A stretch of 64,000 bases of DNA from Solirubrobacterales bacterium (GTDB lineage Bacteria > Actinomycetota > Thermoleophilia > Solirubrobacterales > 70-9). The position numbers were made by a program, and so were the translations under genes. Below are positions 1 to 64,000 of the stretch, one piece after another (the stretch's first letter is position 1; the number at the start of each line of letters is the position of its first letter). The notes beneath the pieces were generated by a model. That model searched no databases. It saw only the letters and a list, made by a program, of their open reading frames with translations, and was not told the DNA's origin. The stretch spans positions 2,249-66,248 of the forward strand of contig JAJNAZ010000016.1 of assembly GCA_021155855.1 (NCBI GenBank), read 5' to 3'.

Positions 1-411
1 GCGCCAGTAGAGCGCCCGCTCGACCTCGAGTCGCAGCAGTGGCCCAGGCGGCGGCTGGTCGCGGTACTGGGGGTACTTGGCGCTCAACGCCCGCAGGCCG
101 GAGGTGCCCGCGCCGAGATCGAGCACCGCGACACGGCCGAGAAGCTGAACCCAGGCGAGCCGGCTCCAATCGTCGTCGTAGCGATCGACGCAGAGCGCCG
201 CCTCGGCCCGCCGCCGCAGCCAGCGCACCCGGGCCGGCTCCGGCGTTCGCTTCGGCTTGCTGTCGATCGCGCTCCAGATCGCCGCGTCGGCGATCGCGAA
301 GGTGACCGGGAGCACCCGAGGGCGGTCGCCGTCGTCGGCGAAGGCGAGTCGGGCGACGCGCTCGGTCGCGATCAGGTCCCCGGCCCATGCGGGTAGCGTG
401 GCCAAGGTCAT
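1..411 (-). CDS. PPOX-fold probable F420-dependent enzyme (Rv0121/TIGR03668-like); 3' end runs off the window
   Basis: Not in the ORF track because there is no stop in the window. My reverse-strand translation from ATG at 411 reads MTLATLPAWAGDLIATERVARLAFADDGDRPRVLPVTFAIADAAIWSAIDSKPKRTPEPARVRWLRRRAEAALCVDRYDDDWSRLAWVQLLGR... The DxKPK and YDDDWSRLxWV motifs match my recollection of this family. The listed + ORF 39..305 is an Arg-rich shadow. Confidence 0.6.
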   Translation of the reverse strand, partial: MTLATLPAWAGDLIATERVARLAFADDGDRPRVLPVTFAIADAAIWSAIDSKPKRTPEPARVRWLRRRAEAALCVDRYDDDWSRLAWVQLLGRVAVLDLGAGTSGLRALSAKYPQYRDQPPPGPLLRLEVERALYWR

Positions 412-424
412 CCACCGAGGGTAA

Positions 425-650
425 GTGAGCCACCTCGAGCCGCTGGTGGCGCTCGCCGCCGCCGGCGCTCGGTCGACGCCACCTTCCGTCGCGTCACCGA
501 GTACGCGACGGCTGGATCATGGGCGGCGCTACCTCCAGGGCCTCGAGGCGGCCGGCTGCGACGAGCTGGTCGTGTTCCCCAGCTCGGCGGACCCCCGGCA
601 GGTCGACCTGCTCGCCGCAGCGGCGCTGGAGGCGGGCTGCAAGCCGGCGT
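425..650 (+). pseudogene. Possible remnant of the C-terminus of a luciferase-like (LLM) F420-dependent oxidoreductase
   Basis: ORF 425..760 contains RYLQGLEAAGCDELVVFPSSADPRQVDLLAAAAL. This resembles the C-terminal end of LLM-class oxidoreductases. Only ~15 nt separate it from the divergent upstream gene, so the ~250 aa N-terminal barrel is absent. The end coordinate is arbitrary. Confidence 0.25.
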
Positions 651-746
651 TCAGGTGTCACCCCGAGCCCGGCGAGTGCCCGGTGGGCCGTCTACGGTCG
701 GCGCGCGGATCCCCGCTCGTATCGATTCGAACAAGGAGACGGTCGA

Positions 747-1451
747 ATGGAAGCAGGTAGGCGACGCCCGCGGTTCGAGCCGACGCGGAGGCGAAGCGAC
801 CTCCCACGCAAGCTCGTGGTCGAGTTCATCGGCACGTTCTTCTTCGTCTTTGCGATCGGCACCGCGTTCAGCAATGCCGGCCGGTTCGCGCCGCTGGCGA
901 TCGGCTCGGCGCTGATGGTGATGGTGTTCGCCGGCGGTCACATCTCCGGCGGCCACTTCAACCCCGCGGTCAGCATCGCGGCGATGATCCGCGGCAAGCT
1001 GCCCGGCGACGAGTTCCTCCCCTATCTGTTCGCTCAGACCGCGGGCGCGATCGTCGCCGCGCTCGTCTTCCTCGGCGTCGAGGAGGAGGCCGTCGCGGGC
1101 GAGTTCGCCGGCGCCGGCACGATGCTCGTGGTCGAGTTCCTGTTCACCTTCGCCCTCTGCTGGGTCGTTTTGCACACGGCGACCGCCCTGGGGACCGAGG
1201 GAAATTCCTTCTACGGCCTCGCGATCGGGTTCACGTTCATGGTCGGCGTCTATGCGGTCGGCGCCCTCTCCGGTGGCGCCTTCAATCCCGCCGTCGCCCT
1301 CGGCGCGATGATCATGGGCTTCTTCGAGTGGAGCGACATCTGGATCTACCTGTTCGCCAACTTCCTCGGCGGCGGTGCGGCCGCGCTCGCGTTTCTCTAC
1401 GTGAACCCGGCCGAGGCACCGACGCCGCGCGAGGCGGTGCCGCAGCCCTAG
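747..1451 (+). CDS. MIP family channel (aquaporin/glycerol facilitator-like)
   Basis: Two NPA boxes are present (SGGHFNPAVS and SGGAFNPAVA) with six hydrophobic segments. ATG at 747 is preceded by AAGGAG at 733-738. The 5' part of ORF 519..1451 is Arg/Ser-rich and non-protein-like. Confidence 0.9.
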   Translation: MEAGRRRPRFEPTRRRSDLPRKLVVEFIGTFFFVFAIGTAFSNAGRFAPLAIGSALMVMVFAGGHISGGHFNPAVSIAAMIRGKLPGDEFLPYLFAQTAGAIVAALVFLGVEEEAVAGEFAGAGTMLVVEFLFTFALCWVVLHTATALGTEGNSFYGLAIGFTFMVGVYAVGALSGGAFNPAVALGAMIMGFFEWSDIWIYLFANFLGGGAAALAFLYVNPAEAPTPREAVPQP

Positions 1452-1502
1452 CCCCGGGTGCGCTCAGGGCCGGGTGCCCGCCAAGGGGTCAAGCGTTCGA
1501 GC

Positions 1503-2876
1503 TCAGCCGAGCTTCGGGCTCCGCCACGGCTGCTCGAGCCGGTCGGCGAGCAGCTCGCCGAGCTCGTCGGCGGGCACCCGGGTCTGCTCGAGCGAGTCGC
1601 GATCGCGCAGGGTGACGGTGCCGTTCTCCATCGTCTGACCGTCGACGGTCACCCCCCACGGGGTGCCGATCTCGTCCTGGCGGCGGTAGCGCTTGCCGAT
1701 CGAGCCGCCCTCGTCGAACTCGGCCGGAATTCGGCGGCGCAGCGACTCGAAGACCTCCCGCGCCCGTTCGGGCATCCCCTCCTTGGATACCAGCGGCAGC
1801 ACCGCGACCTTGACCGGTGCGATCCGCGGGTGCAGCCGAAGCACGGTCCGTTGGCGACCCTCGACCTCCTCGGTGTCGTAGCCGTCGACGATCAAGGCGA
1901 GCACGGCACGGTCGACCCCGGCGGCGGGCTCGATCACGTGCGGCACGTAGCGCTCCTTGGTCTGCTGGTCGAAGTACTCGAGCTTCTCGCCCGAGAACTC
2001 GGCGTGCTGGGTGAGGTCGAAGTCGCCGCGGTTGGCGATCCCCTCGAGCTCCGACCATCCCATCGGGAACAGGTACTCGATGTCCGAGGTCGCCGAGGAG
2101 TAGTGCGAGAGCTCGTCGACGCCGTGGGGTCGCAGCATCAAATGGTCGGGGCGGATGCCGAGCTCGGTGTACCAGCGCATCCGTTCCTCGATCCAGTGGC
2201 GGTGCCACTTCTCCGCCTCGGCCGGGGGGACGAAGTACTCCATCTCCATCTGCTCGAACTCGCGGGTGCGGAAGATGAAGTTGCCGGTCGTGATCTCGTT
2301 GCGAAACGACTTGCCGATCTGCGCGATCCCGAACGGTGGCTTCTTGCGTGCGAACTGGAGCACGTTCTTGAAGTTGATGAAGATTCCCTGGGCGGTCTCG
2401 GGACGCAGGTAGGCGACCGAGGCCGAGTCGCGAACGGGCCCGACGTTGGTCTCGAACATGAGGTTGAACTCGCGCGCGTCGGTGAGCTCGCAGTCGGGGC
2501 CCTCGCCGGGCCGCACCGACGGCTTCCGTCCGCATTGCGCGTCCTCGAGCGCGTCGGCGCGAAAGCGCAGCTTGCAGGTCTTGCAGTCGACCAGCGGATC
2601 GGTGAAGCCGGCCAGATGCCCCGACGCCTCCCAGACCTTCGGGTGCTGGATGATCGCCGAGTCGATCGCGACGATGTCATCGCGATCCTGCAACATCGCC
2701 CGCCACCACTCGGCCTTGACGTTGTTCTTCAGCAGTACGCCGTAGTGGCCGTAGTCGTAGGTCGAGCCGACGCCGCCGTAGATCTCCGACGAGGGGAAGA
2801 TGAAGCCGCGCCGCTTGCACAGCGCGACTGCCTCGTCGAGGCTCGGGTCGGCACTGGTAACGGGGGCGTCGGTCAC
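1503..2876 (-). CDS. glyQS: Glycine--tRNA ligase (alpha2 homodimeric type)
   Basis: 457 aa. N-terminus CKRRGFIFPSSEIYGGVGSTYDYGHYGVLLKNNVKAEWW plus full-length class II GlyRS features. GTG start. Confidence 0.95.
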   Translation of the reverse strand: MTDAPVTSADPSLDEAVALCKRRGFIFPSSEIYGGVGSTYDYGHYGVLLKNNVKAEWWRAMLQDRDDIVAIDSAIIQHPKVWEASGHLAGFTDPLVDCKTCKLRFRADALEDAQCGRKPSVRPGEGPDCELTDAREFNLMFETNVGPVRDSASVAYLRPETAQGIFINFKNVLQFARKKPPFGIAQIGKSFRNEITTGNFIFRTREFEQMEMEYFVPPAEAEKWHRHWIEERMRWYTELGIRPDHLMLRPHGVDELSHYSSATSDIEYLFPMGWSELEGIANRGDFDLTQHAEFSGEKLEYFDQQTKERYVPHVIEPAAGVDRAVLALIVDGYDTEEVEGRQRTVLRLHPRIAPVKVAVLPLVSKEGMPERAREVFESLRRRIPAEFDEGGSIGKRYRRQDEIGTPWGVTVDGQTMENGTVTLRDRDSLEQTRVPADELGELLADRLEQPWRSPKLG

Positions 2877-2989
2877 CCGGGAAAGGTAACCGTCGCGGCC
2901 GCGGCTACTTCGCCCGGACGGTGAGCTTGGTCCGCTTGCCCCCTCATCTCGCCGACGAGCATGGACCCGCTGCCATACTCACGCGCCAC

Positions 2990-3298
2990 ATGCCGATCTA
3001 CGAGTACCGCTGTCCCAACGGTCACAGCTTCGAGGTCTTCCAGTCGATGTCCGAGGACCCGGTGACCACCTGCGAGCAGTGCGCCGCCCCGGTCGAGCGC
3101 GTCTTTCACCCCGTCGCGGTGCACTTCAAGGGCTCGGGCTTCTACACCACCGACTACGCCAAGAAGGGCGCCGCCACGGCGGCGGCCGACGACGGCGGGT
3201 CGAAGTCCGACTCGAAGTCAGAATCCAAGAAGACCGAGACGAAAAAGTCCGACTCGGGATCGAGCAAGTCAGGTAAGGGGGGCGGCTCGGGCGACTGA
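2990..3298 (+). CDS. FmdB-family putative regulatory zinc-ribbon protein with Lys/Ser-rich tail
   Basis: MPIYEYRCPNGHSFEVFQSMSEDPVTTCEQCAAPVERV is the classic CxxC...CxxC FmdB signature. The internal ATG at 2990 was chosen over ORF start 2921. Confidence 0.8.
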   Translation: MPIYEYRCPNGHSFEVFQSMSEDPVTTCEQCAAPVERVFHPVAVHFKGSGFYTTDYAKKGAATAAADDGGSKSDSKSESKKTETKKSDSGSSKSGKGGGSGD

Positions 3299-3417
3299 AG
3301 GCTGCCTGGCGCTTTGCGGAGAGACGATCAGGTTGCCGGCCCCGGTGGTGCCCGAGGGTTCCAGCACGTCGGTGCCTCCGCCGCCGATCGCGGCCGAGAT
3401 CACGAGCTGGGGCATGG

Positions 3418-4467
3418 TCAGGGCGCCCATGCTCGAGACCACAGGGCGCCCATGCTCGAGACCATCGCCTTGGGGGCCTTCCAGCCGATCAGCGGCCCCT
3501 TGATGAAGTTCAGCGGCAGGCTGGTGATGCTGGTCAGCTTGCCCTTGATCCCGTCGAGGATCAGCTGCTGGAACTGGGCCCGCTCCAGGTCGCCGCCCCC
3601 GAACCCTTCCGACGGGCAATCGTTCGAGCGGGTGCGCGCCAGGGTGATCGCCTGGAAGCCGTCGAGCTCGTTCTCGCCCTGCTCGAGATCGAGGTTGAAG
3701 GCACCCTCCGAGACGCTGGCGCAGACGTCGGTCGGCAGGTCGACCTCGATCCCGCCAATCGTGTCGATGAAGCTGCGAAGGCCGTCGAAGTCGATGATCG
3801 CCACCTGGTCGATGTCGATCCCGAGCAGGCCCTCGACCGTGCGCACGGCGAGCTTCGCGCCGCCGGAGGCGTAGGCCGAGTTGATCTTCTGCGGCCCCTG
3901 GCCGGGGACCTCGGCGAGCGTGTCGCGGGGGATCGACAGCTTGCGGAAGGTGCCGCGCCCGGAGCGGATCAGCATGATCGTGTCGGAGCGGTAGGGCGAG
4001 TTCTTGCAGCTCGCGTCCTTGGGGCGGCCGCTGATCACCGCCTCGAGGCAGTTCTCCGGCTCCGCCTCCTCGGGGCCGGCGAAGGCGCCCGAGCGCACGT
4101 CGGTGCCGAGCACCAGGATCGTCTGCGGGAGCCCGAGCATGAACGGGTTGCCGTCGAGGGTCTTCGAGACGCCGTCGGCGAGCTTCCACTTCTGGATCTG
4201 GGCCGAGAGCGCGAAGGCGGCGAAGCTGAGCACGATCCATGCGAGCGCCGCGATCCCCGCCCACTTCAGGATCCGCCGCCAAAGCGGTCGCTCGTCGGGC
4301 GGCGCCGTCGGCGCCTTCTCCTCGCCGCCGCCGCGCTTGAGCTTGTCGGTGAGCCGTGAGAGATCCGGCTTGCGGACCATGTCTCCGAGCCGCCGCCGCG
4401 ACTTGTAGACCGTGTAGTCGGGCTTCTCGGGCGGCGGCGGGCGCTCGCCTTCGTCTGGGGGCGACAT
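3418..4467 (-). CDS. LCP (LytR-CpsA-Psr) family cell-envelope phosphotransferase; C-terminus apparently truncated by a 23-bp tandem duplication
   Basis: N-terminal TM (WAGIAALAWIVLSFAAFAL) and LCP motifs: LVLGTD, RSDTIMLIR, SIPRD, INSAYASGG, IDFDG. Start is ATG at 4467; the upstream part of ORF 3418..4701 is Arg/Pro-rich. Confidence 0.85.
   Translation of the reverse strand: MSPPDEGERPPPPEKPDYTVYKSRRRLGDMVRKPDLSRLTDKLKRGGGEEKAPTAPPDERPLWRRILKWAGIAALAWIVLSFAAFALSAQIQKWKLADGVSKTLDGNPFMLGLPQTILVLGTDVRSGAFAGPEEAEPENCLEAVISGRPKDASCKNSPYRSDTIMLIRSGRGTFRKLSIPRDTLAEVPGQGPQKINSAYASGGAKLAVRTVEGLLGIDIDQVAIIDFDGLRSFIDTIGGIEVDLPTDVCASVSEGAFNLDLEQGENELDGFQAITLARTRSNDCPSEGFGGGDLERAQFQQLILDGIKGKLTSITSLPLNFIKGPLIGWKAPKAMVSSMGALWSRAWAP
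3421..3466. repeat. Tandem direct duplication with a 23-bp period (gggcgcccatgctcgagacca + 2 nt, twice)
   Basis: Read directly: 3421-3441 and 3444-3464 are identical 21-mers separated by 2 nt. Confidence 0.9.
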
Positions 4468-4520
4468 GTCAGCTATCAATACCTCATGCCCCGCGAGAAC
4501 TCCTGCCCGCGCGCCAACTC

Positions 4521-5468
4521 GTGAGGGCCGCGATAGGGGCCGATCTCGGCGGCACGAAGATGGCGATCGGGGTGGTCGACGCCGACCACAACGTCCTTTA
4601 TCGGGCGACCGAGCGCACCTTCGGCCGGGACCTCGACCAGCTCCTCGACGAGCTCGAATCGGAGCTGCACGAGGCGCGACGGGCGTGCCCGGAGGCGACA
4701 TCGCTGGGGATCGGGATCCCGTCGACGCTCGACCACGAGCGCGGCACCGCGATCAGCTCGGTCAATTTGCCGATCGTCGACGTCCCGTTCCGGGACCTGG
4801 TCGCGGAGCGCATGGGGATGCCGACATTCATCGACAACGACGCGAACCTGGCGGCGCTCGCCGAGCATCGCTTCGGCGCCGCCAAGGGAACCGAGAACGC
4901 GATCCTGCTCACGATCGGCACCGGAATCGGCGGCGGGCTGGTGCTCGGGGGTGAGCTGTACCGCGGCTCGACCGGCGCCGGAGCCGAGCTCGGCCACGTG
5001 GTCATCGATCAGGCGGGTCCTCCGTGTCAGGGCAATTGCCCGAATCGCGGCTGCGTCGAGGTGCTCGCCTCCGGGACCGCGCTCGGCCGTGAGGGTCGGA
5101 TCGCCGCCGAGACCCATCCCGGCTCGGCGCTCCGCCGCACCCTCGCCCGCGGTGAGGAGGTCACCGGGAGGCTGGTCACCGAGGTGGCGATCGCCGGCGA
5201 CGGGATCGCGGTCGAGGTGGTCGCGACGATCGGCCGGCGGCTCGGGGTGGCGCTCTCCAGCCTCGCCAACATATTTGAGCCCGAGGTGGTCGTGATCGGC
5301 GGCGGCGTCTCGGCCGCCGGCGACCTGCTGCTCGAGCCCGCCCGCGAGCAGCTGCGCACCCGCGCGCTGCCGCCGATGAACGGAACCCCGGTGGTGCCCG
5401 CGGCGCTCGGTCCGGACGCCGGGATGATCGGCGCCGCCGAGATGGCGCTCGAGGAGTCGGCGGACTGA
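4521..5468 (+). CDS. ROK family sugar kinase (glucokinase-like)
   Basis: IGADLGGTKMAIGVVD ATP-binding start, LTIGTGIGGG, and the ROK zinc motif CQGNCPNRGCVE. An in-frame GTG at 4521 was chosen. It is divergent from the LCP gene with a 53-nt spacer. Confidence 0.85.
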   Translation: MRAAIGADLGGTKMAIGVVDADHNVLYRATERTFGRDLDQLLDELESELHEARRACPEATSLGIGIPSTLDHERGTAISSVNLPIVDVPFRDLVAERMGMPTFIDNDANLAALAEHRFGAAKGTENAILLTIGTGIGGGLVLGGELYRGSTGAGAELGHVVIDQAGPPCQGNCPNRGCVEVLASGTALGREGRIAAETHPGSALRRTLARGEEVTGRLVTEVAIAGDGIAVEVVATIGRRLGVALSSLANIFEPEVVVIGGGVSAAGDLLLEPAREQLRTRALPPMNGTPVVPAALGPDAGMIGAAEMALEESAD

Positions 5469-6292
5469 TGGCCGGCCGGCTCACCGTCTGCCCGACACCG
5501 ATCGGAAACGTCGAGGATCTCAGCCCGCGGGCCCGCCGGGCGCTCGGCGAGGCCGACCTGGTCGCCTGCGAGGACACCCGCCGCGCCGGGCGCCTCTACG
5601 AGCGGCTCGAGATCGAGCGGCCGCGGCTGGTCTCCAACCACGAGGGCAACGAGGCCGAACGGGCGCGCCAGCTCTCCCAGCAGATCGAGCGCGGTGCCCG
5701 CGTGGTGCTGGTCTCCGACGCCGGCACGCCCGTGATCTCCGACCCCGGCTTCCGCCTGATCCGCGCCTGCATCGAGCGCGACCTCGAGGTCGAGGTGCTC
5801 CCCGGGCCGTCGGCGGTGACCACCGCCCTGGTCGCCTCCGGGCTGCCGGCGGACCGCTGGCGCTTCGAGGGCTTTCTGCCCCGCCGCGCGGGCGAGCTCG
5901 AACGGGTGCTGACCTCGCCCGAGACCGTGGTCGCGTTCGAGTCGCCGCGGCGGCTGCCCGCCTCGCTGGCGGCGCTGGCGGCGCTCGCTCCCGACCGCAG
6001 CGCCGCGGTTTGCCGCGAGCTGACCAAGCTCCACGAGGAGATCGCCAGGGGCACCCTGGGCGAGCTCGCGCGCCGCTTTCGCGCCGAGGCCAAGGGCGAG
6101 ATCGTGCTCGTGCTCGGCCCCGCCGAGAGCGGCAACGCCGGGCCCGACATCGCCTTCGCCGTCGACGCCCTGCGGCGCCTGGTCCAGTCCGGCGCCCGCC
6201 CGCGCGCGGCCGCCAGCGTCGTCGCCGCGCTCACCGGGACGCGCGCGAACGATCTCTACCGGGCGCTCACGGGCCGCGATCCGCGCCAGTAG
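5468..6292 (+). CDS. rsmI: 16S rRNA (cytidine1402-2'-O)-methyltransferase
   Basis: GRLTVCPTPIGNVEDLSPRARRALGEADLVACEDTRRAGRL... is a tetrapyrrole-methylase-fold RsmI signature. ATGA overlap with the ROK stop codon. Confidence 0.9.
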   Translation: MAGRLTVCPTPIGNVEDLSPRARRALGEADLVACEDTRRAGRLYERLEIERPRLVSNHEGNEAERARQLSQQIERGARVVLVSDAGTPVISDPGFRLIRACIERDLEVEVLPGPSAVTTALVASGLPADRWRFEGFLPRRAGELERVLTSPETVVAFESPRRLPASLAALAALAPDRSAAVCRELTKLHEEIARGTLGELARRFRAEAKGEIVLVLGPAESGNAGPDIAFAVDALRRLVQSGARPRAAASVVAALTGTRANDLYRALTGRDPRQ

Positions 6293-6496
6293 GCATCACT
6301 GAGCGTTCTCCTCGTGCCTGGCTAAGACTCGGTTAAGTGTCCAGCGCCGCGCTCGCCACCGGCGTGAGCGACTAGGATGCCCGCGGGTACGAATCCCTGG
6401 GCAACAGCGCCCTTGCGGGGAGGCCAGGACGCGCATCCCCGCTGGATCGCATGGAAGCCACCAGGTAGAGAGGAGCAAGGCAAACGCCGTCCCCGC

Positions 6497-7885
6497 GTGC
6501 AGGGAGAGCAGCCGCATAAGGCAGGATCGGGACGGCTCGTGGCGCGGATCGCAGGGGTGGGTGCGCTGGTGGTCGCGGTGGTGCTCGTCGCGCTGCTTCT
6601 GCTCGGCGGCGACGACGGCCACGAGTACAACCTCCTGTTCGAGACCGGGGGCCAGCTCGTGCCCGACAACCAGGTCCTGGTCGGCGGTCAGCCGGTGGGC
6701 ACGATCGACGAGATCTCGCTCACCGAGGACGCCCAGGCCGAGGTCAAGATCACCACCGACGAGCCGCTGCACGAGGGCACCACGGCGGTGATCAGGTCGA
6801 CCTCGCTCTCGGGGATCGCGAACCGCTACATCTCGCTCTCGCCCGGGCCCGACAACGCCGAGGAGATCCCCGACGGCGGCACGATCACGAGCGCGCGGAC
6901 GACCTCGCCGGTCGACCTCGACCAGCTCTTCAACACCCTCGACGCCCCCACCCGTGTAGCGCTGCAGAAGGTGATCCAGGGCCAGGGAACGCTCTACACC
7001 GGCAATTACGCGGAGGCGCGCGAGACCTACAAGTACTTCGCGCCCGGGCTGCAGGCCACCGAGCGCTTGCTGGCCGAGCTCAACCGCGACCAGTCCTCGC
7101 TGAGCCGCTTCTTGGTCGAGGGCTCGGGGGCGCTGGGCGCGATCGCCGAGCGCCGCGACGACCTCTCGGCGCTGATCTCGAACGCGAACCAGGCGCTCGG
7201 CGCGATCGCCGAGCGCAACCGCGACCTCGACCGGACGCTGGTCGCGCTGCCTCCGGCGATGCGCCAGGCGAACACGACCTTCGTCAACCTGCGCGCGGCG
7301 CTCGACGACCTCGATCCGCTGGTCGCCGACTCACTGGTCGGGACGCGTGACCTGGCGCCGTTCCTGCGCGATCTGCGCTCGGTGGTGGACCCGGCGATTC
7401 CGGTCTTCGGCGACCTCACCGAGACGGTCGCCCGCCCGGGGCAGAACAACGATCTCACCGATGCGCTGCGGACCACGGTCGGCGCCCAGAAGGCCTCCGG
7501 GCGATCGGTCGGCCCGACGCTGACCGCGCTCGACGACGCGCAGCCGAACATCGAGTTCGCGGTCCCCTACACGCCCGAGCTGATGTCGTTCATCGCCAAG
7601 CTCGGCCAGGTGACCTCGTACTACGACGCAAACGGCCACTACGCCCGCGTGCTGCCGGCGGCGGCGAACCTGTTCCGCAACAACCCCGGCGGAGACCTGA
7701 CCCCGATCCCGCCCTCTCAGCAGTTCGACCAGATCGCCGAGCAGGGCCTGGGCCCGTTCCTCCGCTGCCCCGGCGGCTCGACCCAGGCCAACGCCGGTTG
7801 GCCCTCGCCGACCGACCATCCGTTCCTCGGCGGTGGCACCCTGGACGGCGAATGTGATCCCGACGCGGTCCCGCCCGGGCCATGA
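6497..7885 (+). CDS. Mce/MlaD-domain protein 1 of 6
   Basis: TM anchor (LVARIAGVGALVVAVVLVALLLL) followed by an MlaD fold start: YNLLFETGGQLVPDNQVLVGGQPVGTIDEISL. The start is uncertain (GTG 6497 or GTG 6539; the ORF opens at 6377). Confidence 0.8.
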   Translation: MQGEQPHKAGSGRLVARIAGVGALVVAVVLVALLLLGGDDGHEYNLLFETGGQLVPDNQVLVGGQPVGTIDEISLTEDAQAEVKITTDEPLHEGTTAVIRSTSLSGIANRYISLSPGPDNAEEIPDGGTITSARTTSPVDLDQLFNTLDAPTRVALQKVIQGQGTLYTGNYAEARETYKYFAPGLQATERLLAELNRDQSSLSRFLVEGSGALGAIAERRDDLSALISNANQALGAIAERNRDLDRTLVALPPAMRQANTTFVNLRAALDDLDPLVADSLVGTRDLAPFLRDLRSVVDPAIPVFGDLTETVARPGQNNDLTDALRTTVGAQKASGRSVGPTLTALDDAQPNIEFAVPYTPELMSFIAKLGQVTSYYDANGHYARVLPAAANLFRNNPGGDLTPIPPSQQFDQIAEQGLGPFLRCPGGSTQANAGWPSPTDHPFLGGGTLDGECDPDAVPPGP

Positions 7886-9519
7886 GGCGGATCGCCGCGA
7901 TCATCGCCGCGCTGATCGCCGTCGTCGCGATCCTCGCCACCGGCACCGCCAGCGGCGGCGACGACGGCAACTACGAGGTCCGCGCGATCTTCGACAACGC
8001 CGCCTTCCTCGTCCCCGGTGAGGAGGTCCGGGTCGCGGGCGCCAACGTCGGCGTGGTCAGCGACGTCGAGGTCACCGGGCTCGAGGAACCCGTGCACGAG
8101 GACGGCAGCCCCGATCCCGGCAAGGCGGCGGTGGTGTTGCGGATCGACGACCCGGGCTTCCAGGACTTCCGCGAGGACGCCTCCTGCCTGATCCGGCCGC
8201 AGTCGCTGATCGGCGAGAAGTACGTCGAGTGCGAGCCGACCCAGCCGCGCGCCGCGGGCAGCGCTGCACCGCCGGCGCTCGAGGAGGTTGGCGAGGGCGA
8301 GCCGGGCGAGGGCCAGCGCCTGCTGCCGCTCGAGAGCAACGGCAAGGCGGTCGACCTCGACCTGGTCAACAACATCATGAAGGAGCCCTATCCGGACCGC
8401 TTCCGCCTGATCCTCAACAGCCTCGGCGCCGGCCTCGCCGCCCGCGGCGAGGAGCTCGACGAGATCATCGAGCGGGCCAACCCGGCGCTGCGCGAGACCA
8501 ACGAAGTGCTCGCGGTGCTCGGGCGCCAGAACCGGACCCTGGCCGACCTCGCCGCCAACTCCGACCGCGTGATCGGCGAGCTGGCGCGCCAGCGCACCTC
8601 GATCGCCGGCTTCATCAACTCGTCCGAGGTCGCCGGCCGCGCCACCGCCAACCAGCGTCCGTCGCTCGAGGAGAGCCTGCGGAAGTTCCCGGGCTTTTTG
8701 CGCGAGCTGCGCTCGACGATGAACCGGCTCGACGCCTTCGCCACGGCGGCGGCGCCGGTGCTCGCCGACTTCCGCGCCGCGGCCCCGGCGCTGACCCGCG
8801 CGACCGTGGACCTGGGCCCGTTCGCGGACGCCAGCACCGGCGCGCTGACGAGCCTCGGCGACGCGGCCGAGGCCGCCGGTCCGGATCTGGTCAGCGCCGA
8901 GCCGGTGATCCGGCAGGTGCGCCGCCTGGCGCGCGCGGGCCAGCCGGCGACCAAGAACCTCGGCCGCTTCCTCGCCAGCCTGCGCAAGACCGAGGGCTTC
9001 CGCTTCCTCGCCGAGCTGCTCTACAACACGGGCGGCGCGATCAACTCCTTCGACCAGTACGGCCATTGGCTGCGCGCCCTGCTGCCGCTGAACAACTGCG
9101 TCGACTACGAGTCGATCCCCGAGCCGGGCTGCAGCGCCACCTTCGCAACCACCTCGACCGCTGCGTCGGCCGCCGGATATGCGCGCAGTTGGCAGCAGCA
9201 GATGCTCGACCGGATCGCCGCCGCCGGCGACGGCGAGCGTGGCGAGCGTCCTTCCCCTGCGCCGCGCTCGGGCGAGTCCCGCGCCCGCCCGCGGGCCCGG
9301 GCCGCGGGCGGCGGTGAAGCTCGGCCCGGCCGGGCCGAGTCCGACGCCGCGCCCGAGGCGCAGCGGGACGCGACCCCGGTCGACCCGGAGGCCGCTCCCG
9401 ACCCGACCGCCGATCCGCGCACCGCGGGCGACCCGGGGGCGCAGTTGCGCGCCGCGAGGGATCTGCTCGACTTCCTGATCGGCGACTCCGCCCGCGCGCG
9501 TGAGGACGGAGACGCATGA
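7882..9519 (+). CDS. Mce/MlaD-domain protein 2 of 6, with a disordered Pro/Ala/Arg-rich C-terminal tail
   Basis: MRRIAAIIAALIAVVAILATG..YEVRAIFDNAAFLVPGEEVRVAGANVGVVSDVEV. ATGA overlap with the preceding gene. Confidence 0.85.
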   Translation: MRRIAAIIAALIAVVAILATGTASGGDDGNYEVRAIFDNAAFLVPGEEVRVAGANVGVVSDVEVTGLEEPVHEDGSPDPGKAAVVLRIDDPGFQDFREDASCLIRPQSLIGEKYVECEPTQPRAAGSAAPPALEEVGEGEPGEGQRLLPLESNGKAVDLDLVNNIMKEPYPDRFRLILNSLGAGLAARGEELDEIIERANPALRETNEVLAVLGRQNRTLADLAANSDRVIGELARQRTSIAGFINSSEVAGRATANQRPSLEESLRKFPGFLRELRSTMNRLDAFATAAAPVLADFRAAAPALTRATVDLGPFADASTGALTSLGDAAEAAGPDLVSAEPVIRQVRRLARAGQPATKNLGRFLASLRKTEGFRFLAELLYNTGGAINSFDQYGHWLRALLPLNNCVDYESIPEPGCSATFATTSTAASAAGYARSWQQQMLDRIAAAGDGERGERPSPAPRSGESRARPRARAAGGGEARPGRAESDAAPEAQRDATPVDPEAAPDPTADPRTAGDPGAQLRAARDLLDFLIGDSARAREDGDA

Positions 9520-10961
9520 GGTCGCGGGCGGTAGGCGGGCGGCTGGCCGCGAGCCCGACCATGGTCGGCGCGGTCACGGTGATGGTCATTATCCTCGCCG
9601 TCTTCCTCGCCTACAACGCGAACACCGGGCTGCCCTTCGTCCCCACCTACCGGCTCTCGGTGCTGGTGCCCAACGCGGAGTCGCTGGTCGAGGGCAACGA
9701 GGTGCGCATCGGCGGCGTGCGCGTCGGCCTGGTCGAGCAAATCGAGCCGGTCCAGCAGGAGGACGGCAGCGCTGTCGCCCAGCTCGACCTCAAGCTCGAC
9801 TCCGATGTCGACCCGCTGCCCGTCGACTCGACCCTGATCGTCCGCGCCCGCTCGGCGCTTGGCCTCAAGTACCTCGAGATCAACAAGGGCAGCTCCTCGG
9901 AGGGCTATGAGCAGGGCTCGGTGCTGCCGCTGAACAAGGCGACCCCCGAGCCGGTCGAAATCGACCAGGTGCTGAACACCTTCGACGAGCCGACCCGGGT
10001 CTCGATCCGCGAGAACCTGGTCGAGTTCGGCGACGCCCTGGCCGGCCGCGGCCCGGATCTCAACGCGGCGCTCGGCCGGCTGCCGGGGGTGCTCGAGCAC
10101 CTCGAGCCGGTGATGCGCAACATCGGTGCGCCCGCCACCGGCCTCGAGCGCTTCATCACCGCGAGCGCCGACGCGGCGGCCGAGGTGGCTCCGGTGGCCG
10201 AGATCCAGGGTCAGCTCTTCGTCTCCCTGGACACGACCTTCACCGCGCTCGCCGGTGTCGCTCCCTCGATCGAGGAGACGATCGTGGAGACGCCGCCGAC
10301 CTTCGACACGGCCACCCGCGCCCTGCCGGTGATCCGGCCGTTCCTCGACCACAGCGCGACGCTGTTCACCGAGTTCCAGCCCGGGGTCCGCGCGATCAGC
10401 CGCTACGCGCCGACGATCGCCGATTCGCTCGAGCTCGGCACGCCGGTTCTGCGCGACGCGCCGATCCTCAACCGTGAGCTGCCGCCGACCGCTGCGGCGC
10501 TGGCGCGGTTCAACGACAACGCGGCGGTGCGCGACGGCCTCGACCGCCTGATCCAGACCACCGACATCCTCGGCCCCGCGATCCGCTTCATCGCCCCCGC
10601 CCAGACCGTCTGCAACTACGGCACCCTGCTCGCCCGCAACGTCGCGAGCCTCTTCTCGCAGGGCGCCGACGGCGGCAAGTGGCAGCGGTTCACCGTCTTC
10701 GATCCTCCCGAGGGGCCGAACAACGAGGGCAGCCAGGCCGCGGCCCCGGCCAGCGGCGGCGGCGAGATCACCAACTTCCTGCACGCCAACCCGTATCCGA
10801 ACACCGCCTCGCCGGGCCAGAAGCCGATCGAGTGCGAGGCCGGCAACGAGCCCTACCTCACGGGCCGTCAGGTGATCGGCAACGTCCCCGGCGATCAGGG
10901 CACCTCCACCGATGCCCAGCGCGGCGCCGAGGCGCCCAGCGACGAGGAGGCGGCCGAGTGA
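9516..10961 (+). CDS. Mce/MlaD-domain protein 3 of 6
   Basis: TM anchor plus YRLSVLVPNAESLVEGNEVRIGGVRVGLVEQIE. ATGA overlap with the preceding gene. Confidence 0.85.
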   Translation: MRSRAVGGRLAASPTMVGAVTVMVIILAVFLAYNANTGLPFVPTYRLSVLVPNAESLVEGNEVRIGGVRVGLVEQIEPVQQEDGSAVAQLDLKLDSDVDPLPVDSTLIVRARSALGLKYLEINKGSSSEGYEQGSVLPLNKATPEPVEIDQVLNTFDEPTRVSIRENLVEFGDALAGRGPDLNAALGRLPGVLEHLEPVMRNIGAPATGLERFITASADAAAEVAPVAEIQGQLFVSLDTTFTALAGVAPSIEETIVETPPTFDTATRALPVIRPFLDHSATLFTEFQPGVRAISRYAPTIADSLELGTPVLRDAPILNRELPPTAAALARFNDNAAVRDGLDRLIQTTDILGPAIRFIAPAQTVCNYGTLLARNVASLFSQGADGGKWQRFTVFDPPEGPNNEGSQAAAPASGGGEITNFLHANPYPNTASPGQKPIECEAGNEPYLTGRQVIGNVPGDQGTSTDAQRGAEAPSDEEAAE

Positions 10962-12496
10962 GGAACCCGTTCCGCCGCCAGCCCGTGCGCGGGCACCCGA
11001 CCGTCGCCGAGCCCGACCCGAGGATCTGGGGCCGCCACCACACCGGTATCCGCCCCTGGGTCCTCGGGCTGGTGGTCGCGATCCTCGCCCTGATCGTTTC
11101 CTACCTCGCCTTCGTCAAGGAGCTCCCGTTCACCAGCCCCGGTTACGAGATCACGGCGACGTTCGACAACGCGGCGACCCTGCGCGAGACGGCCCCGGTG
11201 CGAATCGCCGGCGTCAATGTCGGCGAGGTCACCGGTGTCGAGCCCGAGGGCGACGCCGCCAAGGTCACCTTCACCGTCGACGAGGCCGGCCGTCCGATCC
11301 ACTCCGACGCGGAGATCGAGATCCGGCCGCGGCTCTTCCTCGAGGGCAACTTCTTCCTCGACGTCGACCCCGGCAGCCCGAGCTCGCCCGAGCTCGACAA
11401 CGGCGCCAACATCCCCGTCACCCAGACGGCGACCGCGGTCCAGCTCGACGAGGTGCTGACCGCGCTCCAGGCGCCGGATCGCCGCGGCCTGCAGAAGCTG
11501 CTCACCGGCTACGGGACGGCGCTCACCTACGAGCCCACCGCCGCGGACGACGTCGACCAGGACCCGATCGTCCACGGCGAGTCGGCGGCTGAGTCGCTCA
11601 ACGACGCCTTCCGTTACGGCGGTCAGGCCGGGCGGGGGACGGCGATCGTCAATACGGCCCTGCTCGGTGAGCGCCCCCACGACCTCTCCGGCTTCATCCG
11701 CAGCTTCGGGGAGGTCTTCGCCAAGCTCTCCAGCCGCGAGGACGAGCTCGCCGACCTGATCACCAACTTCAACGTGTTCGCGGGAGCCCTGGCGGCGGAG
11801 TCGCAGAACCTCGCCGACACGGTGAGCGAGCTGGCGCCGACGCTCGAGCAGGCCCGGCCCTCGCTCGCCCGGCTCAGCGAGGCGCTGCCGCCGCTGCGCG
11901 CCCTGGCGATCGAGCTGCGCCCTGGGGTCCAGGAGCTGTCGGCGACGATCGCCGCCGGCACCCCCTGGCTCGACCAGTCGCGAAAACTGCTGCGCTCGTC
12001 CGAGCTCGGCGGGCTCGCCCGGCTGCTGCGCGACACCGCTCCTGGCCTCGCCGAGACCGCCGCGGCGAGCAAGACGCTGTTCAACGAGCAGACCGCGGTC
12101 GCCAGGTGCACCTCGCGGGTGCTCGTGCCGACCGGGGACATCGTCGTCGACAGCCAGTTCCCGACCGGCCAGGCGAACTTCCACGACTTCTTCTACGGCG
12201 CGACCAGCTTCGCCGGTCACGTGCAGGGCTTCGACGGGAACGGCTCCTATCTCCGCTTCCAGGCGGGCGGCGGCCCCGTGTTGGTGCAGGGCGACAACCC
12301 GAGCGGCGCGGGGCTCGCGCAGCAGTTCTTCAACTTCGCCAACGTGATCGAGCAGCCGCTCGGGATCCAGCCGTTCGTCCCGGCCGAGCCCCCGCCCTTC
12401 AGGCAGGACTTCCCCTGCCATCGCAACCCGGTGCCCAACGTCAACGGCCCGGCCGGCGGCGTCGCGGCCTCCGATCTGACGGCGGTGGCACCGTGA
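10958..12496 (+). CDS. Mce/MlaD-domain protein 4 of 6
   Basis: In-frame GTG at 10958 (GTGA overlap). WVLGLVVAILALIVSYLAF..YEITATFDNAATLRETAPVRIAGVNVGEVTGVE. The 5' part of ORF 10679.. is a shadow of gene 3. Confidence 0.8.
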   Translation: MRNPFRRQPVRGHPTVAEPDPRIWGRHHTGIRPWVLGLVVAILALIVSYLAFVKELPFTSPGYEITATFDNAATLRETAPVRIAGVNVGEVTGVEPEGDAAKVTFTVDEAGRPIHSDAEIEIRPRLFLEGNFFLDVDPGSPSSPELDNGANIPVTQTATAVQLDEVLTALQAPDRRGLQKLLTGYGTALTYEPTAADDVDQDPIVHGESAAESLNDAFRYGGQAGRGTAIVNTALLGERPHDLSGFIRSFGEVFAKLSSREDELADLITNFNVFAGALAAESQNLADTVSELAPTLEQARPSLARLSEALPPLRALAIELRPGVQELSATIAAGTPWLDQSRKLLRSSELGGLARLLRDTAPGLAETAAASKTLFNEQTAVARCTSRVLVPTGDIVVDSQFPTGQANFHDFFYGATSFAGHVQGFDGNGSYLRFQAGGGPVLVQGDNPSGAGLAQQFFNFANVIEQPLGIQPFVPAEPPPFRQDFPCHRNPVPNVNGPAGGVAASDLTAVAP

Positions 12497-13860
12497 AGCG
12501 GGCGATCCGCGAGCACCTGCGCGATTTCATCGCCGTCGCCGTGCTGCTGGTGGTCGGCCTCGCGGTCACCGTTGCGATCCTCTCCCAGCAGCAGCAGCCG
12601 TATCCGTCCTGGATCCCGTTCCTCGGCGACGATCGCTTCGAGCTCAAGGCCGAGTTTGAGACCGCCCAGGCCGTCACCCCGGGCCAGGGCCAGACGGTCA
12701 ACATCGGCGGCGTCCAGGCCGGCGATATCACCGAGGTCGAGCTGGTAGACGGGCGCGCGGTGGTGACGATGCTGGTCGAGGAGCAGTACGCGCCGCTGAT
12801 CAACGACGACGCGACGATGCTGCTGCGACCCCGGACCGGCCTCCAGGACATCTCGATCGAGGTCGACGTCGGCGACTCCGGCAACCCGATCGGCGAAGGA
12901 GAGGTGATCCCGCTCTCCCAGACCGAGCCCAATGTGATGCCCGACCAGATCCTCGCCTCGCTCGACGGCGACACCCGCGCGTATCTGAAGCTCCTCGTGC
13001 AGGCGGGCTCCAAGGGCCTGGGCACCGAGGCCCAGGGCGAGGAGCTGTCGGCGGGGCTGCGCCGCTTCGAGCCGCTGGGCCGCTACCTGGCCGAGGTCGG
13101 CAACGCGCTCTCGGTGCGCCGCCGCAACATCGCCAGCGTGATCACCAGCTTCCGCGAGCTCGGCGACGAGCTCGCCGACACCGATGTGCGGCTCGCCGAG
13201 TGGGTGGAGTCCCAGAACGCGGCGATCGGCGGGTTCGCGGCCCAGGAGGCGGCGCTGCGCGAGACGCTGCAGGAGTTCCCCTCGGCGCTGCGGGAGACGC
13301 GCCGGGCGCTCGTCAGCGGCGATCGGCTCTCGGCCCAGCTCGGGCCGGCGTCGGAGGCGCTGATCCCCGCGGCGCGGGCGTTTGCGCCCGCGCAGCGCTC
13401 GGCTCAGGCCCTCTTCAACGCGACCACCGGGCCGATCCGCGCCCAGATCCGGCCGTTCACCCGCGAGGTGCAGCCCACGGTCAGGGTGCTGAAGGAGGCC
13501 TCGCAGCCGCTCGCCGGGACTACCCGTGGGCTCGGTCGCTCGCTCGGTGAGCTGAACCAGCTCTTCAACGGCCTCGCCTACAACCCTCCGGGGTCGCGGG
13601 AGGGCTACCTCTTCTGGATCGCCTGGCTCAACCACAACAACACCAGCCTGTTCACGACTCAGGACGCGCACGGCCCGCTGCTCCGCGGGGCCGTGATGCA
13701 GGCCTGCGGGACGGCCGTCAACGCGGAGAGCTTCGCCTCGGCGCGACCGTTCATCCGCACCCTGCAGCAGGTCACCAACGTCACCCCCTCGACCGAGATC
13801 TGCCCGCTCGACCCGACCGCCCCCCCGATTCCGCCGACCGTGCCCCCGATCCGCCCGTAG
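12493..13860 (+). CDS. Mce/MlaD-domain protein 5 of 6
   Basis: In-frame GTG at 12493 (GTGA overlap). FIAVAVLLVVGLAVTVAIL..FELKAEFETAQAVTPGQGQTVNIGGVQAGDITEVEL. Confidence 0.8.
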   Translation: MKRAIREHLRDFIAVAVLLVVGLAVTVAILSQQQQPYPSWIPFLGDDRFELKAEFETAQAVTPGQGQTVNIGGVQAGDITEVELVDGRAVVTMLVEEQYAPLINDDATMLLRPRTGLQDISIEVDVGDSGNPIGEGEVIPLSQTEPNVMPDQILASLDGDTRAYLKLLVQAGSKGLGTEAQGEELSAGLRRFEPLGRYLAEVGNALSVRRRNIASVITSFRELGDELADTDVRLAEWVESQNAAIGGFAAQEAALRETLQEFPSALRETRRALVSGDRLSAQLGPASEALIPAARAFAPAQRSAQALFNATTGPIRAQIRPFTREVQPTVRVLKEASQPLAGTTRGLGRSLGELNQLFNGLAYNPPGSREGYLFWIAWLNHNNTSLFTTQDAHGPLLRGAVMQACGTAVNAESFASARPFIRTLQQVTNVTPSTEICPLDPTAPPIPPTVPPIRP

Positions 13861-13863
13861 GAG

Positions 13864-15405
13864 ATGGAGACCAGACCACCGACAGTCGGCCGCATCCTGA
13901 TCGCAGTCGGGTTCGTGATCTCGTGCTTCGCGCTGGCGCTGTTCCTGTGGCTGGCGTTCGGGGGCGCGATCCCGCTGAAGCCGCAGGGCTACCGGGTGAC
14001 GATTCCCTTCAACGAGGCGACGGCGCTCGCCCAGGAGTCCGACGTGCGGATCTCCGGCGTCTCGGTGGGCAAGGTGAAGCGGATCGACCTCGCCGACTCC
14101 GGGTTCGCCGAGGCGACGGTCGAGATCGACTCGCGCTACGCCCCGATCCCCTCGGACACCGAGGCGATCCTGCGCCAGAAGACGCTGCTCGGCGAGACCT
14201 ACGTCGAGCTGACGCCGGGGAGTGACGAGGCGGAGTCGCTGCCCGAGGGCGGCGACCTGCCGCCGGCGCAGGTCTCCGAAGCGGTCCAGCTCGACGAGAT
14301 CTTCCGCACCTTCGACGAGCGCACCCGGGCCGGCTTCCGAGCGTGGATGCAGGGCCAGGCGGCGGCGCTTCGCAACCAGGGCGAGAACCTCTCGATCACG
14401 ATCGCGAGCCTCGACCCGTTCGCCAAGGAGGCCGACCGCGCCCTGCGCCTGCTCGATTCGCAGTCGAACGCGCTCAGCGGCTTTTTGCGCTCGAGCGGCG
14501 AGGTCTTCACCGCGCTTTCCGAGCGCCAGGGCCAGCTGCGCGGGCTGATCCAGAACTCGGCGGCGGTGTTCGACACCACCGCGCGGCGAAACGAGGACCT
14601 CGCCGCCGCCTTCGAGGTCTTCCCGACCTTCCTGCGCGAGTCGCGAATCACGCTCGACCGGCTCGAGCGGTTCGCCGTCGACACCGATCCGCTGGTGGCG
14701 CAGCTGCGGCCGAGCGTCCGCGAGTTGGCGCCCACGCTCGCCGATCTGGGCCGCCTCTCGACGCAGCTCGAGCCCTTCTTCGTCGGCCTGCGCGGGACGA
14801 TCGCCGCCGCGCCGCAGGGCTCGGCGGCGCTGCGCCGGCTGCTCGACGACGACCTGCCGCCGTTGCTGAAGCGCTTCGACCCGTTCCTCGCGCAGCTCAA
14901 CCCGATCCTGGAGGGTGTGCGGCTGTACCGGCACGAGATCACCGCCACCCTCGGCAACGTCGCCGCCACGACTCAGGGCAGCGTCGACTTCACCGGCGGG
15001 GGCGTCAAGCACCTGCGCACCGAGGCGCCGCTGACCCCGGAGGCGGTGACCACGTTCCCGAACCGGCTGCAGATCAACCGCACGAACCCGTACTTCAAGC
15101 CGAAGCAGTACATCGACGTGCGCACGGCGCTGAAGTCGTTCGAGACCCGCCACTGCACCAGCGGCGTCCAGGTGACGCTGCCCCCGCGCGAGACGACGAT
15201 CACCGACCCGGCGTTCCTCGAGCGGGTCGACGGTGACGCCGCCGACGCGGCCGACCTCTACGACCGGCTGAAGCTGTTCACCTTCGAGGACCAGCAGTCC
15301 ACGGCCGCCCTCGGCGCCCCGCCTTGCATCGAGCAGGGTCCGTTCCAGTCGATCGGGGCGCCGCGCGAGCGCAGCGACTTCCTACACACCTATCCGTTCC
15401 CGTGA
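13864..15405 (+). CDS. Mce/MlaD-domain protein 6 of 6
   Basis: ILIAVGFVISCFALALFLWLAF..YRVTIPFNEATALAQESDVRISGVSVGKVKRIDL. ATG lies 3 nt after the previous stop. Confidence 0.85.
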   Translation: METRPPTVGRILIAVGFVISCFALALFLWLAFGGAIPLKPQGYRVTIPFNEATALAQESDVRISGVSVGKVKRIDLADSGFAEATVEIDSRYAPIPSDTEAILRQKTLLGETYVELTPGSDEAESLPEGGDLPPAQVSEAVQLDEIFRTFDERTRAGFRAWMQGQAAALRNQGENLSITIASLDPFAKEADRALRLLDSQSNALSGFLRSSGEVFTALSERQGQLRGLIQNSAAVFDTTARRNEDLAAAFEVFPTFLRESRITLDRLERFAVDTDPLVAQLRPSVRELAPTLADLGRLSTQLEPFFVGLRGTIAAAPQGSAALRRLLDDDLPPLLKRFDPFLAQLNPILEGVRLYRHEITATLGNVAATTQGSVDFTGGGVKHLRTEAPLTPEAVTTFPNRLQINRTNPYFKPKQYIDVRTALKSFETRHCTSGVQVTLPPRETTITDPAFLERVDGDAADAADLYDRLKLFTFEDQQSTAALGAPPCIEQGPFQSIGAPRERSDFLHTYPFP

Positions 15406-15585
15406 TCAGATCCGTGAGCGCCGCCTCAGCTTTTCGTAAAGGGTGCAACTTTCGGCCGCCGCCGGGGTTGAACCTAGGCGCGCCGGGCCGTGAAGCGGCC
15501 CGATCTCGCGATCATTTGCTAACCCATCACCCAATCGAGCGGCACCCGAGGGAGGGCGCCGCCGATCAACCATTAGGAGGAGGAT

Positions 15586-16308
15586 GTGCGTAAGACACAC
15601 TTCGCGGTAACGCTCGGCGCCACGGTGGCGCTCGGCGTCTCCGCAATCGCCTACGCGGACGGCGTCTCGGAGAACGAGGCGCAGGTCGAGGGGAAGGTGA
15701 AGCCGACCAAGCTCGACAAGAAGAAGTACAAGCCGGTCAACCTGCTCACCGGCGTGCGCACCCCCGGGACCGTGACCGGCACGCAGCAGAACCCCGAGCA
15801 GGAGCACGTCTCCTGGGGCAAGAACGTGAAGATCAAGCCGAGCGCGGCGCCGACGTGTAGCGCCCCGATCGAGTTCCAGTCGACCGACGCGGCCCGTGCC
15901 GCCTGCCCCGGCAAGTCCTACCTGGGCTCGGGCAAGGCGAACATCGAGCTGCCCGGCGGAGTGATCTACGAGGGCCTGACCGTCTCGGTGTTCAACGGCC
16001 CCGGCAAGAACGAGGTCCGCCTGCACACCTACGATCCGCGCCTCGCGGGCGCGACGCCGACCGTTGCCGGCAAGATCGTCAAGTCGAAGGCGGGTCGCAA
16101 GTACGGCCAGGCGCTGCAGGTCGACGACGCCCCCGACGTCGCGGGCGACACCGGCAAGATCACGGCGTTCAACGCCAAGCTGTCCAAGAAGAGCAAGGTT
16201 GCGACGGCTCGCTGCAAGTCGAAGAAGTTCCTCTGGAACCGTGAGGTCACCTACGACGACGGGACCAAGGAGGACGTCACGCTCGAGCAGAAGTGCAAGC
16301 GCAAGTAG
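15586..16308 (+). CDS. Secreted protein of unknown function, paralog A (4 conserved Cys, Lys-rich)
   Basis: GTG start preceded by AGGAGGAGGA. Signal peptide MRKTHFAVTLGATVALGVSAIAYA|DG. No family recognised. Followed by a strong intrinsic terminator. Confidence 0.75.
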   Translation: MRKTHFAVTLGATVALGVSAIAYADGVSENEAQVEGKVKPTKLDKKKYKPVNLLTGVRTPGTVTGTQQNPEQEHVSWGKNVKIKPSAAPTCSAPIEFQSTDAARAACPGKSYLGSGKANIELPGGVIYEGLTVSVFNGPGKNEVRLHTYDPRLAGATPTVAGKIVKSKAGRKYGQALQVDDAPDVAGDTGKITAFNAKLSKKSKVATARCKSKKFLWNREVTYDDGTKEDVTLEQKCKRK

Positions 16309-16353
16309 CGGAGGTAACCCGCCTTCACGTGCGGGTCGGCTGACAGCCGATAT

Positions 16354-16385
16354 GGGGGGCGGCCCTGCGGGGCCGCCCCCCTTTT
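16354..16385 (+). terminator. Rho-independent terminator after paralog A
   Basis: GGGGGGCGGCCC-tgcg-GGGCCGCCCCCC is a 12-bp perfect GC stem followed by TTTT. Confidence 0.75.
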
Positions 16386-17142
16386 GTTATATGGGGGCGG
16401 CCCCGTTCGCAATCACGCTCGGATGGTCGGCGCGCTCGCAATCAGCGTCGCGCTCGGCGCCTCGGCGCTCGCCTTCGCCGACGGCGCCGGCGACAACGAG
16501 GCCTTCGTCGAGGGCTCGGTGAAGCCGAAGAAGCTCGACCGCAAGAAGTACAAGCCGATCGCGCTGTTCACCGAGGTGCGCACTCAGGGCGCGGTGACCG
16601 GCGCGCAGCAGAACCCCGAGAGCGAGCTGATCGAGTACGACAAGGACGGCAGGTGGAAGACGAACCGCGCGCCGATCTGCGGCGCGCCGATCGAGTTCCA
16701 ATCGACCGAGGCGGCGAAGGGGCTCTGTCCGCCCGGCTCGGCGATCGGCTCGGGTGAGGCGGACATCCTGCTGGCCGGGGGTCTCGTCTACGAGGGCCTG
16801 ACGGTGACCGCTTTCAACGGCCCCGGCAAGAACGAGATCCGCCTCCACACCTACGATCCGCGGCTCGCCGGCGCGACGCCGACGGTGTTCGGCAGGATCA
16901 TCAAGCTGCGCGACGGCGGCAAGTACGGACTCGCGCTGTCGGTCGAGGACGCTCCCGACGTCGCCGGCGACACCGGGATGATCACGCGCTTCGGCGCGAC
17001 GATCAAGAGGTCGGCCGGGGTCGCGCTGGCCCGCTGCAAGGACAAGAAGTTCCACACCCGCCGCACCGTCACCTACGACGACGGCAGTCAGGACGTGGCC
17101 ACCGATACGCAGAAGTGCAAGCAGAAGAAGGGCGGCAAGTAG
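16384..17142 (+). CDS. Secreted protein of unknown function, paralog B
   Basis: Aligns along its whole length with paralog A (for example NGPGKNE[VI]RLHTYDPRLAGATPTV and DAPDVAGDTG identical). Signal peptide ..MVGALAISVALGASALAFA|DG. The start is ambiguous (TTG 16384 or ATG 16423). Confidence 0.75.
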   Translation: MLYGGGPVRNHARMVGALAISVALGASALAFADGAGDNEAFVEGSVKPKKLDRKKYKPIALFTEVRTQGAVTGAQQNPESELIEYDKDGRWKTNRAPICGAPIEFQSTEAAKGLCPPGSAIGSGEADILLAGGLVYEGLTVTAFNGPGKNEIRLHTYDPRLAGATPTVFGRIIKLRDGGKYGLALSVEDAPDVAGDTGMITRFGATIKRSAGVALARCKDKKFHTRRTVTYDDGSQDVATDTQKCKQKKGGK

Positions 17143-17182
17143 CGCCCCTCCGGATTCGGGGATTCGCTCTCACGAGCAGGGA

Positions 17183-17210
17183 AAGGGCGGCCTTCGGGCC
17201 GCCCTTTTCT
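17183..17210 (+). terminator. Rho-independent terminator after paralog B
   Basis: aaaGGGCGGCC-ttcg-GGCCGCCCttttct. The A-tract/T-tract flanks suggest it may work in both directions. Confidence 0.75.
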
Positions 17211-17226
17211 GTAGGTTGGCGCCACC

Positions 17227-17586
17227 GTGCACAGGTGGGGAGCGCTTTTCGTCCCGGTCGCGATCGCGGCACTGATGCTCGCCGGCTGTGGCGAGGACGA
17301 GACCAGCTACAGCGACGACCGGATCGTCGAGCGGCTCAACCTCGAGCGGACGGACACCGGATACGCGATCGACGGCGACCCCTTCTGCGAGGTCGACAAG
17401 AAGCTGCTCAACGACGCGGGCGAGGTCGGCGACGCCGAGGACCGGGACGACCTCGGCCTGGTGATCTCCAGCCGCGAAGGAAACGCCGGGGTCCTGGGCG
17501 TGCCCCCGTTCGCGCCCGACTGCGGCGAGCAGGTGAAGCGGCAGCTCAACAAGCTCGACCCGGTGCCGAAGGAGGACGAGAGCTAG
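17227..17586 (+). CDS. Small acidic lipoprotein, unknown function
   Basis: Lipobox IAALMLAG|C after a short hydrophobic N-terminus. The 119-aa mature part contains 2 further Cys. GTG start. Confidence 0.6.
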   Translation: MHRWGALFVPVAIAALMLAGCGEDETSYSDDRIVERLNLERTDTGYAIDGDPFCEVDKKLLNDAGEVGDAEDRDDLGLVISSREGNAGVLGVPPFAPDCGEQVKRQLNKLDPVPKEDES

Positions 17587-17747
17587 CCGCGGGGCCGCGC
17601 CCGGGTCCGCCCCACGGCCGCGCCGCCGCCCCCGCCCCCGCGCCGCCCGCTGCTCGGTGAAGCCTTTGGGGCCCTAAGGTCCCCGAATCGTTCAGCGAGC
17701 CCGCGGTCTGCCGCGTCAGCGAGGCGGCCGCCGGCGAGCGTAAGCTT

Positions 17748-18020
17748 GTGGCTGCGATGGCGACCAAGCGCGATCCCCGGCTCGTTTCGCTCGGCTACGG
17801 GCGTTTCGTCCGCGCCGACAGGATCTACGCGCTGGTCCCGCTCGACGCCGCCGAGCGCGGCGACGGCCGCCGCACCTACGTCCACGTCGACGGCCTCTCC
17901 GAGCCGATCGTCGCCTCGCGCTCGGAGCGCGCGATCCTCGCCGACGTCGAGGCGGCCCTGACCGAGGCCGCCGGCATCCCGCGCCGCCGCCGCGCCAAGG
18001 GCCAGGAAACGCTGCTCTAG
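17748..18020 (+). CDS. RemA/DUF370 family regulatory protein
   Basis: LVSLGYGRFVRADRIYALVPLDAAE..GRRTYVHVDGLSEPIVASRSERAILADV parallels Bacillus RemA (INIGFGN.V.A.RIIAIV...SAV). The start may instead be ATG 17757. Confidence 0.7.
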   Translation: MAAMATKRDPRLVSLGYGRFVRADRIYALVPLDAAERGDGRRTYVHVDGLSEPIVASRSERAILADVEAALTEAAGIPRRRRAKGQETLL

Positions 18021-18092
18021 CCGCGGGCCCCCTGCCAGAGCGCATCGCCCGCAGGGAGTCTGAGGCCACGGCGGTCCGGTCGCCCGGGGAAA

Positions 18093-18111
18093 TGTTTCGC
18101 ATAGCGAAACA
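18093..18111. repeat. Perfect palindrome TGTTTCGC-ATA-GCGAAACA, 51 nt upstream of the metG start (element copy A)
   Basis: Read directly. The core is related to the elements at 44808-44850, 45682-45725 and 59890-59908. Confidence 0.8.
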
Positions 18112-18161
18112 AAGCCCGTGCCCTCGGGCTCGCCCAGGCGGCTGACTATGCTCATCCGCCC

Positions 18162-19667
18162 GTGAGCTACTACGTCACCACCCCGATCTACTACGTCAAC
18201 GCCGAGCCGCACCTCGGGCACGCGTACACGACGATCGCCGCCGACATCATCGCCCGCCACATGCGCGAGCGCGGCGAGGACGTCTTCTTTCTCACCGGCA
18301 CCGACGAGCACGGCGAGCCGGTTGCGCTGGCGGCGGAGCGCGAGGGGATCCCCCCGCAGGAGCTCGCCGACCGCAACGCGCCCCGGTTTCAGGAGATGGG
18401 CGAGCGGGTCGAGGCCTCCAACGACTTCTTCATTCGGACCTCGGATCCACGGCACGCCGCCAGGGTGGCCGAGGTGATGCAGCGCGTCTACGACAACGGC
18501 CACGTCTACGAGGGGGTCTACGAGGGCTGGTACTGCCCGCGCTGCGCCGACTTCAAGACCGAGCGCGAGCTCGGCCCCGGCCACACCTGCCCGATCCACG
18601 AGATCCCGCTCGAGCGCGAGCGCGAGGAAAACTGGTTCTTCCGCCTCTCGGCGTTCGAGGACGACCTCAAGCGCCTCTACGCCGAACGCCCCGACTTCGT
18701 CGTCCCCGACTACCGCCGCAACGAAGCGCTCTCGTTCATCGAGCGGGGGCTCGAGGACGTCTCGCTCTCACGGCCGAAGCTGGAGTGGGGGATGCCGCTT
18801 CCCTGGGATCCGAGCCAACGCATGTACGTGTGGTTCGACGCGCTCCTCAACTACTACACGGCGCTCTCGTTCGCCCGCGACGGCGAGGACCTCACCGATC
18901 GCTACTGGCCCGCGAACCGCCACGTGCTCGGCAAGGACATCCTCAAGTTCCACGCCGTGATCTGGCCGGCGCTGCTGATCGCCGCCGGGCTCGAGCCGCC
19001 GCGGGGGATGGTCATCCACGGATTCCTGCTGATGGGCGAGAAGAAGATGTCGAAGTCGCTGGGCAACGTGCTCGACCCCACCGAGGTGATCGATCGCTTC
19101 GGTGCCGACGCGCTGCGTTTCTACTGCTTCCGCGAGGTCTCCTTCGGCCGAGACGGAAGCGTCTCGGCGGCCGGGTTCGAGGCTCGCTATGAGACCGAGC
19201 TCGCCAACGATTGGGGCAATCTCGCCAGTCGCACGCTGGCGATGATCGAGCGCTATCGCGGGGGGGTCGTGCCCGACGCCGAGCCGGACGCTGAGCTGGC
19301 GAGCGGCGAGGATGCGCTTGCGGGCGTCGACGGCGTCGTCCGCGAGCTGCTCGACCGCGCCGAGCTGACCCAGGCGCTGGAGGCGATCTGGGCGCGGGTG
19401 CGGAGGCTGAACCGCTACGTCGAGGAAGCCCGGCCCTGGGACCTGGCGAAGGACGATTCGCAGGCCGCGCGGCTGGAGCAGGTGCTCTACAACCTCGCCG
19501 AGGGCATCCGGGTGCTGGCGCTGCTTTTGCATCCCTACATGCCCGAGACCAGCGGCCGGCTGCTCGACGCGCTCGCCGAGGGCGCCCGTGAGCTCGACGC
19601 GTTCGGCGCTCGCGGCGGCGGCCAGGCGATCGAGCGGATCCCGCCCCTGTTCCCGAAGCTGGACTGA
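18162..19667 (+). CDS. metG: Methionine--tRNA ligase (short form, no C-terminal dimerisation domain)
   Basis: TTPIYYVNAEPHLGHAYTTIAADIIAR (HIGH region) and KMSKSLGN (KMSKS). GTG start. Confidence 0.95.
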   Translation: MSYYVTTPIYYVNAEPHLGHAYTTIAADIIARHMRERGEDVFFLTGTDEHGEPVALAAEREGIPPQELADRNAPRFQEMGERVEASNDFFIRTSDPRHAARVAEVMQRVYDNGHVYEGVYEGWYCPRCADFKTERELGPGHTCPIHEIPLEREREENWFFRLSAFEDDLKRLYAERPDFVVPDYRRNEALSFIERGLEDVSLSRPKLEWGMPLPWDPSQRMYVWFDALLNYYTALSFARDGEDLTDRYWPANRHVLGKDILKFHAVIWPALLIAAGLEPPRGMVIHGFLLMGEKKMSKSLGNVLDPTEVIDRFGADALRFYCFREVSFGRDGSVSAAGFEARYETELANDWGNLASRTLAMIERYRGGVVPDAEPDAELASGEDALAGVDGVVRELLDRAELTQALEAIWARVRRLNRYVEEARPWDLAKDDSQAARLEQVLYNLAEGIRVLALLLHPYMPETSGRLLDALAEGARELDAFGARGGGQAIERIPPLFPKLD

Positions 19668-19748
19668 GCCGGACCCTCTCGGTGGCGCCGGCGCGCCGCG
19701 CTCGATCGCGCGCCGGGCGAGGGTCGGGAGCGGATATAGGGTGGCCCG

Positions 19749-20534
19749 ATGATCGACACCCATTGCCACCTCGGACTCTGCGACCCGCCCGACGACGAGT
19801 TGGTCGCCGGCGCGCGCCGGGTCGGCGTTCGGCGCCTGCTCAGCGTCGGCATCGACGATGCTGGCAGCGCGGAGGCGATCGCCGCCGCCCAGCGCCACGA
19901 GGAGGTGTTCGCCTGTGTCGGGCGCCACCCGAACGGGGCGACTGGATTCGACGATGCGGCCGCGGCGCGGATCGAGGAGCTGGCACGAGACCCGCGGGTG
20001 GTCGCGGTGGGGGAGACCGGGCTCGACTACTACCGCGGTCGGGCCCCGCGCACCGACCAGCATCGCGCCTTCCGCGCCCAGATCGAGATCGCTCGCCGGC
20101 TCGGCAAGCCGCTCGTCATCCACGTCCGCGACGGCGGTCAGACCACCGACGGCGAGGCGCTCGCCGAGACCTTCGAGACCCTGCGCGCCGAAGCGAGCGG
20201 GGTGACCGTGGTCCTGCACTGCTTCTCGGCGCCGCCCGAGCGCGCGCTCGAGGCAGCCGAGTGGGGGTGGAGCTGCTCCTTCGCGGGCAACCTCACCTAT
20301 CCGAAGGCAGAGACGCTGCGCGAGGCGGCCAGGGCGGTGCCCGACGAGCTGCTCCTGGTGGAGACCGACGCCCCGTTCCTGGCCCCGCAGGTGGCGCGCG
20401 GGAAGCCGAACGAGCCCGCGAACGTGGTCGCCACCGCGGAGCGGCTCGCCGAGGTGCGCGAGGTTCCCTACCACGAGCTCGAGGCGGCGGTCGAGGCGAA
20501 CGCCGCGCGAGTGTTCGGATGGGACGCGTCGTGA
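19749..20534 (+). CDS. tatD: TatD family metal-dependent hydrolase/DNase
   Basis: MIDTHCHL start, GETGLDYY, VIHVRD, LVETDAPFL. Confidence 0.9.
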   Translation: MIDTHCHLGLCDPPDDELVAGARRVGVRRLLSVGIDDAGSAEAIAAAQRHEEVFACVGRHPNGATGFDDAAAARIEELARDPRVVAVGETGLDYYRGRAPRTDQHRAFRAQIEIARRLGKPLVIHVRDGGQTTDGEALAETFETLRAEASGVTVVLHCFSAPPERALEAAEWGWSCSFAGNLTYPKAETLREAARAVPDELLLVETDAPFLAPQVARGKPNEPANVVATAERLAEVREVPYHELEAAVEANAARVFGWDAS

Positions 20535-20571
20535 CCGCGCCGCCCCGGGATGCGAGCCGAGGGGGCCGCCG

Positions 20572-21327
20572 GTGAGATTGGGTCAGAACTTCCTTGTCGA
20601 CCCCAATCTGCTGACGGCGATCGTTCGCGAGGCCGACCCGAGCCCCGACGACGTCGTGCTCGAGATCGGCGGCGGCGAGGGCGCGCTGACCGCAAAGCTG
20701 GCGCCGCGGGTGGCGACCGTGCACGTGGTCGAGCTCGATGAGCGTCTCCGCCCGGCGCTCGAGCGGGTGGCGGCCGCGCACGGGAACGTCGAGCTGCACT
20801 TCGCCGACGCGATGCGGTTTGACCTGGCGCGGCTCGAGCCGCCGCCGGACCGGATGGTGGCCAACCTCCCGTACTCGATCGCGACGCCGCTGATCCTGCG
20901 CACGATCGCCGAGCTCGAGGGGCTGCGGCGCTGGACGCTGATGGTGCAGCGCGAGATCGCCGACCGGCTGCGCGCCTCGCCGGGCTCGCGCCTCTACGGT
21001 TCGCCGAGCGTGCTCGTCCAGCTCGCCTGCGAGGTGCGCCTGCTGCGGACCGTCGATCGCGCCGTGTTCAAGCCCCGCCCCCGGGTCGACTCGGCGCTGC
21101 TCGAGCTCGTGCGCGGCGGGCCGGCGGCCGCACCCGTGGTGGTGGAGCTGGTCCGCGACGCGTTCGCGCACCGGCGCAAGTCGCTCGCCCGCTCGCTCGA
21201 GCATGCGCGCCCAGGCACGCGGGAGGCCGCCCGCACGGCGCTCGAGCGGCTCGACCTGCCTGCGGACGCGCGCGCGGAGCAGGTCGCGCCGGCGCAGTAC
21301 GTTGCCCTCGCGAAGGCGCTCCGATGA
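20572..21327 (+). CDS. rsmA: 16S rRNA (adenine1518/1519-N6)-dimethyltransferase
   Basis: LGQNFLVDPNLL, VLEIGGGEGALT SAM motif, ANLPYSIATP. Confidence 0.9.
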   Translation: MRLGQNFLVDPNLLTAIVREADPSPDDVVLEIGGGEGALTAKLAPRVATVHVVELDERLRPALERVAAAHGNVELHFADAMRFDLARLEPPPDRMVANLPYSIATPLILRTIAELEGLRRWTLMVQREIADRLRASPGSRLYGSPSVLVQLACEVRLLRTVDRAVFKPRPRVDSALLELVRGGPAAAPVVVELVRDAFAHRRKSLARSLEHARPGTREAARTALERLDLPADARAEQVAPAQYVALAKALR

Positions 21328-22166
21328 TCATTAGGGCGCCGGCGAAGCTCAACCTCTGCCTCTATCTCGGCGGCCGGCGCGACGACGGGCTGCACGAGCT
21401 GCGCTCGCTGTTCTGTCCGGTGCTGCTCTCCGACCGGATCGAGCTCGCCGCCGCGAGCGGTGAGGCCGACGAGGTGGTCTGTGCGGGGGTGGAGGGCCCG
21501 AACCTGGTCGGCGTCGCCCTGGAGGCGATGCGGGCTCGCGGCTGGCGCCACGAGCCGCTGCGGGTCGAGATCGAGAAGCGGATCCCGGTCGCCGCCGGCC
21601 TCGGCGGCGGCAGCGCCGACGCGGCCGCCGTCCTGCGGCTCGCCGGCGATCAGATCGCCGATCTGGCCGGGCTCGCCCTCGGCCTCGGCGCCGACGTGCC
21701 CTCGCAGCTCGACCCCACCTTCGCACTCGTCGGCGGTGCAGGCGAGGTGATCGAGGCGCTGCCGGTCCCGGGTGAGTTCGCCGTCGTCCTGATCCCCGAC
21801 GACGACGGCCTCGACACCGGCGCGGTCTACGCGGAGGCCGATTCGCTCGGGCTCGGCCGCGACGCCGCGGAGCTCGACCGGCTGGCGGGCGAGCTGCGGA
21901 CCGCGGCCGCCGCCGGCCGTCCGCCGCTCGAATACGCGGAGCTGCTCGTCAACGATCTCGAGCAGGCGGCGATCTCGCTGCGTCCGCGGATCGCAGAGGT
22001 GCTCGGGGCCCTGGAAGAGGTCGGCGCGGCACGGGCGCTGGTCGCCGGCTCGGGGCCGACCGCGTTCGGGCTCTTCGACGACATCGTCGCCGCCGACTCC
22101 GCGGCGGCGGCGCTGCCGCCCCGCTACGCGAACGCGATCGTCTCGGCGCCGCAGCGACTCGGATAA
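21324..22166 (+). CDS. ispE: 4-diphosphocytidyl-2-C-methyl-D-erythritol kinase
   Basis: APAKLNLCLYLGGRRDDGLHEL and the GHMP motif IPVAAGLGGGSADAAA. ATGA overlap with rsmA. Confidence 0.9.
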   Translation: MIIRAPAKLNLCLYLGGRRDDGLHELRSLFCPVLLSDRIELAAASGEADEVVCAGVEGPNLVGVALEAMRARGWRHEPLRVEIEKRIPVAAGLGGGSADAAAVLRLAGDQIADLAGLALGLGADVPSQLDPTFALVGGAGEVIEALPVPGEFAVVLIPDDDGLDTGAVYAEADSLGLGRDAAELDRLAGELRTAAAAGRPPLEYAELLVNDLEQAAISLRPRIAEVLGALEEVGAARALVAGSGPTAFGLFDDIVAADSAAAALPPRYANAIVSAPQRLG

Positions 22167-22174
22167 TCGAGTTC

Positions 22175-23683
22175 GTGCGGCTCGGCGGCGAGAAGGAGGG
22201 ACGGGGGGAGAGGATTCGGCTGATCGCGCTGATCGCCGTCCTCGCGGGCGGCTTCATCGCCTTCCAGCAGCTCGCCCCCAGCCTCGATATCGAGGGTTGG
22301 CTCGAGGACCTGGCGGCCGACCTCGGCGATCTCACCTACCTCCTCGTCGGCCTGCTCGCCTTCGCCGAGACCGGCGCCTTCGTCGGGCTCGTCTTCCCCG
22401 GCGAGACGGCGGTGATCATCGGCGGTGCGCTCGCCGGCCAGGGCGAGAACTCGGTCGTCCTGATGCTGGCGGTCGTCTGGTTCTGCGCCTGGGCGGGCGA
22501 CACGGTCAGCTTCGTGCTCGGCCAGCGGCTGGGGCGCGACTTCGTTCTCCGGCACGGGCCGAAGGTGCGGATCACCGAGGAGCGCTTCGGCCAGGTCGAG
22601 TCCTATTTCGCGCGTCACGGGGGCAAGACGATTCTGATCGGGCGCTTCATCGGCCTGGTCCGGGCGCTGGCGCCGTTCATCGCCGGCAGCTCCGGGATGG
22701 CCTACCGGGCCTTCCTGCCCTACAGCGTGCTCGGCACCGGGCTCTGGGCGGCGACCTTCACCCTGCTCGGTTACTTCATCTCCGAGAACATCAACGAGGC
22801 GACCGAGCTGGCGAGCAGAGGCGTGTTCGTCTTCGGCGCGGTGGTGGTCACGGTGCTCGTGGTGGTGCTCGGGGTCCGTTTTCTGCGCCGGCGAGAGAAC
22901 CGCCAGCGGCTGGCGCGGAGGATGGACGCGGTGCCGACGCTGCGCCCGCTGGTCGTGCTCGGTCGCCGAATCGAGCCCGAGGCGCGCTTCCTCTGGCACC
23001 GGCTGACGCCCGGCGGGCTGGGGCTCGAGTTCACCAGCCTGATGGCGGCGCTCGCGGTGGCGCTGTTCGGGGTCGTCGGCTTCGCCGAGGTGGTCTCCGC
23101 GACCCCCGGGCCGACGCGCGCCGATCGGCAGGCGATCGACGTGGTCAGCGAATTGCGCGCCGACTGGCTCACCGACCTCGCCAAGGCGGTTACCGTGCTC
23201 GGCTCGACCCCGGTCACGGTCCTCGTCGCCCTCGCCGCGGCCGTCGTCCTCGGGATCCGTCGGCGCTGGACCGAGGTCTGGGTGCTGGTCGTCGCGCTTG
23301 CGATCTGCCACATCGCGGTGCCGGTGCTCAAGGAGGCGACCGACCGCCCGCGGCCTGCCGACGGGTTGGTCGACACGAGCGGCAACTCCTATCCGAGCGG
23401 TCATGCGACGTACTCGGTCCTCTACACCTGGCTCGTGCTGACGATCGCCGTCCGGGTGCGGCCCGGGCTCACCCACGCCTCGGCGCTGATCGTGGTCGGG
23501 GTGGCGGTCACGCTCGCGGTCGGGCTCAGCCGCGTCTACCTCGGCGTTCACTACCTCTCGGACGTCACCGGCGGCTGGGCGCTCGGGGTATCGGCGTTCG
23601 CCGGTTGTGCCGCGGTTGCGATGGTCATCGGCCACATTCGGCAGAATCAGCCCCGGAGGACGGATTCATCACCCCGCCCATAG
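22175..23683 (+). CDS. Bifunctional DedA-family / PAP2-family phosphatase membrane protein (fusion)
   Basis: The N-terminal half has DedA features: FAETGAFVGLVFPGETAVIIGG ... GRFIGLVRALAPFIAGSSGM. The C-terminal half has PAP2 motifs: KEATDRPRP, YPSGHA, SRVYLGVHYLSDV. Confidence 0.85.
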   Translation: MRLGGEKEGRGERIRLIALIAVLAGGFIAFQQLAPSLDIEGWLEDLAADLGDLTYLLVGLLAFAETGAFVGLVFPGETAVIIGGALAGQGENSVVLMLAVVWFCAWAGDTVSFVLGQRLGRDFVLRHGPKVRITEERFGQVESYFARHGGKTILIGRFIGLVRALAPFIAGSSGMAYRAFLPYSVLGTGLWAATFTLLGYFISENINEATELASRGVFVFGAVVVTVLVVVLGVRFLRRRENRQRLARRMDAVPTLRPLVVLGRRIEPEARFLWHRLTPGGLGLEFTSLMAALAVALFGVVGFAEVVSATPGPTRADRQAIDVVSELRADWLTDLAKAVTVLGSTPVTVLVALAAAVVLGIRRRWTEVWVLVVALAICHIAVPVLKEATDRPRPADGLVDTSGNSYPSGHATYSVLYTWLVLTIAVRVRPGLTHASALIVVGVAVTLAVGLSRVYLGVHYLSDVTGGWALGVSAFAGCAAVAMVIGHIRQNQPRRTDSSPRP

Positions 23684-23913
23684 CCCTTGGAACCGAATAC
23701 TTCCTCTTCGGCGGCGCCGGACTGGTCAGCCTGCTCGCGTTCGCGGCGCTGATCCTGGTGCCCGCGATCGGCTCCTTCGGCCGCACCTGGGAGAAGGCGA
23801 CCGCGGTGCTGGTTTCGATCTTCGTGCTCCTGGCGTTGCTGGCGATCGGGGTCGCCCTGGGCGTTGCAATCGTCTACTACTGGGACGACATCACCGAGCT
23901 TTTCGGCAACTAG
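23605..23913 (+). CDS. Possible small 2-TM membrane protein; start unresolved
   Basis: The tail of shadow ORF 22297..23913 suddenly reads like a real membrane protein: EYFLFGGAGLVSLLAFAALILVPAIGSFGRTWEKATAVLVSIFVLLALLAIGVALGVAIVYYWDDITELFGN. No ATG or GTG lies before the first TM. The only canonical in-frame start is TTG 23605, which overlaps the PAP2 gene by 79 nt. Confidence 0.35.
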   Translation: MCRGCDGHRPHSAESAPEDGFITPPIALGTEYFLFGGAGLVSLLAFAALILVPAIGSFGRTWEKATAVLVSIFVLLALLAIGVALGVAIVYYWDDITELFGN

Positions 23914-23961
23914 GTGCTTGGTTTTCGCCGCCTTTGTGCATGGCGGGCCTAGAATTCGGCG

Positions 23962-25209
23962 GTGGCTTCGAAGCGGGCCGTGGAGGAAAGTCCTGCAAAG
24001 GGCGATGATTCGGGGGCGCTTGATGCGCTCTCGGAGGCGATCGAGTCGGGCGCGGGGCTGCCGGCGGTGGCGCGGGCCGCGAGTGCCGCGCTGGGTGGCA
24101 GTGTTGCCCTGATCGACCGTTCGAGTGCGGTGCTCGCGGTCGCCGCGAGCTCCTCGGCCGAGGAGGCGAAGCTGCTCGCTGCCGAGGGCGACGTGGAGAC
24201 GCTGGAGCTGCGGGTCGCCGACGCGGCGGTCGGCGAGCTGCGCTACAGGGCGCGGGGCGGGGATCCGTCTTCGACCCTGACACGGATGATCTCGACGCTG
24301 CTCGCGCTCGAGCTCGAGCGCTCTCGGTCGCCGGAGTGGGCGAGCGACGAGGCGGCGGGCGAGTTCGTTCGCGCGGTGCTCGGGCGCAAGGTGACCGACC
24401 GCGGCGACATCGTCGCTCGCGCCGCCGAGCTCGCCGCCGACGTCGAGCAGGGCGGCGGGGTGGTGGTCGCCCGGGCGGCGCCGCGGACGGCGCAGACGGG
24501 AGACTGGCGCGCCCGGGTGCTGATCGTCGCCCTGCGCTCGCTGCGCTCGGCCACCTCCGGGGCAATCGCGGAGCTCGCCGAGGACGGCGATCGCGCCGAG
24601 GTCAGCGCGATCATCCCCGTGGCCGAGCTCGGGCAGCTCGAGCGCGCGGCGCAGGCGCTGGCACGGGAGCTGACCGCGTCGTTGCCGGGCTTCCATCTCA
24701 CGGTTGCGCGCAGCCGCTGGGTCGCCGACCCCGTGGATCTCTACCGGGCCGGCCAGGAGGCGCTGCTGGCGGCCAACGTCGCCGAGGCGGACGGGCTCGA
24801 GCTGCTCGCCTTCGAGGACACCGGTTCCTACCGCCTGCTGTTGCCGGCGATGAGCGAGGACGCGGGCGAGCTCGAGCGCTTCTACGAGGAGACGGTCGCG
24901 CCGCTGTCGGCCTACGACGAACAGTACGAGACCGAGCTCGTGGCGACGATCGAGGCCTACCTGGAGAACGACGGCAACGTGACCCCGACGGCCGAGCAGC
25001 TGTTCACCCACCGCCACACGATCCGCTACCGGCTCGAGCGCGTCAGGGAGCTCTGTGGCCACGACATCACCTCGACCGAGGGGCGCGAGAAGCTCGGCCT
25101 CGGGCTCAAGGCGATGCGGGTGCTCGGCATCGCGCCGCCGCGCGGCCCGGCGCTCGAACCCGGCACCGAGGCGGGCCGGGCCAAGGTGCGCCACAAGGCC
25201 GAGGACTGA
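23962..25209 (+). CDS. PucR/CdaR-family transcriptional regulator
   Basis: The C-terminal PucR HTH is TAEQLFTHRHTIRYRLERVRELCGHDITSTEGREKLGLGLKAMRVLG. GTG start. Confidence 0.8.
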   Translation: MASKRAVEESPAKGDDSGALDALSEAIESGAGLPAVARAASAALGGSVALIDRSSAVLAVAASSSAEEAKLLAAEGDVETLELRVADAAVGELRYRARGGDPSSTLTRMISTLLALELERSRSPEWASDEAAGEFVRAVLGRKVTDRGDIVARAAELAADVEQGGGVVVARAAPRTAQTGDWRARVLIVALRSLRSATSGAIAELAEDGDRAEVSAIIPVAELGQLERAAQALARELTASLPGFHLTVARSRWVADPVDLYRAGQEALLAANVAEADGLELLAFEDTGSYRLLLPAMSEDAGELERFYEETVAPLSAYDEQYETELVATIEAYLENDGNVTPTAEQLFTHRHTIRYRLERVRELCGHDITSTEGREKLGLGLKAMRVLGIAPPRGPALEPGTEAGRAKVRHKAED

Positions 25210-25232
25210 CGGGCGTCGAAGTTCGACCCTGT

Positions 25233-25679
25233 TCACCCCCGGGGCAGGACCCCGAGCAGCCGCTCCTGCGCCCGCTCCATCCGCTCGCCCTCGATCGCGA
25301 GCCCTGGATCGAGCAGCACCTGCAAGAGCAGGCCGTGGAAGAGCGCCAGCACCAGGCCCCCCGCGTCGTCGTCCGCCGCGTCGCTACCCAGCCCGAGCAC
25401 CGACGCAACCTCCGGGCGCGAATGGCGGAAACCCTCCGCGAGCAGATCCCTGACCCGAGCGTCGTGTTGAGCCTTGGCCAGAGCCCCGACGAAGTTTCTC
25501 GTCAGCCCGGCGCGCCGCCGGCCGGTGGTCTCGATCACCTCGGCGGCGGGCCGGAACCGTTCCGCCGGCTCCTGGGTAGCAAGCTCGCCGAGGCGGGTTT
25601 CGATCTCGGCGAGCCAGCGATCGAGTCCCTCGATCACCGCCGCCGTGACGAGGTTGTCCTTGGAGCCGAAGTGGGTATG
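25233..25679 (-). pseudogene. TetR/AcrR-family regulator remnant lacking its N-terminal HTH helices and start codon
   Basis: TetR similarity begins abruptly at HFGSKDNLVTAAVIEGLDRW (the end of the HTH, normally YxHFxSKxxL) and continues through a ligand-domain-like C-terminus. The in-frame upstream sequence is antisense to the DoxX gene and is not TetR-like. Confidence 0.6.
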
Positions 25680-25709
25680 ACCACGACACCGACCCGGGAG
25701 GCCACTCCC

Positions 25710-26060
25710 ATGTTTCTCGCCACCGTCATCATCTCGGCCTTGCTCGCCGGACTGCTGGCGTTCTCGGCGGTCAGAAAGCTCTCCCACGAGCAAGGTGTCG
25801 TCGCGACTTACACCAGGGCGGGCGTGCCCGAGGACAAGCTCGATTACCTGGCGATCACCCTGCTCGCCGGCGCCGCCGGGCTCCTGCTCGGGCTCGTCTG
25901 GGCTCCGATCGGCGTCGCCGCGGCGATCGCACTGGTCTTCTACTTCCTCGTCGCGATCGCCTTTCACATCCGCGCCGACGACGCCGAGCACCTCGCCACA
26001 CCGCTGGCGATCGCCCTGATCGCCGCGGCCGCGCTGATCCTGCGCCTCGCGACCGCCTAG
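25710..26060 (+). CDS. DoxX-like family small membrane protein
   Basis: 116 aa with 4 hydrophobic helices (MFLATVIISALLAGLLAFSAVRKL... FYFLVAIAFHIRADD). GGGAGG lies 9 nt upstream of the ATG. The 5' part of ORF 24336.. is shadow. Confidence 0.7.
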   Translation: MFLATVIISALLAGLLAFSAVRKLSHEQGVVATYTRAGVPEDKLDYLAITLLAGAAGLLLGLVWAPIGVAAAIALVFYFLVAIAFHIRADDAEHLATPLAIALIAAAALILRLATA

Positions 26061-26097
26061 CGAGCTGAGCGGCGGGCTAAGGTGAGTCTCCCTGCTC

Positions 26098-26170
26098 TGG
26101 GGAGTGGGCTAATTGGCAAGCCGCCGGCTTTTGGTGCCGTGTAATCCAGGTTCGAGTCCTGGCTCCCCAA
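26098..26170 (+). tRNA. tRNA-Gln (anticodon UUG)
   Basis: Folded by hand. Acceptor TGGGGAG/CTCCCCA with the U1:A72 pair typical of bacterial tRNA-Gln. D arm GGCT-AATTGGCA-AGCC. Anticodon stem CCGGC/GCCGT (one mismatch) with loop TT-TTG-GT. T arm CCAGG-TTCGAGT-CCTGG. CCA is not encoded. Confidence 0.85.
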
Positions 26171-26238
26171 TCGCTGCCCGGAGAGGCGTCCTACCCGCCG
26201 GCGGGCACTGACACCCTCGACCGCTCTACGATTCGCCG

Positions 26239-27660
26239 GTGAGCGGCGCTGCTTCGCCTACCGACGGCCCGACCGTCCTGATCATGGCTGCGGGCGAGGG
26301 CACCCGGATGCGATCGTCGCTGCCCAAGGTCCTGCACCCCGTCTGCGGCCGGCCGATGGTCGCCTGGCCGGTGCTCGCAGCCCGCGACGCCGGGGCCGGG
26401 CGCGTCGCTGTGATCGTCTCGCCGGATCGCGATCTCAGCGCCGGCCTGCCCGGCGGCACCGAGACCGTGGTCCAGCCAGAACCCGACGGCACCGGGGGCG
26501 CGATCCGCGCCGCGCACGACATCGTCCGCGACTCCGACACGGTGGTGGTCCTCTCCGGCGATCATCCGCTGATCAACGCCGAGATCATCTCGGCGCTGCT
26601 CACCACCCACTCCGCCGGCGCCGCCGGCGCCACGGTGATGACCGTCGAGCTCGACGATCCCGCCGCCTATGGGCGCGTGCTCCGCGACGACGCGGGCGAC
26701 ATCGAGCGAATCGTCGAGACCAAGCAGCCGGAGGAGGTCGCGCCCGAGGTGCTGGCGATCGGCGAGATCAACACCGGCACCTACGCTTTCGCCGCCCGGC
26801 CGCTGATGGAGTGCCTCGACCGGCTCACCAATGACAACTCGGCGGGCGAGTACTACCTCGGCGACGTGCTGCCGATGCTGCGCGAGCGCGGCCATCGCGT
26901 CGTCGCCCACCGGGTGACCGACCCGAACGTCAACCTCGGCGTCAACCACCGCGCCGACCTCGCGCTGGTCACCGCCGAGGCCCGCCGCCAGATCCTCGAG
27001 CGACACATGCTCGCCGGGGTGACGATCATCGACCCCGACTCGACCTGGATCGACGCCGACGTCGAGATCGCCGCCGATGCGACGATCGAGCCCGGAACCA
27101 CCCTGCGCGGTGCGACCGCGATCGGCGCCGACTCGATCGTCGGCCCGCACTCGACCGTGGTCGACTCGCGGATCGGCGCCGGCGCTCGGGTCCTGCACTC
27201 CTATCTCCTCGAGGCCGAGGTCGGCGACGAGGCCACGGTCGGCCCGTTCGCCTACCTGCGTCCCGACGCCGCCCTCGCCAACCAGGCGAAGGCGGGCAGC
27301 TTCGTCGAGATCAAGAACTCGCGCATCGGCGAGGGCGCCAAGGTCCCCCACCTCTCCTACGTCGGCGACGCCGAGGTCGGCGCCGACGCCAACATCGGCG
27401 CCGGGGCGATCACAGCCAACTACGACGGGCGCAAGAAGAACCCGACGAAGATCGGGGAAGGTGCGCGGATCTCTATCAACACCTCGCTCGTCGCCCCGGT
27501 GAACGTCGGCGATCGCGCTTACACTGGCGCCGGTGCGGTGATTCGCGAGGACGTTCCAGATGGCGCCCTCGGCGTATCGACCAACGAGCAACGCAACATC
27601 GAGGGCTACGCGGAGCGCAAGGCGAGCGAGGCGAACGAGGAGAACGGGGGCCTGGACTGA
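26239..27660 (+). CDS. glmU: Bifunctional UDP-N-acetylglucosamine diphosphorylase / glucosamine-1-phosphate N-acetyltransferase
   Basis: VLIMAAGEGTRMRSSLPKVLHPVCGRPMV plus C-terminal left-handed beta-helix hexapeptide repeats. GTG start. Confidence 0.95.
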   Translation: MSGAASPTDGPTVLIMAAGEGTRMRSSLPKVLHPVCGRPMVAWPVLAARDAGAGRVAVIVSPDRDLSAGLPGGTETVVQPEPDGTGGAIRAAHDIVRDSDTVVVLSGDHPLINAEIISALLTTHSAGAAGATVMTVELDDPAAYGRVLRDDAGDIERIVETKQPEEVAPEVLAIGEINTGTYAFAARPLMECLDRLTNDNSAGEYYLGDVLPMLRERGHRVVAHRVTDPNVNLGVNHRADLALVTAEARRQILERHMLAGVTIIDPDSTWIDADVEIAADATIEPGTTLRGATAIGADSIVGPHSTVVDSRIGAGARVLHSYLLEAEVGDEATVGPFAYLRPDAALANQAKAGSFVEIKNSRIGEGAKVPHLSYVGDAEVGADANIGAGAITANYDGRKKNPTKIGEGARISINTSLVAPVNVGDRAYTGAGAVIREDVPDGALGVSTNEQRNIEGYAERKASEANEENGGLD

Positions 27661-28706
27661 TGAGCATGCTCGAGGAGAGGCCGGTCGAGGAGATGCCCGG
27701 CGTCGTGAGCTCGATCCCGCACGACTACACGAAGCGGATGATGGTCTTCGGCGGGCGCGCCTCGATGGAGCTCGCTGCGAGGATCGCCGGCAAGCTCGAT
27801 GTCGATCTCGGCCAGGCCGACCTGCGCACGTTCGCCGACGGCGAGGTCTACTGCCGCTATCAGGAGTCGATCCGCGGTGCCGACATCTTCCTCGTCCAGT
27901 CGACCGCCGCCAACGCCGCCCACGGGATGACGCCCAACGACGCCTTGATGGAGCTGCTGGTGATGATCGACGCGGCCAAGGGCGCCTCGGCCCATCGGAT
28001 CATCGCCGTGATGCCGTGGTACGGCTACTCGCGGCAGGACAAGAAGTCGTCCCCGCGGGAGCCGATCTCCGCTCGCGTCGTCGCCCAATGCCTGGAGGCC
28101 GTCGGCGTCGATCGCGTGCTGACCATGGACCTGCACTCGGGCCAGGTGCAGGGCTTCTTCTCCAAGCCCGTCGACCACATGACCGCGATGCCGATGCTGA
28201 CCCAGTACTTCATGGACCAGGCCTGGGACGACGAGCTCGTGATCGTCTCGCCCGACGCCGGCCGGGTCAAGGTCGCGCGCAACTTCGCCCGCAAGGTCGG
28301 CGTCCACTGGGCGGTGATGGAGAAGGAGCGCCCCGCGGCGCAGGTGGCGGAGATCGGTTATGTGGTCGGCGACGTGCGGGGCAAGACGGCGGTCCTGGTG
28401 GACGACATGATCGATACCGCGGGCACGCTCTGCGCCGCCGCGAAGACGGTGCTCGACGAGGGCGCCGCGCGGGTGATCGCCTGCGCCACGCACGGGGTCT
28501 TCTCCGGCCCGGCCTTCGAGCGGCTCGCCTACGAGAATTCGAGCATCGAGCGGATCGTGGTCACCGACACGATCCCGCTGCGCCCGGGCGCCCCCGAGAA
28601 CATCACGGTGCTCTCGGCCGCCCAAACGCTCGCCGACTCGATCCGCCGCATCTTCGGCGACGAGTCCGTCTCCGAGATCTTCGCCGGCGAGAACCAGCTT
28701 TTCTAG
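27660..28706 (+). CDS. prs: Ribose-phosphate diphosphokinase (PRPP synthetase)
   Basis: FADGEVYCRYQESIRGADIFLVQS, YGYSRQDKK, VLVDDMIDTAGTL. Overlaps the glmU stop. Confidence 0.95.
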   Translation: MSMLEERPVEEMPGVVSSIPHDYTKRMMVFGGRASMELAARIAGKLDVDLGQADLRTFADGEVYCRYQESIRGADIFLVQSTAANAAHGMTPNDALMELLVMIDAAKGASAHRIIAVMPWYGYSRQDKKSSPREPISARVVAQCLEAVGVDRVLTMDLHSGQVQGFFSKPVDHMTAMPMLTQYFMDQAWDDELVIVSPDAGRVKVARNFARKVGVHWAVMEKERPAAQVAEIGYVVGDVRGKTAVLVDDMIDTAGTLCAAAKTVLDEGAARVIACATHGVFSGPAFERLAYENSSIERIVVTDTIPLRPGAPENITVLSAAQTLADSIRRIFGDESVSEIFAGENQLF

Positions 28707-28780
28707 CACCCGGCGAACGACGTCGCTCATCCGAGCACCGTGACGGCCGGAAAGCGGCCGTCCGCCGGTAGGTTGGGGCG

Positions 28781-29053
28781 GTGGACGCAAGGACGCTCGA
28801 CTGGTTCGACACCCTCGGCAGGGGTCTGTTGTGGGGCGCGGTCGCGGTCCTCGGGCTGTCGGTGATCGGCGCGATCGCGATCCTTACCACGGACACCGCG
28901 ATCGGCCTGTTCGAGGACGTCCAGCGTCAGGGTCGGGCCATTCTCGCAGTCGGCGCGTTCGGCGCCGGGCTGACCGCGAGCGGCGTGCTCGCCGGGATCG
29001 GGGCGATCGTGCGGCTCGAGGTCGCCGAGCGGCGTGAGCGGCCCGGGAAGTAG
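28781..29053 (+). CDS. Small 2-TM membrane protein, unknown function
   Basis: 90 aa with two clear hydrophobic helices (LLWGAVAVLGLSVIGAIAIL; AILAVGAFGAGLTASGVLAGIGAIV). GTG start. No family recognised. Confidence 0.5.
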   Translation: MDARTLDWFDTLGRGLLWGAVAVLGLSVIGAIAILTTDTAIGLFEDVQRQGRAILAVGAFGAGLTASGVLAGIGAIVRLEVAERRERPGK

Positions 29054-29066
29054 CGGGCGCCGGACC

Positions 29067-29813
29067 ATGCTGCGGATCGGACACAAGGGCGCCGACGCGA
29101 TCCATCCCGGCAACACGCTCGAGAGCTTCGCCGCCGCGGTCGAGGCCGGCTGCGAGCTGATCGAGCTCGACGTGCTGCGCCCGCGGGGCGATTTCCCCGA
29201 CGGCGGCGACTGGCGCCGCGCAGCCGCCGGGCCCGCCGCCGGCTCGGGGCCGCTGCTGGTCGCCCACGACTGGGGCGACGCCCGCCGGCGCGATCCGCTC
29301 ACCCTCGCCCAGGCCCTGGACGCGTTCGCGGCGCCGCCGCTGGACCAGGTCCGCTTCGACCTCGACCTGAAGATCGCCGGGCGGGAGGACGAGGTCGCCG
29401 AGGCGCTGCGCGAGCGCGGCCTGGTCGAGCGGGCGATGGTCTCGACGATGGAGGCGGACAGCGTCGCCTACCTCCGCGACGCCGCCCCGGATATCGACCG
29501 CGGCTGGACGCTGCCGAAGGTGAGCCGCGACTGGTCACGCAGCCCGTGGTTGCGCCCGGCGTTCCTCGTCGGCTCGGCCTCGCTGCGCGCCCGCCTGCCG
29601 GCGATCGTCCGCGGCGGCGCTCCCCGGCTCGGCGTCTGGGCGGTCTGGGTCTACCACCCGTTGGTCACCCGCCGCCTGATCGAGGCCGCGCACGGGATCG
29701 GCGTCGCGGTGATCGCCTGGACCGTGGACGAGCGCGAGCGAGCGGAGCGCCTCGCGGCGCTCGGCATCGACGGGATCTGCTCCAACGATCCCCGACTGCT
29801 CGCGGATCTCTAG
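29067..29813 (+). CDS. Glycerophosphodiester phosphodiesterase family protein
   Basis: MLRIGHKGADAIHPGNTLESFAAAVEAGCELIELDV matches the GDPD HxG..ENT..F / E.D signature. C-terminal IAWTVD...GIDGICSNDP. Confidence 0.8.
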   Translation: MLRIGHKGADAIHPGNTLESFAAAVEAGCELIELDVLRPRGDFPDGGDWRRAAAGPAAGSGPLLVAHDWGDARRRDPLTLAQALDAFAAPPLDQVRFDLDLKIAGREDEVAEALRERGLVERAMVSTMEADSVAYLRDAAPDIDRGWTLPKVSRDWSRSPWLRPAFLVGSASLRARLPAIVRGGAPRLGVWAVWVYHPLVTRRLIEAAHGIGVAVIAWTVDERERAERLAALGIDGICSNDPRLLADL

Positions 29814-29867
29814 TCCGAGCTCCACAGACGCCAGCGGCCCGCCGACGCCGTGATTAGAGTCCCGCGA

Positions 29868-31406
29868 ATGCAGCGGGGCACCGCGATGGCGCTGTTCGCG
29901 ATGGGGCTTGGCGTGCTGGTGATCGCGAACGATTTCACCGCGCTCAACGTCGCTCTGCCGGCGATCGAGGAGGACTTCGACGCCGACGTCGGCACCGTCC
30001 AGTGGACCGTCAACGCCTACGCGCTCACCTTCGGCATGGTCCTGGTCACGGGCGGTCGGCTCGCCGACATGTTCGGGCGGCGCAAGGTCTTCTTCATCGG
30101 CACCGCGATCTTCGCCGGGTTCTCGCTGCTGGGCGCGCTCGCCCCCGACGCCGGAACCCTGATCGCGATGCGGGTCGGGATGGGCGTCGGCGGGGGCCTG
30201 ATGTGGCCGGCGATCCTCGGCATGACCTTCGCCGCCGTGCCGGCCGACCGCGCGGCGTTCGCCGGCGGCCTGATCCTCGGCGTCGCCGGGCTCGGCAACG
30301 CGCTCGGCCCCCTGATCGGCGGCCTGCTCACCGACGAGCTCAGCTGGCGGGCGATCTTCTATCTCAACCTTCCGGTGGCCGCGTTCGCGGTCGCGGTCAC
30401 CTGGGCCAAGGTCCATCAGCCCCACGACGAGGGCGCCCGCGAGCGGATCGACTACGCCGGCATCGTCTCGCTGTCGCTCGGCCTCGTGCTGTTGCTGCTC
30501 GCCCTCGACCAGTCGGCCGATTGGGGCCTGACCGACCCGCGAGTGCTGGCGATGGTCGCGGCCGCCGGGCTCGCGATCGCCGCCTTCGCGCTAATCGAGC
30601 CGCGGATGGGCAAGGCGGCGCTCGTACCCAGCGACGTGATCTCGAACCGCGGGTTCGTCGCCGCCTGCCTGACGGTGCTCTTCCTCTCGGCCGTCTTCTT
30701 CTCGGCGATTCTCTACGGACCGCAGCTGATGGAGAAGATCCTCGGCTACACGGCGCTCGAGGCCGGGGTGGGGATGCTGCCGATGCTGGGCATGTTCGGC
30801 GCCGTCGCCTTCCTCTCCGACCGACTCGTCGCCCGGGTCGGGCTGCGGGCCGTGATCGTCGCCGGCACCGCGCTGCTGGCGCTCGGCCCGCTGCTGCTCT
30901 CGTTCTTCGGCGCCGACTCCGACTATCTGGCGCTGGTCCCGGGCCTGCTGGCGACCGGGATCGGGGCGGGGTTGTTCTACCCGACGATTACGACCGCGGC
31001 GGTGACCATGCTCGATCCCTCGCAGTCGAGCCTCGCCGGCGGGATCACCTACATGTTCCAGGTCGCCGGCGGGGCGATCGGCCTCGGGCTGACCACGGCG
31101 ATCTTCACGATCCGCTCCGAGGACGAGATCGCCAGCGAGGCGAACGCCCTCGGGCTCCGTGACACCGCCGAGCAGTCGGGGGTCATCCACGGCATCCTCG
31201 CCGGCACCGAGCCCGGCGAGCGCGCCTTCTCGGAGTTCGGCACCTCGACCGCCGACCGCGTGCTCGAGGTGGTCAAGGAGTCGTTCGTCGCCGGGGTGCA
31301 GCTCAGCTTCCGGGTCGTCGCCGCGATCGCGGTCCTCGGCCTCTTGGTCGCCGTGCTCGGCGTCAGGCCGGAGCCTCCCGAACCGCAATCCCCGGAACCC
31401 GCCTGA
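29868..31406 (+). CDS. MFS transporter, DHA2 (EmrB/QacA, 14-TMS) type
   Basis: ALNVALPAIEEDFDADVGTVQWTVNAYALTFGMVLVTGGRLADMFGRRKVFFIG is the typical DHA2 motif. About 14 hydrophobic segments. Confidence 0.85.
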   Translation: MQRGTAMALFAMGLGVLVIANDFTALNVALPAIEEDFDADVGTVQWTVNAYALTFGMVLVTGGRLADMFGRRKVFFIGTAIFAGFSLLGALAPDAGTLIAMRVGMGVGGGLMWPAILGMTFAAVPADRAAFAGGLILGVAGLGNALGPLIGGLLTDELSWRAIFYLNLPVAAFAVAVTWAKVHQPHDEGARERIDYAGIVSLSLGLVLLLLALDQSADWGLTDPRVLAMVAAAGLAIAAFALIEPRMGKAALVPSDVISNRGFVAACLTVLFLSAVFFSAILYGPQLMEKILGYTALEAGVGMLPMLGMFGAVAFLSDRLVARVGLRAVIVAGTALLALGPLLLSFFGADSDYLALVPGLLATGIGAGLFYPTITTAAVTMLDPSQSSLAGGITYMFQVAGGAIGLGLTTAIFTIRSEDEIASEANALGLRDTAEQSGVIHGILAGTEPGERAFSEFGTSTADRVLEVVKESFVAGVQLSFRVVAAIAVLGLLVAVLGVRPEPPEPQSPEPA

Positions 31407-32790
31407 CCCCGCGCTCCTCGAAGTAGGCCCACTCCTGCTCGCCGAGCTCGGTCTCGGGCGGGTCGGCGTAGACCCACTCGCGCATGATCCGGTGCCAGTT
31501 GCGTCGCGCCCGCAGCTGCGCCAGCACCGCCACCAGGCCGGTCTCCATCCGCCGGCCCATCAGCTCCTCGGCCGGCAGGCTCTCGCGGCGCATGAGGTCG
31601 AAGTACTCCGAGCGCGGGTCCGAGGTCGACTCGATGATCTTCATCACCCGCCGCGCCGAGACCTCGTAATCGCGGTCCTCGAGATACCAGCCGCCGACCA
31701 GCATCACGTGATCCATCAGCCGCTCGGCATCCAGCTTGGTCGGGTTCTTGACGAAGCCGAGGTCGTGCAGGGCGCGTCGCAGCCCCTCCGGGTCCTTGCG
31801 CACCGCCGCGTCGACGGCGCGCTGCTCGAGCTCGATCTGCTCGACGTCGAGCTTCTTCGTCATCCCGAAGTCGAGGAAGGCGACCCGGCCGTCCGCCATC
31901 AGGATGTAGTTGCCCGGATGGGCGTCGGCATTGAAGTGCTGTAGGTGGTAGATCGACCCGAAGCAGAAGCGGAACAGGATCTCGCCGAAGCGGCCGCGCT
32001 CCTCGTCGGAGCGCTGCTTGATCTCGTCGAACTGGATCCCCTCGACGTACTCGGTGACCAGCACCCGCCGCCGCGAGAGCCGCGTGATCACGTCGGGCAC
32101 GTAGATGAACGGATGGTCGCGGTAGGCGCGCGCGAAGCTGCGCTGGTTCTGCGCCTCGTACTCGTAGTCGAGCTCCTCCATCACCCGCTCGCGCAGCTCC
32201 TGGGCGACCTCCTTCGCGTCGAGTCCCGGGGCCAGCGCGCGCGCGAGCCGGACCAGCATCCCGGCGTTGCGCATGTCGGACTCGAGCGCCTCGGCGACGC
32301 CGGGGTACTGGATCTTGACCGCGACCTCGCGGCCGTCGAGGAGGGTGGCGCGGTGGACCTGGCCGATCGAGGCGGCCGCGAACGCCTCCTCCTCGAACGC
32401 CGAGAAGTGCTCGGAGACGGGCTCGCCGTACTCCTCGTCGAGCACCGACGAGACCTTCTTCCATGGCATCGGCGGAGCTGAGGTGCGCAGCTTCGAGAGC
32501 TCCTCCTGGTAGATCTCGGCGTACTCGGGCGGCAGGAACTCGGTATCGACGAACGAGGCGAGCTGGCCGAGCTTCATCGCCGCGCCCTTCATCTCGCCGA
32601 GGATCGAGACCATCTTCAGCGCCGTCTCGAGATGACGGGCCTCGAGCCTCTCCTGCGCGCCCTCCTCGGTGCGGGCGACGCTCGCCGCCTTCGTGCCGGC
32701 ATAGCGGGCCGCCTGACCGCCGAGCGCCGTGCCGAGCTTCGTCGAGCGCCGCACCCGGCCCCTGGGGATCTTGTGGTCTTCGTCGCCCAC
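31363..32790 (-). CDS. ABC1/UbiB/AarF-family atypical kinase
   Basis: AAASIGQVHRATLLDGREVAVKIQYPGV, VLVTEYVEG, HADAHPGNYIL, LDFGM. The 3' end overlaps the MFS gene by 44 nt (convergent). Confidence 0.85.
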   Translation of the reverse strand: MGDEDHKIPRGRVRRSTKLGTALGGQAARYAGTKAASVARTEEGAQERLEARHLETALKMVSILGEMKGAAMKLGQLASFVDTEFLPPEYAEIYQEELSKLRTSAPPMPWKKVSSVLDEEYGEPVSEHFSAFEEEAFAAASIGQVHRATLLDGREVAVKIQYPGVAEALESDMRNAGMLVRLARALAPGLDAKEVAQELRERVMEELDYEYEAQNQRSFARAYRDHPFIYVPDVITRLSRRRVLVTEYVEGIQFDEIKQRSDEERGRFGEILFRFCFGSIYHLQHFNADAHPGNYILMADGRVAFLDFGMTKKLDVEQIELEQRAVDAAVRKDPEGLRRALHDLGFVKNPTKLDAERLMDHVMLVGGWYLEDRDYEVSARRVMKIIESTSDPRSEYFDLMRRESLPAEELMGRRMETGLVAVLAQLRARRNWHRIMREWVYADPPETELGEQEWAYFEERGVRRVPGIAVREAPA

Positions 32791-33022
32791 GGCGGCAGGG
32801 TAGCGGCGGAGTGGGCGGGTTTGAGACGGTTCGTCCGCACCCGCCTTCGGCCGCGACCACCGCCGCGAGGTCGATCTCGCCGCCGCCGGCTTCCAGGTGA
32901 TCCGCGTGAGCTGGCATCAGATCGTCGACGAGCCCGAGGCGACCCTGGTCCGGATCGCCCAGGGGTTCGCGCGGCGCGGGACCTGAACGCCTGCGCGGCC
33001 TCGATTCGGGCATCCTGGCCGG

Positions 33023-33997
33023 ATGGCGACGATCGACCCGAACGCCCGCTGGGGGGCGGACGGCCGACCCGACTACGCCGGGCTGCCGTCGTTCGCGGCG
33101 TTGCCATACACCGAGTCGGGCGAGGGGCTTGCCGGGGCCGACGTCGCGATCGTCGGGGCGCCGATGGACGAGCTCGTCTCCGACCGGCCTGGCACCCGGT
33201 ACGGCCCGCGGGCGATCCGCCAGGCCAGCGCCAGCACCGGGCGCCACCTCGACGCCGGCATCGATGCGTTCGAGAGCCTGAGGGTCGTCGACTTCGGCGA
33301 CGCCGCGGTGATCCCGGCCGACCCGGTTGCCTCGCACGCGGCAATCGAGCGGATCGTGGGCGAGGTCGTCGATGCCGGCGCGATCCCGCTCGTGCTCGGG
33401 GGAGACCACTCGATCGCCGAGCCCGACATCCGCGCCTGCGCGCAGCGCCACGGGCCGCTCGGGCTGATCCACTTCGACGCCCACACCGATACCGCGCGCG
33501 AGCTCTGGGGGGCCGAGCTCTCGCACGGCACCCCGATGTACAGGCTCGTGGAGCAGGGCCATGTCGCCGGCGAGCGGTACGCCCAAATCGGCCTGCGTGG
33601 CTACTGGCCGGGGGAGAAGGAGTTCGCCTGGCAGCGCGAGCGGGGGATCACCGAGCTGCGGATGCGCGAGGTCGTCGAGCGGGGAATCGCCGACGTGCTC
33701 ACCGAGGCGATCGACGCGGTCGGGCCCGGCCCGGCGTTCGCGTCGATCGACATCGACGTGCTCGACCCGGCGTTCGCGCCCGGCACCGGCACCCCGGAGC
33801 CGGGCGGCATGACCACCGCCGACCTGCTCTGGGCGTGCCGCGAGCTCGCCGGCCGGCTCGAGCTCGTCGGTGCCGACGTGGTCGAGGTGCTGCCCTCGGC
33901 CTCGGGCACCGACGTCACCGCGGTCGTCGGCGCCCGGATCGCGCACGAGCTGCTCACGGGGATCGCGCTGCGACGGGCCGGCCGCGGCGGAGCCTAG
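33023..33997 (+). CDS. speB: Agmatinase (ureohydrolase family)
   Basis: All canonical Mn-ligand motifs are present: LVLGGDHSIA, IHFDAHTDT, SIDIDVLDPAFAPGTGTPEPGG. Confidence 0.85.
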   Translation: MATIDPNARWGADGRPDYAGLPSFAALPYTESGEGLAGADVAIVGAPMDELVSDRPGTRYGPRAIRQASASTGRHLDAGIDAFESLRVVDFGDAAVIPADPVASHAAIERIVGEVVDAGAIPLVLGGDHSIAEPDIRACAQRHGPLGLIHFDAHTDTARELWGAELSHGTPMYRLVEQGHVAGERYAQIGLRGYWPGEKEFAWQRERGITELRMREVVERGIADVLTEAIDAVGPGPAFASIDIDVLDPAFAPGTGTPEPGGMTTADLLWACRELAGRLELVGADVVEVLPSASGTDVTAVVGARIAHELLTGIALRRAGRGGA

Positions 33998-34869
33998 GCG
34001 AGCATCTCGTCGAGGAACTCGACCACGCGCCGGGTATGCGCGCCGTCCGGGTCGCGCTCGGGCTCGAGGTCGGCGAGGCTGATCCCGACCAGCGCCTTCG
34101 CGGTCGCGAGCGGGCGGGCGAGCTCCGCCAGCGACTCCCAGTCGAGCCCGTGCGGCTGCGGGTAGCTGACCGCGGGCAGGGCCTCGGCGTCGAGGACATC
34201 GAGGTCGAGGTGAAGCCAAGCCGCCCGGCCGTCGAGCCTGGCGAGGCTCTCGGCCGCGACGGCGGCCGGGCCGCGCTCGACGATCGCCGGCGCGTCGATC
34301 AGCAGCACGTCGGCGGGTACCAGCCCGAGCTCGCGCGCGACCTCGGGATCGGAGTCCGCGGGGCGGTGGCCGAGCACCGAGACCCGGCGCGAATCGAGCA
34401 GCGGAGGCTCGTCGCCGCCCCAGACCTCGGCCAGCGCTCCGGGCCCGCCCCCGACCAGGAAGGTGAGGTCCATGTCGGCGGCCTCGCCGGTGAGCGAGCT
34501 GGCGCCGTCGTAGGCGTCGGGATGGCCGTCGATCATCGACAGTCCGGCCTCGATCCCGGCCCGGTGCAGCCCGGCGAACACGCCCGGAAGCAGCGAGCAG
34601 TCGCCGCCGACGATCAGGGGGCGATCGGGGCTCGCCGCGACCTCGGCGACCCAGGCGGCGATCGCCTCGGTCGCGCGCACCAGATCGGCGAACCCGATCA
34701 CCCCGGTTTCGGGGTCACGGACGGGGTCGGCGATCCGCGCGGCCAGGTCCCCCCGATCCTCGACCCCGGGGATCTCCGCGAGCCCGGCCGAGCGCAGCGC
34801 CGCCGGCGCCCTCGCCTCGCCCCGGTCGCGGCCGGAGGAGTCGATCGGCGCTCCCGCCATCGCCCACAT
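33994..34869 (-). CDS. Arginase/agmatinase/formiminoglutamase-fold protein with an atypical metal motif (GGDCS)
   Basis: IVGGDCSLL (His replaced by Cys), MIDGHPDAYD, LHLDLDVLD. Start is ATG 34869 or 34860. The upstream part of ORF 33994..35736 is antisense to rplY. Confidence 0.7.
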   Translation of the reverse strand: MWAMAGAPIDSSGRDRGEARAPAALRSAGLAEIPGVEDRGDLAARIADPVRDPETGVIGFADLVRATEAIAAWVAEVAASPDRPLIVGGDCSLLPGVFAGLHRAGIEAGLSMIDGHPDAYDGASSLTGEAADMDLTFLVGGGPGALAEVWGGDEPPLLDSRRVSVLGHRPADSDPEVARELGLVPADVLLIDAPAIVERGPAAVAAESLARLDGRAAWLHLDLDVLDAEALPAVSYPQPHGLDWESLAELARPLATAKALVGISLADLEPERDPDGAHTRRVVEFLDEMLA

Positions 34870-34926
34870 GGCGACGAAGATAGTCGCCCGCGACCTCGCC
34901 GCGGGTTCTCTATCCTCAACCGCCGC

Positions 34927-35643
34927 ATGGCTACCGATCGACTGACGCTGAAGGCCAAGCAGCGGACCGAGTTCGGCTCGCGGATCAGCCGCCGCCTGCG
35001 CCGCAGCGGGCTCGTCCCCGGCGTCGTCTACGGCTCCGGCGAGGCGGCGCGCCCGTTCCAGGTCTCGGCCCGCGATGCGCGCGACGTGCTCGTGCACGGT
35101 GGCGCCCTCTTCGACGTCGAGATCGAGGGCCAGGGCACCGTGCCCGTGGTGATCAAGGAGCAGCAGCGCGATCCGGTGCGCGGCGAGCTGATCCACCTCG
35201 ACCTGCACGAGGTCAGGCTCGACGAGAAGATCCAGGCCGACGTCGCGATCGAGGTGCTCGGGATCGAGGACGCCCCCGGGGTCAAGGAGGGCGGAGTGCT
35301 CGAGCACGTCACCCACGAGATCACGATCGAGGCGCTTCCGACCGAGATTCCCGAATCGATCCCCGCCGACGTCTCGGGGATGGTGATCGGGGACACGCTC
35401 CAGCTCAGCGCCCTGATCGCCCCCGAGGGGGTCGAGTTCTTCCTCGGCGAGGACCAGAACGCGGACGAGATCACGATCGCCACGCTCTCGCCGCCGCGCG
35501 TCGAGGAGGAGCCCGAGCCCGAGCTCGAGGAGGAGGCCGAGCTGGTCGGCGAGGAGGGCGAGGTGCCCGAGGGCGAGGAGGCCCCCGCCGAGGAGGGCGA
35601 GGGTCCCGAGGGCGCCGAAGCGGGCTCCGGCGACGAGGAGTAG
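34927..35643 (+). CDS. rplY: 50S ribosomal protein L25 / general stress protein Ctc, with an acidic C-terminal tail
   Basis: LKAKQRTEFGSRISRRLRRSGLVPGVVYG...DPVRGELIHLDLHEV. Long Glu-rich tail. Confidence 0.9.
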   Translation: MATDRLTLKAKQRTEFGSRISRRLRRSGLVPGVVYGSGEAARPFQVSARDARDVLVHGGALFDVEIEGQGTVPVVIKEQQRDPVRGELIHLDLHEVRLDEKIQADVAIEVLGIEDAPGVKEGGVLEHVTHEITIEALPTEIPESIPADVSGMVIGDTLQLSALIAPEGVEFFLGEDQNADEITIATLSPPRVEEEPEPELEEEAELVGEEGEVPEGEEAPAEEGEGPEGAEAGSGDEE

Positions 35644-35762
35644 CGCTGTCGCTGCTCCGCCGCCTCGGGCGCCGGCGGGCCCGTCCTGACAGGGACCGCG
35701 ACACGCCCCGGCGAATCCGAGCGGAGCTCGGATCACCGGTCGCCGACGCTCCCTGGGAGGAC

Positions 35763-36326
35763 GTGGCGGGATTGGTTCTGATCGTCGGCCTCGGAAACCC
35801 CGGCCGCCGCTACGCGAACACGCGCCACAACATCGGCTTCGAGGTCGCCGCCGAGCTCGCGCGGCGCTGGGAGCTGCCGAAGGCGAAGCGAAAGTACCGC
35901 GGTCTGATCGCCGAGGGGCGCACGCGGCCCGGCGGCCCGCGGGTCGCGATCCTGCTGCCGCAGACCTACATGAACGAGTCCGGCGAGTCCGTGGGCCCTG
36001 CGCGCGGACAGCTCCGCGTGCCCCCGGACAGGATCGTCGTGCTCCACGACGAGATCGACCTCCCCTTCGGTGAGGTGCGCTCGAAGCTCGGCGGCGGCGT
36101 CGCCGGCCACAACGGGCTCAAGAGCCTCGAGCGCGGGCTCGGCAGCACCGACTTCTGGCGCGTGCGCGCCGGCGTCGGGCGTCCCGACTCGACCGATCCC
36201 GAGATCGTCTCCTCCCACGTCCTCGGCCGCTTCGACGAGTCCGAGGAGGAGGTCCGGGCACTGATCGAGGAGGCCGCCGACGAGACCGAGCGGCTGACCG
36301 ACAGAATCGCGGCCGGCGATGACTGA
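35763..36326 (+). CDS. pth: Peptidyl-tRNA hydrolase
   Basis: LIVGLGNPGRRYANTRHNIGF, PQTYMNESG, GHNGLKS. Confidence 0.95.
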   Translation: MAGLVLIVGLGNPGRRYANTRHNIGFEVAAELARRWELPKAKRKYRGLIAEGRTRPGGPRVAILLPQTYMNESGESVGPARGQLRVPPDRIVVLHDEIDLPFGEVRSKLGGGVAGHNGLKSLERGLGSTDFWRVRAGVGRPDSTDPEIVSSHVLGRFDESEEEVRALIEEAADETERLTDRIAAGDD

Positions 36327-37047
36327 GGGCACCCTGACCGCCTACTCCACCGACGAGGACGGCGTCTCCCTGCTACAGCTCGATCGTCCGGCGGCACGGA
36401 ACGCGATCAACACGCAGATGCTCGACGAGCTGCTCGCCCACACCGCCGCCGCGCGCGGGGACGACGCGGTTCGGGTCCTGGTCGTCTCCTCGACCGACCA
36501 CATGGGCCTCTCGGCGGGCGCCGACGTCCGCGAGCAGCTCGATCAGGAGGGCCGGGCGCGGCGGATGGAGCTCTTCGCGCGGCTCTACGACGAGCTCACC
36601 GGTTTCCCGAAGCCGACGATCGCGGCCTGCCACGGAGCCTGCGTCGGCGGCGGCGCCGAGATCGCGGTCGCCTGCGATTTGCGTGTCGGCGGCTCGAACC
36701 TACGGTTGCGCTTCCCCGGGGCCGCGCTCGGCGTCCCGGTCGGCCCGGCGCGCCTCGTCACCCTCTGCGGCCTCTCGATCGCCAAGTACCTGCTGCTGAC
36801 CTCGAAGGAGGTCGACGCCGACATGGCCTATCGCTGGGGCCTGATCCACAAGGTCGTCTCCGCGCCCCGCACCGAGGAGGCCGCGCTCCAGCTCGCCGCC
36901 CAGGTGGCCGCGCACCCGCCCGAGGCGGTCGCCCGGCTGAAGCGGATGCTGCACGAGTGGGACGACGTCGAGCGCCGCTCGAAGCTCGAGGGCGAGGGCC
37001 AGGTCGAGTGGCAGCGCTCCGGGCCCGGGCTGCCTTTCGGCGACTGA
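36319..37047 (+). CDS. Enoyl-CoA hydratase/isomerase (crotonase) family protein
   Basis: LQLDRPAARNAINTQMLDEL, GLSAGADV, ACHGACVGGGAEIAVACD. 8-nt overlap with pth. Confidence 0.8.
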   Translation: MTEGTLTAYSTDEDGVSLLQLDRPAARNAINTQMLDELLAHTAAARGDDAVRVLVVSSTDHMGLSAGADVREQLDQEGRARRMELFARLYDELTGFPKPTIAACHGACVGGGAEIAVACDLRVGGSNLRLRFPGAALGVPVGPARLVTLCGLSIAKYLLLTSKEVDADMAYRWGLIHKVVSAPRTEEAALQLAAQVAAHPPEAVARLKRMLHEWDDVERRSKLEGEGQVEWQRSGPGLPFGD

Positions 37048-37050
37048 CCG

Positions 37051-39195
37051 CTAGCCCGTTTCCCCGCGCTCGGCGTTGAGCTCTTCGACCACGTCGAACA
37101 GGTCGCCCTGGCGGTAGAAGTCGACCGCGATCAGGTTCGCGGTCAACTGACGCAGCCGCTCGCAGCGCCGGATCCGCTTGCTGAGCGCCTCGTCCGCGTT
37201 CACCTTCTCCGCGTTCGACGGCTTCGGCTGCGGGGTGGTGTCGACCCAGTGGTTGAGCAGGAACAGCGGTCCGTCGCCGTCGCCACGGTTCTCCTCACAG
37301 CTCTCGGCGAGCCGCTTGCCGTCGGTGAGCGCGTCCGGCTTCTTGAATGTGTACGGGGTTTCCTCGACCAGGCCCTCATACGCCTCGTGGTACCAGGGGA
37401 TCGAGCCGTGACCGGCGTCGTTCTCGGCCATCATCAGCACCCGCCCGCCCGAGTCGATCATCTCTTGCAGCGTCGGCAGCGGGTCCAGTGGTCCGTCGTA
37501 TACGTAGTCGATCAGCCCCGAGCCCTCGACCGCGACGGCGATGTCGCGCGGCTTCACGTAGTCCTCGATCACGATCACCAGGACCTCGTCGCCGTTCACG
37601 GCGAGGAAGTCGCGGTACTCGCGAAAGGCGGTCTCGATCGGGATCGCGCCGAGCTCGCAGAAGCGGTGGCAGAGGTAGACCTGCCGCGGGCCGGTCGGTT
37701 TCGAGTTCACCACCCGGTCGCGGAGCCGCAGCGCCGCATCGAGCCCCTCCGGGCCGAGCGTCTTCACATATTCCGCGCGCTCTCCGCCGGCGAGTTCGGA
37801 GAGGTCGGTCTTCACCTTGCCGCTCTCGGTCGGCTGGCCGTAATGGGCGTCGATCAAGAGCCCGCGGACACCGTCCTCGAGCTGATCGACGAACCCGGCG
37901 TCCTGCTGTCCGAGCAGCCAGTCCTTGTTCGTGACCGCCGACATCGCGTTGTGGGTCGCCGGCACGGCGACCTCGTCGAGGGGGCGATCGCAGAGCTCGC
38001 GCGAGCCGTTGCAGCCCACCGTCTCGATCGCCTCGGCGGATTCGCTGGTGCCGCCGGTGGCGACGAAGATCGCGCCCCCGACGATGATCAGCCCGGATGC
38101 GATCGCCGCGGCGATCAACGTGCGACGCCCGCGGGTCATCTCCGCGGCGCGCTGCTCCTCGGTCGGCGGCGCGATCGTGATCCTGAGGATCTCCGAGACC
38201 CCGGCGTAGGCGATGTAGAGGCCGGCGAGCAGCCCGAGCAGGTGGATGAACCCGTCCGGCTGGATCACGATCAGCACGCCGACGAGGACCAGGCCAAGCG
38301 CGCGCACGACCCGGACCGAGGTTCGCTCCGGCGTCCTCGTGATCGTCTCCCAGGCGCGGCGCAATGGAGCTTCGACGTCGACCGGGCGCAGCAACGACGA
38401 GGCGGCCGCCGAGATCACCGCCCCGCAGGCGGCGAAGATGTAGAGCCCGTCGCGCAGGTCGCGCAGGTAGGCATCCCAGATCGCCTCGGCGGCGTCGCGG
38501 ACGCCGGTGTCGTCGATCCGGCCGAGGAGAACTTCCCTGATCACCCCGAGCCCGACCGCGGCGACCACGCCGCAGCCGACGACCGCGATCCCGAAGGTGA
38601 GCAGCGTGCGGCGCCGATCGCGCGAGCGCCAGAGCGCGATCGCGCCCAGGACGAGGCCGAGGGCGAGCAGGAACAGGGCGAGGCCGCCGAGGTCGTGACC
38701 GGCCTGGGCCAGGTCGGTGAGCCAACCGGGGGGCTCGATCCCGGCCACATCGACGTCGGCGCCGGCGCCGATGTCCTTCGCGACCCGTGGTGCGAGCGCC
38801 TGCAGCGCCCCCCGCAGGACGACGCCGAGGTCGGCGAGCGTCAGCGTCGCGCTGTTCTGGTTGTCCTCGAAGAGCGCGCTGTGGACATCGCGGACCGCGG
38901 TGTGAAACAGGTCTTGGAACACCCCCGCGCCGACCAGACCCTCGACCACGCCCTCGATCACGGGCCGGAACCCGACCAGGTCCGCCTGGGCGTTGAGGAC
39001 CAGATCGTCGGTCACCCGCCGCCCGATCTCGGCCTGGACCGCGTCGTCATTGAGGGCTGTCGTCGCGCGCGCCGAGAACTCGTCGGAGTCGAACAGCGTT
39101 ATCCGGGCATAACCGGTGACCAGTCCAAGGAGCAGCGCCAGTGCCGCCAGGACTGCGAGCACCGGCGCGCCCCGCACTCGCGCGCGGTCGGCCAT
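37051..39195 (-). CDS. Polytopic membrane protein with a C-terminal PI-PLC-X-like (PLC-like phosphodiesterase TIM-barrel) domain
   Basis: The N-terminal ~430 aa carries several TM helices. The C-terminal half has PATHNAMS ... QLEDGVRGLLIDAHY ... LNHWVD ... IAVDFY, which resembles the PLCXD-type catalytic His / Arg-Asp pattern. Start chosen at ATG 39195. Confidence 0.6.
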   Translation of the reverse strand: MADRARVRGAPVLAVLAALALLLGLVTGYARITLFDSDEFSARATTALNDDAVQAEIGRRVTDDLVLNAQADLVGFRPVIEGVVEGLVGAGVFQDLFHTAVRDVHSALFEDNQNSATLTLADLGVVLRGALQALAPRVAKDIGAGADVDVAGIEPPGWLTDLAQAGHDLGGLALFLLALGLVLGAIALWRSRDRRRTLLTFGIAVVGCGVVAAVGLGVIREVLLGRIDDTGVRDAAEAIWDAYLRDLRDGLYIFAACGAVISAAASSLLRPVDVEAPLRRAWETITRTPERTSVRVVRALGLVLVGVLIVIQPDGFIHLLGLLAGLYIAYAGVSEILRITIAPPTEEQRAAEMTRGRRTLIAAAIASGLIIVGGAIFVATGGTSESAEAIETVGCNGSRELCDRPLDEVAVPATHNAMSAVTNKDWLLGQQDAGFVDQLEDGVRGLLIDAHYGQPTESGKVKTDLSELAGGERAEYVKTLGPEGLDAALRLRDRVVNSKPTGPRQVYLCHRFCELGAIPIETAFREYRDFLAVNGDEVLVIVIEDYVKPRDIAVAVEGSGLIDYVYDGPLDPLPTLQEMIDSGGRVLMMAENDAGHGSIPWYHEAYEGLVEETPYTFKKPDALTDGKRLAESCEENRGDGDGPLFLLNHWVDTTPQPKPSNAEKVNADEALSKRIRRCERLRQLTANLIAVDFYRQGDLFDVVEELNAERGETG

Positions 39196-39280
39196 CGCGC
39201 GCAGCCTACCTCCGCGGGTGGTTGCTCCAACGGGCCGGCGAGCCGGCTTTCGTAGCATCGATGGCCGACTGCTCAGGTCA

Positions 39281-42696
<3,416 letters not shown>

Positions 42697-42700
<4 letters not shown>

Positions 42701-44118
42701 GTCCGCAGGGAAAGAAGGGCAGGCCCGCGGCGCCTGCGCGCGCCGACCGCGGCCGCCGGCATACGCTCGTGGCGCTGGCCGTGTTCGCGGTCTTCGTCGT
42801 CGGCTCGTTCATCGTCGCCGCGGTCGCTCAGGGCATCGGCGGCCCGAGCGTCCCCGACGATGCGGTCGCCGTCGTCGAGGATGCGCCCGACGGGACGATC
42901 ACGACCGAGGACTTCGACCGCGCGCTCGAGCAGACCGCCGCCCGCCAGGGTCTGCCCGAGGTGCCGCCCAGCGACGATCCGCAGTACGAGCCGCTCGCCG
43001 ACGCCGCCGTCTCGGATTTGATCCTCTCCCGCTGGGTGCTCGGCGAGGCGGAGGATCGCGGGATCGAGGTCACCGATCGCGAGATCGACGAGGAGCTCGA
43101 GAACGTCAAGGAGCAGCAGTTCGGCTCCGAGAAGGAGTTCCAGCGATTCCTCGACCAGTCCGGGTTCACCCTGGAGGAGGCGCGCGAGCGAATCGCGCTG
43201 CAGCTGATCTCCGACCGGATCCAGATGGCGGTGCTGCCTCAGGAGCCCGAGATCGACGAGGACGAGATCCAGACCTTCTACGACGAGAACATCACCCAGT
43301 TCGAGCAGCCGGAGACACGCGACGTGCGGGTGATCCTGACCCGCGACGAGGCCGACGCCGACGACGCGGCGGCGGCGCTCGCGGAGGATTCCTCCCCGAA
43401 GGGGTTCGAGGAGGTGGCGAGGGAGTTCTCGATCGACGAGGCGACGAAGAGCGCCGGCGGCCTGCGCGAGGCCGTGGTCGAGGGCCAGTCCGAGCCGGCG
43501 CTCGAGGAGCAGATCTTCAACGCTCCCGAGGGCGAGCTGGTCGGGCCGTTCGAGAGCGAGCAGGGCTTCTATTTGATCCAGGTCGAGGCCATCAATGCCG
43601 CCGAGACCACGCCGCTCGCCGACGCCACCGAGCAGATCACCCAGACGCTCGCATCGGCCCGCCAGCAGCAGATCGCGCAGGCGTTCCAGGAGGACTTCCA
43701 GACGAAGTGGGTTGCGCGAACCGTCTGCGCCGACGACTTCCGCATCGACCGCTGCTCGAACGCGGAGCCGCTCCCCAGCCCCTGCACCGAGGAGGTCGCC
43801 GAGACGCAGGGGTGCGACGCCCCGGTCGCCTCGACCCGTCCGATCGCCCCCGGAACCGCGGGCGTCTTCGGCGCCCCGGCGCCGACGGGCCTGCCCCAGG
43901 GCCCGATCAGCCCGGCGCCGGCGACGCCTCCCGGCGGGCTCCCGCCGGGCCTGAGTCCCGTCCCCGGCGCACCGCCGGGCACCGTGCCCCCTGGCACCGC
44001 ACCGCCTGGCACCGCGCCGCCTGGCGCCGCGCCGCCTGGCACCGCGCCGCCTGGCACCGCGCCGCCTGGCACCGCGCCGCCGGGCACCGCGCCACCCGGC
44101 ACCCCGCCGGGCGGCTGA
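42697..44118 (+). CDS. Membrane-anchored SurA/PrsA-like parvulin peptidyl-prolyl isomerase with a (PPGTA)n C-terminal tail
   Basis: N-terminal TM, then a SurA_N-like region and a parvulin domain: VRVILTRDEADAD...FSIDEATKSAGGL...GELVGPFESEQGFYLIQV. GTGA overlap with mfd. Confidence 0.8.
43966..44115 (+). repeat. About ten tandem 15-bp coding repeats (consensus ggcaccgcgccgcct) encoding PPGTA pentapeptides
   Basis: Read directly. Protein tail: PPGTVPPGTAPPGTAPPGAAPPGTAPPGTAPPGTAPPGTAPPGTPPGG. Confidence 0.9.
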
Positions 44119-44128
44119 GCCGCTCCCG

Positions 44129-44785
44129 ATGGCGGCGGACGAGCGTGGCGGGTCGGTGAGCGACCCGCGTGCAGCGCTCGCCGCGCTCGAGCGCCTCGAC
44201 CTGATCACCCGCCGGCTGCGCCGTGAGTGTCCCTGGGACCGCGAGCAGGACGAGCGCTCGATCGTCCCACACACGGTCGAGGAGGCCTACGAGCTCGCCG
44301 ACGCGGCCCACCGTGGCGACGACGACAAGATTCGCGACGAGCTCGGCGACGTGCTGTTTCAGGTGCTCTTCCTCTCCCTGCTGCTCGAGGAGCGCGGCGC
44401 CGGCTCGCTCGCCGGCGTCGCCGAGGGCATGTCCGAGAAGCTGATCCGCCGCCATCCGCACGTCTTCGGCGAGGCCGAGGCGGAGACGGCGAATGAGGTG
44501 CTGCGCAACTGGGACCAGATCAAGCGCAAGGTCGAGGGCCGGGGCGCCGGCGACCCGTTCGCCGACGTCCCCGAGAACCTCCCGGGCCTGCTCTACGCCC
44601 GCAAGATCCTTCGCCGCGCCGACCCGGAGGGCGGCGCGGCGGCCGACCGCGAGCGCCGCGACGCCGACGAGGCGGAGATCGGCGAGCGGCTGCTCGAGAC
44701 CGTCGCCCGCGCCCGCAGCCTCGGCGTCGACCCGGAACTGGCCTTGCGCGCCGCGGCAAACCGCTTTCGCGACGCTCAGCGCTGA
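44129..44785 (+). CDS. mazG: MazG-type nucleoside triphosphate pyrophosphohydrolase
   Basis: CPWDREQDERSIVPHTVEEAYELADA, ELGDVLFQVLFLS, RRHPHVF. Confidence 0.9.
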   Translation: MAADERGGSVSDPRAALAALERLDLITRRLRRECPWDREQDERSIVPHTVEEAYELADAAHRGDDDKIRDELGDVLFQVLFLSLLLEERGAGSLAGVAEGMSEKLIRRHPHVFGEAEAETANEVLRNWDQIKRKVEGRGAGDPFADVPENLPGLLYARKILRRADPEGGAAADRERRDADEAEIGERLLETVARARSLGVDPELALRAAANRFRDAQR

Positions 44786-44807
44786 CCGGCACCGGGGGCA
44801 GCGCGCT

Positions 44808-44850
44808 TGACCCCGGGGTTTGTTTCGGTATGCGGAACATTGGCCCGGGT
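44808..44850. repeat. Degenerate copy (B) of the ~43-bp hairpin element; left direct repeat flanking the DUF559 gene
   Basis: tgaccccggggtttGTTTCGgtatgCGgAACattggcccgggt aligns with 45682-45724. Shared blocks are tgaccccgg, gtttcggtatgcg, aac and ttggcc. Confidence 0.75.
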
Positions 44851-45684
44851 CCCGACGCGGCGGTGGCAGAGATCGCCGCTGACCAGCACGGCGTCATCCA
44901 CATCGTCCAGCTTCTGGCTGTCGGCCTGAGCCGCGCCGGGGTCGCGCGCCGGGCCGCGGCGGGCAGGCTGCATCCCGTCCACCACGGCGTCTACGCCGTC
45001 GGCCACCCGGGCCTCGAGCCTCGCGGCCGCTGGAAGGCGGCGACGCTCGCGCTGGGGCCCGCAGCCGTGCTCAGTCACCGCAGCGCAGCGGAGCTCTGGA
45101 GGATGCTGCCCGAGAGCGGCCACGTCCCGAACGTGACCGTCCCGGGCGGCGGCGATCGGTCACGACGGCGCGGGATCCACGCCCATCGGTCGACCTCGCT
45201 GGTCAGGGCGGAGGCGACGATGCGCGACGGGATCCCGGTGACGACCCCGGCGCGGACGCTCGCCGACCTGCGTCGCACCGCGCCGTCCGCGCTCGTCCGC
45301 AAGGCGCGGCGGGAGGCCGAGTACCTGCGCCTGCCGCTGGCGGCCGCCGATCGCGGCGACGGCACCGCGAGCGGCCTGGAACACGCCTTCCTCCGCTTGT
45401 GCCGTCGCCATCGACTACCCGAGCCCGAGGTGAATGTCCGGATCGACCGCTACACGGTCGACTTCCTCTGGCGCCCGCAACGGCTTGTGGCCGAGCTCGA
45501 TGGCTACCGCGCGCACAGCGGCTGGCAGGCATTCCAGGACGATCACATGCGCGACACCCGACTCGCCGCACGCGGCTATTACGTGCAGCGATTCAGCGAC
45601 TGGCAGATCGACAGCGAGCCGGACACGGTGATCCGGACGGTTCGCGCGCTCATCCACCGTCTCACGCCCGCCCGGGTGGTGTGA
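44830..45684 (+). CDS. DUF559 (Vsr/MutH-like endonuclease fold) domain protein
   Basis: N-terminus IAADQHGVIHIVQLLAVGLSRAGVARRAAAGRLHPVHHGVYAVG. C-terminus RIDRYTVDFLWRPQRLVAELDGYRAH...RDTRLAARGYYVQRF is the typical DUF559 core. The ATG at 44830 lies inside the repeat element; GTG 44863 is an alternative start. Confidence 0.75.
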   Translation: MRNIGPGPDAAVAEIAADQHGVIHIVQLLAVGLSRAGVARRAAAGRLHPVHHGVYAVGHPGLEPRGRWKAATLALGPAAVLSHRSAAELWRMLPESGHVPNVTVPGGGDRSRRRGIHAHRSTSLVRAEATMRDGIPVTTPARTLADLRRTAPSALVRKARREAEYLRLPLAAADRGDGTASGLEHAFLRLCRRHRLPEPEVNVRIDRYTVDFLWRPQRLVAELDGYRAHSGWQAFQDDHMRDTRLAARGYYVQRFSDWQIDSEPDTVIRTVRALIHRLTPARVV

Positions 45685-45725
45685 CCCCGGCCAATGTTTC
45701 GGTATGCGAAACGTTGGCCGGGGGT
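45682..45725. repeat. Intact copy (C) of the hairpin element: 17-bp stem / 5-nt loop, ~45 nt upstream of the eno start
   Basis: CCCCGGCCAATGTTTCG-gtatg-CGAAACGTTGGCCGGGG (45685-45723) has 16 Watson-Crick pairs plus one G-T. It begins at the DUF559 stop codon. Confidence 0.85.
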
Positions 45726-45749
45726 GGCGATAGCGGTCGCGCCCGCTAG

Positions 45750-47075
<1,326 letters not shown>

Positions 47076-47120
47076 GCCGCGGCGGAAGGTTCGCGCGCCC
47101 GGCCGCCGAACCCTTACGCC

Positions 47121-47477
47121 ATGAGCGCACGCAGCCAGGCGGCCCGCGGCTACCGCGTGCGTCCCGCACCGAGGGCGCGGCGGCGCGGCCGCCCCGCGAG
47201 CCGGATCCACTGGGACAAGGTCGGCCGGGTCGCGCTGGTGCTCGTCCTCGCGGCGGTCCTCGTCTCCTACGTCAGCCCGGCGATCAACTTCCTCGACGCC
47301 TGGCAGGACTCGCGCACCGAGCACGGCGCCCTCGAGGAGCTGCGGGAGGAGAACGCAAAGCTGCGCCAGCGGGTCACCACCCTCGATGGCGAGGATGCCG
47401 CCGAGCGCGGCGCTCGCAAGAACGGCATGGTCGCAGAGGGCGAGGCCTCCTACGTGATCCGCGGCCTGGGACGATAG
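47121..47477 (+). CDS. Septum formation initiator (FtsB/DivIC) family protein
   Basis: Arg-rich N-terminus, a single TM (VALVLVLAAVLVSYV), then the coiled-coil ALEELREENAKLRQRVTTL. Same position after eno as in other actinobacteria. Confidence 0.75.
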   Translation: MSARSQAARGYRVRPAPRARRRGRPASRIHWDKVGRVALVLVLAAVLVSYVSPAINFLDAWQDSRTEHGALEELREENAKLRQRVTTLDGEDAAERGARKNGMVAEGEASYVIRGLGR

Positions 47478-47580
47478 GCGCCGTCCACAAGGTCCGCCGC
47501 GGGCGCCGCTCGCCGATCGGTTACGCGCTCGTAGGCGCCATTCTCGATCCGCCGGCCGGTCACCCGGCTGGAGGTGGGGC

Positions 47581-49860
47581 GTGAGCCCGGGGTTCAGCTT
47601 CGCGCCCGCGTCCGAGCGGGCGCTGGACGCCGGCGCCTACCTGCTCGGCTCGCTCGAGCTGGCGCTGATCGTCGGCGCGGTCGCGCTCGCCGCTTGGCGG
47701 GTGCGGGCGACGATCCTGCCGGGCTGGCGAGGCGCGCCGGCGCGGCTGGCCGAGTCGGTGCTCGCGACCGCCGCCCTGATTTGGCTCGCCGAGGCGTTGG
47801 GCACCTTCGGCGTCTATGGGGAGGCGTCGATGATCGTCGCCTGCCTCGCGCTCGCCGGGCTCTGCCTCGTCGTCTGCGGGCGACTCGACCTCCGCCGTGG
47901 GCCGGGCCCGGCCCCTACCCCGCCCGCCCCGCCGGCGGCCCGGATCGCGATCTGGCTCGCCGCCGCGGCCTGCGCCGTGGTCGCCGCCGCCTGGATGGTG
48001 CCCACGCTCGGCAGCCTCGCCGGCGGCATGGACCGCGCCGACTCGCTCTGGTACCACATGCCGCTCTCGGCCCGGTACGCCGCCGACGGCGACCTCGGCG
48101 CGATCGACTACTTCGACCCGATCTTCTTCGCCTCTTACTACCCGGCGAATTCGGAGGTCCTGCACTCGGTGCCGCTGCTCGGCTACGGGCGCGACATCCT
48201 CTCGCCGCTGCTCAACCTCGGCTTCCTCGCCCTCGGCCTGCTCGCCGCCTACTGCATCGGCCGTCCCTACGGCCTCGGCCCGCAGAGCCTGATCGGCGGC
48301 GCGATTGCCCTCGGCGCCCAGATGCTGATCGAGTTCCAGGCCGGCGAGGCGCTCAACGACATCGTCGGCGTCGCGTTCGTGCTCGCGGCGGTGGCGGTTC
48401 TGGTCAATGAAGGGGCGGCGAGGGCGTCGCGGGCCCTCTCGGGCGCGGAGGCAGTTGGTCGATTTTCGCGTCTCAGGGACGCAAGATTCGCCCGACCATC
48501 GCTCGGGGCGCCGGCTCTTGCGGTCGCCGGGATCGCCGCGGGCCTCGCGGCGGGGACGAAGCTCTCGTTCCTGGCCCCCGTAATCGCCCTGTTCGTGGCC
48601 CTGATCGTGATCGCGGGGCGCGGGGCGCGGCTGCGGACCGGGGCGGTGTTCGGGATCGCCGCCTTCGCCGCAGGTGGCTACTGGTTCGTGCGCAACCTGG
48701 TCGCGGTCGGAAACCCGATCCCCTACACCGGCTTCGGGCCGCTCGGCCTGCCGGCGCCCGAGCGCGCCTTCGAGCTGCGGCCCGGCAACTCGGTCTTTCA
48801 CTACTGGAACGACACCGAGGTCTGGTCGGACTGGTTCTTCCCCGGGCTCGAGGAGTCGTTCGGCGTCCTCTGGCCGCTGACGATCGCCGCCTTCCTCGGC
48901 GCCGGCGTGTACGCGCTCTGGCGCGGCTCGGAGCCGCTCGTGCGGGCGCTCGGGGCGGTGGTCCTGTTCACGGCGATCGCCTACGTCTTCACCCCGCTCA
49001 CCGCCGCCGGCGAGGAGGGCATGCCGATCGCCTTCGAATGGAACGTCCGCTACATCGCGCCCGCGGCCGCCGTCGGCCTGGCGCTGCTCCCCTGCCTGCC
49101 GATCGCGCGTGCCGGCGAGCGCGCCCGGCGCCTCACCCTGGCCGGGCTCTGCGTCCTGTTCGCGGCCACCACGGTCTCGCTCGTGCAGTGGCAGCAGGGA
49201 CACGTCAAGGGCGCCGTCGCGGCCGGGATCGGGGTGCTGGTCGGCTTCGCGCTCATCCGCTGGCTGCTCGACCGCGGCCTGATCGGCCCCGGCGCACCGC
49301 GGGGGTGGGCGGTCGCGGTCGCCGGCGTGGTCGCGATCGGCGCGCTGGGCGCCGGCTGGTGGGAGCAGAACCACTATCTCGAGCGCCGCTACGAGAAGCT
49401 GAGCCCGCAGCTGCGGCTCGCCGACGCGGCTCGCTGGAGCCGCGACCTGCGCGACGCGAAGGTCGCCGTGAGCGGTGTCCGCGGCGTCTTCAACCAGTAT
49501 CCGTTCTATGGCACCGACCTCTCCAACGAGGTCCAGTGGCTGGGCGAGGAGGGCCCCGACGGCGCCTTCCTACGGATCGCCGACTGCGCCTCCTGGCGCC
49601 GGGCGCTGGCCGACGGCGGCTACACCCATGTCGTCACCACCTATGACCCGTTTTTGCCCGGCCGGCTCACCGACACCAAGGAGGGGTTGTGGACGCGCGA
49701 CGACCCGGCCGCGCGCGAGATCCTTCGCGACGGACCAGTGAGCGTGTTCGAGCTCGAGGGCCCGCCCGACCCGGACGCCTGCGGCGATCTCCCCGACCTC
49801 AGCCCGGCGGAGCTCAACGGCGACTCGGTCAACGCCGAGCCGACCGCCAATCAACCCTGA
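47581..49860 (+). CDS. Large polytopic membrane protein, GT-C-fold glycosyltransferase-like (PMT/ArnT-like), with a soluble C-terminal domain
   Basis: 759 aa with more than 12 hydrophobic segments. The first-loop acidic/His motif is MDRADSLWYH. The C-terminal ~170 aa is hydrophilic. GGAGG lies 7 nt before GTG 47581. The family assignment comes from architecture only. Confidence 0.55.
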   Translation: MSPGFSFAPASERALDAGAYLLGSLELALIVGAVALAAWRVRATILPGWRGAPARLAESVLATAALIWLAEALGTFGVYGEASMIVACLALAGLCLVVCGRLDLRRGPGPAPTPPAPPAARIAIWLAAAACAVVAAAWMVPTLGSLAGGMDRADSLWYHMPLSARYAADGDLGAIDYFDPIFFASYYPANSEVLHSVPLLGYGRDILSPLLNLGFLALGLLAAYCIGRPYGLGPQSLIGGAIALGAQMLIEFQAGEALNDIVGVAFVLAAVAVLVNEGAARASRALSGAEAVGRFSRLRDARFARPSLGAPALAVAGIAAGLAAGTKLSFLAPVIALFVALIVIAGRGARLRTGAVFGIAAFAAGGYWFVRNLVAVGNPIPYTGFGPLGLPAPERAFELRPGNSVFHYWNDTEVWSDWFFPGLEESFGVLWPLTIAAFLGAGVYALWRGSEPLVRALGAVVLFTAIAYVFTPLTAAGEEGMPIAFEWNVRYIAPAAAVGLALLPCLPIARAGERARRLTLAGLCVLFAATTVSLVQWQQGHVKGAVAAGIGVLVGFALIRWLLDRGLIGPGAPRGWAVAVAGVVAIGALGAGWWEQNHYLERRYEKLSPQLRLADAARWSRDLRDAKVAVSGVRGVFNQYPFYGTDLSNEVQWLGEEGPDGAFLRIADCASWRRALADGGYTHVVTTYDPFLPGRLTDTKEGLWTRDDPAAREILRDGPVSVFELEGPPDPDACGDLPDLSPAELNGDSVNAEPTANQP

Positions 49861-49867
49861 ACCGACC

Positions 49868-52270
49868 GTGCTCGAGATCTACGCCTCCACAGCCCTGATC
49901 CTCGCCGCCTCGCTGCTGCTCGGCCGCGCGATCCTCGGGCTCTTGGGCTGGGACGGAGCCCACCCGCCCGCCGGCGACGGCGCCGTACGGCCCCCCGGCT
50001 CACCCGCGTGGCTCTCGGGCGCCATCGGGTTCGCGGCCCTGGTCGTGGTCGCTCCCTTCCTCGTCCGCCTGCCCGGCCGCGGGACCACCGCGGCGATCGT
50101 CATCGGCGCGCTCTGCGTGCTCGCCGCGGTGTCGATCGCGCGCGAGCGGCGCGATCGCGAGCGCGGGAGCGAGTGGCTCGTCGGCGTCGCCGCCGCCGCG
50201 ATCGTCGTCGGCCTGGCGACGCTTCCGTTCCTGTTCAACGAGCGGGTCGGCGTCCTCGGCGAGGGCATCTACACCAACGACCACGCGGCCCAGCTCTACT
50301 GGGCCGACTGGCTGCGCGACGCGCTCGGCCCCGAGCCGAGCGCGGTCCAGTTCGGCTATCCGATCGGCCCCCAGGCGGTGGCCGTGATCGCCGCCGAGGT
50401 GACTGGCACCTCAATGGTCAGCGCCTTCAACGGGCTGCTCCTGGCGATCCCGGCGCTGACCTCGCTCGCCGCCCTGGGTGCGCTCGGCGGCTTGCCACCG
50501 CTGCGCCGGATCGCCGTCGCGGCGATCTGCGGGCTGCCCTACCTCGCCGCCTCCTTCCTCGCCCAGAGCGCCTTCAAGGAGACCGCGATGGCGCTCTTCG
50601 TGCTCGCCTTCGCGATCGCGCTCGCCGGCCTGCCCGCGGCCCCGAAACGGGCCGTGGCCGGGATCGGCTTGATTCTCGCCGCCGCCAGCGTGTTCACCTT
50701 CTCGCTCCCGGGGCTCGCCTGGTTCGCGATCTCGGTGCCGATCTGGCTTGCGCTCGAGGCGCTCGCGGGCCGCAGCCCGGTCGACTGGGGCGCCGCCCGC
50801 GAGGCGCTCTCCCAGCACCGGCTCGCGACCGCGATCGGCGCCCTGGTCGTGATCGCGGTCGCCGTGGTCGCGATCGGCCCGGCGACCAGCTTCGTCGAGA
50901 AGGTCGACGACGTCCAGTTCTCGGCCGGGCGCCTGAGCTCGCCCGTGTCCTGGGGTGAGGCGTTCGGGATCTGGCCCGAGGGCGACTTCCGCATCGTCCG
51001 CACCGAGGTCGCCGGGTCGCCGCTGGCGCTCGCGCTCGGCGCGCTCGCGCTCGGCTTCGGCGCCTTCGCGCTCCTGCGCGGGCGACGGTTCGCGCTGCTG
51101 GCGATGCTCGTCACCGGGGCGATCGTCTACCTCGGCGCCCGCCTCGTCGCCGAGATCCACGTCGAGGCGAAGGCGCTCGCGGTGATCGCCCCCCTCGCTC
51201 TGCTGGTGGCCCTCCACCCGCTCCTCGCCGCTCCCACGAGCACCGAGCACCGAGCAACCACCATCGCCCGCTACGCATTCGGCACCCTGTTCCTCGCCGC
51301 CGCGATCATCTCCACCCTGCTCGCCCTCCGCGCGGCGCCGGTCGGCTTCGACGACCGCCAGGCCGGGCTCGAGGTGCTCGCCGAGCGGATCGAGGGCGAG
51401 CCGGTCGTCTTCCTCGGCGTCGACCGCTTCTCCGCCCACCACCTGCGCGACACCCTGATGCGCGCCCCGGCGGGCTACGTGCCCGAGGAGATCGAATCGC
51501 GGCCCGAGAAGCGCTGGCAGCAGGGCGATGCGGTCGACTTCGACAGCCTCGAGCCGGGCAAGCTGGACAAGTTCCGCTACGCGATCACCACCGACGCCGC
51601 CTACGCCTCGACCCCACCCTCGAACTTCGAGCCGTTGGTGCGCTCGGCCGACTACGTGCTCTGGGAGCGCCGCGGCGAGACGCCGCGCAGCCGCGTGGTC
51701 GAGGGCGAGGACGGCGAGATCGGGGCGCTGCTCGATTGCGCCGGCCGCCTGGGTCGGCGTGACGGGACGGCCACGGTGATCGACGGGACCGAGCGCGTGT
51801 CGTTCACGGACTGGCAGCTCCCCGGCCGGGTGGAGGACGCCGCCGCCGGCCAGGAGCGTGCCTTCGCCGCGCCCGGCGACGCCTCGGTGCAGATCCATCT
51901 CTCCAAGGCCAGGCCGTATGAGCTCTCACTCCAATACCACTCCCAGGTTCCCCTCAAGGTACTCGTCGACGGCGACCCGGTCGCGGAGTTGCCGCCGTCG
52001 CTCGACGGGATGTACCTCGACGGCGCGGGGCGCGGCGCCTTCTGGCCGGCCGGAACCGTTGACCGCGACCAGCCCGGCTTGATCGAGGTCGTTGTGCGCG
52101 CCGCCGAACCGAGCGGCCTGCAGCGGGCAGTGGGGGTCGAGCGAAGGGTGTGGCTCGGGGACATCGCCGCCACCCCGAGCACGCGGCCCGTGGTCGACGT
52201 GGTGCTCGCGCGAGCCTGCGTCCAGTACGTCGACCACTTCACCCTCGATCGCCGCGGGGAGAACCGATGA
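49868..52270 (+). CDS. Large polytopic membrane protein, GT-C-like/polymerase-like, with a ~300-aa soluble C-terminal domain
   Basis: 800 aa with about 12-14 hydrophobic segments and the loop motif GIYTNDHAAQLYWADW. The C-terminal third is hydrophilic and looks beta-rich. GTG start 8 nt after the previous stop. Confidence 0.5.
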   Translation: MLEIYASTALILAASLLLGRAILGLLGWDGAHPPAGDGAVRPPGSPAWLSGAIGFAALVVVAPFLVRLPGRGTTAAIVIGALCVLAAVSIARERRDRERGSEWLVGVAAAAIVVGLATLPFLFNERVGVLGEGIYTNDHAAQLYWADWLRDALGPEPSAVQFGYPIGPQAVAVIAAEVTGTSMVSAFNGLLLAIPALTSLAALGALGGLPPLRRIAVAAICGLPYLAASFLAQSAFKETAMALFVLAFAIALAGLPAAPKRAVAGIGLILAAASVFTFSLPGLAWFAISVPIWLALEALAGRSPVDWGAAREALSQHRLATAIGALVVIAVAVVAIGPATSFVEKVDDVQFSAGRLSSPVSWGEAFGIWPEGDFRIVRTEVAGSPLALALGALALGFGAFALLRGRRFALLAMLVTGAIVYLGARLVAEIHVEAKALAVIAPLALLVALHPLLAAPTSTEHRATTIARYAFGTLFLAAAIISTLLALRAAPVGFDDRQAGLEVLAERIEGEPVVFLGVDRFSAHHLRDTLMRAPAGYVPEEIESRPEKRWQQGDAVDFDSLEPGKLDKFRYAITTDAAYASTPPSNFEPLVRSADYVLWERRGETPRSRVVEGEDGEIGALLDCAGRLGRRDGTATVIDGTERVSFTDWQLPGRVEDAAAGQERAFAAPGDASVQIHLSKARPYELSLQYHSQVPLKVLVDGDPVAELPPSLDGMYLDGAGRGAFWPAGTVDRDQPGLIEVVVRAAEPSGLQRAVGVERRVWLGDIAATPSTRPVVDVVLARACVQYVDHFTLDRRGENR

Positions 52271-53283
52271 AGGAGTTTCCGAGCCCCGCCGAGGCGCCAT
52301 CGCCCGTGCTCGGTGGAGGCGAGATCGACCGGGCCCCGGAGGTCCCCGGGATCGTCTTCATCGGCGGCACCGGTCGCAGCGGCACCCACGTGCTCGCGCA
52401 GCTGCTCTCCCGCCATGCGCGGTTCGGACTCGTCCCGGTCGAGGTCCGCTTCCACACCGATCCCGAGGGCTTTCCGGGGCTGCTCGCCGGCGAGGTGACG
52501 CCGCAGCAGTTCGTCAGGCGCCTGCGCGGCTTCTGGTGGCGCGGCTTTCAGACCAGCCGCATGCGCGGCATGTACCGGTTCGTCGATCGCGAGCGCTTCG
52601 AGGCCGCGGTCGGGCGCTTCGAGGCCGACCACGGCGACGACCTCGAGCGCGCCTGCCGCAACCTGTTCTTCGACCTGCTTTGGTTTCGCGCCACCGAGGG
52701 CGAGAAGGCCGAGGAGGGTGAGGCGCTGATCGAGCAGAGCACCGACAACATCGCCGCGGCGCCGACCCTCGCCCGCCTATTTGGAGAGGCGCGCTTCATC
52801 CACGTCGTCCGCGACGGCCGCGACGCCTCCGCCTCGCGGGTCGCGCAGACGCGCGGTCTGATCCGGCCGCGCACCCGGGCTCAGGGGATCGAGTGGTGGG
52901 AGGAGCGGATGCGCGCGATCGAATCCGGCGCCGAGGCGGTCCCGCCCGCGCGGCTGCTGACGATGAGCCTCGACGAGCTGTTGCTGATGCCGCGTGCGCG
53001 CGCCGCCCTGCGGCCGATGTTCCGCTTCCTCGGCGTGCCGGTGACCAAGCGCACCCGCCGCTACTTCCGCAACCGGATGACCACCGAGGAGGCCAACGTC
53101 GCCCGCTGGCGGCGCGGGATCTCGGCGCGCAAGGCGGAGCGGATCGAGGCGCTCTATGAGGCCGCGCTGGAGCGGCTCGAGGCCGACGGCGCCCGCGGGG
53201 CGCCGCTTCTGCGGCGCAGCTTCGAGCGCCGCGGCGGCCCGGTCGAGCCGCTGGTCTACGTCTACGATCGAGGGTCGCGATGA
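52267..53283 (+). CDS. Sulfotransferase family protein (Sulfotransfer_3-like), paralog 1
   Basis: PAPS 5'-phosphosulfate loop IVFIGGTGRSGTHVLAQLL and 3'-phosphate motif FIHVVRDGRDASASRV. ATGA overlap with the upstream gene. Confidence 0.75.
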   Translation: MKEFPSPAEAPSPVLGGGEIDRAPEVPGIVFIGGTGRSGTHVLAQLLSRHARFGLVPVEVRFHTDPEGFPGLLAGEVTPQQFVRRLRGFWWRGFQTSRMRGMYRFVDRERFEAAVGRFEADHGDDLERACRNLFFDLLWFRATEGEKAEEGEALIEQSTDNIAAAPTLARLFGEARFIHVVRDGRDASASRVAQTRGLIRPRTRAQGIEWWEERMRAIESGAEAVPPARLLTMSLDELLLMPRARAALRPMFRFLGVPVTKRTRRYFRNRMTTEEANVARWRRGISARKAERIEALYEAALERLEADGARGAPLLRRSFERRGGPVEPLVYVYDRGSR

Positions 53284-54257
53284 GCGCGTCAACCGAGAGC
53301 CCCGCGGACCTCGTCTTCGTCGGCGGCACGGGCCGCAGCGGCACCCACATCGTCTCCTACCTGCTCGACCGCCACTCGCGCTTTCACGGCGTGCCGATCG
53401 AGTGCCGCTTCCACTGCAACCCGAAGGGCCTCGCCGACCTCGTCCAGGGGCGCACCGATCCGGATGACTTCCTGCGCAAGCTGCGCGGCTACTGGTGGCA
53501 TCGGGTGCGGATCGGCGAGCGCGCCTACGTGAAGGCGAGGTGGCGCGCGCTCGGGCGCGGCCGGGTGCGCGGCCTGCACACGATCGTCGACCGCGAGGCC
53601 TTCGCCGCCGCCGCCGACCGCTTCGAGCGCACCCACGGCGACGACCTGCTCGCCGCCTCGCGGACGCTCTTCTACGACCTGCTCGGACCGCTCGCCGAGC
53701 GGGCCGGCAAGCCCGTCCTGGTCGAGATGAGCTGCTTCACGATCGCCGCCGCCGACGGGCTCGCGCGGATCTTCCCCGAGGCGCGCTTCGTGCACTCGGT
53801 CCGCGACGGCCGCGACTCCGGCTCCTCGAAGGTGTCGCTGCGCCAGAAGCCGCACCACCCGATCGATGTCAGCTCGGGGATCGAGTTCTGGGCCGACCGG
53901 CTGCGCCAGGCCGAGCGGGGGGTGCGGGGGATGGAGGCCGCCGACCGCGAGCGTCTGCGGGTGATCAGCCTCGACGAGCTGGTCTGGAGCGATCGCGACC
54001 GCGCCTACGCCGAGCTCTGCGAGTTCCTCGGGGTCGCCGACGAGCCCGCGATGCGAGCGTTCTTCGACGCCGAGATGAGCGCCGACGCCGCCCACCGCGA
54101 GCGCTGGCGCAAGGGGCTCACGGACGCCGAGCAGGCGGAGATCGTGCGTCTCTACGAGGCGGCGCTGGAGCGGCTCGAGGGCGAGGATTACCACTGCGCG
54201 CCGGTGCTGCGCCGCTCGTATGAGCGCGAGCGGGCGATGGCGGCGCACGAGGCTTGA
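53280..54257 (+). CDS. Sulfotransferase family protein (Sulfotransfer_3-like), paralog 2
   Basis: LVFVGGTGRSGTHIVSYLL and FVHSVRDGRDSGSSKV. Colinear with paralog 1 (RKLRGYWWHRV versus RRLRGFWWRGF). ATGA overlap. Confidence 0.75.
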   Translation: MSASTESPADLVFVGGTGRSGTHIVSYLLDRHSRFHGVPIECRFHCNPKGLADLVQGRTDPDDFLRKLRGYWWHRVRIGERAYVKARWRALGRGRVRGLHTIVDREAFAAAADRFERTHGDDLLAASRTLFYDLLGPLAERAGKPVLVEMSCFTIAAADGLARIFPEARFVHSVRDGRDSGSSKVSLRQKPHHPIDVSSGIEFWADRLRQAERGVRGMEAADRERLRVISLDELVWSDRDRAYAELCEFLGVADEPAMRAFFDAEMSADAAHRERWRKGLTDAEQAEIVRLYEAALERLEGEDYHCAPVLRRSYERERAMAAHEA

Positions 54258-55891
54258 GCGCCCGCGGCGCGGCGACCCGCGCGCCCGGCCGCATCCTGTT
54301 CACGACCTCGAACGGCACCGGGCTCGGTCACCTGACCCGGTCGATGGCGATCGCGCGCCGGCTCGGGTCCGAGCTCGAGCCGCTCTTCCTCACCCTCTCG
54401 GCGGCGGCGCCGGTGGTCCGCGAGATGGGCTTTCCGGTCGAGTACGTCGCCTCCTACGCGACCCCGGGATCGGGCAACGACTATCGCTGGTCGCGTCGCC
54501 TGCGGGCCCGCCTGCGGGCGGTGATCGCCGAGGCCGAACCGGCGGTGATCGTCTTCGACGGCACCCATCCCTACGAGGCGCTGCTCGGCGCCCTGCCGCC
54601 GTCGGCGGTCGCGGTCTGGTGCCGGCGCCCGCTCTGGAAGGCGGGCTCGAGCCGCGTGCCCCTGGGCCGCGCCGGGGCCTTCGACGCGGTGCTCGAGCCG
54701 GGCGAGCTGGCGGAGTCCGAGGATCGCGGGCCGACGGTGGCGCTGCGCGACCGCGCCCACCGGGTCGAGCCGATCGTGCTCTTGGACCGCGCCGAGCTGC
54801 TGCCGCGGGCCGAGGCCGAGGCGGAGCTCGGGCTCGAGCCGGGGCGCACCAACGTGCTCGTCTCCCTCGGCCAAGGGGCGGAGGTGCGCGAGGCGACCCG
54901 GCGCTGCCTGCGCCGGCTCGCCGGCCGCGACGACGTCCAGGTCGCGGCGCTTTCCTCCACGATCGCCGCCGCCGAGCCATCCAATGGCGACTTAGTCGCG
55001 CATGGCGCGACAAACCCGCCAACCCTCGGCGAACGCGCGGCCGGTCTCGTCGACCTGAGGGCCACCTATCCCATGAGCCGCTACTTCAATGCCTTCGACG
55101 CCGCCGTCGCTGCTGCCGGCTACAACGCCTTCCACGAGCTGATCGCGCTCGGCGTCCCCGCGCTCTACGTGCCGATCCACCGCGAGACCGACGACCAGGA
55201 GGGTCGGGCTCGCCACGCCGAACGCGCCGGCGTCGGGCTCGCCATCGAGGGGCCCGCGGACCCGCGGCTCGAGGCACAGCTCGACCGGCTGCTCGAACCC
55301 GGCGAGCGCGACGCGATCGCGACCCGGCTCGCCGCCCTGCCCGCGCCGAGCGGCGCCGCCGAGGCGGCCCGCTGGCTCACCGAGCTCGCGGCGGCGGCCA
55401 CGGCGCCCGCCCCCGCGGGCGCGAGCGTCGACTCAGGTGCCGGAGAGGGAAGCCAGTCGACGCTCGGTGCCGGCAACAGGCGGGCCGGCTCGGCGCGGGA
55501 GTTTCGACGCCGCTGGGGGCAGTTCTTCGCCAGCGCTCCCCGGACCGTGGTCCGGCTCACGCGCCAGCAGCTGACCCAGCCGCGGGTGCGGACGGTGGTG
55601 CTCGCGGTCGGGATCGCCGATGAGGAGATCGCCGCCGCGGTGCGCGCCGCGATCGCCGAGGCGGGCGAGGATCCCGAGCGCACTTTGGTGGTCACCGACT
55701 CGCTCGCGCTTGCGCCGCTGCGCGAGCTCGGGGTCGGGGTCGAGCACGTCCCGGCGCGCGGCGAGCGCCAGCCGCGGCTCGCCGGCGGCCCGTACGAGGG
55801 CTTCCTCCGCGGCCGTCTGGAGCTGATCCTCGCCGAGCGTGCCAAGCCGCGGCGGGTGGTCGTGGCGCCGGGAGGGGCTCCGCTACCCTGA
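54254..55891 (+). CDS. GT-B glycosyltransferase (GT28/MurG-C-like) with a ~170-aa C-terminal extension
   Basis: N-terminus RILFTTSNGTGLGHLTRSMAIARRL. C-terminal donor-binding region FDAAVAAAGYNAFHELIALGVPALYVPIHRETDDQEGRARHAERAGVG. TTG start overlapping the previous stop. Confidence 0.7.
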   Translation: MSARGAATRAPGRILFTTSNGTGLGHLTRSMAIARRLGSELEPLFLTLSAAAPVVREMGFPVEYVASYATPGSGNDYRWSRRLRARLRAVIAEAEPAVIVFDGTHPYEALLGALPPSAVAVWCRRPLWKAGSSRVPLGRAGAFDAVLEPGELAESEDRGPTVALRDRAHRVEPIVLLDRAELLPRAEAEAELGLEPGRTNVLVSLGQGAEVREATRRCLRRLAGRDDVQVAALSSTIAAAEPSNGDLVAHGATNPPTLGERAAGLVDLRATYPMSRYFNAFDAAVAAAGYNAFHELIALGVPALYVPIHRETDDQEGRARHAERAGVGLAIEGPADPRLEAQLDRLLEPGERDAIATRLAALPAPSGAAEAARWLTELAAAATAPAPAGASVDSGAGEGSQSTLGAGNRRAGSAREFRRRWGQFFASAPRTVVRLTRQQLTQPRVRTVVLAVGIADEEIAAAVRAAIAEAGEDPERTLVVTDSLALAPLRELGVGVEHVPARGERQPRLAGGPYEGFLRGRLELILAERAKPRRVVVAPGGAPLP

Positions 55892-55901
55892 GGGCGCGTC
55901 G

Positions 55902-56819
55902 ATGGAGGCCTCCACACCCGTAAAGCCGCTCGGCGAAGCGGCGCCGGGCGACGACCAGCGCGCCGCTGCCGCCCCCGCGCCCGGGGCGCTGCCGAACCTG
56001 ATCGTGATCGGGGCGCAGAAGTGCGGGACCAGCGTCCTGCACTACTACCTCAGCCTCCATCCCGAGGTCTCGATGTCGAAGCCCAAGGAGCTCAACTTCT
56101 TCATCGAGGAGCGGAACTGGCCGCGGGGCCTGGACTGGTATCGCGGCCACTTCGATCCCGAGGCCCGTGTGCGCGGCGAGGCCTCGCCCAACTACTCCGC
56201 CTTCCCTCAGCACCAGGGCGTCCCCGAGCGCATGCACTCGGTGGTTCCCGACGCGAAGCTGATCTACATGATCCGCGACCCGCTCGAGCGGATCGCCGCG
56301 CACTGGGTCCACAACTACGCCAAGCGCCGCGAGAAGGGGACCCTCGCGGAGACGCTCACCCACCCGAACACCTCCTACGTCAACCGCTCCAAGTACGCGA
56401 TGCAGCTCGAGCGCTTTCTCGCCTTCTATCCGCGCGAGCGGGTGCTGGTCTTCCAGCAGTCCGAGCTGCGCCACCAGCGCATGGAGACGCTGCGCCGGAT
56501 CTTCGATTTCATCGGCGTCGACCCGGACTTCACCCATCCGCGGTTCGAGCAGGAGCGCCACCAGACCTCGCGCAAGACCCGTGCGACCCGGCTCGCGATG
56601 CGGTTGGAGAAGCTCGGGCGTTCGAGCCGCGCCCGGCTGCTGCCGTCGAGCTTCTGGCTCGTGCTCGACGACCGCCTGCCGCTGCGACGGACGATCAAGC
56701 GCCCCGACGTGCGCGCCTCGCTGCCCCCAGAGACGCTCGCCGAGCTGCGCGCCGACGGCGAGCGGCTGCGCGAGCTCACCGGACGCGACTTCTCCAACTG
56801 GACGATCTGGGACGGCTAG
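55902..56819 (+). CDS. Sulfotransferase (Sulfotransfer_1-like, carbohydrate/heparan-type)
   Basis: 5'-PSB loop PNLIVIGAQKCGTSVLHYYL and 3'-PB LIYMIRDPLERIAAHW. A different family from the two upstream sulfotransferases. Confidence 0.8.
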   Translation: MEASTPVKPLGEAAPGDDQRAAAAPAPGALPNLIVIGAQKCGTSVLHYYLSLHPEVSMSKPKELNFFIEERNWPRGLDWYRGHFDPEARVRGEASPNYSAFPQHQGVPERMHSVVPDAKLIYMIRDPLERIAAHWVHNYAKRREKGTLAETLTHPNTSYVNRSKYAMQLERFLAFYPRERVLVFQQSELRHQRMETLRRIFDFIGVDPDFTHPRFEQERHQTSRKTRATRLAMRLEKLGRSSRARLLPSSFWLVLDDRLPLRRTIKRPDVRASLPPETLAELRADGERLRELTGRDFSNWTIWDG

Positions 56820-56862
56820 CTCCGCGGCTCGGCCGCGGCCCGCTCTAGGCTCGGTGGCGGCC

Positions 56863-58869
56863 ATGCCCAAGCGACGGCGACAAGAGCAGCAGCACGACCA
56901 CCCCGGCGGCTCCGGGGCGATCCTCGGCGTGCGGGTGCTGCGCTACTCCGGCGTCCAGGGGACGACGCTGGTGCTCAGCAACCTGATCCAGCTCGTCTCG
57001 GTGATGGTGGTCGCCGCCTACCTCGGGCCGAGCGAGATGGGTCGCTTCGCCCTGCTTTTGTTCCTCGCCGGGCTGGTCACCCAGCTGCTCTCGCTGCTGG
57101 TGAAGCCGGGGACGATCCGGCGCACCTTCGGCGGCGGCGACGACGAGGACGACGAGGACGAGGACGACGAGGCGGTCTCGAGCACGCCGCAGCGCACGCT
57201 TGGCACCGGGCTCGCCTGGGCGGCGGCGCTGGGGGCGCTCGGCACCGCCGTGGTGGTGATCCTGCGCGAGCCGATCGCCGAGCTTCTCCTCGGCGATCCC
57301 GACGACGGCATCCTGGTCGTCTGGGCCGCCGTCCTGGCCGGCTTCTGGCTCGTGTTCAAGCTCGCCGACATCGTGCTCTGGCTCGAGCGCCGCCCGGGCG
57401 CCTTCGTCGTCTCGGACACGACCCGCCCGGTGCTCGGCCTCGCCGCGCTCGTCGCCCTGCTCTCCGCCGGCGCCGGCCTCGAGGGCGCGATCGCCGCGAC
57501 CGCGATCGGCACCGCCGTCGCCGCGGTGGTCGCGGTGGTCCTGCTGCTGGGCAGCTTCGAGCCCTCGTTCGACTTCGGCGAGATTCGCCAGATCATCGTC
57601 AGGGGCGGCCACCGGGCGCCGATCGTGAGCTCGTTCTGGATCGTCCAGAACGCCGACGTGTTCATCCTCTCGCGGATCGTCAGCGACACCGACCTCGGCA
57701 TCTACGCGCTCGCCTCGCGCCTCGGCTTCGTCGTCTCCTTCCTCCCCCAGGGCTTCCGCGTCGCGATGCGCCCGCTGCGCAAGTCGGCGGCCTTCAAGGC
57801 GGTCGGCGACCAGTACGGCAGGAGCACCGTCCAGGGCCAGCTGCTTGGCTACTTCGCGGTGCTCTGCATCTTCGCCGTCCTGGCGATGGTGCTCGGCGGC
57901 AAGGTGCTGGTCGACATCGCCCCGTCCTCTTACGCCGACGCCGCCGGGCTGATCCCGTTCACCGCGGCCGCGTTCGTGATGCCGTCGATATACCGGACCG
58001 TGAACCAGAACGTCAATCTCTCCCACAAGCGGGCGCTGTTCATCGCCGGCTGCGTCGGCGCGGCGCTCGCCTTCATCGGCCTGACGGTGGTGCTCGCGCC
58101 CGAGATCGGCACCTACGCGGCCCCGATCGGGATGCTGGTCGGCTTCGGCATCCCCTCGCTGCTGATGTTCGCCCGCAACCAGACCGGCGCCAAGCCGATC
58201 GATTTCCCCTACCGCGCGGTCGGCGTCGCGCTGCTGCTCGCCGCGGCGATCGCGGCCGGCTTCCAGCTGCTCGAGCTGAGCGCGCTGGTCGAGCTCGTGC
58301 TCGCGGTCGTGCTGCTCGGCCTGTTCCTGGTCGCCCTCGTCCCTCTGGGCGTGATCCCCCGCTACCACCGCGGCCCGCTGCTGCACACGGTGCGCTCGCT
58401 GGGGCGCGGCACCCCGGCGAACTTCCGGGCCCGCCGCGGGCTGCGGGCGCTGGAGCCGGGTGAGCGCGAGGAGCTGCGGATCGCGGTGATCGCCGGGCTG
58501 CCGGCGGTGCGCCTCGCCCCGGAGGCGGGGGAGGGGTTGCGGCTGGTCGGCTTTCTGCGCCGGGTCGGCGAGCGCGGCGGGATCCCGGTCGGCCGGCCCT
58601 CGGCGCTCGACGCCGAGCTCGCGGTGTACCTGTTCGAGGACACGGCCCAGGCGGTACGCGACGCGAGCATGCGCCGGCTGCTCTCGGCGGGCGCCGAATC
58701 GAACGACCTGCGGGCGCTCGAGGACCTGGTCACCTACCTGGCGCGGGTTCCCGACGACGGCTGGGAGGGCCGGCCCGCGGCCGAGCGCGGGACCACCTTG
58801 CCCGGGGTCGAGCGGCGCCGCCGCGCGCAACGTCGGCGGGCCCTGCGCCGGGCGCAGGGACGCCGCTAG
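56863..58869 (+). CDS. Polysaccharide biosynthesis protein / Wzx-like flippase (MOP superfamily) with a cytoplasmic C-terminal extension
   Basis: About 12-14 TM segments with an N-terminal region typical of oligosaccharide flippases (LSNLIQLVSVMVVAAYLGPSEMGRFALLLFLAG). An unusual DDEDDEDEDDE insert follows TM2. A ~170-aa Arg-rich soluble tail is present. Start is ATG 56863. Confidence 0.65.
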   Translation: MPKRRRQEQQHDHPGGSGAILGVRVLRYSGVQGTTLVLSNLIQLVSVMVVAAYLGPSEMGRFALLLFLAGLVTQLLSLLVKPGTIRRTFGGGDDEDDEDEDDEAVSSTPQRTLGTGLAWAAALGALGTAVVVILREPIAELLLGDPDDGILVVWAAVLAGFWLVFKLADIVLWLERRPGAFVVSDTTRPVLGLAALVALLSAGAGLEGAIAATAIGTAVAAVVAVVLLLGSFEPSFDFGEIRQIIVRGGHRAPIVSSFWIVQNADVFILSRIVSDTDLGIYALASRLGFVVSFLPQGFRVAMRPLRKSAAFKAVGDQYGRSTVQGQLLGYFAVLCIFAVLAMVLGGKVLVDIAPSSYADAAGLIPFTAAAFVMPSIYRTVNQNVNLSHKRALFIAGCVGAALAFIGLTVVLAPEIGTYAAPIGMLVGFGIPSLLMFARNQTGAKPIDFPYRAVGVALLLAAAIAAGFQLLELSALVELVLAVVLLGLFLVALVPLGVIPRYHRGPLLHTVRSLGRGTPANFRARRGLRALEPGEREELRIAVIAGLPAVRLAPEAGEGLRLVGFLRRVGERGGIPVGRPSALDAELAVYLFEDTAQAVRDASMRRLLSAGAESNDLRALEDLVTYLARVPDDGWEGRPAAERGTTLPGVERRRRAQRRRALRRAQGRR

Positions 58870-58917
58870 CCGCCCGGGCCCGGGCGTTTCGGGCGGGTGC
58901 GTCGGCGAACGCTTCGG

Positions 58918-59481
58918 CTACTCGGATTCTGAGCGCCTGATCACGATTCGGTCGGGCTCGATCGTGACCTCGACCCGGCGCTTGCCGGCCCAGTGCTCGG
59001 AGTAGACGGGGTCGTCCTTGACCGCCGGGTCGAGCCAGAGCCCGTACCCCTCCTCGTCACCGTGGTCGAAGGTGGCCTGCATCGCGGCGCCGGCACGGCC
59101 GCTGCGCCCCCGGCCCCCACGGCGGCGTCGCCGGCGGCGGCGCGGCCGGCCACCGTCGCCGTCATCGCCCGCGTCCTCGTCGGTCGAGCCCTCCTCCGGC
59201 GCCGCGCCGACGGCGGTTTCCTCGTCCTCGTCCTCAACCTCGGCCTCCGCTTCGGCGGCCAGCTCTTCCTCCCGAGCCGCGGCCTCGATCTCCGCCTCGA
59301 TCTCGTCGCGGAGGTCGACCTCGGCGGCGTCGTCGTCCTCGGCGTCGAGCTCGTGGCGGCGCCGGAACTCGCGCAGCTCGTTGGTGGAAACCTCCAGTTG
59401 ATGCGCGATCCAGGCGTCGGTGCGCCCCTGGCGGACCCAGGCGCGTATCTGATTCAGCTGTGAGCGAAGTGGTTTGGCCAT
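58918..59481 (-). CDS. Hypothetical protein: N-terminal HTH-like segment, long acidic linker, poly-Arg tract, conserved-looking C-terminal domain
   Basis: MAKPLRSQLNQIRAWVRQGRTDAWIAHQLEVSTNELREFRRRH, then a Glu/Asp/Ala-rich stretch, GRPRRRRRRRRGGRGRSGR, then ATFDHGDEEGYGLWLDPAVKDDPVYSEHWAGKRRVEVTIEPDRIVIRR. No family recognised. Confidence 0.5.
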   Translation of the reverse strand: MAKPLRSQLNQIRAWVRQGRTDAWIAHQLEVSTNELREFRRRHELDAEDDDAAEVDLRDEIEAEIEAAAREEELAAEAEAEVEDEDEETAVGAAPEEGSTDEDAGDDGDGGRPRRRRRRRRGGRGRSGRAGAAMQATFDHGDEEGYGLWLDPAVKDDPVYSEHWAGKRRVEVTIEPDRIVIRRSESE

Positions 59482-59651
59482 CCGCGGTCGGGCGATTCCC
59501 GGTCGAGCGGGCGATACTAGCCAACGGGGTGAACGGACCCCGGGCACTGCACCCCCGTGGCCGCCGAACGGCTACCCTCCGCGTACGCCGAAAACACGGG
59601 TGAGGGTCACCGGGGGATGGCTACTCGGCCGCAGTCTCGAATGGAGGCGAG

Positions 59652-59885
59652 GTGCTGGTCCTGACGCGCAAAACCAACCAGAGCATCATGATCGGCGACG
59701 ATGTCGAGGTCTCGGTGCTCGCGGTATCCAGGGACAAGATCCGGCTCGGAATCACCGCGCCGCGCGACATCCCTGTGTTCCGCAAGGAGGTCTACCTCTC
59801 GATCAAGGGGGAGGAGGGAGGCGAAAACGACGACGTGTCGGAGACCGCCTCCGAAGCGCTGCACGGATCGAGGAAGGGCGAGTAG
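59652..59885 (+). CDS. csrA: Carbon storage regulator CsrA (RNA-binding translational regulator)
   Basis: MLVLTRKTNQSIMIGDDVEVSVLAVSRDKIRLGITAPRDIPVFRKEVY is near-consensus CsrA (compare Bacillus [48 protein letters not shown]). GTG start with GGAGG 7 nt upstream. Confidence 0.9.
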   Translation: MLVLTRKTNQSIMIGDDVEVSVLAVSRDKIRLGITAPRDIPVFRKEVYLSIKGEEGGENDDVSETASEALHGSRKGE

Positions 59886-59889
59886 GCGC

Positions 59890-59908
59890 TCACGTTTCGC
59901 TAAGGGAA
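59890..59908. repeat. Degenerate copy (D) of the GTTTCG...GAAC palindromic core, ~45 nt upstream of the next ORF
   Basis: cacGTTTCGCtaaGgGAACgtt compared with copy A atGTTTCGCataGCGAAACaa. The right arm is imperfect. Confidence 0.4.
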
Positions 59909-59949
59909 CGTTTGTACGCCCACCCGAACGCTGATAGGCTCGATCGGGC

Positions 59950-60201
59950 ATGGCCACCGACCTTCGCATGCGTCAGAGCCTCGACCAGTTCGAGGACGCC
60001 TTCGAGCAGGAGTCCGCGCTCGAGCGACGCCGCCGCCAGCAGCTCCGCCAGCGCGCGGTCGCCCGCTCCAAGGCCCGCCGCATCCACTCGACCGAGAAGC
60101 ACGGCAACATCAGCTTCGGTGTGCTGCTCGTCGCGCTCACGCTCACCGTGGTCGTCGTCATGGTGGTCATGTTCGAGACCCTCGCCTGGCTGATGGCGTA
60201 G
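59950..60201 (+). CDS. Small C-terminally anchored membrane protein, unknown function
   Basis: 83 aa. Charged coiled-coil-like N-terminus (QFEDAFEQESALERRRRQQLRQRAVARSKARR) and a single C-terminal TM (FGVLLVALTLTVVVVMVVMF). Confidence 0.5.
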   Translation: MATDLRMRQSLDQFEDAFEQESALERRRRQQLRQRAVARSKARRIHSTEKHGNISFGVLLVALTLTVVVVMVVMFETLAWLMA

Positions 60202-60223
60202 GGACCGAGCCGCCCCGCCCCGG

Positions 60224-60763
60224 CTACGGCCCGCACTCACCCCAGAGCCCGCGACCGGCGTTCCCGGCCTCCTGCTCGAGGCGGTCGAACAGCGGCGCGA
60301 ATCGGTCGTTGGGTGCGATCGTGAGCGTGGTCGCGTAGCCGCCGCGGACGAGCGCTGCATTGACGAAGCGATCGCCGAGGTAGACGTAGGCGAGCAGCCG
60401 TCCATAATCGTCGCGGCGCTCGGGGCCGAAGTCGAGCCGCACCTGCCGGCCGTCGACCAGACGCTCGTTGTATTCGCCCGCCTCCGGACCGAAGCACTCG
60501 ACCGGCGAGCCCGGCTTCACCGACTCGGGCGTGTCGACCCCGATATAGCGCACGTCCTCCTCGCGACCATCGATCAGGACCTCGATCGTGTCGCCGTCGA
60601 CCACGTCGGCGACCGGGACGACGATGCCGTCCCGCGGCTCTTCGCCTCCGGGTCGGCCACCGCCCGAGCCGCCATCGTCGCCGCCGCCGCTGAGCAGGAC
60701 GACGACGAGGATCGCGAGCAGCGCGATCGCGCCGAGGCTGGGGCCACGCGAAAGCAGCGCCAC
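60224..60763 (-). CDS. Thermonuclease (staphylococcal nuclease-like) family protein, membrane-anchored/secreted
   Basis: VVDGDTIEV, VRYIGVDTPE, DRYGRLLAYVY, LVRGGYA. N-terminal TM followed by a Gly-rich linker. Confidence 0.85.
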   Translation of the reverse strand: MALLSRGPSLGAIALLAILVVVLLSGGGDDGGSGGGRPGGEEPRDGIVVPVADVVDGDTIEVLIDGREEDVRYIGVDTPESVKPGSPVECFGPEAGEYNERLVDGRQVRLDFGPERRDDYGRLLAYVYLGDRFVNAALVRGGYATTLTIAPNDRFAPLFDRLEQEAGNAGRGLWGECGP

Positions 60764-60799
60764 CCCGCCAGTTTGGCGAAGGTGGCGCTGCCGAACCCG

Positions 60800-60843
60800 C
60801 TACGAGTGAGCCGGACGAGTGCTACGAGTGAGCCGGACGAGTG
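60800..60843. repeat. Perfect tandem duplication of a 22-bp unit (ctacgagtgagccggacgagtg, twice) spanning the stop codon of the 60822..61490 gene
   Basis: Read directly: 60800-60821 equals 60822-60843. Each unit contains acgagtg twice. Confidence 0.9.
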
Positions 60844-61490
60844 CTGCGACGCTCGCGTGCGGCCTGCCGCTCGGCGCGCTCCTCGCGCACCTCCTCGGCG
60901 ACCGCGTCGCGATCGCGCCCGCGCTCGCGGTCGACCGGAGCGTGGCCGAGATCGTCGACCTTGCGGTGATAGCGCTCGCCCGCCTTGCCACCGGCGATCG
61001 CGGCGAGCAGGGTCCCGACCAGGACGATCAACAGCACGATCACCCCTCCGGCCGTCAGACTGCCCTCGTCGACCGGGATTCGCGGCAGGTCGAGGCCGGC
61101 GAACAGGTTGTACTCGCTACCGGCGATCGCCCCGAGCAGCGCCAGCACGAGGACGACGACGATGCTCCAGATCCACACGGCCATGCCCTGGCGCCCGCCG
61201 TCGAAGCGCGACATCCGGCCGGCGACGTAGCCGCCGGCAAAGTAGGCGAGCAGCGCGGTCGCCAGGATCAGGATCCCGCCGACGATGCCGACGGTGTCGG
61301 CGCTCGCCGCCGCCTCGCCGGTGCTCTCGATCTCGGAGATCGCGATCGCCGTGCCGGCGGCGCTCAGCAGCGCCGTCAACAGGGCCCCGATTCCGACCGC
61401 CACCAGCCAGCCGAAGAACGCCGCCCCCCAGTTGAACCCGCCGTATTCCTCGCGCTGGCGCGCGGTTCCGTACCTGCCGTACTTGCTCAT
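60822..61490 (-). CDS. Integral membrane protein, unknown function (4 TM, charged C-terminal tail)
   Basis: MSKYGRYGTARQREEYGGFNWGAAFFGWLVAVGIGALLTALL..., with four long hydrophobic segments and an Arg/Glu-rich tail. Confidence 0.6.
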   Translation of the reverse strand: MSKYGRYGTARQREEYGGFNWGAAFFGWLVAVGIGALLTALLSAAGTAIAISEIESTGEAAASADTVGIVGGILILATALLAYFAGGYVAGRMSRFDGGRQGMAVWIWSIVVVLVLALLGAIAGSEYNLFAGLDLPRIPVDEGSLTAGGVIVLLIVLVGTLLAAIAGGKAGERYHRKVDDLGHAPVDRERGRDRDAVAEEVREERAERQAARERRSTRPAHS

Positions 61491-61589
61491 GTCTCCTCCC
61501 TGGCTTCCGTTCGGAGATGCGTCTACCCCGTCGAGCGGCCGCTATTCGCCGGCTCGGCGCCGCTGCCGGTGTGTATAGGCTGCCCCCGA

Positions 61590-62702
61590 GTGCTCGATCA
61601 CAAGTTCAACGGGCCTCCGTTCACCGTCGGGATCGAGGAGGAATTGATGCTCGTCGATGCGGAGAGCCTCGATCTGGCGCAGGCGATCGAGCCCTTCCTC
61701 GCGCGGCTGCCGGACGAGTTCGCCGGCCAGGTGAAGCCGGAGCTGATGCAGGCGGTGCTCGAGATCGCGACCAAGCCGTGCGCCAACGTCGGCGAGGCCG
61801 GCGAGGAGCTCCGGCGGCTGCGCCAGGTGGTGATCGACTCGGCCGAGCAGCAGGGGCTGCGGATCGGGGCCGCGGCCACGCACCCGTTCGCGCTCTGCGA
61901 GGACCAGCGGGTCGTCGACCGGCCCCGCTACCGCGAGCTGGTCGAGGAGCTCGGCTACATCGCCCTGCGCGAGATCATCTTCGGTACCCACGTCCACGTC
62001 GGCATCCGCGGGCCCGACCGGGCGATCTACGTCGCCGACGGAATCCGCCGCTACCTGCCCCTGCTGCTGGCGCTGTCGGCGAACTCCCCGTTCTGGGAGG
62101 GACGTCGGACCGGGATGATGTCCTCGCGGGTGCCGGTCTTCCGCGCCTTCCCGCGGGAGGGGATCCCGCCCCACTACGGCACCTGGGAGATCTACTCGAA
62201 CCGGGTCGAGCTGATGATGCGCGCCGGGGCGATCGAGGACTACACCTTCCTCTGGTGGGACGTTCGCCCGCACCCGAACCTGGGTACCGTGGAGGTGCGG
62301 ATCTTCGACCAGCAGACTCGCCTCGAGCACACGGTGGCGCTCGCCTCGCTGGTCGTCTGCGTCGCCCGCCGGCTCTGCATCCTCTACGACGCCAAGGAGG
62401 CGATGGTCGAGTACCCGACCGAGCTCGTCGACGACAACAAGGTCCGCGCCGCCGTCCAGGGCACCGACGGCGTGCTGATCGACTTTCGCCGCGGCAAGCG
62501 GATCCCGGCGCGACAGATGGCGCACGACCTCGTCGTGCTGCTCGCCGATCACGCCGACGCGCTCGGTTGTCGGGCCGAGCTCGAGGGGGTCGAGGACCTG
62601 ATCGCCAACGGCACCGGGGCTCACCGCCAGCTCGAGATCCACGAGCGGACCGCCGACCTCGAGGGACTGGTCGCCGAGATCATCGAAACGAGCAGGCCGT
62701 AG
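61590..62702 (+). CDS. YbdK-type carboxylate-amine ligase (glutamate-cysteine ligase family 2)
   Basis: FTVGIEEELMLVD, GTHVHVGI, LLALSANSPFWEGRRTG, WWDVRPHPNLGTVEVRIFD. In-frame GTG 61590 chosen; the 5' part of ORF 60819.. is antisense shadow. Confidence 0.85.
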   Translation: MLDHKFNGPPFTVGIEEELMLVDAESLDLAQAIEPFLARLPDEFAGQVKPELMQAVLEIATKPCANVGEAGEELRRLRQVVIDSAEQQGLRIGAAATHPFALCEDQRVVDRPRYRELVEELGYIALREIIFGTHVHVGIRGPDRAIYVADGIRRYLPLLLALSANSPFWEGRRTGMMSSRVPVFRAFPREGIPPHYGTWEIYSNRVELMMRAGAIEDYTFLWWDVRPHPNLGTVEVRIFDQQTRLEHTVALASLVVCVARRLCILYDAKEAMVEYPTELVDDNKVRAAVQGTDGVLIDFRRGKRIPARQMAHDLVVLLADHADALGCRAELEGVEDLIANGTGAHRQLEIHERTADLEGLVAEIIETSRP

Positions 62703-62717
62703 GCAATACTTGGGGAG

Positions 62718-63521
62718 ATGGCCGGGCCCGAGCTGAGCGTCGTCTGCAAGAGCTGTGGCTCCGAGGTGAGCCCGTACGTGACCGAGTGCCCGTATTGCGG
62801 CACCCGGCTGCGCAAGCGGGCGCCGAAGCTCGAGCGGGTCGGCGACGAGGTCCGGGTGCGCGAGGATCGCCGCGATCGCCGCCGCCGCAAGGCCGCCGAG
62901 CGCCGCAGTCGGTTCGCCTCGCGCGGCGAGCTGGCCGAGGAGCTCGCCGCGCGGCCCGTGATCACGATCGCGGCGCTGCTGGCGCCGGCGCTGCTGGTGA
63001 TCATCGAGCGGGCCTCGAACCTGAGCGTGATCGACCTCGGCGCGATCGTCGGCCCGGTCGGCGATCAATGGTGGCGCTATCTGGCGGCGCCGTTCGTCTA
63101 CGACGACATCGGCTACCTGTTCGCCTGCGGCCTCGCGATCGCGATCTTCGTGCCGCCGATCGAGCGCCGCGTGGGCTCGGTCGCGACCCTGCTGCTGATC
63201 CTCGGCTGCGGAGGGCTCGGCGCGCTCGCCGCCGACGGGCTCGACTCCTCCTTCGGCGACGGGATCACGGTCGCCGCTGGCGGCAACGGGATCGCGCTCG
63301 GCGCGCTCGCCGCCTACTGGGTGATCCGCGACGCCGAGCGCCGCGCCGATCCGACCGAGGAGTACGACCGGATCGCGCTCGCCGTCGCCGCGATCGTGCT
63401 TTTGCTCCTGCCCCTGGTCGAGGACTACGCCTCGGCCGTGGCCGGGGTGGTCGGCGGCCTCGTCGGCGCGGGCTGCGGCCTGGCCGCGGCGCTCGGCGGC
63501 CGCACCACCGCCGGGCGATGA
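62718..63521 (+). CDS. Rhomboid-fold membrane protein with an N-terminal zinc ribbon; the catalytic Ser/His and the HxxxN motif appear to be substituted
   Basis: CKSCGSEVSPYVTECPYCG zinc ribbon. Rhomboid-like WWRYLAAPFVYDDIGYLFACGLAI..IERRVGS has no H..HxxxN. TM4 reads AAGGNGIALGALAAY where GxSG is expected. TM6 reads SAVAGVVGGLVG where AHxGG is expected. Confidence 0.6.
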   Translation: MAGPELSVVCKSCGSEVSPYVTECPYCGTRLRKRAPKLERVGDEVRVREDRRDRRRRKAAERRSRFASRGELAEELAARPVITIAALLAPALLVIIERASNLSVIDLGAIVGPVGDQWWRYLAAPFVYDDIGYLFACGLAIAIFVPPIERRVGSVATLLLILGCGGLGALAADGLDSSFGDGITVAAGGNGIALGALAAYWVIRDAERRADPTEEYDRIALAVAAIVLLLLPLVEDYASAVAGVVGGLVGAGCGLAAALGGRTTAGR

Positions 63522-64000
63522 GCAAGTTCACCGCGCTCAGCGACGAGCTGCACGACTACATCGTCGGCCACGGATCGCGGCAGGACGAGGTGCTGCGCCG
63601 GATCCAGGAGGAGACCGCGGCGATGGGGGAGATCTCGGTGATGCAGATCGCGCCGGATCAGGGAGCCTTCATCACCATGCTCTGCCGGCTGCTCGGCGCC
63701 CGCGAGGCGATCGAGCTCGGCACCTTCACCGGCTATTCGGCGATCTGCATTGCCCGCGGGCTCCAGCCGGGCGGGCGGTTGATCGCCTGTGAGCTGTCGG
63801 AGGAGTACGCAAAGATCGCCGCCCGCAACTTCGAGGCGGCGGGCGTCGCCGACCGGATCGAGGTCCGCATCGGCCCCGCAGCCGAGACGCTGCGCGACCT
63901 GCCCGAGCGCGAGCTGTTCGACTTCGGCTTCATCGACGCCGACAAGACCGGCTATCCGGACTACTACGAGCAGGTGCTCTCGCGCACCCGCCCGGGCGGC
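63518..64000 (+). CDS. Class I SAM-dependent O-methyltransferase (caffeoyl-CoA OMT-like, family 3); 3' end runs off the window
   Basis: Not in the ORF track because there is no stop. My translation reads MSKFTALSDELHDYIVGHGSRQDEVLRRIQEETAAMGEISVMQIAPDQGAFITMLCRLLGAREAIELGTFTGYSAICIARGL..GRLIACELSEEYAKIAARNFEAAGVADRIEVRIGPA..FDFGFIDADK. ATGA overlap with the upstream gene. Confidence 0.8.
   Translation, partial: MSKFTALSDELHDYIVGHGSRQDEVLRRIQEETAAMGEISVMQIAPDQGAFITMLCRLLGAREAIELGTFTGYSAICIARGLQPGGRLIACELSEEYAKIAARNFEAAGVADRIEVRIGPAAETLRDLPERELFDFGFIDADKTGYPDYYEQVLSRTRPGG

Follow-up and report, generated by a model that had tools for sequence, protein, structure and literature searches.

A conserved operon-like locus of Solirubrobacterales associates predicted GT-C-fold membrane proteins with three sulfotransferases and a Wzx-like flippase

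PAPS-type P-loop sulfotransferases acting on envelope or signal glycoconjugates include NodH, LpsS and mycobacterial Stf0-3, whose substrates are lipo-oligosaccharides, LPS, trehalose or menaquinone; to our knowledge, none of their genes shares an operon with genes for a flippase and GT-C enzymes. The mycobacterial Emb enzymes form adjacent paralog-like pairs acting as dimers (EmbA-EmbB). Sulfotransferases are found together with Wzx in the synechan glycan cluster xss of Synechocystis 6803 (PMC8205485), and two sulfotransferase families occur in wps-1, a putative actinomycete cluster of Actinoplanes missouriensis (PMC13390465). N-glycosylation in Halobacterium salinarum involves Agl25-29, Agl30/Agl31 and AglB (PMC11980604). 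Three-component systems, such as those of the GtrA/B/C type and the Citrobacter PPPRS-MATE-GT136 system, comprise a polyprenyl-phosphate sugar synthase, a flippase and a GT-C enzyme (PMC11127046).

The locus described here lies in a 64-kb stretch of DNA (hereafter, the window) from the Solirubrobacterales, a group of uncultured soil actinobacteria. Seven co-directional genes, g1 to g7, occupy positions 47581-58869 of the + strand and are packed tightly or overlap, as a sequence-only reading of the window had described. All have coding-type GC3 values (0.88-0.95), and their boundaries agree with those called by JGI on metagenome contigs of identical sequence. The overlaps reported earlier at 52267 (g2/g3, ATGA), 53280 (g3/g4, ATGA) and 54254 (g4/g5, TTGA) are present, and the remaining spacers measure 10 nt and 43 nt, as read before, and 7 nt, where 8 had been given. 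A GGAGG is located 8 nt upstream of the GTG start of g1. With these overlaps and short spacers, and a conserved gene order, g1-g7 most likely form an operon. The window had also been read as devoid of priming, PAPS-synthesis and nucleotide-sugar genes. Neither cysC/N/D nor a phosphoglycosyltransferase gene was found within its 64 kb, but one nucleotide-sugar gene is present, the housekeeping glmU (26239-27660). No polyprenyl-phosphate sugar synthase was detected in the window or the locus.

The order mazG-eno-divIC-g1-g2-g3-g4-g5-g6-g7 (type A) is kept in about 50 species-representative Solirubrobacterales genomes, all genomes compared being MAGs; complete genomes such as OY968768.1 are among the carriers. 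A second locus type was found in eight more divergent genomes, where the g1-g2 pair is kept. There, g1-g2 is followed instead by a member of another Sulfotransfer_3 subfamily (25-30% identity to g4), and two GT2s and a LicD-methyltransferase are also present. Among 60 loci with enough flank, every one has a sulfotransferase gene no more than 4 kb downstream of g2, at a distance of up to 400 bp in 54 of them. The GT-C pair is thus linked with a sulfotransferase in both locus types, which are not orthologous to each other. The locus is not an island but belongs to the core of one clade, in which it is inherited vertically. Next to g7, nearly all type-A loci have a conserved convergent gene encoding a 187-aa protein (d1, 58918-59484, - strand), with an almost invariant N-terminus followed by acidic and Arg-rich stretches. 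This protein has no match in Pfam, and whether it is part of the system is uncertain.

The presence of three sulfotransferases of two families, claimed from motifs, was borne out by Pfam HMM searches. The products of g3 (52267-53283, 338 aa) and g4 (53280-54257, 325 aa) match Sulfotransfer_3 at 70 bits (E = 4e-19) and 59.8 bits (E = 6e-16), respectively (gathering cut-off 27), and that of g6 (55902-56819, 305 aa) matches Sulfotransfer_1 at 62.3 bits (E = 6e-17; gathering cut-off 22). As previously noticed, g3 and g4 both carry the motifs GGTGRSGTH (5'-PSB; g3 residue 33, nt 52363-52389; g4 residue 15, nt 53322-53348) and VRDGRD (3'-PB; g3 residue 181, nt 52807-52824; g4 residue 174, nt 53799-53816), and g6 carries GAQKCGTS (residue 37, nt 56010-56033) and IRDPLERIAAHW (residue 124, nt 56271-56306). 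These PAPS-binding motifs are invariant across the orthologues of g3 (n = 29), g4 (n = 38) and g6 (n = 43), which are otherwise only 50-89% identical, indicating purifying selection. Scores well above the cut-offs, combined with motif invariance in orthologues, place the sulfotransferase assignments beyond chance. The g3 and g4 proteins share 45% identity and, judging from their sequences, are paralogues resembling tyrosylprotein sulfotransferase (TPST). PDB matches of g6 (3rnl, 2e-20; 3-OST-1, 1e-19; NDST, 7.6e-14 to 8.2e-13) clearly suggest a carbohydrate-type enzyme, like heparan-sulfate 3-O-sulfotransferase and the N-sulfotransferase domain of NDST. A hydrophobicity scan of g3, g4, g5 and g6 revealed no hydrophobic segment, consistent with sulfation taking place in the cytoplasm on a lipid-linked sugar.

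The two large membrane proteins encoded by g1 (47581-49860, 759 aa) and g2 (49868-52270, 800 aa) have no match in Pfam, NCBIfam or PDB sequences, do not fall into any GT-C family by sequence and are not detectably related to each other. By topology prediction, g1 has about 16 transmembrane helices, followed by a C-terminal alpha/beta domain (~600-759) on the extracytoplasmic side, and g2 has about 14, with an extracytoplasmic C-terminal domain (~490-800). Arg-rich loops alternate in both proteins, so that the invariant Asp loop, whose conserved Asp residues are D151 and D154 in g1 and D138 in g2, is predicted to lie outside together with a long flexible loop and the Cys-pair C-terminal domains. 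The first long outside loop contains the invariant motif GGMDRADxLWYHMP in g1 and GEGIYTNDHAAQLYW in g2, and the C-terminus of g2 is a carbohydrate-binding module (CBM)-like beta-sandwich with CBM6-like Foldseek matches. AF2 models (g1, pLDDT 71 and pTM 0.77; g2, pLDDT 74 and pTM 0.76) were compared with known structures using Foldseek. The best matches were AftA, STT3, AglB, ALG9, EmbB and AftB for g1, and AftD (1e-6), EmbA/B, AftA and PglB for g2. Every significant match is a GT-C enzyme, with modest TM-scores (0.34-0.44) and medium-confidence models. Both proteins are therefore predicted to be GT-C-fold enzymes, earlier unclassified, in line with the sequence-only reading; its wording "polymerase/ligase-like" went too far, the likeness to arabinofuranosyltransferases and oligosaccharyltransferases being at the level of the fold only. 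The g2 family comprises 1909 representatives of 50%-identity clusters.

The GT-B transferase and the flippase of the earlier description were also recovered. The product of g5 (54254-55891, 545 aa) matches Glyco_tran_28_C at 25.8 bits (cut-off 22), and the profile of its orthologues has MurG (3s2u, E = 4e-4) as best match. Its identity with MurG itself was rejected, given a MurG equivalog score of 29.8 against 250 required, and g5 appears to be a MurG-like GT-B transferase of the GT28 type, not MurG. Its N-terminal motif SNGTGLGHLTRS is invariant, and the protein has a conserved C-terminal extension of about 130 aa. The g7 protein (56863-58869, 668 aa) scores 24.6 bits for Polysacc_synt, under the gathering cut-off of 28.2, and 23-23.5 bits for Polysacc_synt_3 (cut-off 23); among 16 orthologues, 14 hit both families, the best at 1e-8. 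Residues 36-493 of g7 contain about 11-13 hydrophobic segments; the protein also has an acidic loop and, at its C-terminus, a conserved soluble extension of about 170 aa. These features suggest a Wzx-like transporter of the MOP superfamily (PST family).

Taken together, the main observation of the sequence-only reading is confirmed, and its interpretation (cytoplasmic sulfation, flipping and transfer outside) is supported by the soluble g3-g6 proteins, the predicted outside-facing loops of the GT-C pair and the conserved pairing. We propose, with moderate confidence, that the g1-g7 operon makes a sulfated cell-envelope glycoconjugate, which would receive its sulfate inside and, once flipped, be transferred outside by g1 and g2. 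A polyprenyl-phosphate-linked sugar would be primed by an enzyme encoded elsewhere and lengthened by g5 at the cytoplasmic face. Sulfate would then be added at up to three positions by g3, g4 and g6 while the sugar is still lipid-linked and in the cytoplasm, the only compartment holding PAPS. The sulfated intermediate would be moved across the membrane by g7, and g1 and g2, possibly acting as a pair like EmbA-EmbB, would take the sulfated unit off its lipid carrier and attach it to an outside acceptor, with the CBM-like domain of g2 holding an acceptor glycan. We infer that the product is a sulfated glycan, probably an anionic wall- or membrane-anchored one, and probably a standard envelope component of the clade, not an accessory capsule. 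The steps have precedents: in Halobacterium, a flippase and then a GT-C transferase act on a lipid-linked glycan that is already sulfated (PMC11980604), a MOP-superfamily flippase can be paired with a CBM-bearing GT-C (PMC11127046), and sulfotransferases occur inside Wzx-type clusters (PMC8205485, PMC13390465).

Several features count against such a pathway: the lack of priming, polyprenyl-phosphate sugar synthase and PAPS-synthesis genes in the window, a single cytoplasmic glycosyltransferase (g5) in the locus, the g7 score under the Polysacc_synt gathering threshold, and a GT-C assignment resting on medium-confidence models with modest TM-scores. The protein sulfotransferases closest to g3 also make a non-sugar acceptor possible, and distant relatives of g2 occur in glycan clusters without sulfotransferases.

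These distant relatives, which adjoin GtrB-size GT2s, an epimerase and an ABC transporter, would rather fit two loosely coupled modules, in a lipoglycan- or arabinan-type assembly. Here, g1 and g2 would polymerise a neutral glycan outside, as Emb/Aft enzymes do, from polyprenyl-monophosphate sugars supplied by an unlinked synthase, and the sulfotransferase/GT-B/MOP module would give a sulfated glycolipid or lipid-linked primer, serving as anchor, acceptor or separate product. Structurally, g1 and g2 are indeed closest to the arabinofuranosyltransferases of mycobacteria, whose donors are decaprenyl-phosphate monosaccharides, and the GT28 family also includes glycolipid synthases. However, the sulfotransferase directly following g2 in 54 of the 60 loci, and in both locus types, argues for tight coupling and not chance adjacency, and type-A loci lack a polyprenyl-phosphate sugar synthase, which makes this arrangement unlikely.

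Protein glycosylation, in which g1 and/or g2 would be oligosaccharyltransferases delivering a sulfated lipid-linked oligosaccharide to surface proteins (S-layer, pilin or flagellin), is quite improbable. It draws on STT3, AglB and PglB among the significant fold matches and on the archaeal precedent with the same sulfotransferase/flippase/GT-C logic (PMC11980604), but neither protein matches STT3 or PglB family HMMs or has a conserved WWDYG-type motif, the sole WWE (g1 residue 593) lying outside conserved columns, and g2, with its CBM-like domain, would more likely act on a glycan than on a protein acceptor. That the sulfotransferases act on protein or peptide tyrosine or on a small molecule, their adjacency reflecting shared regulation only, is very improbable: g3 has TPSTs as its closest solved relatives (with weak E-values) and its VRDGRD and RSGT motifs are TPST-like, but g6 is clearly of the heparan-sulfate type, genes for a precursor peptide, a peptide exporter or small-molecule biosynthesis are absent from the locus, the conserved translational coupling of g2-g3-g4-g5 argues for one shared pathway, and the g1-g2 link to sulfotransferases survives subfamily replacement.

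How does the proposed sulfated-glycan pathway compare with known systems? Like xss and wps-1, the locus carries sulfotransferases of different families beside a Wzx-type flippase in a glycan cluster, with sulfation presumed on a lipid-linked repeat unit in the cytoplasm; like wps-1, it is actinobacterial and has a heparan-sulfate-type sulfotransferase. In contrast to both, it has no Wzy polymerase, PCP/Wzz, OPX or initiating transferase, one cytoplasmic glycosyltransferase instead of many, two GT-C-fold proteins that xss and wps-1 lack, and a fixed housekeeping position by divIC instead of a plasmid or accessory island. As proposed here, the haloarchaeal Agl pathway builds a glycan on a polyprenol phosphate carrier and sulfates it, with two different sulfotransferases, before it is flipped and a GT-C enzyme transfers it. 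It belongs to another domain of life, its STT3/AglB transferase has signature motifs absent from g1 and g2, and its glycan is attached to a protein, while g2 has a CBM-like domain. Three-component systems also make a lipid-linked donor inside, flip it and use it outside through a GT-C enzyme, and in the Citrobacter system the flippase is of the MOP superfamily and the GT-C may bear a C-terminal CBM, as in g2. Type-A loci differ in having no GtrB-like GT2 and no PPPRS synthase, their only cytoplasmic glycosyltransferase being MurG-like, and in having two GT-C proteins instead of one and three sulfotransferases, when no described three-component system has any. EmbA/B/C, AftA and AftD resemble g1 and g2 in their multi-TM GT-C core, acidic conserved first outside loop and outside C-terminal carbohydrate-binding domains, with no detectable sequence homology; mycobacterial arabinan is not sulfated, and no DPA pathway genes lie near the locus. 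The rarity claimed by the sequence-only reading thus does not extend to sulfotransferase and Wzx loci, already known from xss (PMC8205485) and wps-1 (PMC13390465), but it stands for the combination: none of synechan xss, wps-1, Agl30/31-AglB and the three-component GT-C systems combines all these parts. If the proposed pathway is true, the locus would represent a bacterial route combining these parts, not described so far.

The ORF listing combined with a GC3 filter recovered exactly the seven co-directional genes that the sequence-only reading had placed at 47581-58869 on the forward strand. The first two encode large membrane proteins (g1, 47581-49860; g2, 49868-52270) and are followed by two paralogous Sulfotransfer_3 genes (g3, 52267-53283; g4, 53280-54257), a MurG-like GT-B gene (g5, 54254-55891), a Sulfotransfer_1 gene (g6, 55902-56819) and a Wzx-like transporter gene (g7, 56863-58869). 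Identical gene boundaries were found in the JGI calls on two metagenome contigs carrying the same locus, on which g4 is 100% identical to the window copy and the shared genes at least 99% identical. The tight packing described earlier was also recovered, with start and stop codons that overlap as ATGA at 52267 and 53280 and as TTGA at 54254, and with spacers of 10 and 43 nt; only the first spacer had to be corrected, from 8 to 7 nt. A GGAGG sequence lies upstream of the g1 start, and a scan for promoters and terminators gave nothing usable in this 72% GC DNA.

The window belongs to a Solirubrobacterales MAG. Its locus is preceded by mfd, a SurA-like PPIase gene, mazG, a DUF559 gene, eno and divIC/ftsB, and is followed by a conserved gene of unknown function on the opposite strand, a CsrA homologue, a nuclease, a GCS2 ligase and a rhomboid gene. 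The GC content is 70-75% across the whole window, without a compositional break at the locus. This flat GC profile and the fixed site after mazG-eno-divIC in about 60 genomes rule out a horizontally acquired island. The DUF559/AbiEi_4 gene between mazG and eno (44830-45684, +) is found, besides the window, only in two of the related loci (L004 and L010) and is therefore a recent insertion, the order of genes being fixed in other respects; a third locus, L001, has just the 3' end of this gene because its contig begins inside it. Divergent from mfd is a gene (37051-39258, -) for a predicted membrane protein of 735 aa, which has a large soluble domain at its C-terminus and matches no Pfam family significantly. 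The CsrA homologue just downstream of the locus (59688-59885, +; 65 aa, Pfam 5e-15) was called on the JGI contigs too.

To assess conservation, one genome per GTDB species was scanned, which gave 62 loci, all in MAGs labelled Solirubrobacterales, Actinomycetota, Actinomycetes or "uncultured bacterium". Two locus types were distinguished by tblastn with every protein of the window, examples of carrier chromosomes being OY968768.1 (type A) and OY970347.1 (type B). About 50 loci (type A) keep the order mazG-eno-divIC-g1-g2-g3-g4-g5-g6-g7 together with a convergent small gene. Eight more divergent genomes, in which g1 is 53-60% identical, keep divIC-g1-g2 followed by other genes (type B; L027, L034, L036, L040, L054, L056, L061 and L065, about 14.5-22 kb in each). 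Downstream of g1-g2, type-B loci carry a sulfotransferase gene, or two, from a different Sulfotransfer_3 subfamily (Pfam 1e-36 to 1e-42), whose products share only 25-30% identity with g4. Two long GT2 proteins of 490-735 aa and a fusion of LicD with a methyltransferase are encoded there too, in some loci together with a g6-like sulfotransferase; the MurG-like GT-B and the MOP flippase are absent within 10 kb. A sulfotransferase gene lies at most 4 kb after g2 in all 60 loci with at least 1.5 kb of sequence after g2, and at most 400 bp after it in 54 of these 60, which are related genomes and not 60 independent events. Several of the six exceptions beyond 400 bp are long-read MAGs with matches split by frameshifts, and L047 has lost g3 and g4. 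The sulfotransferase subfamily has thus been replaced while the link to g1-g2 persisted, which is evidence of functional coupling. This comparison of neighbourhoods supports and strengthens the proposal that the locus is a candidate pathway for a sulfated envelope glycan.

An apparent Rosetta-stone fusion, in which g2 is joined to a sulfotransferase (P0220, 1247 aa, from a public assembly), was rejected as an assembly frameshift artefact, since its junction retains the whole N-terminus of g3, including the Met, flanked by out-of-frame read-through. Similar fragmentation of operon genes was seen in several long-read MAG loci (e.g., L020, L049, L052 and L064). The small gene convergent with g7 in almost all type-A loci (58918-59484, -, in the window) encodes a 187-aa protein without Pfam match. 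Its N-terminus (MAKPLRSQLNQIRAWVRQGRTDAWIAHQLE...) is nearly invariant; after it come an extended acidic region and a run of Arg residues, and the C-terminal domain is again conserved. Regulation or nucleic-acid binding in connection with the operon would be possible roles for this protein.

Three sulfotransferases of two families had been proposed, and g3 (70 bits, E = 4e-19) and g4 (59.8 bits, E = 6e-16) indeed exceeded the Pfam cut-off of 27 for Sulfotransfer_3, as did g6 (62.3 bits, E = 6e-17) the cut-off of 22 for Sulfotransfer_1. The g3 and g4 proteins are paralogues sharing 45% identity. The peptide motifs first reported for these proteins are present at residues 33 and 181 of g3, 15 and 174 of g4, and 37 and 124 of g6. 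The 5'-phosphosulfate P-loop, with Lys/Arg followed by Ser/Thr, reads GGTGRSGTH in g3 and g4 and GAQKCGTS in g6. Its PAPS-binding residues are kept across orthologues: the P-loops are invariant or nearly so (at least 90% of sequences) among 29 g3, 38 g4 and 43 g6 orthologues that are otherwise 50-89% identical. The 3'-phosphate-binding motif VRDGRDASASRV is invariant in g3 and has an equivalent in g4. In g6, RDPLER is conserved, the usual Ser position is occupied by Ala in the window copy, and this Ser/Ala column is conserved in only 70-90% of sequences. By comparison with 3-OST-1 and TPST2, a putative catalytic Glu may lie in KELNFF of g6 and in PVEVRF and PIECRF of g3/g4. Hydrophobic segments were found in none of g3, g4, g5 and g6, and all four proteins are therefore predicted to be cytoplasmic.

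The GT-B assignment of g5 is borne out by its Glyco_tran_28_C score (25.8 bits, cut-off 22). A role as housekeeping MurG was rejected, the score against the MurG equivalog TIGR01133 (29.8 bits) being far under the cut-off of 250, yet MurG is the best PDB match (4e-4) of a profile built from 16 orthologues; g5 is therefore a MurG-like GT-B and not MurG. Likewise, g7 gave no MurJ match and was discarded as a housekeeping MurJ. It is a probable Wzx-like flippase, with 14 of 16 orthologues matching both Polysacc_synt and Polysacc_synt_3 (best 1e-8) and a borderline result for the window copy (24.6 bits for Polysacc_synt, cut-off 28.2; 23.0-23.5 bits for Polysacc_synt_3, cut-off 23). The g7 protein has approximately 11-13 hydrophobic segments, where about 12-14 transmembrane helices are expected for a PST/Wzx-like protein. 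Single-sequence PDB searches with g5 and g7 were uninformative.

Searches of Pfam and NCBIfam with g1 and g2, as single proteins and as domain fragments, returned no match, and 18 g1 and 21 g2 homologues gave no family match in these databases at E = 5. Searches against PDB sequences (phmmer and profile hmmsearch) also returned none. The possibility that g1 and g2 are paralogues was discarded, no relation being detectable with hhalign (probability 0.9%). AlphaFold models of medium quality were obtained from orthologue alignments (g1, pLDDT 71 and pTM 0.77; g2, pLDDT 74 and pTM 0.76). Foldseek matched the membrane cores of both models to GT-C enzymes only, with a probability of 1.00, E-values down to 1e-6 and TM-scores of 0.34-0.44 for these medium-confidence models. 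Significant PDB matches were AftA, yeast STT3, AglB, ALG9, EmbB and AftB for g1, and AftD (1e-6), EmbA/EmbB, AftA and PglB for g2. The C-terminus of g2 additionally matched CBM6-type and other beta-sandwich carbohydrate-binding modules. These medium-confidence models point to a GT-C fold for g1 and g2, a structural assignment. The description of both as GT-C-like membrane proteins thus stands as to fold and finds no counterpart in GT-C family HMMs.

The topology of g1 and g2 was derived from the model helices and from charge counts in the loops. Arg-rich loops alternate regularly in both proteins, a positive-inside pattern that places the first long loop outside. In g1, this loop contains the invariant motif GGMDRADxLWYHMP, where D154 is invariant and D151 nearly so (within GGMDRAD); in g2, it contains the invariant motif GEGIYTNDHAAQLYW, with D138 invariant within GIYTNDH. 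A long low-confidence loop and the C-terminal domains of g1 and g2 are also predicted to lie outside, and an invariant Cys pair is present in the C-terminal domain of each. In GT-C enzymes, the first external loop begins with the catalytic Asp, there is an external loop that is flexible, and accessory domains are found outside (PMC11127046). The predicted topology of g1 and g2 is this GT-C layout, with a putative catalytic role for the conserved Asp.

The data directly support the family to which each domain was assigned, the division into soluble and membrane proteins, the organization as an operon, the predicted topology and the conservation of the linkage. PAPS is confined to the cytoplasm, while GT-C enzymes act at the outer face of the membrane on polyprenyl-phosphate-linked donors. 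One arrangement makes coherent use of all seven genes. In this model, to which we give somewhat better than even chances, a lipid-linked saccharide would be begun by an unlinked primer and lengthened by g5, sulfated at the inner face by g3, g4 and g6, and flipped by g7. Together, g1 and g2 would then transfer it to an outside acceptor, bound with the help of the CBM-like domain of g2. We infer which carrier, sugar and acceptor take part, how many sulfates are added and in what order the steps follow. No cysC, cysN or cysD gene was found within the window. Elsewhere in the window, a 502-aa protein with a DedA/VTT domain fused to a PAP2 phosphatase domain (22175-23683, +) could combine the flipping and dephosphorylation steps of polyprenyl-phosphate recycling, relevant to any lipid-carrier pathway here. 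A run of five MlaD-domain proteins (6377-15405, +) forms an Mce-type lipid transport operon, near which an LCP (LytR_cpsA_psr) family protein is encoded (3418-4701, -).

Other readings of the same genes were weighed. The Emb and Aft enzymes among the structural matches of both membrane proteins would suit an Emb/Aft-like polymerization by g1 and g2 from separate monosaccharide donors, the sulfated lipid-linked product serving as primer or anchor; the persistent link of sulfotransferases to g1-g2 argues for a tighter coupling than this, and we regard this polymerization as unlikely. Protein glycosylation, as performed by haloarchaeal AglB, has in its favor the matches of g1 to AglB and STT3 and of g2 to PglB. 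The STT3 family HMM matched neither g1 nor g2, and the sole WWE (g1 residue 593) lies outside the conserved columns and gives no WWDYG-type motif; this reading appears quite improbable. That the sulfotransferases act on a non-glycan substrate is very improbable. In its favor, the solved relatives of g3 are tyrosylprotein sulfotransferases only, with weak E-values; against it, the structures matched by g6 are 3rnl (2e-20), a bacterial sulfotransferase, heparan-sulfate 3-O-sulfotransferases (1e-19 to 3e-15) and NDST, in its N-sulfotransferase domain.

The g2 protein, 100% identical to protein K0R88_1874, has relatives well beyond this clade. In a library clustered at 50% identity, 1909 representatives of its family (proteins P0241-P0390 belong to it) reach E <= 1e-3, and 554 reach E <= 1e-30; it looks like a large unclassified GT-C-like family without a Pfam model. 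Relatives at 31-35% identity (loci L066 and L068) are located in other glycan clusters with GT2s, GT4s, methyltransferases, an epimerase and an ABC transporter; these clusters contain neither a sulfotransferase nor g1. The family therefore appears to have a general role in transferring glycans outside the cytoplasm, which in this clade has become coupled to sulfation.

Returning to the model of sulfation before flipping, three features suggest that the product is not a variable capsule but a standard anionic glycan anchored in the wall or membrane: the site beside divIC is fixed, every member found carries the locus, and type-B loci contain LicD, a type of enzyme that typically decorates polymers resembling teichoic acids. 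A more specific version, which we advance tentatively as a possible one, is that g1 and g2 take sugars already sulfated on a polyprenyl-phosphate carrier and attach them to the cell wall, giving a phosphate-free, sulfate-based anionic polymer that is a standard envelope component across this uncultured Solirubrobacterales clade. Such a wall polymer would be a functional counterpart of teichoic acids, and sulfated lipid-linked donors would for the first time be known to serve GT-C enzymes in bacteria. If it replaces phosphate-rich teichoic acids, it would bear on phosphorus economy and cation binding in soil actinobacteria.

To our knowledge, sulfated glycans are rare in bacteria outside cyanobacteria, and the only pointer to them in actinobacteria that we know of is a 2026 genetic hint from Actinoplanes. 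Our literature search found no paper joining sulfotransferases and GT-C enzymes in one locus and none on Solirubrobacterales sulfotransferases; the initial claim of rarity is nevertheless to be tempered in view of the 2021-2026 literature. If the general model is true, a sulfated envelope glycan would be a core, vertically inherited trait of an abundant uncultured soil lineage, made by a route with sulfation before export and completion by GT-C enzymes. The analysis also reveals two large families with a GT-C fold that have no sequence match in Pfam, NCBIfam or PDB; about 1900 clusters at 50% identity belong to that of g2 alone. The seven genes could offer a compact set for the heterologous making of defined sulfated glycans.

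Sulfotransferases inside Wzx/Wzy clusters have precedents in synechan xss, which comprises two sulfotransferases, eight glycosyltransferases and Wzx/Wzy/PCP (PMC8205485), and in Actinoplanes wps-1, which contains two sulfotransferase families needed for sporangium formation and has a putative product (PMC13390465). The window locus differs from a Wzx/Wzy-dependent pathway, as no family match to Wzy, PCP/Wzz or an initiating phosphoglycosyltransferase was found among g1-g7 or their neighbours. In Halobacterium, a lipid-linked glycan is sulfated, flipped and then transferred by a GT-C enzyme (Agl30/Agl31, Agl29 and AglB; PMC11980604), a precedent for this order of steps; the window locus differs in having no STT3 signature. 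The Citrobacter three-component system, founder of GT136, associates a MOP-superfamily flippase with a CBM-bearing GT-C (PMC11127046), providing a precedent for this pair of proteins. Three-component systems encode a GtrB-like GT2 or a PPPRS synthase beside the flippase and the GT-C, whereas neither is present in the window locus or in type-A loci; GT2 genes are present in type-B loci and near distant g2 relatives. The locus is a member of none of the compared systems, and each step of its proposed pathway has a precedent among them.
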